From Thermosulfurimonas dismutans (GTDB lineage: Bacteria; Desulfobacterota; Thermodesulfobacteria; Thermodesulfobacteriales; Thermodesulfobacteriaceae): a stretch of DNA of 32,000 nucleotides. The stretch covers positions 30,001-62,000 of the forward strand of contig NZ_LWLG01000012.1 in the NCBI RefSeq assembly GCF_001652585.1. The letters run 5' to 3'. Under the pieces are notes generated by a model that searched no databases, was not told the origin of the DNA, and was given only the letters and a program-made list of their open reading frames with translations. Numbering within the stretch: the first letter of the stretch is position 1; every line of letters begins with the position of its first letter. Both the position numbers and the translations under genes were made by a program. Shown here piece after piece: positions 1-32,000 of the stretch.

Positions 1-360
1 TTTTCGCAAGCTTGTAAAAAGTAACTCTTTGAGGAAGGAAAAAAGAGAAAGCTTTCTTCTCTCCCCCTCCAAAAAGGTAAAGGGGAGGAACAGACTCTCT
101 TCCCTTCCCTTTTGTTAAACAAGGAGGGAGTTATACCTTTCTTCTCCTACCCTATATTCTCGAAAAGTAGATAAAAAAGTAAAGATAATGTAAGCTTTGG
201 GCTACTTGGGTTCTTCGCTTTTTCTTTGGTGTCTATATTCGTGTCTAACCTCTCCAACCTTAATGTCATCCTTGATCTAAATATTCCCCTTTTCCCCTTA
301 ATTTTGACCTCAAAAACGCTCATGACGATAATGTTTTGCTATCGTTTAGGAATCGCAATC

Positions 361-396
361 TGGAGGTCGGGGGTTCGAATCCCCCCATCTCCACCA
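361..396 (+). pseudogene. Orphan tRNA/tmRNA-like 3' end (variable loop, T-arm, acceptor 3' strand, encoded CCA) with no 5' half
   Basis: AGGTC lies at 364-368. The T-arm is stem GGGGG 369-373, loop TTCGAAT 374-380 and stem CCCCC 381-385. The acceptor 3' strand CATCTCC is at 386-392, discriminator A at 393 and CCA at 394-396, followed by a T-run. The matching 5' acceptor strand (GGAGATG or GGGGATG), D-arm and anticodon arm are absent from the preceding ~100 nt. I see no tmRNA hallmarks in 1-360 (no GGATTCGAC-like element, no tag ORF ending GCNGCNTAA). Confidence 0.6.
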
Positions 397-566
397 TTTT
401 TTAACGATTTCTTGTATAGTTAAGAATACCAAAAACCCTAGACAGTTCGAAAACAACCCCTGAGACACTTAGAGCCTAAAGGGCTTTTCAATTTCGCATG
501 GACAACCTCCTGTTTGGCATCTCTCCTCTCTCCGAGTCGTGGATTTGATTTCAGGAAGGCCAAAAA

Positions 567-656
567 GCGAGGACGTTTCCATTGAAACAGGTGAAAACTT
601 TCAATAAAATGGCTGGAGACTTCCCACTAAAACCTGTGGGGACTTTCGATTGAAAT
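567..656 (+). repeat. Two ~22-nt direct repeats ending in ATTGAAAY, with ends 68 bp apart; function unknown (degenerate CRISPR-like repeats or protein-binding sites)
   Basis: The copies are 567-588 GCGAGGACGTTTCCATTGAAAC and 636-656 GTGGGGACTTTCGATTGAAAT. They match at 17 of 22 aligned columns with one 1-nt gap. The heptamer ATTGAAA also occurs on the opposite strand at 486-492 and 599-605. Confidence 0.35.
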
Positions 657-740
657 ACGCCCCTGGAAGGGTGTCTGTTCTGGTGCGCCTCCCCTCGCCC
701 CACTGGGGCCGGAAATCTCCCTAAAGAGGGAGGAAACTCC

Positions 741-2267
741 ATGAGTGGCGCCAAGTTTTACTTTGTCGCCCGTATGCCGGACCAGCCCGGGGCCTTACAT
801 CGAGCCGCAGAGATCGTGCGCAAGTACCAAGGCAACATCAACCGCATTCACTACGACCGGCGCATTGACCCGCACACCGTCTTTTTCGAGGTGACGCTTT
901 CCTCAGAGGAGGACTACCGCAAGATCCGCGAAGAGCTCCAGCGTATAGGCTACCTACAGGAATCGTTGGAACCCTTGGGATTTCTTAAATTTAACGTCTA
1001 CCTCCCCAACCGTCCGGGAGCGCTCTTCGAATTTCTGAACTACGTCACCGACGCCCAGGCCAACATCGCCTTTTTGGACTTCGACGATCAGGGCCGCCAC
1101 CCAGACCGTTTGACCGTAAGCCTTACCGTAGAACGCAGCGCCATCATCGATAAGCTCTTAAACCGCCTCAAATCCCGTTATCGCCTGGAGATCCTCGAGT
1201 ACGACACCCGCGGCGACCATTTGGACAACACCGTCTTCTACCTAAAGTTCGCCCAGAGATTGCGTGAGCTCATCGGCGAAGCCGAAGATGAGTTTCTTCT
1301 GCGGTTGCTCCACGACATCAACCACATCGTCCAGGAGCTCACCAACCTCAAGCAAGACCCTCAAGAAGTCTTTCGGTGTATCCTGGCCACCGGGCAAAAA
1401 CTCAAGGAGACCACCGGCGTGGGCTTCTACGCCGACGTCCAGCACTTCGAGGTGACCGATGGGGTGCGTCTCTTCTGTTTTCAACTCCCTTTCGGAGGAA
1501 ACATCTTTGTGCTGGACACCAGGGAAGAAATGATCATGATCGACACCGGCTACGGTCTCTACCACGAAGACGTAGTGCGGCTTCTCCAGCACTACGGCCT
1601 AGGGGACCTCTCCCGACTCTCCCGGATCTTTCTCACCCATGCCGACGCCGACCACGCCGGGGCCGCGGGATTCTTCAAGGCCCCCTCCCACCTTCATCCC
1701 GGCACCAAAGAGATCATCGAGAAGGCCAACCGGGCCTACGGTTCCCGGGTAGAAGGTTCCATCCTGGAAGAGGTCTACACCAAGCTCATCAATCTCTTTT
1801 CCCACTTCACCCCGCCCCAAAAAATGGTCCTGTTCCCACAGGAGGTCTTTGGGCTTCGGAACATCTTTCCGGTGATCCAGAGTTTCCGGGTGGGGCCCTT
1901 GGAGTTTGAGGTGCTCGAAAGCCTCGGTGGGCACCTCTACGGCCAGGTCTTTTTCTTCTGTCCCGAGGTTGGTCTCCTATTTACCGGAGATAGCCTCCTG
2001 AATCTTGAAAGCTTTACCCCGGAACGCCTGGAGTTCAGCCGTTTGGCCAAGATCCTTATGACCTCGGTGAATGTGGATAGCGAGATCGCCACTAAGGAGA
2101 GGGAGGCCCTGCTTGAGATCGCCAAGGAGACCGACCTGAGGTTGCGCTCAAAGGGGCGGCGCTGTCTTATTTGCGGCGGCCATGGCGCAATCTCAGTGCT
2201 AGAGGAAGGAAAGCTTAAGGCCTTTGGTAAAATAGAAAGCTACCATCCGGTTGGGCCGCGGCCTTAA
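741..2267 (+). CDS. Tandem ACT-domain protein fused to a metallo-beta-lactamase-fold hydrolase
   Basis: The ORF is 508 aa, with ATG preceded by AGGGAGG at 727-733. Two ACT-like segments are visible (FYFVARMPDQPGALHRAAEIV..., FNVYLPNRPGALFEFLNYVTDAQANIAFLDF). The C-terminal MBL signature is IFLTHADADHAGAAG, an H-x-D-x-D-H variant, followed by further Gly/His/Asp-rich MBL-like segments. Confidence 0.8.
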   Translation: MSGAKFYFVARMPDQPGALHRAAEIVRKYQGNINRIHYDRRIDPHTVFFEVTLSSEEDYRKIREELQRIGYLQESLEPLGFLKFNVYLPNRPGALFEFLNYVTDAQANIAFLDFDDQGRHPDRLTVSLTVERSAIIDKLLNRLKSRYRLEILEYDTRGDHLDNTVFYLKFAQRLRELIGEAEDEFLLRLLHDINHIVQELTNLKQDPQEVFRCILATGQKLKETTGVGFYADVQHFEVTDGVRLFCFQLPFGGNIFVLDTREEMIMIDTGYGLYHEDVVRLLQHYGLGDLSRLSRIFLTHADADHAGAAGFFKAPSHLHPGTKEIIEKANRAYGSRVEGSILEEVYTKLINLFSHFTPPQKMVLFPQEVFGLRNIFPVIQSFRVGPLEFEVLESLGGHLYGQVFFFCPEVGLLFTGDSLLNLESFTPERLEFSRLAKILMTSVNVDSEIATKEREALLEIAKETDLRLRSKGRRCLICGGHGAISVLEEGKLKAFGKIESYHPVGPRP

Positions 2268-2269
2268 GC

Positions 2270-2284
2270 AGAACCGGGGGTTCT
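2270..2284. terminator. Weak hairpin between convergent genes (AGAACC-GGG-GGTTCT)
   Basis: A 6-bp stem with a 3-nt loop lies in the 27-bp gap between the stop of 741..2267 (+) and the stop of 2295..2906 (-). No convincing U-run follows on either strand. Confidence 0.2.
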
Positions 2285-2294
2285 AAATAATCTT

Positions 2295-2906
2295 TCAGGG
2301 GACGAATCGGGAAGCTATCCGATTCTGGGGGTCTAGAATCAGGATATCCCCAAAAATGGAGATCGCTACTTTCTTTTGACCAGAATGATACAGGGTTAAG
2401 GCCAACTGAGTAAGAAAAGCCACATCCGTAGGATAAAGGGTTAGCATCTTCCGGCAGACGGCTTCGGCCTGGCGATACTTTTTTTGTTCTCGCAGGGCTT
2501 GAGCGAGGCGAAGATTGCCATAGTAGTTATAAAAATCTATTTTCAAAACTCGAGTCATCAATTCTTCCACTTCTTTCCACCTTTTTTGAACCATATAGGT
2601 AAGGCCCAAGCCCAGAAGTGGTTCCACGGCCTGCGGGGCTACCTCTGCGGCCTTTTCGTAGTGTTTTCGGGCCTCCCGATAGCGCCCCTCTAGATAAAAT
2701 AACCAACCCAATCTTAAATTGACGGTATAGCCCCGAGGGAATTTCTCGTAAACTGGAAGAAGGGCCTCTCTAGCTTTGACATACTCTCCCCGCCTCTCAA
2801 ACTCATAGGAAAGATGGTAGGCCCGCTTGATAGCCTTATAATCCAAGGCCCAGGCCCAGCTAACTCCAAGGACCAGGATGAGAAGACTCAAAAGAATCTT
2901 TCGCAT
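2295..2906 (-). CDS. Secreted tetratricopeptide-repeat (TPR) protein, last gene of the sigma54 operon
   Basis: The ORF is 203 aa with signal peptide MRKILLSLLILVLGVSWAWA. Helical TPR-like units repeat (EYVKAREALLPVYEKFP, GRYREARKHYEKAAEVAP, KKYRQAEAVCRKMLTLYP). The start overlaps the upstream stop (TGATG at 2904-2908). Confidence 0.75.
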   Translation of the reverse strand: MRKILLSLLILVLGVSWAWALDYKAIKRAYHLSYEFERRGEYVKAREALLPVYEKFPRGYTVNLRLGWLFYLEGRYREARKHYEKAAEVAPQAVEPLLGLGLTYMVQKRWKEVEELMTRVLKIDFYNYYGNLRLAQALREQKKYRQAEAVCRKMLTLYPTDVAFLTQLALTLYHSGQKKVAISIFGDILILDPQNRIASRFVP

Positions 2907-3772
2907 CAGAAGTTAAAACCGATGAAACCAGTAATTATGGCCTGGTTGACACTTTTGTCAGATTCCACTTCTTTATAGGTATTCCAAGTTCCGGTAAGAC
3001 CTAGAACGTAATTATTGAATCGGTAAGTGACTTCCATGGAGGCCCCGCCGCGGTACTTTTCCGTAAGGTTGTAAACCACAAAACCGGAATTTTTGACCGC
3101 AAAGATCTGCTGTCCTACCCAACCGGACAGCTTTACGCTCAAAGGCCCTCGAGTACAGGTTCCAGAAAGCTCAAAGGAGTAATAGTTTTCCATGGAAAGC
3201 CCGATTTTTTCGTCCTCGTCAATATGGATGTAGTAGCCCCGGGCCTCGAGATAAAGACTCCTTTTTCCGAAATAGAAGAACTTTCCGGCGTGAGGAGAGA
3301 TCTGAAAGACGTCCAGATCCACCATTTCGTCATAGTTCGAATAGAAGAATTCCAGCCCGGCATTCCACTTCCAGGGCACGAAATAAGTGAGGTCCGTAAA
3401 AAGAATCAGCCCTTCATCGGTGAGGTCATCGTCGGTGGAGATATAGTGGCCTCCCAGACGCAAAGATAGATTGGGATAAAGGCTCCCGGTGTTGGTGTAG
3501 GCCAGGGTGTAATCCGTTTGATCAAGGTCCGAATAACCGGACTCATAGTTGATGTGGAGTTGGGAGACCGCGGCCTCAAGGCCATGATGTCTTCCGTCCC
3601 CAAGGCTTCCGTAGGCCGTAAAAGAATATCCATCATCCTTGACCTTGGAGTTGCCATAATTCAAATAGGCCCCGTAGAGGGCAAAATACTTCTTGAGTTC
3701 CGAAGTTCGACCGGTGCCCCAAGTCAGACCCAGAATCAAAACTACAATAAGCATCAACCATACTTTTCTCAT
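2906..3772 (-). CDS. Outer-membrane beta-barrel protein
   Basis: The ORF is 288 aa with an N-terminal signal peptide (MRKVWLMLIVVLILGLTWG). Alternating hydrophobic/aromatic beta-strand patterns run throughout, and the C-terminus is the aromatic ...GFIGFNF typical of OMPs. The start forms an ATGA overlap with the upstream stop (3769-3772). Confidence 0.7.
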   Translation of the reverse strand: MRKVWLMLIVVLILGLTWGTGRTSELKKYFALYGAYLNYGNSKVKDDGYSFTAYGSLGDGRHHGLEAAVSQLHINYESGYSDLDQTDYTLAYTNTGSLYPNLSLRLGGHYISTDDDLTDEGLILFTDLTYFVPWKWNAGLEFFYSNYDEMVDLDVFQISPHAGKFFYFGKRSLYLEARGYYIHIDEDEKIGLSMENYYSFELSGTCTRGPLSVKLSGWVGQQIFAVKNSGFVVYNLTEKYRGGASMEVTYRFNNYVLGLTGTWNTYKEVESDKSVNQAIITGFIGFNF

Positions 3773-5844
3773 CTCTTCCTCCTTAATTGATAAATTCGAT
3801 TTTTGATTTTTATTTCGATCTCTTCAAAGCCTACATCTTCGGCAAGGACCGTCTTAGTTTCTATCTTTTCATTATTCAAGTTGATTTTACCCGAAAAATC
3901 AAGTAGGCTTTGTGATTCATATCTGGCTTTTATTTGGAAATATCGTGGATAAAAAGAAATAAGAAAAAGATACCATTCTTTTTTAAAGCCCGAGAGTCCT
4001 ATTTCAAGTGGAAGACTATCCTCCCAACGAAGGCCTGGTTTCAAGGCCAGAGGCACTTTCGGGGCCGCAAGGAAGAGCCATTTCAAGGGTGAAGACTTAC
4101 GGCCCTCAAAACTCAGGAAGTAGAAGGCCTTTTCCTTTAAGGCAAAATAAAGCCTACTCTGGCCATCAGTAAGGTAAAAAGTCCCGTCCGGGGCCATTTC
4201 CACAGAAAGCGCAATTTCTCCGAAAAGACTGCCGTTTTCATATAGGCTGTAAGCCAACTTCTGGCCAAGGAGGAGATTGAGCCGCTTTTTGAGGGCCTTA
4301 TCCGGGGCCAAGGGCTCAACCGTTGAACCTTCCACGGGCAAGGAAAAATCCTTAAAAAGCCCCTCTTCCAGATACCCGGAGAAGACAAAAGGCAGGGTGG
4401 GCGAGCCGATCTCGGGCCCATGCTGGATATGGAAGTGAAGATGGGGTTCCGGTGCATAGCCCGAACTTCCGCAGAGCCCGAGCACCGTTCCTTTCACTAC
4501 CCAATCTCCCTTTTTGACCCGCAGGGTTCCGGGGCTGAAGTGTGCAAGCACAGCATAAAAACCGCGGAGATCGTAAATCACCACATGGTTCCCCCAGGGA
4601 TTTTCCCGATTAGCTGAGCCTGGAGGCTCATCTGGAAGCCCATCTACGGCCTCCACCACCCGGCCCGAGACCGGGGAAAAGACCGGCTTACGATAGGCGT
4701 AATAGTCCTCGGGGCGCATCCCCTCTCCGGCAAAGGTGCGGCCGTTTTCGTCCGCTACGACGAAGTCCAGGGCGTGACGCCAAGGCCCCTTGTGGGTGAA
4801 CTGGCCGTCTGGTCCCTGAGAGATGAGCCAACGTCCACTTACCGGAAGGTCCACCTCTGGAACCAGAGAAGGAAACCGGATCTCAAAGCTTAGATGATGA
4901 TCCAGGGTTTTCTCGGGCGTGCCCTTATAAAGGGCGGTAAGCTTCCTGAAGCCTGAAACTATGAGGGCATAGAGAAAAAGCAGGGTTACCAGGTTAAATG
5001 GAAGGGCAAAGGCCGGGAGACCGAACTTCTCCCAGAAGACCCGAGAGGCTTCGGTTATGGGCACCGCCACCACCGCCCCCAGGATCGCCAGGAGATAACT
5101 CCGGGGAGAGGGTATCAGGAAAACCCCTCCCAGGGCCATGCTGATGAGGACGTAGTTGAAGTGTATGGGATTGGAGAAAACCTGATACGAAGAACCGGTG
5201 AAGAGGTAAGCCATAAGGGTTCCTGAAAAATAGCCCAGTGCGGCCAAAAGCGCGAGAATCCTTGAGAACCGGAGAATGAGGGCGAAAACTATGAAACCGG
5301 GAAGGGGGTGAGGCATGAAAAAGATGGCCCCTAGAGAACGGAAAAAGCCCTCAAGCCACAGGGGGAGACCTCCCACACTGTAATGGAAGGTGGGTTTAAG
5401 ACTTGTGACCAAGAGATTGGAATAATGGTAGGAGGCAAGAGTAGCCACAAGACTTCCGATCACAAACGGAAGGCTCAGGACCGGGAGCCTCAAGTAATAA
5501 GATAGAAAGGAAGAAAGACCATAGGTAAGGAGAAAGGTAAAAATCCCTAGCAGGATTATAAAGAGAAGGGTTAAAGGATCAAGCCGAAAGTAATAGCCCA
5601 CGGAAAGGCCCACCAGAAGGGGATTATAGATGTAGTAGTCAAGTCTCAGGAAATCTTCTTTAAGTCCGATAAGCCTCGCAAAGCCGTAGGCCGAAAGTAC
5701 ACAAATAAGGCCCGAGAGTCCCAGATTGGGATCCATGAGGGTGGAAAGGGCCAAAAGGACCAGTCCGGCTCCAGGCTCGCTTATAAAAAGGATGCCGGAG
5801 TAACTGTTCAGGAGTGAATGGATGGCCGTCTTAAGAGCCTTCAT
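3769..5844 (-). CDS. Urea-transporter-like (UT family) membrane domain fused to an M23 metallopeptidase domain and an unassigned ~190-aa C-terminal domain
   Basis: I moved the start from 5973 to the ATG at 5842-5844, which forms an ATGA overlap with the decarboxylase stop. From there the product begins MKALKTAIHSLLNSYSGILFISEPGAGL, a UT-like N-terminus. About 10 hydrophobic segments follow, then the M23 zinc motifs WRHALDF (HxxxD) and EPHLHFHIQ (HxH). The tail has no motif I recognise. Confidence 0.75.
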   Translation of the reverse strand: MKALKTAIHSLLNSYSGILFISEPGAGLVLLALSTLMDPNLGLSGLICVLSAYGFARLIGLKEDFLRLDYYIYNPLLVGLSVGYYFRLDPLTLLFIILLGIFTFLLTYGLSSFLSYYLRLPVLSLPFVIGSLVATLASYHYSNLLVTSLKPTFHYSVGGLPLWLEGFFRSLGAIFFMPHPLPGFIVFALILRFSRILALLAALGYFSGTLMAYLFTGSSYQVFSNPIHFNYVLISMALGGVFLIPSPRSYLLAILGAVVAVPITEASRVFWEKFGLPAFALPFNLVTLLFLYALIVSGFRKLTALYKGTPEKTLDHHLSFEIRFPSLVPEVDLPVSGRWLISQGPDGQFTHKGPWRHALDFVVADENGRTFAGEGMRPEDYYAYRKPVFSPVSGRVVEAVDGLPDEPPGSANRENPWGNHVVIYDLRGFYAVLAHFSPGTLRVKKGDWVVKGTVLGLCGSSGYAPEPHLHFHIQHGPEIGSPTLPFVFSGYLEEGLFKDFSLPVEGSTVEPLAPDKALKKRLNLLLGQKLAYSLYENGSLFGEIALSVEMAPDGTFYLTDGQSRLYFALKEKAFYFLSFEGRKSSPLKWLFLAAPKVPLALKPGLRWEDSLPLEIGLSGFKKEWYLFLISFYPRYFQIKARYESQSLLDFSGKINLNNEKIETKTVLAEDVGFEEIEIKIKNRIYQLRRKR

Positions 5845-7181
5845 CGCAGATGTTCGGGAACTCTTTCCTTTCTTACGATGTCCTCCAGATTTTCGGCCTC
5901 GCGGATGACCTCTGCCCGGCCGTCCTCCGTGATGAGGATCACCCGTGGGCGGTAGGTAATAAATTGCATCCACTGAGTCACATTGTAAGCCCCCACCGGG
6001 GAGAGGATGAGATGGGTGTTTCTAGGAAGTGGGGGCAGGAGAGCACTCTCCTCCACCACATCGATGTTCATGCAGAGGGGACCGTAAAGGACGCAGGGTT
6101 CGGGTGGACCAGGAATCTCTCTCTCCATCTCCACCTTGAGGTGGTACCAGAAGGCCGTAAAAAGGAGATTAACCCCGGCATCAAGAATATAGGCCCGCCG
6201 GCCGTCAGGAAGCCTTTTGGTCGCCCTTACGGTAGTAAGGAGGAACCCGGCCTCATCCACCAGGGCCCGGCCGGTTTCCATAATGAGAAGCGGATAGTTT
6301 CCCGGAGGGAGTCCGGAAAGCATGGCCCGGCCGATGGCCTCAATGTACTCCGCTAGCGAAGGAACCGCCACCTCCGGCGGAAGATAGATACCTTTTAGGC
6401 GATTGCGGGATGGAAAGCCCCCTCCGAGGTCCAGATACTCTATCTGCCAGCCAAAACGGTTCTCTAACTCTCCGGCAAGCCTCACCAGTTTTTCGGCCGC
6501 CTGGCCATAGGCCCCTGGTTCAAGAATAAAGGTACCCTGGTGACAGTGAAGCCCAACCACCTCGAGGAGGCCTCCGGCAGCTATCCGCCGGGCCACTTGC
6601 ATGACCTCTCCGTTTTCAAGATTGAACCCGAATCGGTCCCAGCGGGGATAGATGCCGGTATCCATGTTAACCCGAAGGCCGATTTTAAGGCGCCGGCCCA
6701 TCTTGCGGGCCAGGTTTTCAAGATCAAGGACCTCGTCCAAGGAGTCGGCGTTAATTCGGGCCCCTTCAGAGACCGCGCGCTCTAGAATCTCTAGCGGTTT
6801 ATAAGGGCCGTTAAAGACTATTTTTTCCCCGGGAATTCCGAGTCTTCGGGCCTTCTCGTACTCAAAATCCGAGACTACCTCCGCCGTAGCCCCTTCCTGG
6901 TGAAAGATCCGGCAGATGGCGTCCAGATAGTTGGTCTTGTAGGACCAACTGAACTCCACCCGGGGATAGTGGCTCTCAAAGAGACGTTTGAGATACCGGA
7001 ACCTCTCTCGGAGCCTCTTTTCCGAGAAGACGAAAAGTGGAGAGCCGAATTTCTCAACCAAGGTCTTCACCGGAATTCCATCTATCTCCGAACGGATAAG
7101 GGTTCGCGCGGCGCTTTTCTTTTCCCGCATAAAACCTACATGCAGTTTAAGAATACTCGGTTTTTGATAGAGTTTTTTCAT
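5841..7181 (-). CDS. PLP-dependent decarboxylase, Orn/DAP/Arg decarboxylase family (fold type III); substrate unknown
   Basis: The ORF is 446 aa. Family-type motifs are present: FSWSYKTNY (PLP-lysine region, compare AxKAN), HCHQGT, YLDLGGGFP (GGG phosphate loop) and YGPLCMNIDV (active-site Cys region). ATGA overlaps occur at both ends (7178-7181 and 5841-5844). Confidence 0.8.
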   Translation of the reverse strand: MKKLYQKPSILKLHVGFMREKKSAARTLIRSEIDGIPVKTLVEKFGSPLFVFSEKRLRERFRYLKRLFESHYPRVEFSWSYKTNYLDAICRIFHQEGATAEVVSDFEYEKARRLGIPGEKIVFNGPYKPLEILERAVSEGARINADSLDEVLDLENLARKMGRRLKIGLRVNMDTGIYPRWDRFGFNLENGEVMQVARRIAAGGLLEVVGLHCHQGTFILEPGAYGQAAEKLVRLAGELENRFGWQIEYLDLGGGFPSRNRLKGIYLPPEVAVPSLAEYIEAIGRAMLSGLPPGNYPLLIMETGRALVDEAGFLLTTVRATKRLPDGRRAYILDAGVNLLFTAFWYHLKVEMEREIPGPPEPCVLYGPLCMNIDVVEESALLPPLPRNTHLILSPVGAYNVTQWMQFITYRPRVILITEDGRAEVIREAENLEDIVRKERVPEHLR

Positions 7182-8206
7182 CTCTCCCCCCTAGTAACCA
7201 TGTGCTGAAAGATTTGAATATCGGTTACAAAGTCGTCGGTAAAACGGATATAGAGTTTCCCGGCCTCGTAATGGGATTCCCTTTCCGGTTCCTCTCCGAG
7301 GGCGGCTTTAAGGAGTCTTTCCGGAAGATTAACCCCTACGCCCACCGCAAAATAGATCCAGGCCGGAAAGCGGGGATTGATCTCGATGAGATAGATCTCT
7401 TCGTCCTTCACAATAGTCTCCAGCTCAAAGGCTCCACGCCATCGAAAGGCCCTTACGAACTCCTCGGCGGCGGAAAGTAGCCTTTGGTGGGTTACGGTCA
7501 CCCCGGTCCAGATCTTTCCCAGGGAGGTAATCCAGAGTTTTTTGATGGTCACCAGCCCGAAATGTCCTCCCTCTCCGTCGCCGACCCCCACCACGTTCAT
7601 CTCCTCGCCCGCAACCACTTCCTGAAGAATCACCGGAAATCCCCATTCCGCCAAAATACTGTGGAAGTACTGCTCCGCTTCCGCGGGGGTGTGGGCCTTA
7701 AGGGCCTTATAAAAAAGGCCCTTAACCATGACCGGAAATTTCAGCTGTGAGAGGGCCCGGGAGAATTCTTCGTATGAAGTAACTACCAGGGTGGCAGGGA
7801 TCTTGATTCCGATGGTCTCGGCTACTGCCGGTAGCCGATCCTTGGCCCGCAGACGGAACTGTTCTTTGGAGGGAAGAAAGGTTTTTATTCCGTAGGCCGA
7901 AAGCCTTTCCTGGAGATCTATAAAAAGAGGCAGTTCGGCATCCAGGGCCGGGATGATGGCCTCAAGATCCTCTTTTTCCCGGATATAAAGGAGTCGATTG
8001 AGAAAAGGGGCTTCGCCCTCGGAAGGATAGGGCATAAGATAGGCCCGCTCAATCAGTTGTTCGAGATAGACTCCGGGTTCCATGGCATCATAGGCTAGGC
8101 CGACCACGGAGACCGAAAGACTTCCCTCCCGAAGACCTTTTATAATTCCGATTCCCGGGCCAGGATTGTCAACCGCGTTTATCCCGGAGACCGCAACCTT
8201 AATCAT
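7178..8206 (-). CDS. ATP-grasp family carboxylate-amine/peptide ligase
   Basis: The ORF is 342 aa. The layout resembles ATP-grasp enzymes: FPVMVKG (ATP-binding Lys region), VILQEVVAGEE and the Mg/ATP loop YLIEINPRFPAW. The start overlaps the PqqD-like stop by 8 nt (ATGATTAA). Confidence 0.75.
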   Translation of the reverse strand: MIKVAVSGINAVDNPGPGIGIIKGLREGSLSVSVVGLAYDAMEPGVYLEQLIERAYLMPYPSEGEAPFLNRLLYIREKEDLEAIIPALDAELPLFIDLQERLSAYGIKTFLPSKEQFRLRAKDRLPAVAETIGIKIPATLVVTSYEEFSRALSQLKFPVMVKGLFYKALKAHTPAEAEQYFHSILAEWGFPVILQEVVAGEEMNVVGVGDGEGGHFGLVTIKKLWITSLGKIWTGVTVTHQRLLSAAEEFVRAFRWRGAFELETIVKDEEIYLIEINPRFPAWIYFAVGVGVNLPERLLKAALGEEPERESHYEAGKLYIRFTDDFVTDIQIFQHMVTRGER

Positions 8207-8447
8207 GGCTTTCCCTCCAGAGCCCGAATCTCCTTAAGCCCTCCAGAAACTCCTCCACGTCCCGTTCCGCCTCTTCAGGGGAAACCTCGTATTCCTCAAG
8301 GATGGCCTCAACGATTGCCGTGGGTGACAATCCTTCCTTGAGCTTCTGCAAGATAAAAAGCCCAGTTTCGTTTACGGTATAACTGTTTCCGGTCTCGGGA
8401 TCAAACACAAAGCCTTCATCACTTATGGCCAGGCGAGAGATCTTCAT
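8199..8447 (-). CDS. PqqD-like small protein (RiPP-recognition-element / peptide-chaperone fold)
   Basis: The ORF is 82 aa. The N-terminus forms a short beta-sheet pattern (ISDEGFVFDPETGNSYTVNETGLFILQKL), followed by acidic helices (SPTAIVEAILEEYEVSPEEAERDVEEFLEGL), as is typical of the PqqD family. A strong RBS AAGGAGG sits 6 nt upstream of the ATG. Confidence 0.65.
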   Translation of the reverse strand: MKISRLAISDEGFVFDPETGNSYTVNETGLFILQKLKEGLSPTAIVEAILEEYEVSPEEAERDVEEFLEGLRRFGLWRESHD

Positions 8448-8458
8448 TTCGGGCCTCC

Positions 8459-9265
8459 TTATCTATTTTCCCTGAGCCATTTCATAATATCCCAGGCAGT
8501 AACACCATGGGAAAGGGCTAATTCCCTTAGAGGGCTATTCCAATCTGGGCGCACTCCGTGTTTCTTAAGAATCCCCTCACAGGTCTTACGGTCAAGCCCG
8601 AAGAGCTCACAGACCTCCTTTAGGGTTCGCTTACCAGGATGGGCGATGACCGGTGCTACAGAACCCTTAGCGGTGGAAGCGCTCTGTTTCTGACTGATGA
8701 TTATCAAATAAAGATCCGCTGGGGAGGTCTTGTTTAGACGGGCAAGCTCCTTGAGAGACATTTGGGAAGAGGGAATTTTAAACCCTCGAGCTTCTAAGAC
8801 CTGTATAGTTTTTTGCAGGGAAAGACCCTCTCTTTTGACAACGACTTCGAGAGAAAGAAGTTCAGCGTGAGGCACTGGGGGAGGAACTGCCGGCTTGTGC
8901 CAAGAGGCTTTAAATCTTTCCTGGAGGCTCATTAGCAGGCTTGCCGGCGGAAGATCCTTTATCGCTAGGACCGTAAGAGCCACCGTAACCAGAGTCAGGG
9001 AAACCAAAACCTTGCTCGGGGCCCTTGTCGAGCCCAGATAGCGTTTAAAGGGCTTCCAGTTCAGATAGAAATGCCAGGCCGCAAGAAAGATCACGAGAAC
9101 CCCGAAGAGGATATGGATAGCCTCCCACTGATCCTTTCCCAGTCCCAGAAGGCGCCAGTCCGTCCAGTAGGCCACGCGGCCAGGCGGCATGATATAAAGC
9201 ACGAGTCCTGTTAGGACCGTGAGCCCCAGAGCATAGAAGAGAAAGAGGCTAACAAAGCTTCTCAT
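8459..9265 (-). CDS. DUF4405-like membrane protein (His-bearing helices) with a duplicated soluble C-terminal module
   Basis: The ORF track starts at 9298. I prefer the ATG at 9263-9265 (MRSFVSLFLFY...), which has GGGGGA 6 nt upstream and removes the overlap with the upstream gene. The signature is WEAIHILFGVLVIFLAAWHFYLNWKPF. The C-terminal half contains two similar ~45-aa units (LSLQKTIQVLEARGFKIPSSQMSLKELARLNKTSPADL and RTLKEVCELFGLDRKTCEGILKKHGVRPDWNSPLRELALSHGVTAWDI). Confidence 0.6.
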   Translation of the reverse strand: MRSFVSLFLFYALGLTVLTGLVLYIMPPGRVAYWTDWRLLGLGKDQWEAIHILFGVLVIFLAAWHFYLNWKPFKRYLGSTRAPSKVLVSLTLVTVALTVLAIKDLPPASLLMSLQERFKASWHKPAVPPPVPHAELLSLEVVVKREGLSLQKTIQVLEARGFKIPSSQMSLKELARLNKTSPADLYLIIISQKQSASTAKGSVAPVIAHPGKRTLKEVCELFGLDRKTCEGILKKHGVRPDWNSPLRELALSHGVTAWDIMKWLRENR

Positions 9266-9276
9266 CCCAGATCCCC

Positions 9277-9981
9277 CTATTTGTTTTCCTGAGGGCATTT
9301 TCTAAGGCTCAAAGTCCGGCCGTCTTTGAGGAGTACGATCCGGCAGGCCATGTATTCGTCTATGTTGCGAGCAGCCCAGAATGGAGGCTGGTAGGCCAAG
9401 ATCTCCACCTTCTCGCCAGGTTTAAGCTCCGGATAATCGTTTAACCAAAGGGGAGAAATCCTGAAGGTAGCCACCCGGCCCTCACTATTTTTTACTTCTA
9501 TTACCAACCATTTAATCTGAGGCCGACCTATACCGGGGCTGCTCTTCCGGGCCACGATTTCCCCGGAATAGACCAGCGGTTTCAGACTAGTTCTCCAACA
9601 GGGCTTGCCTGGCCCCTCTCGCAGCACGAGGACCGCCCCGGTATCGAGATTTTTTACCTCCGCCGCCACCAAAACCGGCTGACCGGCAAAGGCCGTACGT
9701 GGGGGAATCCAGCCTCTAACCCTGATCCGGTCTCCCGTAGTAAAGGGAGGCTTGAGCTTCCACCATTCGGGATAAAGCCTCACCTTTATTTCCTTTTTCT
9801 CGGTGGCTACCAACGCGGTCACGAAGCCGAACCTGGCCTTGGGAGAGGCCTTTTCCACCCGGATCTCCCTGACCGTGCCCTCCACCTCCTGCATAGGAAC
9901 CCCGGGACCCTTTCCAAAGGCGGCTCCGAACCATATTAGAAGAAAAAGCAAACTAAATATTTCAATTTTTCTCGTGTTCAT
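9277..9981 (-). CDS. Secreted protein with two OB-fold-like (BOF-like) repeats, first gene after the sigma54 promoter
   Basis: I moved the start from the TTG at 10011 to the ATG at 9979-9981, which has AAGGAGG 7 nt upstream. The product begins MNTRKIEIFSLLFLLIWFGAAFG, a signal peptide. Two internally similar halves are visible (GTVREIRVEK...VRLYPEWW...GDRIRVRGWIPP and GEIVARK...FRISPLWL...GEKVEILAYQPPFW). Confidence 0.55.
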   Translation of the reverse strand: MNTRKIEIFSLLFLLIWFGAAFGKGPGVPMQEVEGTVREIRVEKASPKARFGFVTALVATEKKEIKVRLYPEWWKLKPPFTTGDRIRVRGWIPPRTAFAGQPVLVAAEVKNLDTGAVLVLREGPGKPCWRTSLKPLVYSGEIVARKSSPGIGRPQIKWLVIEVKNSEGRVATFRISPLWLNDYPELKPGEKVEILAYQPPFWAARNIDEYMACRIVLLKDGRTLSLRKCPQENK

Positions 9982-10017
9982 ACCTACGACCTCCTTTTTC
10001 CTTTTTAGCAAAAATTA

Positions 10018-10034
10018 AGCAAAGGGTATGCCAA
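10018..10034 (-). promoter_or_regulatory. Sigma54 (RpoN) -24/-12 promoter
   Basis: The minus strand reads TTGGCATACCCTTTGCT, that is TGGCAT-N5-TTGCT with exact GG-N10-GC spacing. The consensus is TGGCAC-N5-TTGCW. The GC element lies 37 nt upstream of the ATG at 9981. The promoter is immediately downstream of a sigma54-dependent activator gene pair. Confidence 0.7.
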
Positions 10035-10072
10035 CCCTAAACCTTTAAAAACAGCGGCTCCGAGGTCTCTGA

Positions 10073-10123
10073 CCTCGGAAACTTTTCCGAAAAAGGGATC
10101 ATTTTTCGGAAAAGTTTCCGAGG
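10073..10123. repeat. Perfect 22-bp inverted repeat with a 7-nt spacer spanning the kinase stop codon
   Basis: Arm 10073-10094 is CCTCGGAAACTTTTCCGAAAAA and arm 10102-10123 is TTTTTCGGAAAAGTTTCCGAGG. I checked all 22 positions base by base and they are complementary. The spacer GGGATCA contains the TGA of the kinase. A second hairpin (CCGAGGTC-TCT-GACCTCGG, 10060-10078) shares CCTCGG with the left arm. Confidence 0.85.
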
Positions 10124-11244
10124 GGAAGTCTAATGGTAAAAACGGTCCAACCGGAACATAATTCGGCCTTGACGCTTCCACCGTGGGCCTCTACGATTCT
10201 CTTGACATTGAAGAGGCCGAGACCGAAGCCTCCGGGTTTTTGGCTCTTGTAGGGCCTGAAAAGTTCGGTGGTCTCGGGAAGAAGGCCTGCAGAATCGGCC
10301 ACCTCTATACGATAAAATTCGCCCTCAACGTCCCCGTAAAGCCTCATTCTGCGGGGAGGAGGTGCCTGAGCCAGGGCCTCCAGGGCATTTCTAATAAGGT
10401 TTCGAAGGACCACGCGCATCTTTTCAGGATCAACGGAAAGTTTTGCGGGCGCAAGTCTGACCTCGGTTTCGACTCCAAGATCTTCTACTCTTTCGGAAAA
10501 TTCTCCGAGGATCTCTTTTATCAAATCGTTTATTCTGGTTTCAACAGGCCTTAGAGCCAGAGGCTTCCTTAAATCGGAGACCTCTACCAGATAAAGGGTG
10601 AGTCGCCTAATTTCCTCCTCAAGGATTTTTATTTCTTCGGACGAAGTCTTCTTTTTCAGGCGAAAGACCGCAAAATTGAGGTTATTCAGGGCGTTTTTGA
10701 CCTCGTGAAGCATGGATGCGATGGCCAGGGATACGCTTTTTAGCCGTTCGGCTTCGGCCCTTTCCTGAGCAAGGATCAGTCTGCTTTCGTAATAACTCCT
10801 GAGCAACCAAAGGGTTAACCCTAACCCCATGAAATTGAGGAGTAACCACAAGCTGAGTTCAATGTAGAAATGGCGTTTGATCTCGTAAAAGACCTCCCCC
10901 GAGAAGTAGAGTTTAAATACGAAGGGGTTGAGTTCCAGGGTGTAAATCAGATTTTTGGGAGGAATGTCCGTCCCCGGAACGATGATGGTTCTTCCGGAAA
11001 GGATAAGGGCTGCCCCTTTGAGAAGGTCGGAATCCTCCATATATTCTGCAAGGGTTTCCACAGGATCGCCTCCAGAGATCACAGTGGCCTTGAGAACCGA
11101 ATAAATACGCCGTTTTTCTTCCTCCAGCGTCAAATAAAAAAATTTCTCCCATTCCTTCTTCAAACGGTAAAAATCGTAAAGAAAACCCAGACCCAAGGCC
11201 AAAAGTACGGTAAAAAAGAGAAAGAGATAACGTCTAGATGCCAT
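10099..11244 (-). CDS. Sensor histidine kinase (two TM segments, ~100-aa extracytoplasmic loop, HisKA + HATPase_c)
   Basis: The ORF is 381 aa. TM1 is YLFLFFTVLLALGLGFLY and TM2 is LSLWLLLNFMGLGLTLWLL. The H-box is SMLHEVKNALNNL, the N-box is VLRNLIRNALEA and the G2 box is GGFGLGL. The start overlaps the regulator stop by 11 nt. Confidence 0.85.
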   Translation of the reverse strand: MASRRYLFLFFTVLLALGLGFLYDFYRLKKEWEKFFYLTLEEEKRRIYSVLKATVISGGDPVETLAEYMEDSDLLKGAALILSGRTIIVPGTDIPPKNLIYTLELNPFVFKLYFSGEVFYEIKRHFYIELSLWLLLNFMGLGLTLWLLRSYYESRLILAQERAEAERLKSVSLAIASMLHEVKNALNNLNFAVFRLKKKTSSEEIKILEEEIRRLTLYLVEVSDLRKPLALRPVETRINDLIKEILGEFSERVEDLGVETEVRLAPAKLSVDPEKMRVVLRNLIRNALEALAQAPPPRRMRLYGDVEGEFYRIEVADSAGLLPETTELFRPYKSQKPGGFGLGLFNVKRIVEAHGGSVKAELCSGWTVFTIRLPLGNFSEK

Positions 11245-12580
11245 ATTTTTTGCGTTTATAACGTAGGGACTTCTCGTCTATCCCCAGAAGTTCGGCAGCC
11301 CTGGTCTGCACATAGCCAGTCTGCTCTAGGGCTTCCTTGAGAAGGAGCTTCTCCACGTCGGCAAGGACTTTGGGGAGGGCTTTTCCTAGCGGAAGATGCA
11401 GATCGATCTTCGACTCGCCCTTAGTCTCAAGTCCAAGAACTTCGGGAGTAATTTCCCTGCCGCTTACCAACACCGCCCGGTGGATAAGATTCTCGAGCTC
11501 CCTGACATTTCCCGGAAAAGAATAACGGAGTAGCTCTTCCATAGCTTCCGGGGTGATCTTTACATCTTTTTGGTATTTCTGGTTAAACTTCCGCAGGAAA
11601 TAAGCAACAAGTTCAGCAATATCTTCCTTTCGTTCGCGAAGGGGTGGAATCTTTAGGACTAGGACATTCAGGCGAAAATAGAGATCCTCTCGAAATTTTT
11701 GTCGAGAGACCGCGGCCTTAAGATCTTCATTGGTAGCCGCTATGATTCTGGCGTCGCTTTTCAGAATCTTATTGCTGCCTAGACGACGAAATTCGCCTTC
11801 CTGGAGGAACCGTAGGAGTTTGCTCTGAAGAACAAGGGGCATCTCTCCGATTTCGTCAAGGAAAAGCGTACCGCCTTGGGCTTCTTCGATCAGACCCGAC
11901 CGAGAAGTTTCAGCCCCGGTAAAGGCCCCACGCTCATAACCAAAAAGTTCGGCTTCGAAGAGTTGCTCAGGCAAGGCCGCACAATTCACGGCCACAAACC
12001 GACCCTTACGCCCGCTTTTTTCGTGGATATAACGGGCTAAAAGCTCCTTTCCCACTCCGGACTCTCCTAGAATAAGAATGGGGGCCTCGGGCCGGGCAAA
12101 GATCTCGGCCTGCCGCAGAAGATCCTTCATTACCTGTGAACGATAAACCAAAGGCCCCGGCTCTCGGGGTCTTCTTAGACTAACGAGTTCCCCACACCTT
12201 CTCACCAAATTAAGGAGGACCTCGGGCTCATAAGGTTTTACCAGATAGTGAAAGGCCCCGGCCTTGATCGCAGAAATTGCGTCTTCTATCTCACCGAAGG
12301 CTGTAATGATAAGGACTTCGGTTTCTGGACTCTTCTCTTTTATACGCTCAAGGAGTTCCAAGCCGCTCATCCCCGGAAGCCGGACATCCAAAATGGCCAC
12401 ATCTATTTCTTCTTGGCTCAACACGGGCAGGGCCTTTTCGGCACTGGGCACACTCCAAACGCGATATCCTTCTTCCTCTAAGGTCTTCCGCAGAAGTTCG
12501 CGATGGATCTTCTCGTCTTCTACTATCAGGATACGCAGGCTATCGCCTTCGGGACCGGAGTCGACCTCTTTTCTTTTCAT
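11234..12580 (-). CDS. Sigma54-dependent response regulator (NtrC family: receiver + AAA+ + Fis-type HTH)
   Basis: The ORF is 448 aa. The receiver domain shows ILIVEDE...DVAILDVRLPGMSG. The AAA+ domain has Walker A GESGVGKE, the sigma54-contact loop ERGAFTGA, Walker B LFLDEIG and RVIAATN-like IIAATNEDL. The C-terminal HTH is TRAAELLGIDEKSLRYKRKKYGI. Confidence 0.92.
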   Translation of the reverse strand: MKRKEVDSGPEGDSLRILIVEDEKIHRELLRKTLEEEGYRVWSVPSAEKALPVLSQEEIDVAILDVRLPGMSGLELLERIKEKSPETEVLIITAFGEIEDAISAIKAGAFHYLVKPYEPEVLLNLVRRCGELVSLRRPREPGPLVYRSQVMKDLLRQAEIFARPEAPILILGESGVGKELLARYIHEKSGRKGRFVAVNCAALPEQLFEAELFGYERGAFTGAETSRSGLIEEAQGGTLFLDEIGEMPLVLQSKLLRFLQEGEFRRLGSNKILKSDARIIAATNEDLKAAVSRQKFREDLYFRLNVLVLKIPPLRERKEDIAELVAYFLRKFNQKYQKDVKITPEAMEELLRYSFPGNVRELENLIHRAVLVSGREITPEVLGLETKGESKIDLHLPLGKALPKVLADVEKLLLKEALEQTGYVQTRAAELLGIDEKSLRYKRKKYGI

Positions 12581-12598
12581 AGTAGCTTAGAAAACATT

Positions 12599-13465
12599 TT
12601 AAGACGTCCGAAGGCCCCTTTCCAAATAAGCTAGGAACTTGTAAATCAGACGGGCAGCCAGGTATTCCGTACGGGGATCTCCGGGAATAGGCAAAAGCTC
12701 TACCACATCAAAACCAATGACCCGGAAGGAGGCTGCCAACTTCAAAATTTCGAGGACCTCATACCAGGTAAGCCCTCCAGGCTCGGGAGTGCCCACTCCG
12801 GGGGCCTCCGCGGGATCAAAACCATCAAGATCTAAAGTCACGTAAACCGGCCCCTCCCCCAAAAGGTCTTTCAAGTTTGCAAGACCGGCTTCAAAGTCCC
12901 GTTTGAGGTCCCGGGCCCACAGGACAGAAAGTTTTTCCCTCTGAATGAGTTCGTATTCCTCCCGGGAGGCCGTCCGTATTCCCACGGCCACCACCTCAAG
13001 GCCCATCTCATAAGCCCGCCGCATAACGCAAGCATGGCTGAAGGGAGTTTCCTGGTAAACATCCCTCAAATCTGGATGGGCATCTATCTGAAGGATTTTG
13101 AATGACGAAAAGCGCTCCTTTAAAGCCCTCAGAGCCGCAAGGGTAACGGTGTGTTCACCCCCGAGGAGAACCGGAAACTTTTGTTCGTCCAGGGCCTTAC
13201 AGACCAGGCTCTCTATAGTAAGAATGGCTTTCTCGGGGTCTACCGGAAGTTCGGGCTCCGGAAAGGTATAGAAACCCAAGTTACGGTGAGGTTCGCTTCC
13301 GGTTTCCTCGTCAAAAAACTCGAGATAAGGACTAACCTCTAGGATACGTCTCGGGCCCTCTCTCGTCCCTGGGCGCCAAGAAGTAGTGGCGTCGTAGGGA
13401 GCAGGAATGAGGGCTACCCGAGCCTTCTCTCGGACCTCGGGTAGCCCCAGAAAGGTCCGTCTCAT
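12599..13465 (-). CDS. speB: Agmatinase / ureohydrolase (arginase family)
   Basis: The ORF is 288 aa. The arginase-family Mn-binding motifs are present: LGGEHTVT, QIDAHPDLR and VTLDLDGFDP. The start directly abuts the speH stop (TAGATG). Confidence 0.88.
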   Translation of the reverse strand: MRRTFLGLPEVREKARVALIPAPYDATTSWRPGTREGPRRILEVSPYLEFFDEETGSEPHRNLGFYTFPEPELPVDPEKAILTIESLVCKALDEQKFPVLLGGEHTVTLAALRALKERFSSFKILQIDAHPDLRDVYQETPFSHACVMRRAYEMGLEVVAVGIRTASREEYELIQREKLSVLWARDLKRDFEAGLANLKDLLGEGPVYVTLDLDGFDPAEAPGVGTPEPGGLTWYEVLEILKLAASFRVIGFDVVELLPIPGDPRTEYLAARLIYKFLAYLERGLRTS

Positions 13466-13924
13466 CTAGACCGCAAGCTGGTTCCTTTCGGTCCGGATGA
13501 AACGCTCCACCGCCCGAATGGAACGCGGAAACTCGTGGCCCCGATCAAGAAGCCGGATTTCGCTCTTCTGGACTTCAAAGAGTCGAGAAATATCCTCGAT
13601 GGCTTTGTCCACATCGAAGGGCTTGCAGGAAAAGATATCCACGCTCATATAAAGCTTTTCCGGAAAGGTATGGATACTAATGTGACTTTCAGCAATAATC
13701 ACGAAGCCTGAAATACCCCAATCCTCGGGCACCGGAGCATAATATTTGAAGACATAAGGAGGCATAATCTTAGTCATATTGATTTGGGACGGGTATTCAC
13801 TCAGAAAATTGTAAATAAAATCCAAGTCCATAAGCTTTTCCCGATTGCAACCATAGCCGTCAAGAATGAGATGCTGCCCGAAACCGTACTCCACCTTTTC
13901 CGAATCCATAAATTTCTTTTCCAT
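13466..13924 (-). CDS. speH: S-adenosylmethionine decarboxylase proenzyme (pyruvoyl-dependent, short bacterial/archaeal class)
   Basis: The ORF is 152 aa. The self-cleavage and active-site region is VIIAESHISIHTFPE, with the E-S processing site. GGAGGG lies upstream of the ATG at 13922-13924. Confidence 0.88.
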   Translation of the reverse strand: MEKKFMDSEKVEYGFGQHLILDGYGCNREKLMDLDFIYNFLSEYPSQINMTKIMPPYVFKYYAPVPEDWGISGFVIIAESHISIHTFPEKLYMSVDIFSCKPFDVDKAIEDISRLFEVQKSEIRLLDRGHEFPRSIRAVERFIRTERNQLAV

Positions 13925-14017
13925 GGCGGCCCTCCTTCGCTTAATTCCTTAAAAAACCCGCCCCAGCCAAAAAATTAAGGGCAGCCACCCCTTAGATGGC
14001 CACCCTGGGCGAGACAC

Positions 14018-14045
14018 AAAATACCCACCTTTTCCCCTTTGTCAA
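14018..14045 (-). promoter_or_regulatory. Candidate sigma70-type promoter for speH-speB (and possibly the kinase/regulator genes)
   Basis: The minus strand has TTGACA (14045-14040), a 16-nt spacer and TATTTT (14023-14018). This predicts a leader of roughly 85 nt. Confidence 0.35.
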
Positions 14046-14070
14046 CCCCTGGGATGTCAAAACATAAATA

Positions 14071-14079
14071 TGGTATGAT
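14071..14079 (+). promoter_or_regulatory. Candidate extended -10 promoter (TGGTATGAT) for the FmdE-domain gene
   Basis: A TGnTATGAT motif lies at 14071-14079, 31 nt upstream of the ATG at 14110. No good -35 element is present. GGAG sits 10 nt before the ATG. Confidence 0.3.
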
Positions 14080-14109
14080 TCTCAAAAAAACGGTCATGGA
14101 GAACCGAAA

Positions 14110-14730
14110 ATGAACATCTTTGAAGTCCCTTTTGAAAAGATCCTTGAGGAATCAGTACGTGTGCATGGACACCTCTGTGCCGGTCAGGTTCTGGGCGTAA
14201 GATTGGCCCTTTTGGGCCTACGCCTCATCGGCATTCAAGAGCCGAAAGGAAAAGATCGCAAGAAATTCCTAGTATTCGTAGAAATAGATCGCTGCGCCAC
14301 AGATGCCATCCAGTCCGTAACCGGAGCCAGTCTCGGCAAGCGAAGTCTCAAATTCTGCGACTACGGCATCATGGCCGCCACTTTTCTAAATCTAGAGACC
14401 GGCAAGGCCTATCGGGTAATCGCCCGGGAGGAGGCTCGGGAACTTGCTGATCGCTATTTCCCGGAAATCGAGGACAAATATCGTCGTCAGCTTGAGGCCT
14501 ACCGTGTCATGCCGGAAGAAGAACTTTTTCTGGTGCAGGAAGTAGAAGTGGAGGTTTCGGAATTCGATCTTCCGGGAAGGCCCAAAAAACGTGTAAGATG
14601 CGAGGTCTGCGGAATCCATGTCCAGGACGGACGCGAAGTAGAAAAGGAAGGCCGCATCCTTTGCCGTCCCTGTGCCGAAGGGGGGTATTTCAGAGTAAAA
14701 AGGACCTTACCTCTGGAGCAAACAGGATAA
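14110..14730 (+). CDS. FmdE-domain protein with C-terminal zinc ribbon
   Basis: The ORF is 206 aa. FmdE-type motifs are VHGHLCAGQVLGVRLA and EIDRCATDAIQSVTGASLGKRSLKFCDYG. The C-terminal zinc ribbon is CEVCG...CRPC. The 3' end overlaps convergent holB by 24 nt. Confidence 0.8.
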   Translation: MNIFEVPFEKILEESVRVHGHLCAGQVLGVRLALLGLRLIGIQEPKGKDRKKFLVFVEIDRCATDAIQSVTGASLGKRSLKFCDYGIMAATFLNLETGKAYRVIAREEARELADRYFPEIEDKYRRQLEAYRVMPEEELFLVQEVEVEVSEFDLPGRPKKRVRCEVCGIHVQDGREVEKEGRILCRPCAEGGYFRVKRTLPLEQTG

Positions 14731-15654
14731 CTCCAGTATCAGAGCTAGGAGGCTCAACTCCGGATTGGCATAACGTTCCAAACCCTCTAAGATACGATCC
14801 GTAAAGGAAATAATTTTAATCGCCTCCGCGGGGGCAGGTTCAGGAAAGACTCTGGGGTATTCGGAAAGTCCTTTGGCTTTGAGATAGGAATACCAGAGCC
14901 AGAGTTTCAAAAGATAGATCAACTCTGGCAGATCCTTTTTGCGTTGAGCAAGCCCCTCGGCAGCCTTAAGTTTCAGAGCCGGATCGTTCATCCGGGCCAC
15001 CGAGACCACCCGGTTGAGTTCCTCAAGTAGCCCCTTCTCCGCAAAGGAGAGCGCCCGCCCAAGGCTTCCCTCAGATAACAGGGCCAGCATTTGGGCCTCC
15101 TCAGGCTCTCTACCAAACCTTTCGATGAGCATCTTTGTCACCAATTCCGGGGGTAGGGCCCGGAAACGCACCACCTGTGACCGAGAAACAATGGTAGGCA
15201 AGAGGGTATCGGTGGATACTGCAGTAATAATGAAATGAACGTAAGGGGGAGGTTCCTCCAAGGACTTTAGGAGTGCATTGGCAGCTTCAGGAGTAAGCCG
15301 TTCAGCCGAAAGAATCAAAATCACTTTGGCCGGAGCCTCAAGGGGCCTGAACCTCATAAAATTTTCGGCCTCTCGCACCTGAGAGATCTTGATATTTTCC
15401 CCCTGGGGGTCCAGGACCATAAGATCGGGATGTACTCCCCGGGATAGTTTCTGACAGTTGGTACATTCATGACAGGGCGAAGACTCCGAACAGAAAAGAT
15501 AGTTCACCAAAAGAAAGGCACAGGTCTTCTTACCAGTACCCTCCGGGCCTACCAGAAGATAAGTCTGGGCCAATTTGCCGGAGGCGAGGGCGCGTTTAAA
15601 AAGCCTTACGGCTGGCTCCTGACCAACAACTTCTTCCCAACTCCTCGGCTTCAT
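14707..15654 (-). CDS. holB: DNA polymerase III subunit delta'
   Basis: The ORF is 315 aa. The N-terminus is WEEVVGQEPAV and the Walker A-like motif is LLVGPEGTGKKTCA. The Zn module is CSESSPCHECTNCQKLSRGVHPD. Confidence 0.88.
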   Translation of the reverse strand: MKPRSWEEVVGQEPAVRLFKRALASGKLAQTYLLVGPEGTGKKTCAFLLVNYLFCSESSPCHECTNCQKLSRGVHPDLMVLDPQGENIKISQVREAENFMRFRPLEAPAKVILILSAERLTPEAANALLKSLEEPPPYVHFIITAVSTDTLLPTIVSRSQVVRFRALPPELVTKMLIERFGREPEEAQMLALLSEGSLGRALSFAEKGLLEELNRVVSVARMNDPALKLKAAEGLAQRKKDLPELIYLLKLWLWYSYLKAKGLSEYPRVFPEPAPAEAIKIISFTDRILEGLERYANPELSLLALILELSCLLQR

Positions 15655-16915
15655 CTCTTCCTCTTCTTATCCGGGCCCCTACAGAGGAAAGCTTTTCAGC
15701 CATCCTTTCGTAACCCCGATCCAGGTGCTCAAGCCCGTAGACCCGGCTCACACCCTCAGCCGCAAGAGCCGCTAGCACCAGGCAAGCACTAGCTCTAAGG
15801 TCCGAGGCCTCGACTTCGGCTCCTTGGAGTCTCACCGGTCCTTTTACCACGGCGGTTCGGCCGTCAACCTCGATCTCCGCCCCCATACGCCGGAGCTCAA
15901 AGACATGCTGAAAACGATTTTCAAAAAGGTTCTCCGTGATAAGGGAAACTCCTTTGGCCCGGGTCATAAGGACCATGATCTGGGCCTGAAGGTCGGTAGG
16001 AAAACCTGGATAGGGAGCAGTCACCACCTTGAGAGGGCAAATCCTTCGAGAAACCCTTACAAAGATCCGATGAGACTCCGTCTCGATCTCAAGACCAGCT
16101 TCCCGAAGCTTTTCCAGCGGGGCTTCAAGGAAAGAGACATCGGTGTCGGAGAGAACGAGTTCTCCGCCCGTAAGACCCGGAAGCACGAGATAGGTTCCAG
16201 TCTCGATACGATCCGGGATGATTCTTACTTCCGAAGGAGGAGGGGAGAGATCATCGCGACCGTAGATCACGATCCGTTCGGTCCCTAGGCCTTCGATCCT
16301 AGCCCCCATCTCCAAAAGCATTTCTCCGAGGAAGACTACTTCGGGTTCCCGGGCGGCGTTCCTGATCTCTGTGCGCCCTTTCGCTAGGGCCGCAGCCATC
16401 ATCAAATTTTCGGTGGCCGTAACCGAGGGGATATCTAGGACGATTTCCGTTCCGGAAAGACCTTTTTCCGCAAAAGCCAAAATGTAACCGTGTGAAATCT
16501 CTATCCGAGCCCCCAGGCGTTCAAGCCCCCGGAGATGGAGATCAACCGGGCGTTTGCCAATGGGACACCCACCGGGAAGGGCCACCCGGGCCTTTCCAAA
16601 CCGGGCCACGAGGGGCCCGAGCACCAACACCGAGGCGCGCATAAGCCTTACAAGATCATAGGGGGCCTCAAATTCCGTCACCCCAGAAGTATCCACTAGA
16701 AGAGTTTGCCCTTCTTCCCACCACTTCGCCCCTAGATGGGAAAGAAGCTCAAGCATGGTACAAAGATCGCTCACTCTAGGGGCGTTGGTGAAACGATAGA
16801 CTCCAGGGGAAAGGAGGGTAGCTGCCAGGGCCGGAAGTACGGCGTTTTTGGCCCCGCTTATCTTTATTTCGCCCGAAACTGGGAAACCGCCTTCAATCTC
16901 AAAGAAGGCCCTCAT
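15596..16915 (-). CDS. murA: UDP-N-acetylglucosamine 1-carboxyvinyltransferase
   Basis: The ORF is 439 aa. The N-terminus is GEIKISGAKNAVLPALAA and the active-site loop is LPGGCPIGKRPVDLH. The protein ends with LDRGYERMAEKL plus an extra ~20-aa tail that overlaps the holB start by 59 nt. Confidence 0.93.
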   Translation of the reverse strand: MRAFFEIEGGFPVSGEIKISGAKNAVLPALAATLLSPGVYRFTNAPRVSDLCTMLELLSHLGAKWWEEGQTLLVDTSGVTEFEAPYDLVRLMRASVLVLGPLVARFGKARVALPGGCPIGKRPVDLHLRGLERLGARIEISHGYILAFAEKGLSGTEIVLDIPSVTATENLMMAAALAKGRTEIRNAAREPEVVFLGEMLLEMGARIEGLGTERIVIYGRDDLSPPPSEVRIIPDRIETGTYLVLPGLTGGELVLSDTDVSFLEAPLEKLREAGLEIETESHRIFVRVSRRICPLKVVTAPYPGFPTDLQAQIMVLMTRAKGVSLITENLFENRFQHVFELRRMGAEIEVDGRTAVVKGPVRLQGAEVEASDLRASACLVLAALAAEGVSRVYGLEHLDRGYERMAEKLSSVGARIRRGRDEAEELGRSCWSGASRKAF

Positions 16916-17745
16916 TTCTCCACCACCGCCACCCGGGCTATACCCGAAAGGTCTTTTTCAAAGTAAACCTTAAGATCACATCTTCGGCAAATCTCTTCCA
17001 CGGCCTCTCTCTGATCGTAACCGATTTCAAGAAAGATCTTACCCCCGGGTTTGAGATAACCAGGGCCTTTCTCAAGGGTTCTCCGAACAAAGGCCAAACC
17101 ATCCCACCCCCCATAGAGAGCCTCAAGGGGTTCATGATCCAGGATTTCCCGAGAAAGACCGGAGAGATCCCTTGCGGACACATAAGGAGGATTGGATACT
17201 AAGGCCGAAAATTTAGGACCGAACCTTAGAGGGGAAAGCCAGTCGCCCCGCACAAGAAACATCCGTTCGGCCACTCCGTGGAGTTTGGCGTTCTCTAAGG
17301 CCAGTCTAAGGGCCCCCTCTTGGATGTCGATCCCGAGCCCTTTTAGCCCAGCTCGCTCCAGGAGACAGGTAACAAGAATCACCCCGGAGCCCACTCCGAG
17401 CTCAAGCACCGGGCCCTCGGGAACTTTGGCCTTGAGGAAGGCTTCCACTAGGATCTCGGTTTCCGGTCTGGGGATGAGGACTCCGGGACGAATTTTGAAT
17501 GTCCGCCCCCAGAACTCCACCTCTCCCAGCACATAGGCCAGGGGTTTGCCGGAAGCCCGTTCGGCAAGTAGTCTCCGGAATAGTCCCTCTGGGACCTCGC
17601 TATCTAAACGAAGATAAAGATCCAGAGGCCGGAGGCCAAGGAGAAAGGCCAGGATGAGACGGGTTTCGTGTTCTGCGTCCCTGGCGTCAAACCCCCGGGA
17701 GAGGAAAAACTTTTTCCCCAGGGCTAGAGCCTCGGAGACGGTCAT
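16912..17745 (-). CDS. prmC: Peptide chain release factor N5-glutamine methyltransferase
   Basis: The ORF is 277 aa. The SAM-binding motif is LELGVGSGVI and the catalytic motif is LVSNPPYV. The HemK-type N-terminal helical domain is present. Confidence 0.88.
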   Translation of the reverse strand: MTVSEALALGKKFFLSRGFDARDAEHETRLILAFLLGLRPLDLYLRLDSEVPEGLFRRLLAERASGKPLAYVLGEVEFWGRTFKIRPGVLIPRPETEILVEAFLKAKVPEGPVLELGVGSGVILVTCLLERAGLKGLGIDIQEGALRLALENAKLHGVAERMFLVRGDWLSPLRFGPKFSALVSNPPYVSARDLSGLSREILDHEPLEALYGGWDGLAFVRRTLEKGPGYLKPGGKIFLEIGYDQREAVEEICRRCDLKVYFEKDLSGIARVAVVEK

Positions 17746-18380
17746 CAGAAAACTTTGGGACGCAGACGATTTAGAATAATCTCATATTGATCTTCTCCGG
17801 ACCGGAGACGACGAATACTAGTGGCCACATCAAACTGATTCTCCGCCATTTTGATAAAAGGCGCGAGCACCCTGAGCCTTTCCCGGTCGTGGGCCAGATA
17901 AATCTCACCTCCTGGTAGGAGATAGTGCCTAAAAAGATCGAAGAGAGGCTGAAAGAATCTACCGGCATAGACCACTTCGGCCCCAATGATGATTTCGAAT
18001 TCTCCCAGGTCATCGGGCTTAAACCAGTCCAGTCTGGCAACTTTTACGGAAAGGCCATTGGCCTGCGCGGAGCGCTGGATGAGCTCCAGTGGCACCTCAT
18101 CGTAGTCCGTAAGGGTGACTTCGTGTCCAAAGGCTGCAGCCACGAGGCCCGGCACCCCCAAACCGGCTCCAATCTCAAGGATCTTTTTGGGAGGGGTAAG
18201 GGTAGCCACAAAGTCCGCCAGCACGATAGCCGCCTCCCAGAGCTTGGCCCAGAAAGGAAACTCCGAAACTCTAACGCTCTCTCCCTCAAAAAAGGGGCTA
18301 AGATCCGCTGGTCTGAAGATCACAATCTCCTTGTCCCTTACGCGAAGAGGCTCTTTAACTAGGGAAAGATCTTTAATCAT
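17745..18380 (-). CDS. Class I SAM-dependent methyltransferase (protein-lysine-methyltransferase-like), substrate unknown
   Basis: The ORF is 211 aa. The SAM motif is ILEIGAGLGVPGLVAA, followed by VTLTDYD and IIIGAEVVY. Confidence 0.7.
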   Translation of the reverse strand: MIKDLSLVKEPLRVRDKEIVIFRPADLSPFFEGESVRVSEFPFWAKLWEAAIVLADFVATLTPPKKILEIGAGLGVPGLVAAAFGHEVTLTDYDEVPLELIQRSAQANGLSVKVARLDWFKPDDLGEFEIIIGAEVVYAGRFFQPLFDLFRHYLLPGGEIYLAHDRERLRVLAPFIKMAENQFDVATSIRRLRSGEDQYEIILNRLRPKVF

Positions 18381-19381
18381 CTCTCCGGTCTCCTTGAGAG
18401 TTTTATCGCAATATACCGTCTTTTGCCTCTCCGCAAAATCTCGAGTTCAAGGGTCTCACCCGGTCTCTTTGAAAGGACTAAATTAAAAAGTTCTTCGGGC
18501 CGTTCCACCGGAAGTCCCGAAACTTTGAGAATAAGGTCCCCCCCTATCTGATAGATGCGGTTTCCCACAGATTTGGTAGCCCTTCCGGCCCTAAGCCCGG
18601 CCCTGGCAGCCGGACTCCTAGGATAGACTTTAGTAACCAGGAGACCCCGCCGGCTCGGGATTCCCAAAGCCCTTACCAGGGAAGCACTTATAGGTACGGT
18701 CTCCACCCCTAGCCAGGCCCAGGTCACTCGGCCCTCCTGCAAAAAACGCTCCACCGCGAGCCTAATCGTGCGTCCAGACTCCACTAAGGCTTCAAATTTT
18801 CCTACCGTTGAAGGCAGGGATACCAAAAAACCGCAAAACTCTCCTCGGGCATTAAAAACCGGCCCCGAATAAACGGCCGGGGAGAAGACCTTGAAATAGT
18901 CCTCTCGAAGATATCCGTGAACCCTTAAAGGGCTTGGGTTTCTGACCACCCATCCCGGATAAACCTCAAGCTCCCCCCTGCGGGTTACAAGATAAACCCT
19001 CTCGCCTGGGACTGGAGTTCTCCGGGTATAGGTGAGTTTTCTTTTCTCCCGAATCTGGTGCTCCAGTTCTAAAAAGGCCAGTTCCGTAAATTGGTCGTAG
19101 GTTTTAAATCTGGCGGACAGAGAATCTCCATCTGGAAGGACAACCTCGATGAAAAGGGCTTCTTTAACCTCGGAATAGGGAGCCACTACATAACGCCCTC
19201 CGGGCAAAAGCAAGCCCGTAGTCGCCCCTAGGGTTTTATCGTTACGGTAGAGAGCCGTGGCTGGCACGGGTTTGGTAAGTACTGTAACTACTCTTGAAAA
19301 GTCTAGCTCCGAAGCGGCTCCAGCCGTCTTTAAAAGGCTAAGTATTAAAAAAATTACTACGCTCAGCCTAAAAGATTGCAT
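18377..19381 (-). CDS. Secreted HtrA-like trypsin-fold + PDZ protein with an apparently incomplete catalytic triad
   Basis: The ORF is 334 aa with signal peptide MQSFRLSVVIFLILSLLKTAGA. By hand alignment to DegP, TNNHV corresponds to APYSEV (no His), DIALI to ELAFL (Asp to Glu) and GNSGGAL to VYSGPVF (Ser kept). A PDZ-like segment is present (GLLVTKVYPRSPAARAGLRAG...GDLILKVSG). Confidence 0.65.
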   Translation of the reverse strand: MQSFRLSVVIFLILSLLKTAGAASELDFSRVVTVLTKPVPATALYRNDKTLGATTGLLLPGGRYVVAPYSEVKEALFIEVVLPDGDSLSARFKTYDQFTELAFLELEHQIREKRKLTYTRRTPVPGERVYLVTRRGELEVYPGWVVRNPSPLRVHGYLREDYFKVFSPAVYSGPVFNARGEFCGFLVSLPSTVGKFEALVESGRTIRLAVERFLQEGRVTWAWLGVETVPISASLVRALGIPSRRGLLVTKVYPRSPAARAGLRAGRATKSVGNRIYQIGGDLILKVSGLPVERPEELFNLVLSKRPGETLELEILRRGKRRYIAIKLSRRPER

Positions 19382-20138
19382 AGACCAGCATCGCCAGAAG
19401 GAGTCGATAAACGATAAACGGATAAAAACTCCGGGTTTGGAGAAAACTCAACAGGAAGGAGATGGCCAGCCAACCAGATAGGAAAGCGGCCAGGGCCCCG
19501 GAAAACAGAGTCAAAAAAGGCAATTCGCCCTGAGATAAGATTTTGACGCCCTCAAAAAGACCCGCCCCGGTGATGATAGGCGCGGAGAGGAGGAAGGAAA
19601 AATGGGCGGCTTCGGCTCTTGAAAGCCCGAGAAGTAACCCGGCAGCCATGGTGATTCCGCTCCGGGAGGTCCCGGGAATGAGGGCCAGGGCTTGAGCCAA
19701 ACCAATGACTGCGGCCCCCAACAAACCAAGCTCCCGAAGACTTTTATCCTTTCGGCCGAAAAATTCGCCAGCCAAAAGGGGTAAACTCATGAGAATCAGC
19801 ATGAAGGCCACCCTTTCCGGCACTCGAAAGTGGGCCGAAACTATATCCTCAAGGAACAAGCCAGCCACAGCTCCGGGAATAGTCCCCACGCAAAGCATAA
19901 GGAATAGCAACCTTCCGAAGCCAGGTCTTCTAAAAGAGGAAATAATCATCAGCCAGTCCCTGCGGAAATAGATGAGAACCGCCATGAGGGTCCCCAAGTG
20001 AATAAAGGTATCAAAGGCCAACCCTGCTCGGACACGAAAGAAGGCCTCCGTCAAAATAAGATGCCCTGAGCTTGAGACCGGGAGAAACTCTGTCGCCCCC
20101 TGAACCAATCCCAAAAAAAATGCTTCCACAATTTTCAT
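19368..20138 (-). CDS. uppP: Undecaprenyl-diphosphate phosphatase
   Basis: The ORF is 256 aa and is polytopic. BacA motifs are ATEFLPVSSSGHL and PGTSRSG. Confidence 0.9.
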   Translation of the reverse strand: MKIVEAFFLGLVQGATEFLPVSSSGHLILTEAFFRVRAGLAFDTFIHLGTLMAVLIYFRRDWLMIISSFRRPGFGRLLFLMLCVGTIPGAVAGLFLEDIVSAHFRVPERVAFMLILMSLPLLAGEFFGRKDKSLRELGLLGAAVIGLAQALALIPGTSRSGITMAAGLLLGLSRAEAAHFSFLLSAPIITGAGLFEGVKILSQGELPFLTLFSGALAAFLSGWLAISFLLSFLQTRSFYPFIVYRLLLAMLVYAIF

Positions 20139-20142
20139 AAGA

Positions 20143-21081
20143 TTAAAACATGCGTTTTTTTATAAAATAAGCCACCACCGAACCTGAAAGAAAAAAGGAC
20201 GCCCCCATCAATATCCAAAAGGCGTGCGGATTGTCTTGGAGAGGCAAGCGAATATTCATACCATAGATACTTGATATCAGGGTCGGGAGAGCTAGAACAA
20301 TGGCAATAGCTGTAAGGAATTTCATGACAATATTGAGATTATTTCCGATAATGGAGGCGTAGGTATCCATGGTGTTGCCTAAAATGTCAGAATAGATCTT
20401 GGCCATCTCCATGGCCTGTCGATTCTCAATCTGGATGTCCTCAAGCATCTCGAAGTCCTCTTCCGAGAGGCGGAGGTAGCGGCCGGACTGTATGCGAATG
20501 AGCACGACGTCATTGCCCCGAAGCGCAGTATTGAAATAGACCAGGCTCTTCTCCAAGCTAAGAATCTTCAAGAGTTCTCGGTTTCGCATGGAGCGGTGAA
20601 GTTCGGCCTCATAGTCGTCTATAAGGCGATCGATCAAGCGTAGATAACGCAGATACAGATTGGCTACACAATAAAAGAATAGGAAGATGAAGGTCGTGGG
20701 CCTCTCAAGGTCCACCGCAAAAGTCTTGCCGGAGAGGGCCAACACCTCTTCGAAGACCAGATTTTCCTTGAGACAGAGGGCCACAACAGCTTCATCGGTA
20801 AGGATGATACCCACCGGAATAGTCTCGTAACGAATGATGTCGCCCTCGTGCCGAGGATCAGGCACATGAAAGATCACCAGAAGCTGTTTCTCTTCGACCT
20901 CGATCCGGGGCCTTTCCTCGGCATCGAGAGGGTATTTCAGAAAATCCGGAAGGATGCGGAGCTTGTTCTCCATATAGTGGAGTTCTTCCTCGGTGGGTGC
21001 AGTAAGGACTACTAGGGAATGGGGGCTTATCTTTTCCGCTGGGACTAGAAAACCGTTTTCAGAACGATAAATCCTGAGCAT
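20143..21081 (-). CDS. corA: CorA-family magnesium/cobalt transporter
   Basis: The ORF is 312 aa. It has a C-terminal two-TM module with the YGMN signature (ISSIYGMNIRLP). Confidence 0.88.
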   Translation of the reverse strand: MLRIYRSENGFLVPAEKISPHSLVVLTAPTEEELHYMENKLRILPDFLKYPLDAEERPRIEVEEKQLLVIFHVPDPRHEGDIIRYETIPVGIILTDEAVVALCLKENLVFEEVLALSGKTFAVDLERPTTFIFLFFYCVANLYLRYLRLIDRLIDDYEAELHRSMRNRELLKILSLEKSLVYFNTALRGNDVVLIRIQSGRYLRLSEEDFEMLEDIQIENRQAMEMAKIYSDILGNTMDTYASIIGNNLNIVMKFLTAIAIVLALPTLISSIYGMNIRLPLQDNPHAFWILMGASFFLSGSVVAYFIKKRMF

Positions 21082-21130
21082 GGCTCCTCTATCTAACCCC
21101 TTAAACGCTTTACGGTCAACCTTAGGAAGA

Positions 21131-22006
21131 TCATTCTATATTTTGCACCTGTTCGCGTATTTTTTCGATAACGGCCTTGACCTCTACTGCAAGCTGAGAG
21201 ATCTCGGCCGAGGCTGCCTTGTTGGCCAGGGTATTTATCTCCCGAAACATCTCCTGACAAAGGAAGTCGAGCTTACGGCCGTGGGGGCCGGTTCCCTCTA
21301 TCGCTTTTGCAAAATGTTCTCGGTGGCTCTTCAAACGGTCAAGTTCCTCGGTAAAATCCAGACGGTCGGCCAGGATGGCCGCCTCCTGATGAAGCCTTAT
21401 GGGATCGAACCCCTTGTCCCCAAGGAGACTCATAATGCGCTCTTCAAGCCGTCGGCGAGCCTCCTCAAAATGTTTTTCTTTGATGTTTTCAATCTGTAAC
21501 AGGAGCTCATCCAGGGTCTTTAAGTGCTGAAAAATAACTTCCTTGAGATAGACTCCCTCCTGGTTCCTCATCTCCGAAAGTGCCGCAAGGGCTTCTGTCA
21601 GAGCCGGCTCGAATTCCTGCCACAAAGTCTCTATCTCCGGTTGGGCTTCGGCCAGGGTAAAGATTTCTTTAAGACGTAGGAGATCCCTTACCTCGATTTC
21701 TCCGGAAAGACCAAACTCAACTTTAAGCTCTCTTAAAGTCCTCAAATACTGGGCGGCTAGCGCCCGATCTACGAAAAGAAGGGCCGTCTCAGATGGGGTG
21801 CCGATCAGACGGGCCTGGAGTTCAAAGCGCCCCCGATTAAACCGGGCTTGAATTTCTCGACGGATACGTTCTTCCAGGACGTGATAGCGGCGGGGAAGGC
21901 GCAAAATGATTTCCATGAAACGATGGTTAAGGCTCTTCACCTCCACCTGGAGGCTAAAGCCCTTTCCCTGGTACTCTCCTCTACCGAAACCGGTCATACT
22001 TTTCAT
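21131..22006 (-). CDS. yicC: YicC-family stress-induced protein
   Basis: The ORF is 291 aa. It has the characteristic N-terminus MKSMTGFGRGE and a conserved C-terminal block (GRKLDFLCQEMFREINTLANKA). Confidence 0.88.
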   Translation of the reverse strand: MKSMTGFGRGEYQGKGFSLQVEVKSLNHRFMEIILRLPRRYHVLEERIRREIQARFNRGRFELQARLIGTPSETALLFVDRALAAQYLRTLRELKVEFGLSGEIEVRDLLRLKEIFTLAEAQPEIETLWQEFEPALTEALAALSEMRNQEGVYLKEVIFQHLKTLDELLLQIENIKEKHFEEARRRLEERIMSLLGDKGFDPIRLHQEAAILADRLDFTEELDRLKSHREHFAKAIEGTGPHGRKLDFLCQEMFREINTLANKAASAEISQLAVEVKAVIEKIREQVQNIE

Positions 22007-22067
22007 CTCGAACCTCCGACAAAATTTGCCCTTCTATTTACTCCCCCTCTGTGTTAAATAAAAGGGC

Positions 22068-22631
22068 ATGCGGTATCTCCGCGAAAGGCGTCCTGATCCC
22101 ACCAAGCTCATTGAGGAAAAAATGGCCGTAGCCGAGGAACTTTTCAATCTCTGGGGAGAAAGTCTTTTACGAGACCCAGAACTCCCAGAGCTTCTCAAGG
22201 CCTACCGCCAGGCGGTAGAAAAATCTAACCAGGCCATGGAAGCCGCGGGTACCTTTAGGGAATGTTATCTCTGTAGCGTTGAAGAAGGCCTAGGTTGTTG
22301 CAAAATAGGTTTAGAGAACGAGTGCACGGTATTGATTTTGCTCTTGAATCGCTTACTAGGAGTAGAATTCCCAAAAGATAGGGAAGTTCCCGGAAGGTGC
22401 TTTTTTGTTGGGCCTCTAGGATGCAAGATCTTCGCCCGCCCTATGCTCTGCCGAGACTATTTTTGCCGGAGACTTCACAAAAAGGTCCCGGAACAAGAGA
22501 TGATCCACATCACCCAGATATTGAACGATGAACTCACGCTCCTTTATCGGATCACTAGTCTCATGCGGTCCCGACTCGAGTTTTGGACCGGAGACTTCAT
22601 GCAGGAATTAGATCTTACCGGCTACATTTAA
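22068..22631 (+). CDS. YkgJ-like cysteine-cluster (putative Zn/Fe-chelating) protein
   Basis: The ORF is 187 aa. The cysteine pattern is CYLCSVEEGLGCC ... C ... C, followed by GCKIFARPMLCRDYFC. This resembles the CxxC..CC / CxIYxxRPxxCRxF arrangement of the UPF0153/YkgJ family. Confidence 0.55.
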   Translation: MRYLRERRPDPTKLIEEKMAVAEELFNLWGESLLRDPELPELLKAYRQAVEKSNQAMEAAGTFRECYLCSVEEGLGCCKIGLENECTVLILLLNRLLGVEFPKDREVPGRCFFVGPLGCKIFARPMLCRDYFCRRLHKKVPEQEMIHITQILNDELTLLYRITSLMRSRLEFWTGDFMQELDLTGYI

Positions 22632-22648
22632 GAATTGGGAGGGGAATC

Positions 22649-23266
22649 ATGAAAGGACTGGTGATTTTTCTAGGGCTTATTTTCTTACTTGTCGGTTGTG
22701 CCAAAAAGGAGGTACCGGTAGGCCCCATTCCGGAAGAAGCTCCAGCTACGGAAAAGGTGCTCCCTCCGGAAGCGATCTCTCCTCAACCTGAAGAAACCGA
22801 AACAGGAAAGCTCTCGGCGATCGAAACTTCCCCCGAATTTACCGAGGAAAGCTTAGAAGAAGCCGCTCACAGGGCAGAGAAACTTCCTCCAGAGGAACGC
22901 TGGCAGATCTATGGTCGGAGCACTCCTCCCCTTAAGGCCATCTTCTTCGATTTTGACGATTACCGTATCCGTAAGGACATGATCGAAAGACTTAAAGAGA
23001 ATGCCCGTTTTCTGGTGGCCCATCCGGAATACCGGGTAGAGCTTCAGGGGAACTGTGACGAGCGCGGCGACCGGGACTATAACCTAGCCTTAGGAGAGAA
23101 GCGGGCCCTTGAGGTCAAGCGCTTTCTGGTAAACCTAGGGGTGGCGGAAGACAGGCTCTCCACCGTAAGCTTCGGTGAGGAAAGACCGCTTGCCCCCGGG
23201 CACAACGAACGTTCCTGGGCCCTCAACCGTCGGGTAGATTTAGTTATTATCAAAGAAACCTATTAA
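22649..23266 (+). CDS. pal: Peptidoglycan-associated lipoprotein (OmpA-family C-terminal domain)
   Basis: I moved the start to the ATG at 22649, which is preceded by GGGAGGGG. The product begins MKGLVIFLGLIFLLVGC, with a lipobox LVGC. The OmpA/Pal block is LQGNCDERGDRDYNLALGEKRALEVKRFL...NRRVDL. Confidence 0.88.
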   Translation: MKGLVIFLGLIFLLVGCAKKEVPVGPIPEEAPATEKVLPPEAISPQPEETETGKLSAIETSPEFTEESLEEAAHRAEKLPPEERWQIYGRSTPPLKAIFFDFDDYRIRKDMIERLKENARFLVAHPEYRVELQGNCDERGDRDYNLALGEKRALEVKRFLVNLGVAEDRLSTVSFGEERPLAPGHNERSWALNRRVDLVIIKETY

Positions 23267-23288
23267 AAATTAAATAAAGGAGGAAAAG

Positions 23289-23816
23289 ATGAAAAAGTTA
23301 CTGCTTTTTTTTATTATTTTCAGCCTCAGCTTCGGCACCGCTCTGGCAGAAAATCTCAAGATAGGCGTGATTGATCTCCAGAAGGTAGTCAGGTCTTCCA
23401 AGGCCGGCCAGGAGGCCATGACTCAGCTCCAGGCCAAGTTTGAAAAATTAAAAAAGCAGCTGGAAGCCAAACAAAAAGAAATCGCAGCTTTCAAAGCCGA
23501 GTTTGAAAAAAAGGCCCCGCTTCTTTCCGAAGAGGCCCGGGCGGAAAAGCAACGGGAATACCAGAAAATGATTCGGGAATTCCGGGCCCAGCAGGAGGAT
23601 GCCCAGTATGAAATGAAGGAGGCGGAGAAGAAGGCCCTCCAGCCCATCTTTAAGGATCTTGAAAAAGTCATAAAGGAAATGGCCCAGAAGGAAGGCTACG
23701 ATCTCATTATCGAAAAGAACATGCCTGGAGTCTACTGGGTCTCCCCCGGGGTGGAGATCACCCAGCACGTGATCGAACTCTACGATCAGTATCGATCCTC
23801 TAAGGCTGAAAAATAG
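23289..23816 (+). CDS. skp: OmpH/Skp-family periplasmic chaperone
   Basis: The ORF is 175 aa with a signal peptide. It begins with the IGVIDLQKVV start typical of Skp, has a long K/E/Q-rich coiled region and ends with a ...GYDLIIEK... block. AAGGAGG lies upstream. Confidence 0.85.
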   Translation: MKKLLLFFIIFSLSFGTALAENLKIGVIDLQKVVRSSKAGQEAMTQLQAKFEKLKKQLEAKQKEIAAFKAEFEKKAPLLSEEARAEKQREYQKMIREFRAQQEDAQYEMKEAEKKALQPIFKDLEKVIKEMAQKEGYDLIIEKNMPGVYWVSPGVEITQHVIELYDQYRSSKAEK

Positions 23817-24755
23817 ATGCTCCTTTGCGGAGATCTAGGGGGCACACGGGCGAGGTTAGCCCTTTTTTCGGAAAGCGGGCCCCTTCGTCCTCAAAAATTG
23901 AAGATTTACCCTTCGAAAGATTTCCGAGGGGTAGGCCATCTCATCCGGATCTATCTTGAGGAAACCGGAGCTCGTCCTGAGGCCGCGGTCCTTTCCTTAG
24001 CCGGTCCGGTTCTGGGACAAGAAGTCCACCTCACCAATCTAGGCTGGCAAGTATCGGTTGCAAATCTCCGGCGGGCCTTCGGTTTCAAGAAGGTCTACCT
24101 TCTCAATGATCTCGAGGCTGCGGCCTATGGTATTCCCAAACTCAAGTCTCGGGATCTAGAAATTCTACAGCGTGGAAGGCCGCCTTTCGGTAAGGTTTCG
24201 GCCATCGTGGCCCCGGGAACCGGCCTGGGGGAGGCCATTCTGGTACGCACAAAAAAATTCATCCTGGCTTTGCCTACCGAAGGTGGCCACACGGAGTTTC
24301 CGGCCGATAACGAAGAGGAATGGCATATTTATCAAGAGTGTAAGCGCCGTTTCGGACACGCTAGTCTCGAGCGAATACTTTCCGGACCGGGATTAGCCCT
24401 GCTTCATGAGCTCTTTTCGGTAGGAGAAAAGAAGAGCCCCGAAGAGGTGGTTGATCTTGCACGAAAAGGGTATCCTCCGGCAGAAAAGGCCGTAAGAACA
24501 TTGGTGAGGATCCTTGGACGAGAGGCCGGAAACTTGGCCTTAAAGAGTCTGGCCTTAGGGGGGGTATATCTCGCCGGAGGACTATCGCCAACCCTCCTTC
24601 CATGGTTAAAAGAGGAGTTTCTTCCGGCTTTCTCGGACAAAGGACGACTCAGAGATCTTCTGCTCCGGATTCCGGTGAAGGTGGTACTTCATCCCTATCC
24701 GGCCCTTTTCGGAGCGGCCGAATTTTATCGTCATCCATCTCCCCTTCGAGGCTGA
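23817..24755 (+). CDS. glk: Glucokinase (Glk family)
   Basis: The ORF is 312 aa. It shows colinear similarity to E. coli Glk motifs: CGDLGGTRARLAL, LLNDLEAAAYG, APGTGLG, PTEGGHTEFPA, ERILSGPGL and YLAGGL. Confidence 0.88.
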   Translation: MLLCGDLGGTRARLALFSESGPLRPQKLKIYPSKDFRGVGHLIRIYLEETGARPEAAVLSLAGPVLGQEVHLTNLGWQVSVANLRRAFGFKKVYLLNDLEAAAYGIPKLKSRDLEILQRGRPPFGKVSAIVAPGTGLGEAILVRTKKFILALPTEGGHTEFPADNEEEWHIYQECKRRFGHASLERILSGPGLALLHELFSVGEKKSPEEVVDLARKGYPPAEKAVRTLVRILGREAGNLALKSLALGGVYLAGGLSPTLLPWLKEEFLPAFSDKGRLRDLLLRIPVKVVLHPYPALFGAAEFYRHPSPLRG

Positions 24756-25152
24756 TCTCTCTTTCGTCCGCCGAAAGGTATACGAAGTGGACCCGGAAAC
24801 GTGGAGGAGGGGCATCTTCAAGCCGTTCGGCCCACTCCACTACCATTACTCCCCGCGAAAGGAGATCCCAGAGGCCGAGATCTTCGACCTCTTCCGGTAA
24901 GAGCCGGTAAAGGTCCACATGGTAGAGGGGCACCCGCCCTTCATACTCGTTTATGAGAGCGAAGGAGGGACTGACTACATAGGTTTCCTCTGGGACACCG
25001 AGGCCCCGAGCCAGCCCTTTCACGAAAGTGGTTTTCCCGGTTCCAAGGTCACCGTAAAGGAGAACCAGATCTCCAGACACAAGCCTCCGCCCCAGGGCCT
25101 CTCCTAGGGCCTCGGTCTCCTCGGCGCTCTTAGTCCTATAAACCTTGCCCAT
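24649..25152 (-). CDS. tsaE: tRNA t6A37 biosynthesis ATPase TsaE
   Basis: The ORF is 167 aa. It has the P-loop LYGDLGTGKTTFVKG, then SPSFALINEY and HVDLYRL. A ~28-aa C-terminal tail is encoded antisense to the 3' end of glk. Confidence 0.88.
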   Translation of the reverse strand: MGKVYRTKSAEETEALGEALGRRLVSGDLVLLYGDLGTGKTTFVKGLARGLGVPEETYVVSPSFALINEYEGRVPLYHVDLYRLLPEEVEDLGLWDLLSRGVMVVEWAERLEDAPPPRFRVHFVYLSADEREISLEGEMDDDKIRPLRKGPDRDEVPPSPESGAEDL

Positions 25153-26704
25153 AGAAAGAAAGTGTCCTCAAGACGCGCGGAAGATTGCGGGCGACCTCGG
25201 AGGCCGTAAAGCCATAAGGCCCAAGGCGACGAGAAAGGTCATCCCCGGAGGCCCCGTGGAGATAGACCGCCAGGCAGGCGGCCTCAAAGGAATCATATCC
25301 CTGGGCCAGTAGAGCCCCGATCAATCCCGAAAGCACGTCTCCCATCCCGCCTTGGGCCATACCAGGATTTCCGGTAGCATTTACCGCCTCTCGACCATCC
25401 GGGGAAGCTACCACCGTGGCCGCGCCCTTGAGCACCACCACCGCCCCGGATGTCTCGGCCGCGGCTCTGGCCACCGCCAGCCGATCGGCCTGTATCTCAT
25501 CCTTGGGTTTTCCAAGGAGTCTGGCCATCTCTCCGGGATGAGGTGTGATAATCCTCAGCCCCCGGGACTCTTTGAGAAGTTCGAGGTCCCCGGCAAGGGC
25601 CGTAAGGGCATCGGCATCAAGCACGGTAGGCACTGGAAGCTCCATCGCTAGTCTCCGAGAAAGGGCCTTAGCTTCTTCAGAAAGCCCGAAACCAGGCCCA
25701 AGGACCACCGCCTTCATGCGAGAGGCAAGCTCAAGGATACTTTCTGCGGCCTCAGGAGTGAGTTCTGCCTCTAGAGTTTCGGGTTCAAGCCCCGCAGTGA
25801 GGATCTCGGGGACATATCCGGCAAAGAGATCCTGGAGGCTTCTGGCCGAGGCCAGGGTAACCAAACCGGCCCCTCCACAGAGGGCCCCCAGGGCCGCAAG
25901 CACCGCGGCCCCGGTTTTTCCCCGGGAGCCAGCTAGAATAAGCACATGTCCATAAGTGCCTTTGTGGGTATCTGGAGACCGAACCTTGAGAACTGAAGCC
26001 GCCCAGGTCCGATCCAAGTATTCCCGTAGAGGGGCCTTTTCCTCAATTACTCTCCGCGGCATACCGATATCCACTACCCGAAGTTCGCCCACATAGGTTT
26101 TTCCGGGGTAGATCACCTGCCCCACTTTGGGAAGAGCCATAGTGGCCGTAAGGGTAGCCCGAATAGCCACTCCCAGAGGCCTCCCGGTATCCGCTGAAAG
26201 TCCGGAGGGCATGTCCACCGCCACCACCGGGAGCCCGCTTCCGTTGATTAGTTTTACCGCCAGGGCAAAACGCCCGGAAAGCTCTCTCGAAAGCCCCGTC
26301 CCGAAAAGGGCGTCCACGATAAGACCGGCAGAACGAATCTCCGCAAAAAGCTCTTTTACCGCCTCCTCGGTTAAGGCCCAAATCATAGGGACACCCGCAT
26401 AGCGGGCCACCCGAAGGTTTATCCCGGCCTCTCCTCGATATTTCTCCTCCGGGGCCATAAGCACCGCCTTCACCGGTAGCGCATGCTGATGGAGATGCCG
26501 GGCCACCACCAGGCCATCTCCCCCGTTGTTCCCGGGACCGCAGAAGATAAGAGTTCCGCGGTAGGCCTCCTCACGAAATCTTTCCAAAATAAGTTCGGCC
26601 ACCCCCCGACCGGCATTCTCCATGAGGACTTCGGCCGGGACACCTACCTCCTCGATAGTGTAACGATCCAAGGTCTGCATCTCGGCGGCATAAACCAGAC
26701 GCAT
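25136..26704 (-). CDS. nnr: Bifunctional NAD(P)H-hydrate repair enzyme (epimerase + ADP-dependent dehydratase)
   Basis: The ORF is 522 aa. The YjeF_N part shows CGPGNNGGDG. The carbohydrate-kinase-like C-terminal part shows HKGTYGHVLILAGS and GGMGDVLSG. Confidence 0.9.
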   Translation of the reverse strand: MRLVYAAEMQTLDRYTIEEVGVPAEVLMENAGRGVAELILERFREEAYRGTLIFCGPGNNGGDGLVVARHLHQHALPVKAVLMAPEEKYRGEAGINLRVARYAGVPMIWALTEEAVKELFAEIRSAGLIVDALFGTGLSRELSGRFALAVKLINGSGLPVVAVDMPSGLSADTGRPLGVAIRATLTATMALPKVGQVIYPGKTYVGELRVVDIGMPRRVIEEKAPLREYLDRTWAASVLKVRSPDTHKGTYGHVLILAGSRGKTGAAVLAALGALCGGAGLVTLASARSLQDLFAGYVPEILTAGLEPETLEAELTPEAAESILELASRMKAVVLGPGFGLSEEAKALSRRLAMELPVPTVLDADALTALAGDLELLKESRGLRIITPHPGEMARLLGKPKDEIQADRLAVARAAAETSGAVVVLKGAATVVASPDGREAVNATGNPGMAQGGMGDVLSGLIGALLAQGYDSFEAACLAVYLHGASGDDLSRRLGPYGFTASEVARNLPRVLRTLSFYGQGL

Positions 26705-26705
26705 C

Positions 26706-27086
26706 TCAAACCTCCCTTTCCAAGACCACTACGGCGACCGCCAATCCAGCTTCATGGGTCACCGAGACCCAGATACGGTTGGCCTTTTTCCGAAAAAGGG
26801 CCTCGGCCCGACCATAAAGACGAACCTCTGGCCTGCCGGAAACCGGATCCCTCACAAGACTTACCTCTTTGAACCGAAATCCAGAGATTCCAGTTCCCAA
26901 GGCCTTACCGAAGGCCTCCTTCACCGCAAAGGCCGCGGCCAGCGAGCTGTCGGGAGGATTCTTTTTAAGGGCGTAGGCCACTTCTTCCTCCGTAAAAATT
27001 CGACCGAGAAACCTCTCTCCATAAAGCTCCCGTAGCTTCCTGATCCGGCCTTCCTCTACCAAATCGACACCTAACCCGCAAAGCAT
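26706..27086 (-). CDS. acpS: Holo-[acyl-carrier-protein] synthase
   Basis: The ORF is 126 aa. Motifs are GLGVDLVEEGRI, FAVKEAFGKALGTG and SVTHEAGLAVA. Confidence 0.9.
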   Translation of the reverse strand: MLCGLGVDLVEEGRIRKLRELYGERFLGRIFTEEEVAYALKKNPPDSSLAAAFAVKEAFGKALGTGISGFRFKEVSLVRDPVSGRPEVRLYGRAEALFRKKANRIWVSVTHEAGLAVAVVVLEREV

Positions 27087-27113
27087 GTTTCAGTAATTAT
27101 ACCAAAACTCGAC

Positions 27114-27142
27114 TTGACTTTTAGTGCTATTTTTACTAAAAA
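27114..27142 (+). promoter_or_regulatory. Candidate promoter (TTGACT-N17-TAAAAA) overlapped by a 7-bp inverted repeat TTTTAGT-N9-ACTAAAA
   Basis: TTGACT lies at 27114-27119 and TAAAAA at 27137-27142. The inverted repeat spans 27119-27125 and 27135-27141. The site is 34 nt upstream of the ATG at 27176, and AAAGGGGG is the RBS. Confidence 0.3.
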
Positions 27143-27175
27143 AATAACACGCAAACAAAATTAAAGGGGGCAAAA

Positions 27176-28012
27176 ATGAAGAGAGCACTCTGGTTGCTAC
27201 TGACGGCGATTATTCTTCCTAGCTTGGCTTGGGCCCATTTTTTGATTGCTATTCCGGAAAAGGGCCAAGGATACGGTCTACGGGGGCAAGAACTCGCTTT
27301 CATGATCCTGTTTGGCCATCCCTTTGAAGGCATCCTCTACGACCTCAAGGCCCCTAAGGGTTACGTCGTTACTCCTAAAAACAAGAAAGACAAAGTCTCC
27401 CTGGCCCGAATCACCGTCAAGGACTACGCTTCCGGGAAGAAACGTTTTGGATATCGGATAACCTATCTTCCTACCGAGCGGGGGGACTATCTCCTGTGTC
27501 TTGAAGGCCGACCCTATCTAAATGAAGAAGAGGGGGAGGTTTGGAAAGATCACATGAAAACCCCCTTCCATGTACAGGTAGAACGAGGATGGGCGAATCT
27601 CTGTGGCTTTGGACTCGAGATTGTCCCGCTCACTCGCCCCTACGGTCTCACTGTAGGCCGGGTCTTCAAGGGTAGGGTCCTTTTGAACGGCAAACCGGCG
27701 GCCGGCATCACCCTTGAGATCGAAAAATTCAATGGTTTTTACGTCCCAGAAGAGAAACTCCCGCTCGATGCCTATGGCCGAGTTAACGATCCCCTCATCA
27801 CCCTAACCGTTACGACCGACGAGCAAGGCTATTTCACGATCGGATTCAGTGAGCCTGGCTGGTGGGCCATCAACGCCGCCATTTCCGGAGGGAAAATCAC
27901 CTACGCCAATCGCACTTTTCCTCTGGTGATCCGTTCCGGTATGTGGCTCTATGTCTTTCCAGCGAAACCAGTAGCTCCCACCGGTTTTGATCTACGTCCG
28001 GAGGAGAGATAA
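27176..28012 (+). CDS. DUF4198 / NikK-like periplasmic component of a Nik/Cbi ECF metal transporter
   Basis: The ORF is 278 aa with signal peptide ...ILPSLAWA, followed directly by HF. It is beta-rich, including a transthyretin/CarboxypepD_reg-like segment (GRVLLNGKPAAGITLEIE...TDEQGYFTIGF). It is translationally coupled to the CbiM homolog (ATAATG at 28009-28014). Confidence 0.65.
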   Translation: MKRALWLLLTAIILPSLAWAHFLIAIPEKGQGYGLRGQELAFMILFGHPFEGILYDLKAPKGYVVTPKNKKDKVSLARITVKDYASGKKRFGYRITYLPTERGDYLLCLEGRPYLNEEEGEVWKDHMKTPFHVQVERGWANLCGFGLEIVPLTRPYGLTVGRVFKGRVLLNGKPAAGITLEIEKFNGFYVPEEKLPLDAYGRVNDPLITLTVTTDEQGYFTIGFSEPGWWAINAAISGGKITYANRTFPLVIRSGMWLYVFPAKPVAPTGFDLRPEER

Positions 28013-29064
28013 TGCATATCGCCGATGGGGTCCTTCCGGCCTGGATTTCGGGTGTAGGGTGGGTGGTGACCGCTGGGGGAGTGGTTCTTTCTCTGCGCAG
28101 ACTACCGGTGGAAGAAGTCCCCAAGATCAGCCTGGTGACCGCGGCCATCTTCCTAGCAAGCCTTATCCACGTCCCTCTAGGCCCTACCAGCGTCCATCTC
28201 ATACTGAATGGGCTGGGCGGTCTCCTACTCGGGCCGCTGGCCTTCCTCTCCTTTTTTATAGCCCTCGCCCTCCAGGCCCTTCTCTTCCAGTTCGGAGGAC
28301 TCTTTTCCCTAGGAATCAACACCTTGGTGATGGGAGGACCGGCTTTCATGGTGGGTCTCCTGACTTATAAAGGTGGCTTCCACCGAAATACGATCCTTTC
28401 GGGTGTGCTTTGCGGAGGAGCGGTTCTTCTTTCCGGTCTTTTACTGGCTCTGACTCTCTCGCTTGCCGGAGAGAACTTTCTGGGAGTAGCCCGTTTGGCC
28501 CTGGTAGCCCATTTGCCGGTGGCCGTATTAGAAGGGCTCATCGGGGCTCTCACCTTAAAGACTCTGAAGGCCCTGAAACCCTCTCTCTTTCCTGCGTGTT
28601 TGATCCTCATCCTTATACCAAGCCTATCTTCAGCCCATCGTCTGGACCTGGATCTCTTCCCGGAAAAAACCACCATTCGAGTGGAAGCCTTTTTTCCGGA
28701 CGGCACTCCGGCTGTAGGAGATCGAGTAGAAATGTCCTATCAGGGTAAGGTCATCGCCACCTGCACCACAGATTCCGAAGGGGTGTGTACCCTACCTCGG
28801 CCTAACTATCCCGAGGTAAAGATCGTACTTTCCGGTAAACTGGGCCACCGGGTGGAAAGGACCCTCAAACTAGCAACCAATACCTTTCCGGCCCAAGAAA
28901 CCCGTGAGTCCTCTCAAGGTCCTTCTAAGGTCAAGATTCACAAAGAAAAATTCCCGACCACCGAAGTTCTGGCTGGCTTGGGATTTATCTTTGGCCTTTC
29001 AGGGTTTATAGTCGCCTGGGACACCCGACGGAGGTTTAAGGCCCTTGCATCTTCCGGAAATTGA
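28012..29064 (+). CDS. cbiM: CbiM/NikM substrate-capture (S) component fused to a NikL-like C-terminal module
   Basis: The ORF is 350 aa. It has the diagnostic N-terminus MHIADGVL and about 6 TM helices. An extra hydrophobic segment ending ...PSLSSA is followed by H, then a beta-rich domain (TIRVEAFFPDGTPAVGDRVEM...TDSEGVCTLP), and finally a TM anchor (VLAGLGFIFGLSGFIVAW). Confidence 0.8.
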   Translation: MHIADGVLPAWISGVGWVVTAGGVVLSLRRLPVEEVPKISLVTAAIFLASLIHVPLGPTSVHLILNGLGGLLLGPLAFLSFFIALALQALLFQFGGLFSLGINTLVMGGPAFMVGLLTYKGGFHRNTILSGVLCGGAVLLSGLLLALTLSLAGENFLGVARLALVAHLPVAVLEGLIGALTLKTLKALKPSLFPACLILILIPSLSSAHRLDLDLFPEKTTIRVEAFFPDGTPAVGDRVEMSYQGKVIATCTTDSEGVCTLPRPNYPEVKIVLSGKLGHRVERTLKLATNTFPAQETRESSQGPSKVKIHKEKFPTTEVLAGLGFIFGLSGFIVAWDTRRRFKALASSGN

Positions 29065-29788
29065 TCGCTATAGCCGAAAAGACGGTCCTCTAAACCGCGT
29101 TGATCCTCGGATAAAACTGCTATCTCTGGGCCTAATCCTTCTAGCCGTCAATCTTACCTGGCACCTGAAAGTCGCGGGACTCTTTCTAGGAGTCTCCATC
29201 GTAATGCTTTCGGTATCTGGCTTGCCTCTAAACTTTGTCCTCTGGCACCTTAGGGCGCCGGCGGCCATCGCCCTCCTTATCGGAGGGCTACTTTCGATCT
29301 CCAGCCCGGGAAAAACTTTTGGCTCTCCAACCCCAGAAAGCCTCGCTCTAGGGCTTACCGTGATCCTCAAAGTACTCTCTTCTTTTATCTTTTTCCTGAG
29401 TTTAGTGGGCACCTCGCCTCTGTTTAAAACCCTTCGAGCCGCAAGATCCCTAGGGGTTCCCGAAAAACTCTTGGCCCTCTTTATCTTTACCTATCGTTAT
29501 GTTTTTGTCCTTCTCGATGATTTCGGGACCCTTAAGCTGGCTATGATAGCCCGAGGATTTCGAGAAAAAACCAACTTCCATACTTACCGGCTCAAGGCCC
29601 GACTTTACGCCTTGCTCCTCTGGCGAGCCTATGAGGAAACCGAAAAGGTACTCTTGGCCATGTATGCTCGGGGCCTTTCTTCCCTCACGGTCCAAGGGTT
29701 ATCCCCTATCGGGAAAGATGAAATTTTTACGGGGATACCCCTCCTAGGGATTTCTCTCCTCCTTCTTGGATTCTCCATCTTCTGGTAA
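29045..29788 (+). CDS. cbiQ: ECF transporter transmembrane (T) component CbiQ/NikQ
   Basis: The ORF is 247 aa. It begins at a TTG (29045) overlapping the upstream gene by 20 nt, and no in-frame ATG is nearby. The N-terminus is IDRYSRKDGPLNRVDPRIKL, and the coupling-helix region is LAMIARGF. Confidence 0.8.
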   Translation: MHLPEIDRYSRKDGPLNRVDPRIKLLSLGLILLAVNLTWHLKVAGLFLGVSIVMLSVSGLPLNFVLWHLRAPAAIALLIGGLLSISSPGKTFGSPTPESLALGLTVILKVLSSFIFFLSLVGTSPLFKTLRAARSLGVPEKLLALFIFTYRYVFVLLDDFGTLKLAMIARGFREKTNFHTYRLKARLYALLLWRAYEETEKVLLAMYARGLSSLTVQGLSPIGKDEIFTGIPLLGISLLLLGFSIFW

Positions 29789-29819
29789 AATAAGAGCAAT
29801 TTCCAAAAAGGAGGTTCTC

Positions 29820-30068
29820 ATGCCTCTTAGGGCTTATATTCTCATCAACACGCAGATTGGAAAGACAGCGGAGGTTGCCCAAACCCTTTCTGAAATGCCG
29901 GAAGTAATAAAACTCGACGTTATTATGGGCCCTTACGACATCATCGCCCAGGTCGAAACTCTAGATCACGATACCCTTTCGGAAGTGGTTTTAAGGAAAT
30001 TACAGAACATCCCCTACATCCAGCACACCATGACCTGCCCAGTAGTCAAACTAGAGGAAGGGCACTAA
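29820..30068 (+). CDS. Stand-alone Lrp/AsnC ligand-binding (RAM) domain protein
   Basis: I moved the start to the ATG at 29820, which has AAGGAGG 5 nt upstream. The 82-aa product begins MPLRAYILINTQIGKTAEVAQTLSEMPEVIKLDVIMGPYDIIAQVE. It has no HTH domain. Confidence 0.7.
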   Translation: MPLRAYILINTQIGKTAEVAQTLSEMPEVIKLDVIMGPYDIIAQVETLDHDTLSEVVLRKLQNIPYIQHTMTCPVVKLEEGH

Positions 30069-31285
30069 AGAAATCGTCGCAGGATCTCAGCGTAGCGTCT
30101 GGAAGCTCCACGTAGTTTCTCGGCCGAAAGCAAAGCCTTCCGGCCTATTTCGGAAGCCTTTGTAGGTTCTAAAAGCCACGATCTAAGGACAGTAGTTGCT
30201 TCTGCCGGATCTTTAGCCTGATGAGCTCCTTGTCCCAGAAGAAGCGCCCTGGCTTCAGGGCGAAAATTTTCCATGTGAGGACCAAAAAGTATTGGTTTAC
30301 CGAAAACCGCTGGTTCCACCGGGTTTTGCCCCCCTTTTTCAACGAAACTACCACCTATGACCGCCACCTCGGAGAGGGCGTAAAGTCCGAAAAGCGGTCC
30401 CACCTCATCCACGATCACGATCCGAAAACCGGAAAGCCCATTTGCTCCTCGGAAAAAACTTACGGAAAGTCCCAGAGGAGCCAAAGTTTTGAAAAAACTC
30501 TCGGCCCTTTCCGGATGCCGGGGAACCACTACGAATCGGATGTCTGGGAGATCCTTGAGGGCCGAGATCATTTGCCGAACAATTTTCTCCTCTCCGCCCC
30601 TCACGCTTCCAAAAACCACCAGCTTCTCACCGCCAACCAAACCGAGCCTTTCCCTGAGATCAGAAGGATCCAAACTTTTGGCCCTCTCAAAGAGGAGATC
30701 ATGTTTGGCGTTCCCGAAAACTTCCACCCTCTGCGGAGGCGCTCCCAGAGCCAAAAATCTCTCCCGGTCCTCCGAGGAGATGGTCCCGATGAAGTTCACT
30801 CCTTCGAGAAGAGAGACCAAAAGAGGTTTGATCAGCCGATACCGCCGAAAGGCCTTCTCAGAGATTCTTCCATTGAGGATCAAGACCTTGGTGCCACGGG
30901 CAAAGGCCTCCTTTATAAGGTTTGGCCAGAGCTCGGTTTCAATCAGGACAAGAACCTTAGGCCTCAAGACTTCGAGGAAGGCGGCCACCGTCCGAGGGCC
31001 ATCCCAGGGAGCAAGCTCTATCCTCATCCCCGACATATTTCCGAGGAGGCTTTTTGCTCGCTTGAGACCGGTTTGGGTCTGAAGGCTAAGAAAAATCGGA
31101 ATGTCCGGGTGTTTAGCCTTTAAAGCCTTGAGAATAGCCCCGGCTACCTGGACCTCCCCCACGGAGGCCGCATGCATCCAGAGGGCCACCGGCGGAGATG
31201 AGTTCGGCCTACGGAACCGCTCTGGGAATCGATGAGCCAGGCCCTTCTCCAAAAAGAAACTCAAGAAACGATAGAACTTATACAC
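30065..31285 (-). CDS. waaA: 3-deoxy-D-manno-octulosonic acid (Kdo) transferase
   Basis: The ORF is 406 aa. The N-terminal signature is LWMHAASVGEV. The layout is GT-B-like, with VVPRHPER and GGSF..KGGQNPVEP. Confidence 0.88.
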   Translation of the reverse strand: MYKFYRFLSFFLEKGLAHRFPERFRRPNSSPPVALWMHAASVGEVQVAGAILKALKAKHPDIPIFLSLQTQTGLKRAKSLLGNMSGMRIELAPWDGPRTVAAFLEVLRPKVLVLIETELWPNLIKEAFARGTKVLILNGRISEKAFRRYRLIKPLLVSLLEGVNFIGTISSEDRERFLALGAPPQRVEVFGNAKHDLLFERAKSLDPSDLRERLGLVGGEKLVVFGSVRGGEEKIVRQMISALKDLPDIRFVVVPRHPERAESFFKTLAPLGLSVSFFRGANGLSGFRIVIVDEVGPLFGLYALSEVAVIGGSFVEKGGQNPVEPAVFGKPILFGPHMENFRPEARALLLGQGAHQAKDPAEATTVLRSWLLEPTKASEIGRKALLSAEKLRGASRRYAEILRRFL

Positions 31286-32000
31286 TTCTCTGTCTCAGGA
31301 CCTCGTAGATGGCAATGGCCCCGGCCACCGCGGCGTTAAGGGACTCGATATGACCACTCATAGGAATGCGCACCAGGAAATCGCATTCCTTTTTCACCCC
31401 TTCCCTGAGACCTTGGCCTTCGCTTCCTATCACCAAGGCCACCGGCCCGGTCAAATCAAGCTCAAAGAGAAGACTTTCACCCTCAGGCGAGAGCCCAAAG
31501 ACGAAAAGGCCTCTTTCCTTGAGTTTCCTTATGGCCTGTCTGAGATTGACCACCCTCACAATCGGAAGATGGAAAACCGCTCCCGCGGAAGCCTTGATGA
31601 CCGCCGGCGTAACCCCTGCGGAACGATGTTTGGGGAGAAATAGCCCCGTAGCCCCTAAGGCCTCTGCGGTCCGAATAAGAGAACCTACGTTTTGGGGATC
31701 TGTAAGCTCATCAAGAAGAACCACCAACGGAGGAGACTGGAGTTCTTCAAGTTGACTCTCGAATTCTTCCAGAGAGGTGTAATCGAACCCGCGGAGATAG
31801 GCCACCACCCCTTGGGTCTTGGCTTCAGGGGGGACCTTAGGAGGATGAAAACTCCGAACCACCTTTACCGGAATTTCAAGGGCCCGGGCAAGTTCAAGGA
31901 TCCGATATCGCCGACCTTTGAGTTCCTTGCCCGAAAGCCATATCTCTTCTATTTTCTCAGGCTGACTCCTCAAGGCCTCAAGGACGGGATTGATCCCCCA
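31278..32000 (-). CDS. rlmB: 23S rRNA (guanosine-2'-O)-methyltransferase RlmB (SpoU/TrmH family), 5' end outside the window
   Basis: SpoU motifs are DPQNVGSLIRTAEALGA, LVIGSEGQGL and IPMSGHIESLNAAVAGAIAIYE. The frame stays open to the window edge and reads ...WGINPVLEALRSQPE, the conserved RlmB N-terminal region. The TTG at 31973 in the ORF track is therefore internal. Confidence 0.85.
   Translation of the reverse strand, partial: WGINPVLEALRSQPEKIEEIWLSGKELKGRRYRILELARALEIPVKVVRSFHPPKVPPEAKTQGVVAYLRGFDYTSLEEFESQLEELQSPPLVVLLDELTDPQNVGSLIRTAEALGATGLFLPKHRSAGVTPAVIKASAGAVFHLPIVRVVNLRQAIRKLKERGLFVFGLSPEGESLLFELDLTGPVALVIGSEGQGLREGVKKECDFLVRIPMSGHIESLNAAVAGAIAIYEVLRQRSV

Follow-up and report, generated by a model that had tools for sequence, protein, structure and literature searches.

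The 32,000-nucleotide stretch of Thermosulfurimonas dismutans DNA analyzed here (hereinafter, the window) carries a cassette of a kind that is present in hundreds of bacterial species and is routinely mislabelled 'urea transporter', which raises the question of what these genes actually do. Re-checking of the ORF calls showed that eight minus-strand ORFs fill positions 2295-9981 and that every junction matches the original prediction, namely, an 11-nt gap between the OB-like and DUF4405 genes (when the start of the latter is placed at 9265), an AAGGAGG inside another 11-nt gap between the DUF4405 and PqqD-like genes, an 8-nt overlap of the PqqD-like and ATP-grasp genes, ATGA at the ATP-grasp/decarboxylase, decarboxylase/UT-M23 and UT-M23/outer-membrane barrel junctions, and TGATG between the barrel and TPR genes. 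These junctions suggest translational coupling. The profile-HMM searches against Pfam that had been proposed along with this gene list yielded matches to DUF4405, PqqD, ATP-grasp, Orn_Arg_deC_N, UT and Peptidase_M23. The accompanying claim that the combination corresponds to no characterized pathway also holds: no matching characterized system was found in Pfam, NCBIfam, the PDB sequences or the searchable literature.

The core order of PqqD-like, ATP-grasp, PLP decarboxylase, UT-M23, orphan outer-membrane barrel and TPR genes is seen again in dozens of unrelated genomes and is kept across about 20 phylum-level lineages, which exceeds chance. Among the 49 loci that had sufficient flank to be evaluated, the first four genes, whose conservation as a block had been singled out for checking, occur together in 46 and all six in 39, with median intergenic gaps along the core of -1, 1, 10, -2 and 16 nt. 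A co-conserved unit was thus correctly anticipated, but it consists of six genes rather than eight, the OB-like and DUF4405 genes and the regulators being lineage-specific. The cassette is patchily distributed: the collection searched, of 185,579 species, contains 385 loci. Patchy occurrence combined with high similarity across phyla is as expected for an accessory mobile trait, and the best explanation is that of a horizontally spread six-gene unit.

The product of core gene 3 (5841..7181, minus strand) is a PLP decarboxylase of the alanine-racemase fold that belongs to the FigC/BtrK/DAPDC clade (Pfam Orn_Arg_deC_N, 101 bits), with the best PDB match to FigC (7kh2, 187 bits) and a match of 146 bits to LysA. 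FigC is an N-citrylornithine decarboxylase, and the substrates of SbnH, AcsE, MccE and BtrK all contain an amino-acid moiety whose side chain is attached to a larger scaffold, and it is this moiety that is decarboxylated. FigC falls in one clade with SbnH, AcsE, MccE, BtrK and DAPDC (PMC7857480). The catalytic residues K82, H214, GGG, E302, R305, C370, D374 and Y399 occur without exception in 67 sequences, CMNID stands in the place of the CES-D of DAPDC, and conservation across phyla reaches 95% or more at 144 of the 446 positions; the invariant catalytic set together with this level of conservation implies one defined substrate. The identity of a DAP decarboxylase was considered and rejected, the Glu and Arg residues that bind the distal end of DAP being absent. 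Hence, the previously assigned Orn/DAP/Arg family stands, the DAP option within it does not, and the enzyme most resembles those of the FigC/BtrK type, whose substrates are amino acids tethered by their side chains.

Core gene 2 (7178..8206, minus strand) encodes an ATP-grasp amide ligase (Pfam ATP-grasp_3 and ATPgrasp_Ter, both above the cut-off) that shows 52-83% identity across phyla, with an invariant Mg/ATP motif, E-I-N-P-R, and invariant key lysines. It weakly matches PylC and MfnD, which form side-chain amides; its nearest PDB relatives are the CPS-like protein 2pn1, CPS, the biotin carboxylase domain of pyruvate carboxylase, and PurD, and since the enzyme is closest to this branch, it may perform bicarbonate or carbamate chemistry instead. 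Always coupled to the ligase gene is core gene 1 (8199..8447, minus strand), which encodes an 82-aa PqqD-like, RRE-type protein (Pfam PqqD, 69 bits) that is conserved, except for a variable C-terminus, in 58 loci and, as judged from its sequence, is a bona fide member of the PqqD/RRE fold family.

The best matches of the PqqD-like protein are chaperones of lasso-peptide and other RiPP systems, and the presence of an RRE, a peptidase (M23 enzymes being peptidases) and an ATP-dependent amide-forming enzyme parallels the lasso B1, B2 and C enzymes. A classical RiPP pathway, in which a precursor encoded elsewhere would be bound by the PqqD-like protein, cross-linked or extended by the ATP-grasp enzyme, relieved of its leader by the M23 peptidase and exported as a peptide, nevertheless appears improbable. 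No conserved small ORF was found less than about 1.2 kb from the core in some 60 loci, and the window has no intergenic room for one; fold-III PLP decarboxylases require a free alpha-amino acid, which an internal residue of a peptide does not offer; and UT-type pores are narrow, too much so for a peptide. The originally suggested RiPP-like route therefore survives only as a weaker variant, in which a scaffold peptide would be encoded away from the cassette; lacking a conserved small ORF near the cassette, such a peptide tether is hypothetical.

We tentatively favor another reading, which we consider quite possible though short of probable, namely, that the cassette makes a small amide or amine, frees it at a pore and moves it out through the envelope. 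The first step would take place in the cytoplasm, where the ATP-grasp ligase with its PqqD-like adaptor would join the side chain of an amino acid to a partner through an amide bond; this partner would be a peptide bound to the PqqD-like protein or else a different carboxylate or amine. The amino acid so tethered would then lose its free alpha-carboxyl to the PLP decarboxylase, leaving an amine. The same logic underlies butirosin biosynthesis, with BtrJ/BtrK/BtrI, as well as FigC, SbnH and MccE. The exported amine or amide conjugate of the original prediction fits the nearest relatives of the decarboxylase, whereas its more specific version, a polyamine installed on peptidoglycan, has no direct support.

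Core gene 4 (3769-5844, minus strand) encodes the UT-M23 protein. Residues 1-296 (4957..5844) form a UT-fold pore domain (Pfam UT, 223 bits), the AF2 model of which has a pLDDT of 89 and a TM score of 0.83 to dvUT. The urea-recognition motif of UT channels is a Q-T-T-Q ladder (PMC11589576). The corresponding positions in 43 sequences of the cassette UT domain are occupied by G/A/E, S/N, A/T/S and A/T, with Gln in none of them, and the aromatic slot residues are retained. Thus, the cassette protein keeps the fold and the aromatic slot but, unlike urea channels, lacks the Gln/Thr ladder, and the earlier 'UT-like channel' is borne out as to the fold but not as to urea recognition.

The pore is followed by an M23 (LytM-type) zinc hydrolase domain (residues about 336-511; 4312..4839; Pfam M23, 46.5 bits), with fold matches to LytM, DipM and Csd and with the catalytic and zinc residues H351, D360, H435, H468 and H470 present in 43 of 43 sequences. 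There is no transmembrane helix between the C-terminus of UT and M23, and the K+R bias is 5.7 for the linker after UT and 2.6 for the N-terminus, compared to 0.7 for the central loop. The C-terminal domain (CTD; 3772..4311), beta-rich and 180 aa long (AF2 pLDDT 94), has no Pfam match and no family assignment; Foldseek gave only weak matches to LolA (E ~6e-3, TM 0.35-0.40, probability up to 0.99), which are compatible with a half-barrel fold, and the domain is confined essentially to the UT-M23-CTD architecture. In some lineages, the TPR is joined to the C-terminus of UT-M23 in fusion variants of 1030-1130 aa, with one transmembrane helix, preceded by an Arg-rich stretch, between the CTD and the TPR, so that the two lie on opposite sides of the membrane; a fusion locus still has the PqqD-like, ATP-grasp and decarboxylase genes upstream. 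This single helix and the signal peptide on the stand-alone TPR protein place M23 and the CTD in the cytoplasm and the TPR in the periplasm. Taken together, homology, charge bias and fusion architecture indicate that the M23 domain is most likely cytoplasmic and hence is not a peptidoglycan hydrolase acting within the envelope, so the 'peptidoglycan-type metallopeptidase' proposed earlier is sound as to its family and catalytic residues but not as to its place of action. The fusion also argues that UT-M23 and TPR work as one complex.

For the proposed export of an amide or amine, the trimer-type UT-fold pore would be linked to a cytoplasmic zinc hydrolase and a LolA-like domain, with M23 cutting the product off its tether, or stripping a protecting group, at the pore mouth, although it could serve otherwise, in regulation, immunity or salvage. 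Given that the M23 and DAPDC-like families are classically tied to peptidoglycan, that M23 and the CTD sit at the inner membrane face, the site of lipid II synthesis, and that the CTD weakly resembles the lipid-binding LolA, LppX and LprG, one might think instead of modification of peptidoglycan or lipid II precursors, in line with the peptidoglycan modification that had been suggested for this locus. The ligase would then act at the cytoplasmic face, adding a diamino acid to a carboxylate of the stem peptide, the decarboxylase would turn this into a diamine, M23 would trim stem peptides and the CTD would hold the lipid carrier. We regard this as unlikely because the decarboxylase has neither the Glu nor the Arg needed to hold DAP at its distal end, because the cassette is patchy, highly similar across phyla and sigma54-inducible rather than housekeeping, and because the pore, the periplasmic TPR protein and the dedicated barrel would be left unexplained.

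Core gene 5 (2906..3772, minus strand) encodes an orphan outer-membrane beta-barrel candidate with a signal peptide, a C-terminal F and, on inspection, about 14-16 amphipathic strands. No Pfam or PDB relative was found for the window protein and no Pfam domain in any of 79 homologues; OMP_b-brl was weakly matched by 3 of 26 homologues. Core gene 6 (2295..2906, minus strand) encodes a TPR protein that carries a cleavable signal peptide, is assigned to the periplasm and matches many TPR families and, weakly, the NCBIfam models for PgaA, BcsC and PrsT. Both genes are syntenic in most loci; the barrel is absent from its usual position in several, as well as from the one fusion-variant locus examined. 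In the export reading, the product would cross the inner membrane via the pore, reach the TPR protein in the periplasm and leave by way of the barrel; the narrowness of UT-type pores and the loci that lack the barrel count against this reading.

TPR/barrel pairs, however, typify secretion of polymers, not of small molecules, and the TPR protein, fused in some lineages to an inner-membrane protein, together with the barrel mirrors exopolysaccharide secretins. Conceivably, then, the ligase and the decarboxylase iterate in a synthase-dependent secretion of a linear polyamide: each amino acid would join the amine end of the chain via its side-chain carboxyl, decarboxylation would restore the amine, the unbranched chain would leave through the slot-like UT pore and an AlgK/AlgE-like TPR/barrel exit, and M23 would fix the chain length or free the chain. 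BtrJ/BtrK provide a precedent with two rounds, and the retention of a slot suited to planar amides with loss of the urea-specific polar residues would fit. Still, we rate this scheme as very unlikely: nothing points directly to a polymer, passage of a chain is not known for any UT pore, and the barrel, besides being missing from some loci, has no detectable relation to AlgE, PgaA or BcsC.

Turning to regulation, the sigma54 (-24/-12) promoter TGGCATACCCTTTGCT (10018..10033, minus strand) is the sole match to TGGCAY-N5-TTGCW in the 32 kb, and 100 shuffles gave none; an equivalent TGGCAY-N5-TTGCT element occupies the same position in loci L002, L005, L011 and L012, where orthologues of the response regulator adjoin the cassette. 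Two exact copies of a 14-bp dyad, CGGAA-N4-TTCCG, are present in the window compared to 0.08 expected, one at 10076..10089, about 50 bp upstream of the -24 element and a candidate activator-binding site, and the other at 10107..10120, within the 3' end of the kinase gene, 31 bp away centre-to-centre. The paired dyads are kept in two Thermodesulfobacteriota and two Desulfurobacteriaceae loci, so that in vent thermophiles the promoter and both dyads are conserved across two phyla. A terminator-like hairpin of 10 pairs followed by a T-run, by consensus match only, lies after the kinase gene (10058..10080, minus strand). Upstream of the operon on the same strand, and sharing an 11-nt overlap, are the genes for a sensor histidine kinase (10099..11244; HisKA and HATPase_c domains), in which inspection reveals a periplasmic loop of about 100 aa between two hydrophobic segments, and for a sigma54 enhancer-binding response regulator (11234..12580) with REC, AAA+ and Fis-type HTH domains (Pfam Sigma54_activat, 230 bits, plus Response_reg and HTH_8) and GAFTGA in its translation. 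Both the promoter and the kinase/GAFTGA activator pair are as originally described, and the predicted control by this adjacent system is strengthened by the conserved putative operators. The sigma54 promoter would thus drive the operon, with the genes for its two accessory envelope proteins, in T. dismutans and its relatives among the vent thermophiles, the kinase/activator pair turning it on via the two dyads.

Nitrogen-acquisition genes are commonly under NtrC-type sigma54 control, UT channels are passive and bidirectional, and a hydrolase on the inner side of the pore would act as a trap for a substrate that enters. Transport might accordingly run inward, with an external amide or peptide entering via the barrel and the UT pore, M23 hydrolyzing it as it emerges into the cytoplasm, and further processing by the decarboxylase and the ligase, e.g., in nitrogen scavenging. 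We consider such uptake or salvage doubtful, given that a ligase that consumes ATP and an adaptor of the PqqD type are hallmarks of biosynthesis, that the cassette includes no periplasmic binding protein, TonB-dependent receptor or general porin family, that TPR/barrel pairs are known from secretion rather than uptake, and that the sigma54 regulation is not conserved beyond the vent lineages.

Like the sigma54 two-component control, both accessory genes are restricted to hydrothermal-vent thermophiles. The OB-like protein (9277..9981, minus strand), with homologues in close relatives only, was predicted to be secreted and tandem, in agreement with its signal peptide and mutually related halves (E=1e-5), but the OB assignment itself is weak (tRNA_anti-codon, E=0.006). 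The DUF4405 membrane protein (8459..9265, minus strand; Pfam DUF4405, 60 bits) has a C-terminal HTH-like region, and its gene has an alternative start at 9298. In Persephonella, the DUF4405 position is occupied by a DUF2231 membrane protein.

When all proteins encoded in the window were compared by tblastn with 80 homologous loci fetched from other genomes, six of the minus-strand genes emerged as a conserved unit (hereinafter, the cassette), namely, those for the PqqD-like protein, the ATP-grasp ligase, the PLP-dependent decarboxylase, the UT-M23 protein, an orphan outer-membrane barrel and a TPR protein. In the 49 loci with enough flanking sequence to be counted, the first four of these genes occur together in 46, all six are found in 39, and the arrangement is colinear on one strand in 35, with median gaps of -1, 1, 10, -2 and 16 nt between the core genes. 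The homologs, with close relatives counted among them, are 52-83% identical to the window protein in the case of the ligase and 54-83% in that of the decarboxylase; the values are lower for UT-M23 (41-67%), the TPR protein (36-79%) and the barrel (27-78%). The original prediction had envisaged an eight-gene block; the six genes are indeed conserved as a unit, whereas the OB-like and DUF4405 genes are lineage-limited, being present across the 80 loci, as are those for the sensor kinase and the activator, only in Thermodesulfobacteriota and Desulfurobacteriaceae relatives. All-against-all clustering of the ORFs in the 80 loci revealed no further conserved neighbors beyond the six. The genes just upstream of PqqD differ by lineage and all encode envelope proteins in three of the fetched loci: a DUF2202 protein immediately upstream of PqqD (locus L014, 5139-6173), a DUF2231 membrane protein that occupies the slot of DUF4405 (L031, 1986-2489) and, in a locus where the usual barrel is missing, a DUF2490-type barrel upstream of PqqD (L073, 6480-7292).

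The cassette is widespread. The UT-M23 protein of the window, itself 100% identical to a Thermosulfurimonas dismutans protein, has full-length homologs in 671 clusters at E<=1e-5, and at least 385 cassette loci were detected in a one-genome-per-species collection, a lower bound because the search used two peptide patterns. Judging by the record names, the carriers include Thermodesulfobacteriota, Aquificota, Deferribacterota, Hippea/Desulfurellales, Calditrichota, Ignavibacteria/Melioribacter, Rhodothermales and Gemmatimonadota, and also Verrucomicrobiota, Planctomycetota, Lentisphaerota, Chlamydiales, Leptospirales, Thiotrichaceae, Desulfobacterales, Thermotogota MAGs and several candidate phyla. 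A few Aquificales have a solitary UT-M23 gene set among housekeeping genes; in two such loci (L032 and L062), the flanks hold unrelated housekeeping genes only.

In the window itself, the eight minus-strand ORFs are confirmed, occupying 2295-9981, and every junction is exactly as predicted: an 11-nt gap between the OB-like and DUF4405 genes, with the DUF4405 start at ATG 9265 preceded by GGGGGA (were translation to start at the alternative ATG, 9298, the two genes would overlap by 22 nt); an 11-nt gap with the sequence AAGGAGG between DUF4405 and PqqD; an 8-nt overlap between PqqD and the ligase; three ATGA overlaps from the ligase through the barrel; and TGATG between the barrel and the TPR gene. 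Matches to sigma70-like promoters and terminators within the operon are at the level expected by chance. Profile searches upheld the assignments of DUF4405, PqqD, ATP-grasp, an Orn/DAP/Arg-type decarboxylase, UT plus Peptidase_M23, and TPR. Of the tandem OB-like call, the internal duplication is genuine, the OB match itself being weak (E=0.006), and the predicted outer-membrane barrel has a signal peptide, ends in Phe and shows a strand-like pattern but matches no family.

The central protein of the cassette is UT-M23, for which an AF2 model (pLDDT 89) comprises a UT fold, an M23 fold and a 180-aa beta-rich C-terminal domain (CTD). The UT domain is recognized confidently (Pfam UT, 223 bits against a cut-off of 25; Foldseek TM 0.83 to dvUT, 3me1), and the urea transporter model TIGR03441 (urea_trans_yut, NCBIfam) scores 115.5 bits, below its cut-off of 274.6. 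Urea transporters (dvUT, UT-A, UT-B; SLC14) bind their substrate through the recognition motif Q(Pa)-V-Y(3a)-T(5a) plus Q(Pb)-V/I-F/Y(3b)-T(5b), which forms a Q-T-T-Q polar ladder (PMC11589576). We aligned the UT domain to dvUT and human UT-A and scored 43 family members for this motif. Y73 and F229, the aromatic residues of the slot, are retained, as are the LPxxxLPF motifs of the pore helices, so that fold and slot are shared with the urea transporters, whereas the recognition Gln and Thr are replaced: Q(Pa) by G, A or E, T(5a) by S or N, Q(Pb) by A, T or S, and T(5b) by A in 31 of the 43 (T in the other 12). Not a single one of the 43 sequences has Gln at either ladder Q position. This pattern of replacement suggests that the UT domain is not a canonical urea channel; its fusion to M23, the CTD and, sometimes, TPR also sets it apart from the transporters.

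The M23 domain (Pfam Peptidase_M23, 46.5 against a cut-off of 28.7) has a fold like those of LytM, DipM and Csd, and the residues H351, D360, H435, H468 and H470 are invariant in all 43 sequences. The H, D, H, HxH set is thus that of the M23/LytM endopeptidases (LytM, lysostaphin, ShyA, MepM, Csd1-3), whereas the first motif, HxxxD in those enzymes, has the unusual spacing H-x8-D here and a private CTD comes after the domain. None of the NCBIfam peptidoglycan hydrolase models comes near its cut-off. The CTD, modeled alone at pLDDT 94, has no Pfam match and only weak LolA-like fold matches and, in an exhaustive search, was found almost only in this architecture. In characterized members of the UT family, both termini are cytoplasmic; the measured positive-inside K/R bias agrees with this orientation, and the model has no TM helix between the end of the UT domain and M23. 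The M23 domain is thus predicted to be cytoplasmic and tethered to the pore, in contrast to the peptidoglycan endopeptidases, which are extracytoplasmic. A peptidoglycan-type metallopeptidase, as originally proposed, stands as far as the fold and the catalytic residues are concerned, but the predicted location is away from peptidoglycan. Modification of peptidoglycan or its precursors is one of the less probable rival readings of the cassette.

Gene fusions extend this picture. In variants of ~1030-1130 aa (homologs P0222, P0246, P0324 and P0349-P0362), UT, M23 and the CTD are followed by one TM helix and a long TPR domain; one of the fused records comes from a Pirellulales MAG. In the three variants that were read (P0222, P0246, P0324), the CTD and TPR are joined by a single hydrophobic helix with an Arg-rich stretch ahead of it. 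Given the single TM helix between these domains in the fusions and the cleavable signal peptide on the stand-alone TPR protein encoded in the window, M23 and the CTD would be located in the cytoplasm and the TPR in the periplasm. The CTD-TPR fusion argues that the UT-M23 and TPR proteins act as one complex. In locus L081 (8001-11330), the fused gene directly follows those for PqqD, the ligase and the decarboxylase, and there is no same-strand barrel gene downstream. Another homolog, P0252 (1029 aa), differs from the single-TM fusions: beyond its CTD come several additional hydrophobic segments and TPR-like repeats of the WDGLGW type.

Among PDB sequences, the closest solved relative of the decarboxylase is the N-citrylornithine decarboxylase FigC/FslC (7kh2, 187 bits), followed by DAP decarboxylases (<=146 bits), then D-ornithine/lysine decarboxylase and BtrK (84 bits), with ODC well behind. 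Across 67 sequences, the catalytic set is invariant and 144 of the 446 positions are at least 95% conserved. The catalytic Cys loop reads CMNID, without exception, compared with CMQHD in FigC, which has the C-M motif in common with the cassette enzyme, and CESSD in DAP decarboxylases. In the latter, the Glu of the CES-D loop and a distal Arg bind the distal amine and carboxylate of DAP; no Arg is present at the position aligned to the distal-carboxylate Arg of M. jannaschii LysA, and the LysA model TIGR01048 scores 209 bits against a cut-off of 297.9. Likewise, the FslC model NF041039 scores 202 bits against a cut-off of 500, and the citrate-contacting residues of FigC, H357 and R387, are replaced by I373 and Q403, both invariant in the 67 sequences. 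Since both cut-offs are missed and the pocket residues differ, the enzyme is neither a DAP decarboxylase nor an N-citrylornithine decarboxylase. A published phylogeny unites FigC, SbnH, AcsE, MccE, BtrK and DAP decarboxylase in one clade (PMC7857480). The order of the PDB matches is consistent with a place for the cassette enzyme in that clade. In SbnH, AcsE, MccE and BtrK, the substrate is an amino acid moiety joined via its side chain to something larger, and the cassette enzyme probably decarboxylates a similarly tethered amino acid, with a non-acidic partner. An N-terminal extension (residues 1-17; 7130-7181, minus strand) precedes the canonical fold, with Y5, P8, I10 and G16 conserved across phyla; it may serve to dock the enzyme onto the PqqD-like protein.

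The ligase passes two Pfam models (ATPgrasp_Ter, 38.2 against a cut-off of 29.1; ATP-grasp_3, 34.7 against 23.2) and retains the Mg/ATP residues, the invariant positions including K122, K162, E275, N277 and R279. Its nearest relatives by profile search are 2pn1 (a CPS-like structural genomics protein), CPS, the biotin carboxylase domain of pyruvate carboxylase and PurD; among NCBIfam models of characterized subfamilies, none reaches its cut-off, PylC and MfnD giving weak matches only. The 82-aa partner protein (8199-8447, minus strand) is a typical PqqD/RRE domain (Pfam PqqD, 69 bits against a cut-off of 23.4). A carrier role of the LysW or RimK type, with modification at the C-terminus, was considered for it and rejected, since its C-terminus is variable. 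It scores 42.5 with TIGR04353 (PqqD_rel_X, the HPr-rel-A system PqqD family peptide chaperone), above the cut-off of 35, but the HprK-related neighbors that define that system are missing, no HprK-like kinase being found in the Pfam-scanned genes of the window or in the conserved neighborhood; hence, automatic pipelines probably misname this protein.

The best NCBIfam matches of the PqqD-like protein are chaperones of lasso peptides and other RiPPs, and a classical RiPP pathway is accordingly a rival to be weighed. As a group, peptidase-containing exporters and RRE-dependent peptide maturation pathways (PCAT ABC transporters, lasso B1/B2/C, PQQ PqqD/E/F and the pearlin scaffold-peptide pathways) resemble the cassette in the physical joining of a cytoplasmic peptidase to the export conduit and in a stand-alone PqqD-type recognition protein encoded beside an ATP-dependent amide former and a peptidase. 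By contrast, the cassette includes no ABC, C39, radical-SAM, lasso cyclase or PEARL enzyme and no linked precursor or scaffold gene, and its conduit is a passive channel fold. We searched for a precursor among ATG ORFs in the 450 bp upstream of the core and by blastp-short clustering of all ORFs of 15-100 aa located in the internal gaps of the core or no more than 1.2 kb away from it. In ~60 loci, neither the flanks of the core on either side nor its interior yielded a conserved small ORF, the only clusters being fragments of known genes, and in the window there is no free intergenic space at the cassette. These results speak against a RiPP cluster with a linked precursor; they pertain to linked genes only, and a precursor could be encoded elsewhere.

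The nearest functional precedents are BtrI/J/K and the FigC-type siderophore decarboxylases. In butirosin biosynthesis (BtrI/BtrJ/BtrK, with BtrG), as in the cassette, an ATP-grasp ligase works alongside a PLP decarboxylase of the alanine-racemase fold that uses, or in the cassette probably uses, a tethered amino acid as substrate, BtrK being a member of the clade in which the cassette enzyme would be placed; a small partner protein of ~85 aa and a later hydrolytic removal of a group, presumed in the cassette, are further parallels. The butirosin small protein, however, is a phosphopantetheinylated ACP rather than a PqqD/RRE fold, the cassette lacks aminoglycoside genes, and the channel-fused M23, the TPR protein and the barrel have no butirosin counterparts. 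FigC/FslC, SbnH and AcsE/PvsE, of the rhizoferrin, staphyloferrin B and achromobactin/vibrioferrin pathways, share the logic whereby an acylated amino acid is converted into an acylated amine, whereas the cassette contains neither an NIS synthetase nor a TonB-dependent receptor. In the vibrioferrin cluster, too, a decarboxylase of this type occurs together with an ATP-grasp protein.

At the outer membrane, the barrel has 79 homologs, none with a Pfam domain; a profile search found no PDB relative, and a Pfam search gave stray matches only. Its conserved polar motifs include HYIxSDDxLTD and GFVVYNLxEKYKGG, and some loci, the fused-variant locus L081 among them, lack it at the usual position. 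A periplasmic TPR protein and an outer-membrane barrel beside an inner-membrane pore-catalytic protein are shared with AlgK/AlgE, PgaA, BcsC and PelB, and the TPR protein gives weak NCBIfam matches to PgaA, BcsC and PrsT. This likeness raises the rival, and in our view very improbable, possibility of a synthase-dependent secretion system of a new kind, for a non-ribosomal linear polyamide. Under this scheme, the ligase and decarboxylase would act iteratively, each round adding an amino acid via its side chain and decarboxylation regenerating the amine end, an extension of the two-round logic of BtrJ/BtrK. The unbranched chain would thread a re-purposed urea-channel fold devoid of its urea-binding residues, be guided through the periplasm by TPR and exit by the private barrel, while the cytoplasmic M23 domain would set the chain length or free the chain. 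Unlike the exopolysaccharide systems, the cassette has no glycosyltransferase, and its orphan barrel is not detectably related to AlgE, PgaA or BcsC; we do not assign it to synthase-dependent polymer secretion.

The joint conservation and partial fusion of enzymes in the cytoplasm, a pore in the inner membrane, a scaffold in the periplasm and a barrel in the outer membrane point to a machine for transport across the entire envelope. Uptake and salvage is a rival reading of the same set of pore, hydrolase and barrel; an ATP-dependent ligase with a PqqD-type adaptor, however, points to synthesis rather than breakdown. The coarser claim, biosynthesis plus export, seems to us evenly poised between right and wrong. 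Our preferred and more detailed model, offered tentatively as the less secure of the two, has four steps: the ligase would make a side-chain amide, the decarboxylase would convert the tethered amino acid into an amine, the M23 domain would free the product at the mouth of the pore, and the product would exit by way of the modified UT pore, then the TPR protein and the barrel. Each part of the cassette belongs to a known superfamily; the function of the whole is what we infer. The original statement that no characterized pathway is recognizable holds, the architecture being unmatched in Pfam, NCBIfam, the PDB and the searchable literature, where neither the cassette nor the UT-M23 fusion turned out to be described (the amidoligase survey of Iyer et al. 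2009 is outside this scope). Because every specific family model tested fails at a defining feature and no matching system was found, we consider the system new in kind.

Several implications follow. Across hundreds of genomes and MAGs, UT-M23 is annotated as 'urea transporter' or as 'peptidoglycan DD-metalloendopeptidase'; as descriptions of function, both names are probably mistaken, which makes metagenome-based conclusions on urea use or cell-wall remodeling unsafe. The fusion of a passive-channel fold to a complete zinc peptidase on the cytoplasmic side and, in some lineages, to a TPR scaffold on the periplasmic side suggests an unexplored coupling of the last enzymatic step to export. Conservation of the ligase/decarboxylase/PqqD trio at 52-83% identity across phyla suggests one defined, probably new metabolite, made by bacteria of hydrothermal vents, sediments, lakes and soils. 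The cultured carriers include Thermosulfurimonas, Thermovibrio, Desulfurobacterium, Persephonella, Hippea and Thermodesulfatator, and the cassette, at ~7 kb, is small enough for heterologous expression, so that these proposals are directly testable.

The predicted sigma54 promoter upstream of the chain is confirmed as a sequence match: TGGCATACCCTTTGCT at 10018-10033 is the sole TGGCAY-N5-TTGCW site in the 32 kb, and none occurred in 100 shuffles. The kinase and activator claimed to lie upstream on the same strand are, indeed, a histidine kinase and a REC-AAA+(GAFTGA)-HTH protein. Two exact 14-bp dyads, CGGAA-N4-TTCCG, are located at 10076-10089 and 10107-10120, 31 bp apart, and are the only ones in the window, compared with 0.08 expected. 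The locus thus combines a -24 GG/-12 GC promoter, a GAFTGA motif and upstream activator sites, the hallmarks of a sigma54-dependent operon with an enhancer-binding protein. The same order, from the end of the kinase gene through two dyads to TGGCAY-N5-TTGCT, recurs in two Thermodesulfobacteriota loci (L002, L005) and two Desulfurobacteriaceae loci (L011, L012), and this two-phylum footprint supports direct control by the adjacent activator, as far as can be judged from conserved sites. For the vent lineages, the result is a compact, testable predicted sigma54 regulon with a defined operator. Sigma54 control does not appear to be universal: outside those lineages, a good -24/-12 match before PqqD is seen only in L010, L022, L038 and L047, and the enrichment of such matches upstream of PqqD over background is modest. 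In a Deferribacteres MAG (L008, 12-1194), the sensor kinase gene is followed by PqqD within ~14 nt, with neither accessory genes nor a recognizable sigma54 promoter in between.

A few features of the window surrounding the cassette deserve mention. Directly upstream of the activator gene and 18 nt from it, the same, minus strand encodes an AdoMet decarboxylase (13466-13924) together with an arginase-family ureohydrolase (12599-13465). In relatives, the cassette has no such polyamine pair linked to it, and we therefore treat the adjacency as incidental. The four-helix domain of the accessory DUF4405 protein is followed, in the C-terminal half (8459-8900, minus strand), by two similar HTH-like segments of ~50 aa each, with a weak HTH_28 match; such an appendage is unusual for a membrane domain of the cytochrome-b-like type. 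On the plus strand, a gene at 741-2267 encodes a 508-aa protein with two ACT-like regulatory domains and a metallo-beta-lactamase fold; it is convergent with the operon and ends 27 nt from the stop codon of the TPR gene. Finally, plus-strand genes at 27176-29064, for a DUF4198 periplasmic protein and then a CbiM-type transmembrane component, look like a Ni/Co uptake module unrelated to the cassette.

Follow-up and report, generated by a model that had tools for sequence, protein, structure and literature searches.

A single gene of Thermosulfurimonas dismutans encodes a 691-aa inner-membrane protein in which a urea transporter (UT)-family channel domain is joined to an M23 zinc peptidase domain, with every catalytic residue invariant, and to a family-specific tail of roughly 200 aa. 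The peptidase and tail are inferred to lie in the cytoplasm, an unusual location for an M23 enzyme. The protein is the membrane component of a conserved six-gene cassette, and full-length homologues with 42-67% identity were detected in 391 species genomes across more than 15 phyla. The original prediction that one ORF fuses a UT-like channel to an intact M23 domain was confirmed, while its interpretation was only partly supported, as one zinc ligand was misassigned, the nature of the solute became doubtful and the link to the complete cassette had not been made. A literature search detected one 2026 survey in which UT plus M23 is listed as a newly seen domain combination, and no function had been assigned to this arrangement in any source found.

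The UT-M23 gene and its cassette

The gene was examined within a window of 32,000 nucleotides (contig NZ_LWLG01000012.1, positions 30,001 to 62,000; assembly GCF_001652585.1), in which the following features were identified.

3769-5844, minus strand: whole gene for the UT channel, M23 peptidase and weakly LolA-like tail (691 aa plus stop)
4945-5844, minus strand: UT-family 10-TM channel domain (aa 1-300)
4831-4944, minus strand: linker, inferred to be cytoplasmic, with a conserved GTPE..LD helix (aa 301-338)
4375-4830, minus strand: M23 (LAS-type) zinc metallopeptidase domain (aa 339-490)
3772-4374, minus strand: family-specific C-terminal predicted beta half-barrel, weakly LolA/LprG/FABP-like (aa 491-691)
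8199-8447, minus strand: PqqD-like (RRE) small protein, first gene of the core cassette
7178-8206, minus strand: ATP-grasp ligase (CPS-like/amino-acid-ligase-like clade)
5841-7181, minus strand: PLP-dependent alanine-racemase-fold decarboxylase, FslC/LysA/BtrK clade
2906-3772, minus strand: predicted outer-membrane beta-barrel protein (288 aa), ATGA-coupled to the UT-M23 stop
2295-2906, minus strand: periplasmic TPR protein with a signal peptide (203 aa)

The ORF starts with an ATG at 5844, which overlaps the stop codon of the upstream decarboxylase gene as ATGA. A longer version with a GTG start runs to 5973, and the 43 additional codons had been considered an artefact in the original prediction. 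As 120 listed homologues were mostly 684 to 723 aa and aligned from residue 1, the shorter start was supported. The presence of full-length homologues in 391 species genomes also indicated that the fusion is not the product of a frameshift, which had been named beforehand as a condition that would refute it.

The order PqqD-like protein, ATP-grasp ligase, decarboxylase, UT-M23, barrel and TPR protein, with the same spacing, was found in nearly all of about 80 loci from more than 15 phyla, and the cassette was restricted to diderm lineages. Synteny was observed in 57 loci for the PqqD-like gene, 58 for the barrel and 60 for the TPR protein. Median intergenic gaps were -4 to 18 nt and ATGA overlaps were present in the window, indicating translational coupling. 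Fusions of UT-M23 with the TPR protein, behind a TM segment, were present in three homologues (P0134, P0166 and P0223), and a fusion with the barrel was present in another (P0243).

The first cassette protein matched Pfam PqqD (E 4e-19) and scored 42.5 against a cutoff of 35 for TIGR04353, while lasso-type PqqD profiles matched below their cutoffs. Although an RRE protein normally implies a peptide substrate, as in RiPP clusters, no conserved small ORF was found upstream of PqqD in 57 loci, the gaps within the cassette left no precursor or carrier ORF, and no further conserved neighbor family was detected. The ligase matched Pfam ATPgrasp_Ter and ATP-grasp_3 and the PRK12767 family, and a profile search of the PDB detected 2PN1, CarB and PurD. 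This was the most conserved gene of the cassette, with a mean column identity of 69%, which fits a universal metabolite but says nothing about which one. The decarboxylase had Pfam matches and hits to FslC (1.3e-59) and LysA (7e-62), both below their cutoffs, and its best PDB hit was 7KH2, an N-citrylornithine decarboxylase (3e-54). This clade acts on side-chain-conjugated amino acids (PMC7857480).

The barrel protein had no Pfam or PDB sequence match and was inferred, without a fold model, only from its signal peptide, its C-terminal aromatic residue (...GFNF) and its fusion context. The TPR protein matched TPR Pfam families, with weak hits to PgaA, BcsC and Slam-TPR profiles.

Domain composition and conserved residues

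Profile searches detected Pfam UT (PF03253) at residues 9 to 293 (E 4e-66; 223.6 bits against a cutoff of 25; profile positions 2 to 290 of 292) and Pfam Peptidase_M23 at residues 385 to 475 (E 3.9e-12; 46.6 bits against a cutoff of 28.7). A phmmer search of the PDB detected dvUT (3K3F/3ME1; E 7e-22), human UT-A and UT-B, and then the M23 domains of DipM, Csd1/2, lysostaphin and ShyA. An AlphaFold2 model of the whole protein had a pLDDT of 89.8 and a pTM of 0.82. Foldseek comparisons matched the UT domain to dvUT at a TM of 0.83 to 3ME1 (0.79 to 0.84 for 3ME1, 3K3F and 3M6E) and to UT-A and UT-B at 0.70 to 0.78, indicating the same 10-TM inverted-repeat fold. The M23 domain matched the LytM domains of DipM, EnpA and EnvC at a TM of about 0.7 (0.64 to 0.73 when lysostaphin and LytM catalytic domains were included).

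The UT domain shares the paired signature motifs of urea transporters such as dvUT (3K3F) and UT-B (4EZC) (LPxx[T/S]xPF and xPxFxLPFN), here the near-invariant LPVLSLPF and LPAFALPFN. The hydrophobic slot residues of dvUT (F80, L84, F190 and L247) correspond to Y73, L77, F176 and L233, and the GTPE motif that ends dvUT is present in the linker, where P310, E311, L314 and D315 are invariant. In 46 homologues, the pore-lining positions Y73, N74, L77, S124, P126, F127, F176, F229, N230, L233, F279, P282, F283 and N284 were invariant or nearly so. In contrast, the urea-binding residues listed for the selectivity filter (dvUT Q24 and E187; Sm T130 and T294; PMC4357013) were not conserved, with Q24 replaced by G/A/E at position 17, E187 by A173 (36/46), T294 by A280 (35/46) and T130 by S124. 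The domain also scored only 115.7 bits against the 274.6-bit cutoff of the NCBIfam urea transporter (Yut) equivalog TIGR03441. These results indicated that urea may not be the solute. The protein further differs from known urea transporters in carrying a 390-aa extension, inferred to be cytoplasmic, and in being encoded within a biosynthetic and envelope operon instead of with urease or urea-metabolism genes.

For the M23 domain, H351, D360, H435, H468 and H470 were invariant in 46/46 homologues, such that the full set of zinc ligands (His, Asp and His) and two catalytic His residues is present and the GxSGxSxxPHxH motif is kept. The original prediction had identified HALD and HLHFH as the zinc-ligand motifs. 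The latter was correct (H468 and H470), but the His of HALD (H357) is Tyr in 35/46 homologues and the position four residues before D360 is variable. The only invariant upstream His is H351 and hence the N-terminal ligand pair is, by inference from conservation rather than from coordinates, most likely H351...D360 (H-x8-D) instead of a canonical HxxxD, with an insert of roughly 16 residues after the Asp. In comparison to lysostaphin, LytM, ShyA, DipM, Csd1/2 and LasA, the domain also differs in its fusion to a channel, in its inferred cytoplasmic location and in being followed by a unique predicted beta half-barrel rather than SH3b, LysM or coiled-coil targeting domains.

The tail (residues ∼488 to 691) had no Pfam or NCBIfam match, in agreement with the original prediction that it contained no recognizable motif, but was modeled as a well-folded domain (pLDDT 92.9) with an aromatic-rich conserved core and an invariant D609. 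A search of 1.84 billion representatives detected this region only in this fusion family (219 hits). The top Foldseek hits were LolA from five species followed by LprG, LppX and FABP/CRABP, but these similarities were weak (E 4e-3 to 1e-1; TM 0.3 to 0.4).

Inferred orientation of the soluble domains

The original prediction had left open whether the M23 domain faces the periplasm, and hence peptidoglycan, or the cytoplasm. As UT halves are inverted repeats and the T5a-Pb loop is external in dvUT and UT-B (PMC4357013), the end of T5b is expected to be internal. Mean K+R counts over 46 homologues were 2.8 at the N terminus, 4.8 after the last TM (residues 297 to 325) and 0.7 in the central loop, consistent with the positive-inside rule. 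No signal peptide and no hydrophobic segment after residue 300 were detected. Furthermore, natural variants of about 1,075 aa, confirmed on contigs, contain a hydrophobic TM segment preceded by Arg-rich sequence between the tail and the TPR domain, and the stand-alone TPR and barrel proteins carry signal peptides. Overall, these lines of evidence, which are inferential rather than experimental, place the M23 domain and tail in the cytoplasm and hence indicate that the sacculus is not the substrate.

This orientation argued against a reading based on database annotation, in which the protein, named as a urea transporter or as a peptidoglycan DD-metalloendopeptidase family protein, would be an ordinary urea transporter fused to a periplasmic endopeptidase. 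Although both Pfam domains exceed their gathering thresholds, the loss of Q24 and E187 equivalents, the low equivalog score, the absence of urease or urea-metabolism linkage across loci and the finding that all peptidoglycan-endopeptidase NCBIfam hits fell far below their cutoffs made this explanation very unlikely.

Possible roles of the cassette

The analysis showed that this is one inner-membrane protein with a UT-family channel domain, an M23 peptidase domain with an intact catalytic set and a family-specific predicted half-barrel, and that it belongs to a compact, translationally coupled cassette conserved across many diderm phyla. That both soluble domains lie in the cytoplasm, packed under the channel, is a strong inference, whereas peptidase activity, metal binding, solute flux and everything that follows on mechanism are inferred with less certainty.

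Our preferred reading, held with low confidence (about 0.35), is peptidase-coupled export of a small amide or amine conjugate. In this view, the ATP-grasp enzyme would amide-link an amino acid through its side chain to an acceptor held by the PqqD-like protein, and the decarboxylase would remove the alpha-carboxyl of the conjugated residue, as FslC, SbnH, MccE and BtrK do on their conjugates. The M23 domain, presumed to be positioned at the cytoplasmic mouth of the channel, would hydrolyze an amide bond and release a small, slim, uncharged amide or amine product, with the aromatic-lined tail pocket helping to hold the substrate. The product would then leave down its gradient through the modified UT pore and cross the outer membrane through the barrel and TPR pair. 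The conservation of pore-lining positions supported a functional channel rather than an anchor, the invariant catalytic residues supported an active peptidase, and TPR plus barrel pairs are typical of export machineries. However, this reading rests on an as yet unidentified product, substrate and acceptor, no precursor ORF accompanies the PqqD-like protein, the UT pore is passive and so narrow that only very small or very slim molecules could pass, a small molecule would not obviously need a dedicated outer-membrane barrel, and import is equally possible.

The pairing of an ATP-dependent ligase with a clade-2 alanine-racemase-fold decarboxylase resembles the BtrI/BtrJ/BtrK (butirosin side chain), FslA/FslC, SbnH and MccE pathways, and BtrJ is also an ATP-grasp enzyme. 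The cassette differs in having no ACP or NIS synthetase, in its PqqD-like partner, in its coupling to UT-M23 and outer-membrane proteins and in its housekeeping-like distribution across phyla. By analogy, the proposed design resembles peptidase-containing ABC exporters, in which a cytoplasmic C39 peptidase domain is fused to a bacteriocin exporter, the membrane translocator of the product it matures, and is encoded next to biosynthetic genes and outer-membrane partners. The folds, however, are unrelated, no ATPase for active transport and no precursor peptide gene are present, and the pore is far too narrow for a folded or bulky peptide.

Alternatively, the barrel, TPR protein and UT channel could bring in a small amide-type compound (urea-like, or a tiny peptide or amide) for hydrolysis by the M23 domain and processing of the products by the ligase and decarboxylase. 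UT channels are bidirectional and usually serve uptake in bacteria, substrate-specific outer-membrane uptake channels exist and the M23 domain is placed at the cytoplasmic exit. This catabolic reading was considered unlikely, as an ATP-consuming ligase and a PqqD/RRE protein are biosynthetic features, TPR plus barrel pairs are typical of export and the urea-binding Gln and Glu are lost.

Editing of peptidoglycan precursors at the inner leaflet was considered similarly unlikely. Here, the M23 domain would cleave or trim the stem peptide of lipid II or UDP-MurNAc-peptide in the cytoplasm, the tail would hold the lipid carrier, the ligase would add an amino acid to the stem, as does the D-aspartate ligase Aslfm, and the DAP-decarboxylase-like enzyme would decarboxylate it, generating an amine-bearing stem to be bound later by the TPR and barrel proteins, with the UT domain mainly a scaffold. 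M23 enzymes recognize peptidoglycan peptides, the closest named profiles are peptidoglycan endopeptidases, the tail has weak lipid-binding-fold hits, the decarboxylase is related to LysA and FslC, VanX provides a precedent for a cytoplasmic LAS-type peptidase acting on such precursors, and the cassette is limited to diderms and carries envelope genes. Against this, the pore-lining residues are strongly conserved, PqqD has no known role with these precursors, no linked Mur, Fem or flippase genes were found across the loci, and the similarity of the tail to LolA is weak.

It is less likely still that the UT domain is only a trimeric anchor for a regulatory or processing protease acting on a cytoplasmic or membrane protein, for example a component of the envelope complex, with nothing transported. 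Degenerate or repurposed channel domains are common as anchors, the polar urea-binding residues are lost and a sigma-54 two-component system lies next to the cassette in some lineages. However, a mere anchor would not need pore motifs and slot residues that are invariant across phyla, and the two-component genes were present in only about 12 of 80 loci.

A more speculative and improbable possibility is secretion of a side-chain-less polyamide or oligoamide. The ligase and decarboxylase would act iteratively, as BtrJ and BtrK do, adding gamma-Glu (or beta-Asp) and decarboxylating it to a GABA (or beta-alanine) unit on a primer held by the PqqD-like protein. The M23 domain, from a family specialized for slim glycine-type chains, would cut the chain from the primer at the channel mouth, and the widened UT slot, which normally stacks planar urea molecules in single file, would thread the extended chain across the inner membrane for passage through the TPR and barrel pair, as in exopolysaccharide systems. 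This would represent a new class of envelope polymer and a new use of a urea channel as a polymer translocon.

Comparison with the TPR plus barrel export modules PgaA, BcsC, AlgK/AlgE and Slam indicated a possible resemblance, in that a TPR protein with a signal peptide is encoded next to, and sometimes fused with, a protein that is only inferred to be an outer-membrane barrel. In this cassette the two are separate genes, the barrel is small (about 265 aa when mature) with no sequence match to known barrels, and no inner-membrane glycosyltransferase synthase, as in synthase-dependent exopolymer secretion, was found in the cassette or conserved nearby.

Architecture, start codon and motifs of the UT-M23 protein

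The start codon of the UT-M23 gene was examined first, as the original prediction had favored a shorter ORF over a version with 43 additional codons. On the minus strand, an ORF ran from 5973 (GTG) to 3769, and use of the ATG at 5844 gave a 691-aa protein beginning MKALKTAIHS. This ATG overlapped the stop codon of the upstream decarboxylase gene as GCGATGAAG. The 120 listed homologues were mostly 684 to 723 aa in length and aligned from residue 1. The longer, GTG-started version (734 aa) was therefore rejected, and the extra 43 codons were considered an ORF-calling artifact, as originally proposed.

Pfam profile searches matched UT to residues 9 to 293 (E = 4e-66) and Peptidase_M23 to residues 385 to 475 (E = 3.9e-12), with both scores being above the gathering scores. 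A sequence search of the PDB detected dvUT and the mammalian UT-A and UT-B proteins, followed by M23 catalytic domains. An AlphaFold2 model built on 46 homologues was confident throughout, with a pLDDT of 89.8, a pTM of 0.82 and no disordered stretch, and Foldseek matched this model to dvUT at a TM of 0.83 and to LytM-type domains at a TM of about 0.7. The possibility of a frameshift or of two artificially joined genes was rejected, as a single ORF was present in 391 species genomes and the model was confident and continuous. These results indicated that the fusion noted in the original prediction is real and is one folded protein.

The interpretation put forward in the original prediction was supported only in part, and one of the two zinc-ligand motifs required correction. 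In 46 homologues, the invariant M23 residues were H351, D360, H435, H468 and H470. The HLHFH motif was correctly identified. In contrast, the His of the proposed HALD motif (H357) was Tyr in 35 of 46 sequences, and the position that a canonical HxxxD would use (residue 356) was variable. The first ligand pair is thus most likely H351 and D360 (H-x8-D), followed by an insertion of about 16 residues before the next core strand, although the assignment of H351 as a ligand is an inference from conservation rather than from model coordinates. The Pfam match started only at profile position 13. Longer His-Asp spacing occurs in the M23A subfamily, including LasA and beta-lytic protease.

In order to determine whether the membrane domain resembles a urea channel at the level of individual residues, positions were aligned to dvUT, for which the residue list was taken from PMC4357013. 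The two UT signature motifs were present and nearly invariant, namely, LPVLSLPF and, in the window, LPAFALPFN (consensus IPVFALPFN across the 46 homologues). The hydrophobic slot residues were also retained, with Y73 corresponding to dvUT F80, L77 to L84, F176 to F190, L233 to L247 and F279 to L293. The polar residues that hydrogen-bond urea in dvUT, however, were replaced.

Replacement of dvUT urea-binding residues in the UT-M23 family (dvUT residue; equivalent in this protein; frequency in 46 homologues)
Q24; G/A/E17; variable
E187; A173; 36/46
T294; A280; 35/46
T130; S124; 43/46

The protein scored 115.7 bits against the NCBIfam urea transporter equivalog, for which the cutoff is 274.6. Hence, this protein is a UT-family channel by fold and profile but fails the tests that would make it a urea transporter. 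The strong conservation of pore-lining positions argued that the pore is used, rather than the UT domain serving only as a scaffold.

Residues from about 488 to 691 matched no Pfam or NCBIfam family. When modeled alone, this tail had a pLDDT of 92.9 and was predicted to be an antiparallel beta structure with three short helices. The best Foldseek hits were LolA from several species, followed by LprG, LppX and FABP/CRABP, all of which are open lipid-binding barrels, but these hits were weak (E = 4e-3 and worse; TM, 0.3 to 0.4). A search of 1.84 billion representative proteins found 219 hits, virtually all of which were proteins of about 690 to 720 aa with the match at about 490 to 690 or were fragments of such proteins. 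The tail is therefore specific to this fusion family. The conserved core of the tail was aromatic rich (F556, Y557, Y566, F567, F574, Y575, W607 and F631), with one invariant acidic residue, D609, and there was a speculative suggestion that this pattern represents a ligand pocket that could hold an amine.

Inferred membrane topology

The original prediction had left open whether the M23 domain faces the periplasm or the cytoplasm, and this question was addressed by inference from four observations. Firstly, UT halves are inverted repeats, and in dvUT and UT-B the central T5a-Pb loop is external (PMC4357013), such that the end of the second half is internal. Secondly, no hydrophobic segment was detected after residue 300. 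Thirdly, over 46 homologues, the N terminus carried 2.8 K+R and the segment after the last TM carried 4.8, while the central loop carried 0.7. Finally, several protein clusters of about 1,030 to 1,085 aa (P0134, P0163, P0166 and P0223) consisted of UT-M23-tail followed by an Arg-rich stretch, one hydrophobic TM segment and then TPR repeats; two of these were confirmed as single called genes on contigs, with the cassette genes upstream in one case. As the stand-alone TPR and barrel proteins had signal peptides, the TPR was placed in the periplasm and the tail on the other side of the membrane. Overall, these observations strongly suggested that the M23 domain is cytoplasmic and hence that the sacculus is not its substrate. 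Both this topology and the pore residues argued against the plain reading of the database annotations, in which a urea transporter is joined to a peptidoglycan endopeptidase. Editing of peptidoglycan precursors in the cytoplasm, by a VanX-like logic and with the LolA-like tail on the lipid carrier, was retained as a rival explanation.

Distribution and genetic context of the cassette

A scan of one genome per GTDB species found 391 genomes encoding a relative. The best 80 of these spanned Thermodesulfobacteriota, Aquificota, Deferribacterota, Calditrichota, Gemmatimonadota, Verrucomicrobiota, Planctomycetota, Ignavibacteria and Melioribacter, Rhodothermales, Lentisphaerota, Chlamydiales, Leptospirales, Riflebacteria, Firestonebacteria, Beggiatoa and Thiotrichaceae, among others. 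These matches were 41 to 67% identical, and most covered almost the whole length, with the window itself being closest to Thermosulfurimonas and Thermodesulfatator (66 to 67%). In nearly every locus with enough flank, the same genes were found in the same order and with the same spacing.

Position of each cassette gene (start relative to the UT-M23 start, in kb)
PqqD; -2.6
ATP-grasp; -2.4
Decarboxylase; -1.35
UT-M23; 0
Outer-membrane protein; +2.07
TPR; +2.95

Median intergenic gaps were -4 to 18 nt. In the window, most junctions were ATGA or TGATG overlaps, and the PqqD gene overlapped the ATP-grasp gene by 8 nt. All-against-all clustering of ORFs of at least 70 aa in about 85 loci detected only the six core genes as widely conserved. 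The neighboring genes in the window were as follows.

12599-13924, minus strand: an arginase-family gene (agmatinase/ureohydrolase type; Pfam Arginase, E = 5e-70) and an AdoMet_dc-family pyruvoyl decarboxylase gene, directly upstream of the sigma-54 regulator
8459-12580, minus strand: four genes preceding the cassette, for a sigma-54 NtrC-type response regulator, a histidine kinase, a signal-peptide protein with weak MamS/MamX or OB-like similarity, and a DUF4405 (cytochrome-b561-like) membrane protein
741-2267, plus strand: a gene for a 508-aa protein, convergent with the end of the cassette

The arginase-family and AdoMet_dc-family genes form a polyamine-type pair that would release urea and could have been a urea source for the channel, but this link was rejected, as these genes were not conserved next to the cassette in other loci. 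The two-component system, DUF4405 and MamS/X-like genes also preceded the cassette in Desulfurobacterium and Thermodesulfobacteriaceae relatives and were found mainly in Thermodesulfobacteriota and Aquificota relatives, but were present in only about 7 to 13 of the approximately 85 loci. In a Persephonella locus (L004, 13564-13908), a GGACT (gamma-glutamylamine cyclotransferase-like) gene directly followed the TPR gene, recalling BtrG in the BtrJ/BtrK pathway, but this gene was found in this locus only.

Variants of the cassette itself were also detected. A 1,074-aa ORF (protein P0243; L086, 7103-10327, and L087, 6654-9878), which was seen on three contigs, joined UT-M23-tail through a signal-peptide-like hydrophobic segment (VWA|KE) to what looks like the outer-membrane barrel, ending in ALNIFF. 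Either the internal signal peptide is cleaved or this ORF represents a recent stop-codon loss. Together with the TPR fusions, these Rosetta-stone fusions tie the three envelope genes together. In Verrucomicrobia (loci L051, L067 and L072), the barrel ORFs were about 465 to 530 aa, with an extra N-terminal region. In loci L088 and L089, dioxygenase and EF-hand genes were inserted between the PqqD and ATP-grasp genes, and an AMP-binding-like gene followed the fusion.

The partner proteins were then examined for clues to the pathway. The PqqD protein is a bona fide RRE-type domain, scoring above the TIGR04353 cutoff, with lasso-type PqqD profiles coming next. The N-terminal half of this protein was highly conserved, and the C terminus was variable. 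The ATP-grasp gene was the most conserved of the cassette, at 69% mean column identity across phyla, and belonged to the uncharacterized CPS-like PRK12767 group. Searches of the PDB with the single ATP-grasp sequence and with a profile detected only an uncharacterized structure (2PN1), CarB, PurD and biotin carboxylases and hence gave no substrate clue. A LysW-like carrier role for a conserved C terminus was rejected, as the PqqD C termini were variable and the RGE motif of the ATP-grasp protein was not strictly terminal. The decarboxylase was closest to FslC/FigC N-citrylornithine decarboxylase (7KH2; E = 3e-54), followed by DAP decarboxylases, D-Orn/Lys decarboxylase and BtrK, placing this enzyme in clade 2 of the alanine-racemase-fold decarboxylases. 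The characterized non-DAPDC members of that clade all act on amino acids conjugated through the side chain to something larger and are not polyamine enzymes (PMC7857480). A profile of the predicted outer-membrane protein gave no hit in the PDB, and a profile of the TPR protein gave only generic TPR hits. None of the six proteins matched a defense-system model in PADLOC.

An RRE protein normally implies a peptide substrate. Small ORFs within 900 nt upstream of the PqqD gene were clustered for 57 loci. Only close relatives clustered together, and the gaps inside the cassette were too small for an ORF. These results indicated that no precursor-peptide ORF is present in or directly upstream of the cassette in the loci examined.

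Proposed role of the cassette

The analysis established that there is one protein with an intact set of M23 site residues and a conserved UT pore and that this protein is encoded in a conserved, coupled cassette with cytoplasmic biosynthetic enzymes and periplasmic and outer-membrane proteins. The cytoplasmic location of the M23 domain and tail is a strong inference, while peptidase activity, conduction through the pore and all interpretive steps beyond architecture and topology remain hypotheses. In the reading that we favor, at about one chance in three, the ligase would conjugate an amino acid through its side chain to an unidentified acceptor, the decarboxylase would remove the alpha-carboxyl, and the M23 domain, presumed to lie at the channel mouth, would release a small, slim, uncharged amide or amine product, which would exit through the modified UT pore and then through the barrel and TPR pair. 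This design recalls peptidase-containing ABC exporters but with a passive channel. Features that weakened this reading were that an RRE protein without a precursor gene is odd and that a small solute should not need its own outer-membrane barrel. Import coupled to catabolism and a scaffold-only UT domain were considered as rival explanations. A more novel possibility, which was considered very unlikely but was not excluded, was that the UT slot threads a side-chain-less polyamide, which the ligase and decarboxylase would build iteratively and which would be cut by the M23 domain, whose family is specialized for glycine-type chains.

The domain combination is visible in databases, where the source names are urea transporter or peptidoglycan DD-metalloendopeptidase family protein, and a 2026 survey lists the UT+M23 architecture among newly noticed UT architectures without function or context. 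Full-text literature searches found no study of the function or topology of this protein or of the cassette. While M23 peptidases are treated as cell-wall enzymes and UT proteins as urea channels, both are repurposed here in one protein, with the peptidase inferred to lie on the cytoplasmic side, and the combination of these established families has a role that is probably new. The protein is locked into a six-gene trans-envelope cassette conserved from Aquificota and Thermodesulfobacteriota to Gemmatimonadota, Verrucomicrobiota, Planctomycetota, Ignavibacteria, Chlamydiales and Leptospirales, and the current annotations are probably misleading for hundreds of genomes. Identification of the product would define a new envelope-associated pathway, would show what a UT pore lacking its urea-binding residues conducts and would give the first function for a cytoplasmic M23 domain. 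The cassette is widespread, compact and small enough to be expressed heterologously, such that the question is directly testable.

Elsewhere in the window, the 508-aa protein encoded at 741-2267 (plus strand) had two N-terminal ACT/threonine-dehydratase-regulatory-type domains fused to a metallo-beta-lactamase-fold hydrolase, which is an unusual combination without a known function. On the plus strand at 27176-29788, DUF4198, CbiM and CbiQ genes formed a cobalt/nickel ECF-type uptake cluster. The rest of the window consisted of ordinary chromosomal housekeeping genes, namely, those for KdtA, glucokinase, Skp/OmpH, an OmpA-like protein, YicC, CorA, UppP, EPSP synthase and the DNA polymerase III delta' subunit.

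What the first reader, a model, noticed from the sequence alone, without database searches (positions are those of the whole stretch)
5841..8447. PqqD-like protein + ATP-grasp ligase + fold-type III decarboxylase triad with no visible precursor peptide or carrier protein
The three genes are overlap-coupled (8-nt and 4-nt overlaps).

Established precedents:
- PqqD-fold proteins act as peptide-binding recognition elements in RiPP pathways.
- ATP-grasp ligases paired with DAP-decarboxylase-like enzymes act on carrier-tethered amino acids. One example is BtrJ/BtrK acting on the BtrI carrier protein in butirosin side-chain synthesis. LysX loading LysW is another ATP-grasp/carrier example.

Here there is no ACP, no LysW-like protein and no small ORF next to the triad. 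Every flanking nucleotide is assigned to larger genes. Either the PqqD-like protein is itself the scaffold, or the substrate peptide is encoded elsewhere or is the terminus of one of the neighbouring proteins. That arrangement would be unusual for PqqD-family proteins.
Basis: partly seen in the sequence, partly recalled or inferred. Interest (0 to 1): 0.75.

Follow-up and report, generated by a model that had tools for sequence, protein, structure and literature searches.

The report
Decarboxylase carries its own leader peptide
The "missing" peptide of this PqqD / ATP-grasp / decarboxylase gene trio is probably the decarboxylase's own disordered N-terminal tail, which carries a lasso-leader-type docking motif and a fixed lysine. 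The trio sits in a widespread, uncharacterised six-gene cassette that ends in a membrane channel fused to an amide-cleaving domain.

Summary
Three overlap-coupled genes encode a PqqD-type RiPP recognition element (RRE), an ATP-grasp ligase and a FigC-like fold-type III decarboxylase. No precursor or carrier gene was found, here or in about 160 related loci.

The unit is larger than reported. It continues into a urea-transporter-like channel fused to a cytoplasmic M23 peptidase, a putative outer-membrane barrel and a TPR protein. It occurs in 232 species genomes across many phyla.

New result: every cassette decarboxylase has an N-terminal extension that LysA, FigC and BtrK lack. It is as conserved as the catalytic core, but AlphaFold2 predicts it disordered. 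It carries [Y/W/F]xxPx[I/L/V], the motif that lasso-type RREs bind. A lysine lies 15 residues downstream in about 116 of 127 unique tails. The PqqD keeps the Asn/Asp/Phe leader-binding residues.

A second cassette type has a tandem ATP-grasp and replaces M23 with a sirtuin (lysine deacylase) on the same channel.

Best reading (inferred, about 0.4): the tail is a built-in leader plus acceptor lysine. The ATP-grasp loads it, the decarboxylase works on the tethered amino acid, and M23 or sirtuin releases the product. The product is unknown.

The parts
8199..8447 (-). PqqD-family RRE (82 aa), lasso-B1-like.
   Evidence: - PF05402: E 4e-19.
- Best PDB hits are lasso B1 RREs: TfuB1 6jx3_B (6e-8) and TbiB1 5v1u (2e-6).
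- N26, D63 and F67 align with LppB N33, D70 and F74, the residues that hold the YxxP leader.
- These residues are conserved in 70 orthologues.
7178..8206 (-). ATP-grasp carboxylate-amine ligase (342 aa).
   Evidence: - PF15632 and PF02655.
- Only sub-threshold 'CPS-like' NCBIfam hits, plus weak PylC and MfnD hits.
- 55-83% identical across phyla; the E275-x-N277 Mg motif is invariant.
5841..7181 (-). Fold-type III PLP decarboxylase (446 aa), FigC-like.
   Evidence: - 7kh2: E 3e-54 by sequence; E 3e-37 and TM 0.85 by fold.
- PLP lysine K82 is present.
- C370-M371 matches FigC C354-M355. T342 and Y346 match FigC T327 and Y331.
- LysA model score is below cut-off.
7113..7181 (-). Decarboxylase N-terminal tail (residues 1-23): conserved, predicted disordered, leader-like.
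   Evidence: - AlphaFold2 pLDDT is below 50 with no secondary structure for residues 1-23; the rest of the protein is confident.
- The extension is absent from LysA, FslC and BtrK alignments.
- Conservation of positions 5-16 is 0.78, against 0.77 for the catalytic core.
7152..7169 (-). Y5-Q-K-P8-S-I10: a [Y/W]xxPx[L/V/I/F/A] RRE-binding motif.
   Evidence: - Y 62/62, P 62/62 and I 61/62 in the first set of loci.
- 123 of 127 unique tails across both cassette types carry the motif; 4 have the Y.P..L variant; 3 have W in place of Y.
- The motif is defined as the discrete-RRE ligand in PMC13381572 and PMC10368454.
7116..7121 (-). K21-K22: candidate acceptor lysine. It lies at +16/+17 from the Tyr in this clade and at +15 in most others.
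   Evidence: Lysine position in 127 unique tails:
- +15 in 113 by script, plus 3 that the script mis-scored.
- +16 in 9.
- +17 in 1.
- absent in 1 (L124).
The lysine is usually followed by F, H or Y.
3769..5844 (-). Urea-transporter-like channel (about residues 1-300) fused to a cytoplasmic M23 metallopeptidase domain (about 330-480) and an unassigned beta-rich C-terminal domain.
   Evidence: - PF03253 (E 4.5e-66) and PF01551 (E 4e-12).
- AlphaFold2 mean pLDDT 88.8.
- Foldseek: dvUT at TM 0.83, and M23 domains Csd1, EnpA and LytM.
- H351, D360, H435, H468 and H470 are invariant.
- The positive-inside rule puts the C-terminal domains in the cytoplasm.
- The real start is ATG at 5844: P0121 is 691 aa and 100% identical.
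2906..3772 (-). 288-aa secreted protein, putative outer-membrane beta-barrel.
   Evidence: - Signal peptide and a C-terminal ...GFNF.
- No Pfam family.
- Conserved in the cassette.
- In 8 Verrucomicrobia-type loci the ORF carrying it is 484-748 aa; the one checked (L064) has TPR repeats at its N-terminus.
2295..2906 (-). Secreted TPR protein (203 aa).
   Evidence: - Multiple TPR Pfam hits.
- Conserved as the last cassette gene.
8459..10011 (-). Two lineage-specific upstream genes in the same operon: a DUF4405 membrane protein (8459-9298) and a secreted 244-aa protein with a weak, sub-threshold OB-fold Pfam hit (9277-10011).
   Evidence: - Pfam results.
- Present only in Thermodesulfobacteria and Desulfurobacteriaceae loci, 12 in all.
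10018..10033 (-). Sigma-54-type promoter-like site, TGGCATACCCTTTGCT.
   Evidence: - One mismatch to TGGCAC-N5-TTGCW.
- It lies in the gap between the histidine kinase gene and the operon.
- It is only a consensus match: the window's count of such matches is within chance expectation.
10099..12580 (-). Histidine kinase (10099-11244) and NtrC-type sigma-54 activator (11234-12580), directly upstream.
   Evidence: - Read from the translations.
- The same pair precedes the cassette in Thermovibrio and several other lineages.

Best explanation
The triad is the cytoplasmic core of a conserved six-gene cassette. The substrate peptide is built into the decarboxylase.

Proposed steps:
1. The decarboxylase's disordered N-terminal tail acts as a leader. 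Its [Y/W]xxPx[I/L/V] motif docks in the groove of the PqqD-type RRE, as lasso and LPP leaders dock on B1 proteins.
2. Docking presents a conserved lysine, about 15 residues downstream, to the ATP-grasp ligase. The ligase acylates the lysine's epsilon-amine with an amino acid that keeps a free alpha-amino and alpha-carboxyl centre.
3. The FigC/BtrK-type decarboxylase removes the alpha-carboxylate of the tethered residue. Ligation and decarboxylation may repeat, as with BtrJ/BtrK.
4. The amide-cleaving domain fused to the cytoplasmic face of the urea-transporter-like channel frees the lysine and releases the product. That domain is M23 here and a sirtuin in the sister cassette.
5. The product leaves through the channel and the barrel/TPR pair.

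Shown here:
- The domain identities.
- The cassette and its two types.
- The conserved, predicted-disordered tail with its motif and lysine.
- The conserved RRE contact residues.

Inferred:
- The binding of tail to RRE.
- The covalent loading of the lysine.
- The identity of the loaded amino acid and of the product.
- The direction of transport.
For: 1. **No separate peptide or carrier gene.** None is found in about 160 loci, yet PqqD is present in 79 of 80 metagenome loci that have enough upstream sequence.
2. **The motif.** 123 of 127 unique decarboxylase tails carry [YWF]xxPx[LVIMFA], including W variants. This is the motif that discrete lasso/LPP RREs bind. In about 1.1 Mb of six-frame translation the strict form occurs 73 times, of which 71 are decarboxylase N-termini.
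3. **The RRE.** The window PqqD is most similar to lasso B1 RREs. It keeps Asn (proline kink), Asp (tyrosine hydroxyl) and Phe (proline sandwich).
4. **The tail.** It is as conserved as the catalytic core but predicted disordered. It is absent from LysA, FslC and BtrK.
5. **The lysine.** It lies at +15 in about 116 of 127 tails although the nine residues in between vary. The spacing resembles the distance from motif to core in lasso precursors, where the motif spans -17 to -12.
6. **Domain swap.** In 30 loci with a tandem ATP-grasp, the channel is fused to a sirtuin instead of M23. Sirtuin motifs were scored with narrow regular expressions: GAGxS in 25, QNxD in 24, the Zn cysteines in 22 and HG in 19 of 30. 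Sirtuins deacylate N-epsilon-acyl-lysine (established knowledge).
7. **Decarboxylase subfamily.** Its members act on conjugated or carrier-tethered amino acids. The enzyme shares FigC's Cys-Met and Thr/Tyr specificity features, and it lacks the Arg and acidic residues that DAPDC uses to bind free diaminopimelate.
8. **Location.** The M23 domain is cytoplasmic by the positive-inside rule, so it can meet cytoplasmic substrates.
Against:
- Low pLDDT in a monomer model could instead mean the tail packs on the dimer partner.
- In the window's own clade the +15 residue is Glu, with Lys at +16/+17. One tail (L124) has no lysine.
- With only a ligase, a decarboxylase and an amidase, the net chemistry would be ATP-costly formation of a simple amine, unless the cycle is iterative or the adduct is the end product.
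- A urea-type pore is narrow.
- A sirtuin would release the acyl group as O-acyl-ADP-ribose, not as a free acid.
- The first Zn motif of the M23 domain has non-canonical spacing: H351...D360, not HxxxD.
- Asn and Asp are conserved in many PqqD-family RREs, so they do not single out this ligand.
Confidence: 0.4

Rival explanations
1. Docking only. The RRE binds the decarboxylase tail non-covalently to hold ligase and decarboxylase together. The two enzymes then act on a free small-molecule conjugate. This is FigA/FigC-like: X-COOH plus Orn, Lys or DAP gives a conjugate, which is then decarboxylated. The conserved lysine is only a contact residue.
For: - The motif, RRE and disorder evidence is the same as for the best explanation.
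- FigC is the closest relative, and FigA/FigC work on free N-citrylornithine.
- A small neutral product would suit a urea-type pore.
Against: - It gives no role to the channel-fused M23 domain or to its replacement by a lysine deacylase.
- It does not explain a lysine held at fixed spacing while its neighbours vary.
- FigC's citrate-binding R387 and H357 are Q403 and I373 here.
Confidence: 0.25
2. Regulatory modification. The ATP-grasp acylates the tail lysine to switch the decarboxylase on or off, and M23 or sirtuin erases the mark. The channel, barrel and TPR protein import a small nitrogen compound such as urea or an amide. The system would be part of nitrogen scavenging.
For: - NtrC-type sigma-54 regulators flank the cassette in several lineages, and a sigma-54-like site lies upstream here.
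- One type-2 locus abuts amtB-glnK.
- Sirtuins are classical erasers (established knowledge).
- The UT domain is a close structural match to urea channels.
Against: - The regulators and amtB are not universal neighbours.
- A dedicated writer, adaptor and eraser for a single enzyme would be elaborate.
- There is no urease, allophanate hydrolase or other assimilation gene in the cassette.
Confidence: 0.12
3. Sacrificial precursor, as in borosins and burpitides. The tail is a RiPP core fused to one of its own tailoring enzymes. It is modified, cut off by the M23 domain and exported as a peptide.
For: - The tail has a leader-plus-core layout.
- An invariant G16 and a near-invariant G22 could serve as M23 (glycyl) cleavage sites.
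- TPR-plus-barrel pairs often export polymers or peptides (established knowledge).
Against: - A sirtuin cannot cut peptide bonds, yet it replaces M23 in type 2.
- A urea-type pore is too narrow for a peptide.
- A PLP decarboxylase cannot act on an internal residue.
- It would cost one 446-aa enzyme per product.
Confidence: 0.08
4. Classical RiPP or scaffold-peptide pathway. The precursor is encoded elsewhere in the genome, and the tail motif is incidental.
For: - PqqD-type RREs normally bind separate peptides.
- Whole genomes could not be searched here.
Against: - No precursor lies next to the cassette in about 160 loci from more than a dozen phyla.
- The only conserved RRE-type motif in any terminal segment of a cassette protein is on the decarboxylase.
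Confidence: 0.08
5. Ordinary metabolism. The decarboxylase is LysA or an arginine/ornithine decarboxylase, and the neighbouring genes are unrelated.
For: - Public records name it 'diaminopimelate decarboxylase' or 'alanine racemase'.
- SpeD-like and agmatinase-like genes lie about 5 kb away.
Against: - The LysA and SpeA models score below their cut-offs.
- The active-site residues are FigC-type.
- Gene order is strictly conserved, with overlaps.
- A solved Aquifex aeolicus DAP decarboxylase (AQ1208, 2p3e) is only 25% identical.
Confidence: 0.02

Closest known systems
Lasso-peptide and LPP leader recognition by discrete B1/PqqD-type RREs (TfuB1/FusB1, TbiB1, LppB)
   Same: - A small stand-alone PqqD-fold protein.
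- The ligand motif [Y/W]xxPx[L/V/I].
- Conserved Asn, Asp and Phe contact residues.
- A modification site about 15-17 residues after the aromatic residue.
- An ATP-dependent amide-forming enzyme and a peptidase as partners.
   Different: - The motif sits on the N-terminus of a 446-aa enzyme, not on a small precursor.
- There is no B2 protease and no Asn-synthetase-like cyclase.
- The partner enzymes are an ATP-grasp, a PLP decarboxylase and an M23 or sirtuin domain.
BtrI/BtrJ/BtrK (butirosin side chain)
   Same: - An ATP-grasp ligase is paired with a DAPDC-derived decarboxylase acting on a tethered amino acid.
- Ligation and decarboxylation alternate.
- A later hydrolytic release step follows.
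   Different: - There is no acyl carrier protein and no thioester.
- The proposed tether is an amide on a lysine of the decarboxylase itself.
- An RRE is involved.
LysW/LysX/LysK amino-group carrier system
   Same: - An ATP-grasp loads an amino acid onto a protein carrier through an amide.
- Enzymes act on the tethered substrate.
- A metallopeptidase releases the product.
   Different: - The LysW carrier offers a C-terminal Glu carboxylate and protects the substrate's alpha-amine.
- Here the proposed carrier group is a lysine amine, and the alpha-centre must stay free for PLP chemistry.
- There is no LysW-like protein.
FigA/FigC (FslA/FslC) rhizoferrin pathway, with SbnH and AcsE
   Same: - FigC is the closest decarboxylase by sequence and fold.
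- Both have Met after the catalytic Cys, and Thr/Tyr on the specificity helix.
- The logic is the same: conjugate first, then decarboxylate.
   Different: - The ligase is an ATP-grasp, not an NIS synthetase.
- The citrate-binding residues are replaced by neutral ones.
- FigC has no N-terminal leader-like tail and no PqqD partner.
Borosins (OphMA) and burpitides: RiPP cores fused to their own modifying enzyme
   Same: The substrate segment is part of the enzyme polypeptide.
   Different: - Those systems have the core at the C-terminus or inside the protein, use no RRE, and are single-turnover with peptide release.
- Here an RRE and a probable reusable lysine are proposed.
Peptidase-containing ABC transporters (PCATs)
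   Same: A cytoplasmic cleaving domain is fused to the membrane export device of a biosynthetic cassette.
   Different: - The membrane part is a urea-transporter-type channel, not an ABC pump.
- The cleaving domain is M23 or a sirtuin, not C39.

Membership tests
PqqD family / RiPP recognition element (PF05402) | Profile match above the curated threshold. | tested here: met
   E 4.2e-19, 69.1 bits against a 23.4 cut-off, covering profile positions 3-66 of 67.
PqqD family / RiPP recognition element (PF05402) | Leader-binding residues of YxxP-recognising RREs: Asn on beta3, and Asp and Phe on alpha3. | tested here: met
   N26, D63 and F67 align with LppB N33, D70 and F74. In 70 orthologues the counts are N 49 (plus 7 S), D 60 and F 57.
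PqqD family / RiPP recognition element (PF05402) | Winged-helix fold that binds a peptide as an added beta-strand. | not tested
Lasso peptide biosynthetic cluster | B2 transglutaminase-like protease, Asn-synthetase-like cyclase, and a small precursor with Gly/Ala/Ser/Cys1 and Asp/Glu7-9. | tested here: not met
   None of these is among the six cassette families. The lasso PqqD models score below cut-off: 54 against 70, and 31 against 80.
PQQ biosynthesis (PqqD proper) | TIGR03859 equivalog score and pqqA/B/C/E neighbours. | tested here: not met
   17.8 bits against a 46 cut-off. There are no pqq neighbours.
HPr-rel-A system (TIGR04353 PqqD-related protein) | The PqqD model scores above cut-off, and an HprK-related kinase and a nucleotidyltransferase are adjacent. 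| tested here: not met
   The model scores 42.5 against a 35 cut-off, but neither partner gene is present. An automatic name based on this model would mislead.
Diaminopimelate decarboxylase LysA (TIGR01048) | Equivalog score, and residues that bind the distal carboxylate and amine of DAP. | tested here: not met
   209 bits against a 297.9 cut-off. Met371 follows the catalytic Cys where DAPDC and ODC have an acidic residue, and the Arg of the specificity helix is absent.
N-citrylornithine decarboxylase FslC/FigC (NF041039) | Model score, citrate-binding R387/H357, and an NIS synthetase partner. | tested here: not met
   202 bits against a 500 cut-off. R387 and H357 correspond to Q403 and I373. 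There is no NIS synthetase. FigC is still the nearest solved relative.
BtrI/J/K-type carrier pathway | A separate acyl carrier protein with a phosphopantetheine thioester. | tested here: not met
   No ACP gene was found in the window or in related loci.
LysW/LysX amino-group carrier system | A small carrier protein with a conserved acidic C-terminal tail. | tested here: not met
   There is no LysW-like gene, and the PqqD C-terminus is variable in sequence and length.
Graspetides (ATP-grasp RiPPs) | A microviridin-type ATP-grasp maturase and a small precursor with Thr/Ser/Lys-Asp/Glu core repeats. | tested here: not met
   No graspetide-maturase model appears among the NCBIfam hits, and there is no precursor ORF.
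Urea transporter (UT / SLC14, PF03253) | Profile match and the 10-helix inverted-repeat fold. | tested here: met
   223 bits against a 25 cut-off. Foldseek matches dvUT 3me1 at TM 0.83 and 27% identity.
Urea transporter (UT / SLC14, PF03253) | Urea as the transported species. | not testable with these tools
   The Yut equivalog model scores 115.5 against a 274.6 cut-off, so specificity is open.
Peptidase M23 (PF01551) | Profile match and the Zn/catalytic HxxxD ... H ... HxH residues. | tested here: inconclusive
   46.5 bits against a 28.7 cut-off, with fold matches to Csd1, EnpA and LytM. H435 and H468-x-H470 are invariant. The first motif is H351-x8-D360, not HxxxD.

The most novel reading that the evidence does not exclude
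This would be an unrecognised class of biosynthetic machine in which an enzyme carries its own RiPP-style leader and an acceptor lysine.

- An RRE presents the decarboxylase's tail to an ATP-grasp.
- The ATP-grasp builds an amino-acid-derived adduct on the lysine, possibly as an iterated ligate-and-decarboxylate polyamide.
- A sirtuin or an M23 domain, welded to a urea-transporter-type channel, then strips the adduct off for export.

The system would be present in hundreds of species from Aquificota to Verrucomicrobiota.
Probability: 0.35. Interest if true: 0.9.

Novelty: new variant of a known kind. Interest (0 to 1): 0.8.

Why it matters
- RREs are used as class-independent beacons for peptide natural-product clusters. 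An RRE whose ligand is the tail of a full-length enzyme would change how 'orphan' RREs are read.
- It would add a third kind of protein-tethered amino-acid chemistry beside ACP thioesters (BtrI) and LysW carboxylate carriers.
- A cytoplasmic M23 domain and a sirtuin, alternately fused to a urea-transporter-type channel, are unusual uses of three well-known families.
- The cassette is strongly conserved: the ATP-grasp is 55-83% identical across phyla. It is widespread in thermophiles, Verrucomicrobiota, Planctomycetota and others.
- Its genes are annotated only with generic or misleading names: 'urea transporter', 'alanine racemase', 'carbamoyl-phosphate synthase large subunit'.
- The hypothesis can be tested directly with a 23-residue peptide and intact-mass spectrometry.

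Tried and rejected
**Searches for a separate peptide or carrier**
- Small ORFs between ATP-grasp and decarboxylase are only lineage-specific inserts. They are Cys-rich lipoprotein-like ORFs in Desulfurobacteriaceae, a cytochrome-c-like ORF, and a repeat element in Verrucomicrobia.
- Small ORFs upstream of PqqD: none is conserved.
- PqqD as a LysW-type carrier: rejected, because the C-terminus is variable.

**A claim I retracted**
- I first read L064 as a PqqD-ATP-grasp fusion. That was a script artefact. A stop codon separates the genes, and 0 of 72 loci are fused.

**Tests that could not run or were uninformative**
- Mutual information between PqqD and tail columns gave top pairs dominated by variable positions and phylogeny.

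**Negative scans**
- Rfam riboswitch search of the window and 8 loci found only a tRNA.
- A sigma-54 promoter directly upstream of PqqD was found in only 3 of 71 loci at 2 mismatches or fewer.
- PADLOC defence models gave no hits.
- Pfam search for the barrel protein gave nothing significant.
- Literature searches for the gene combination found nothing describing it.
- A PDB search with the tail consensus gave only a chance hit to Prp22.

Full report
**1. The observation**

On the minus strand the window encodes three genes:
- an 82-aa protein at 8199-8447;
- a 342-aa protein at 7178-8206;
- a 446-aa protein at 5841-7181.

They overlap by 8 nt and 4 nt, as stated. Pfam assigns them to PqqD (PF05402, E 4e-19), ATP-grasp (PF15632/PF02655) and the two domains of fold-type III PLP decarboxylases (PF02784, PF00278). 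No ACP, LysW-like gene or credible small ORF adjoins them. The window comes from Thermosulfurimonas dismutans or a near-identical strain: two of its proteins are 100% identical to records of that species.

**2. The unit is a six-gene cassette**

The decarboxylase stop overlaps (ATGA, 5841-5844) the start of a 691-aa protein. That protein is a urea-transporter-type channel (PF03253, E 4.5e-66) fused to an M23 peptidase domain (PF01551) and an unassigned C-terminal domain.

Two more genes follow, with 4-nt and 1-nt overlaps:
- a 288-aa secreted protein ending in ...GFNF, a putative outer-membrane barrel with no Pfam family;
- a secreted TPR protein.

The order PqqD, ATP-grasp, decarboxylase, UT-M23, barrel, TPR recurs widely.
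- It is found in Thermovibrio, Hippea and Riflebacteria.
- It recurs in the 80 best of 232 species-level genome hits. These span Thermodesulfobacteriota, Aquificota, Verrucomicrobiota, Planctomycetota, Calditrichota, Kapaibacteria, WOR-3 and others.
- Clustering all neighbouring ORFs shows no further universal gene.
- The ATP-grasp is 55-83% identical across these phyla.
- In some Aquificaceae the cassette is split.

In eight Verrucomicrobia-type loci the ORF carrying the barrel is 484-748 aa. The one I checked (L064) has TPR repeats at its N-terminus, a PgaA/BcsC/Slam-like architecture.

In this window the cassette is preceded by two lineage-specific genes: a DUF4405 membrane protein and a secreted 244-aa protein. 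Upstream of those lie a sigma-54-like site (10018-10033), a histidine kinase and an NtrC-type activator.

**3. No separate peptide**

- Inserts between ATP-grasp and decarboxylase are lineage-specific and unrelated to each other.
- No conserved small ORF lies upstream of PqqD.
- The PqqD C-terminus varies in sequence and length, so it is not a LysW-type carrier.
- An apparent PqqD-ATP-grasp fusion in L064 was my own script error. A stop codon is present, and 0 of 72 loci are fused.

**4. What kind of decarboxylase**

The LysA, FslC, SpeA and exosortase-associated models all score below their curated cut-offs. The best solved relative is FigC/FslC N-citrylornithine decarboxylase (7kh2), with E 3e-54 by sequence and E 3e-37 / TM 0.85 by fold. 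It ranks ahead of all DAP decarboxylases.

Li et al. place FigC, SbnH, AcsE, MccE and BtrK in one clade derived from DAPDC (PMC7857480). Every member decarboxylates an amino acid joined through its side chain to citrate, a peptide-nucleotide or a carrier protein.

The window enzyme shows these features:
- It keeps the PLP lysine and the catalytic Cys.
- It shares FigC's Met after that Cys (C370-M371), where ODC, ADC and DAPDC have an acidic residue.
- It shares FigC's Thr and Tyr on the specificity helix (T342, Y346).
- FigC's citrate ligands R387 and H357 are Q403 and I373 here.

It is therefore a decarboxylase for a conjugated amino acid, and the distal group is not citrate.

**5. The tail**

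All cassette decarboxylases begin about 20-30 residues before the point where the LysA, FslC and BtrK alignments start.

In 62 of 62 first-set sequences the extension reads Y-[EQ]-K-P-x-I-x-K-[LIV]-x-x-G. Y and P are invariant and I is present in 61 of 62. Positions 5-16 are as conserved as the catalytic core (0.78 against 0.77). Even so, AlphaFold2 with a 28-sequence alignment gives pLDDT below 50 and no secondary structure for residues 1-23, while the rest of the model is confident. A conserved, disordered terminal segment is what a docking motif looks like.

The motif is the [Y/W]xxPx[L/V/I/F/A] element of lasso and LPP leader peptides.
- Discrete PqqD-type RREs bind it.
- Y and P are essential for that binding.
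- It spans positions -17 to -12 of lasso leaders (PMC13381572, PMC10368454, PMC6784204).

The window PqqD's best PDB hits are exactly those RREs: TfuB1/FusB1 (6e-8) and TbiB1 (2e-6). LppB and PbaB1 hit weakly. Mapping through the LppB alignment gives these correspondences:
- Asn that fixes the proline kink: LppB N33 = N26.
- Asp that hydrogen-bonds the tyrosine: D70 = D63.
- Phe that sandwiches the proline: F74 = F67.
- Pocket residues: Y60 = Y53, M78 = L71, L83 = L76.

All are conserved in 70 orthologues.

Two controls support specificity.
- The only other conserved [YW]xxPx[LVIFAM] strings in cassette proteins lie far from either terminus, at positions 188 of 342 and 266 of 446.
- In six-frame translations of all first-set loci plus the window, the strict motif occurs 73 times. 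Of these, 71 are decarboxylase N-termini.

**6. A second cassette type**

An exhaustive profile search with the ATP-grasp found tandem, roughly 710-aa double ATP-grasp relatives. Their loci have the order PqqD, double ATP-grasp, decarboxylase, then a UT channel fused to a SIR2 sirtuin instead of M23. TPR and barrel genes were seen next to the cassette in the two loci examined in detail, L086 and L087, which share an identical cassette.

A metagenome scan gave 80 more loci.
- All 30 with SIR2 have the tandem ligase.
- Where the contig extends far enough, the single-ATP-grasp loci have M23.
- Sirtuin motifs are mostly intact, as scored with narrow regular expressions: GAGxS in 25, QNxD in 24, the Zn cysteines in 22 and HG in 19 of 30. 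The sirtuin lies in a long ORF that also holds the UT match in 26 of 30.
- An HMM finds a PqqD gene upstream in 79 of 80 loci with enough sequence.

The decarboxylase tails of these distant cassettes differ almost everywhere except in two features.
- **The motif.** 123 of 127 unique tails have [YWF]xxPx[LVIMFA]. Four have Y.P..L. Three use W, the known alternative.
- **A lysine 15 residues after the aromatic residue.** The script scored 113. Three more were mis-scored because a later chance motif was picked. Nine have the lysine at +16, one at +17, and one tail has none. The lysine is usually followed by F, H or Y.
- The window's clade is one of the +16/+17 cases (E20, K21, K22).

**7. Reading**

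Sirtuins are N-epsilon-acyl-lysine deacylases, and M23 enzymes hydrolyse peptide and cross-link amides; both statements rest on established knowledge. Their exchange on the same channel, together with a fixed lysine on an RRE-docked tail and a carboxylate-amine ligase, points to an N-epsilon-acyl-lysine intermediate on the decarboxylase tail.

The UT C-terminus, and therefore M23 or SIR2, is cytoplasmic.
- Positive-inside counts give 5.5 K+R in the post-channel linker, against 0.6 in the central loop.
- The known UT topology agrees (established knowledge).

The model that uses every gene has five steps:
1. The RRE docks the tail.
2. The ATP-grasp loads an amino acid on the lysine.
3. The FigC/BtrK-type decarboxylase acts on the tethered residue, possibly in repeated cycles as with BtrJ/BtrK.
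4. M23 or sirtuin unloads it at the channel.
5. The channel and the barrel/TPR pair pass the product.

Only the sequence features are shown. Binding, loading, the identity of the amino acid and product, and the transport direction are all inferred.

Weak points:
- the energetic logic, if the product is a simple amine;
- the narrow urea-type pore;
- the O-acyl-ADP-ribose product of sirtuins;
- the non-canonical H-x8-D spacing in the M23 domain.

**8. Rivals**

- **Docking only.** The two enzymes act on a free FigA/FigC-like conjugate. This leaves the lysine and the M23/sirtuin domains unexplained.
- **Regulatory acylation.** The channel would serve uptake of a nitrogen compound. It fits the sigma-54/NtrC neighbours and one amtB-glnK neighbour, but these are not universal.
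- **Sacrificial, borosin-like core.** This is hard to reconcile with a sirtuin.
- **Trans-encoded precursor.** Not excluded, because whole genomes could not be scanned.
- **Plain LysA.** Effectively refuted.

**9. Novelty**

Full-text searches for the gene combination returned nothing that describes it. No Rfam element and no defence model matched. Public names are generic or misleading. One NCBIfam model (HPr-rel-A PqqD, 42.5 bits against a 35 cut-off) would mislabel the RRE.

The parts belong to known families. The arrangement appears undescribed in three respects:
- the leader and acceptor lysine sit on the decarboxylase itself;
- an ATP-grasp is the RRE-dependent enzyme;
- M23 or a sirtuin is fused to a UT-type channel.

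Noticed in passing
L084 7724-13217; L086 7739-13103; L089-L124 (many): A sister 'type 2' cassette has the order PqqD, tandem double ATP-grasp (about 710 aa), tail-bearing decarboxylase, then a urea-transporter-like channel fused to a SIR2 sirtuin in place of M23. All 30 SIR2 loci have the tandem ligase.
   Followed up: yes
L086 14884-16752: One type-2 cassette lies next to amtB (ammonium transporter) and glnK (P-II). This hints at a nitrogen link. It is a single locus.
   Followed up: no
window 10018-10033 (-): A sigma-54-type promoter-like site (TGGCATACCCTTTGCT) lies between the histidine kinase gene and the operon, with an NtrC-type activator just upstream. Similar sites directly upstream of PqqD were found in only 3 of 71 other loci.
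   Followed up: partly
window 12599-13924 (-): An arginase/agmatinase-family gene and a pyruvoyl S-adenosylmethionine decarboxylase (PF02675) sit about 4-5 kb upstream of the cassette. These polyamine genes are not conserved next to the cassette elsewhere.
   Followed up: partly
L001 9043-9177; L021 10621-10746; L013 1239-1547: Desulfurobacteriaceae have lineage-specific small secreted ORFs inserted between the ATP-grasp and decarboxylase genes. Two are Cys-rich lipoprotein-like peptides (for example MAIKRLL...GSCCPCTKRCFNPCKPCKPCKCLRR). One is a cytochrome-c-like ORF with a CSSCH motif. None has a YxxP motif.
   Followed up: partly
L056, L061, L066, L072, L077 (ATP-grasp/decarboxylase spacer): Verrucomicrobial loci share a repeated element in this spacer. 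It translates to MSHRFAQMKHR... It looks like a dispersed repeat rather than a gene.
   Followed up: no
L064 14467-15921; also L046, L056, L066, L069, L072, L077, L079: The ORF carrying the putative outer-membrane barrel is 484-748 aa in these eight loci. In L064, the one checked against Pfam, its N-terminus holds TPR repeats, a PgaA/BcsC/Slam-like layout. This suggests that the TPR and barrel proteins of the window work as one device.
   Followed up: partly
window 5845-5973 (-): The longest ORF for the UT-M23 gene starts at a GTG 129 nt upstream. That would add a 43-aa Gly/Arg/His-rich extension overlapping the decarboxylase gene. The public record and all homologues start at the ATG at 5844.
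   Followed up: yes
window 8199-8447 (-): The NCBIfam equivalog TIGR04353 (HPr-rel-A system PqqD) scores above its cut-off (42.5 against 35), although no HPr-rel-A partner genes are present. This is a likely source of misannotation.
   Followed up: yes
L111 5326-5946; similar ~1-kb gaps in L106, L107, L112: L111 encodes an extra 206-aa secreted protein between the PqqD and ATP-grasp genes. L106, L107 and L112 have a gap of similar size at the same place, which I did not examine. Function unknown.
   Followed up: no
window 741-2267 (+): A 508-aa ORF downstream of the cassette, on the opposite strand, was not analysed. From the translation alone (HxDxDH-like motif THADADH) its C-terminal half may be a metallo-beta-lactamase-type fold. 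No profile search was run.
   Followed up: no
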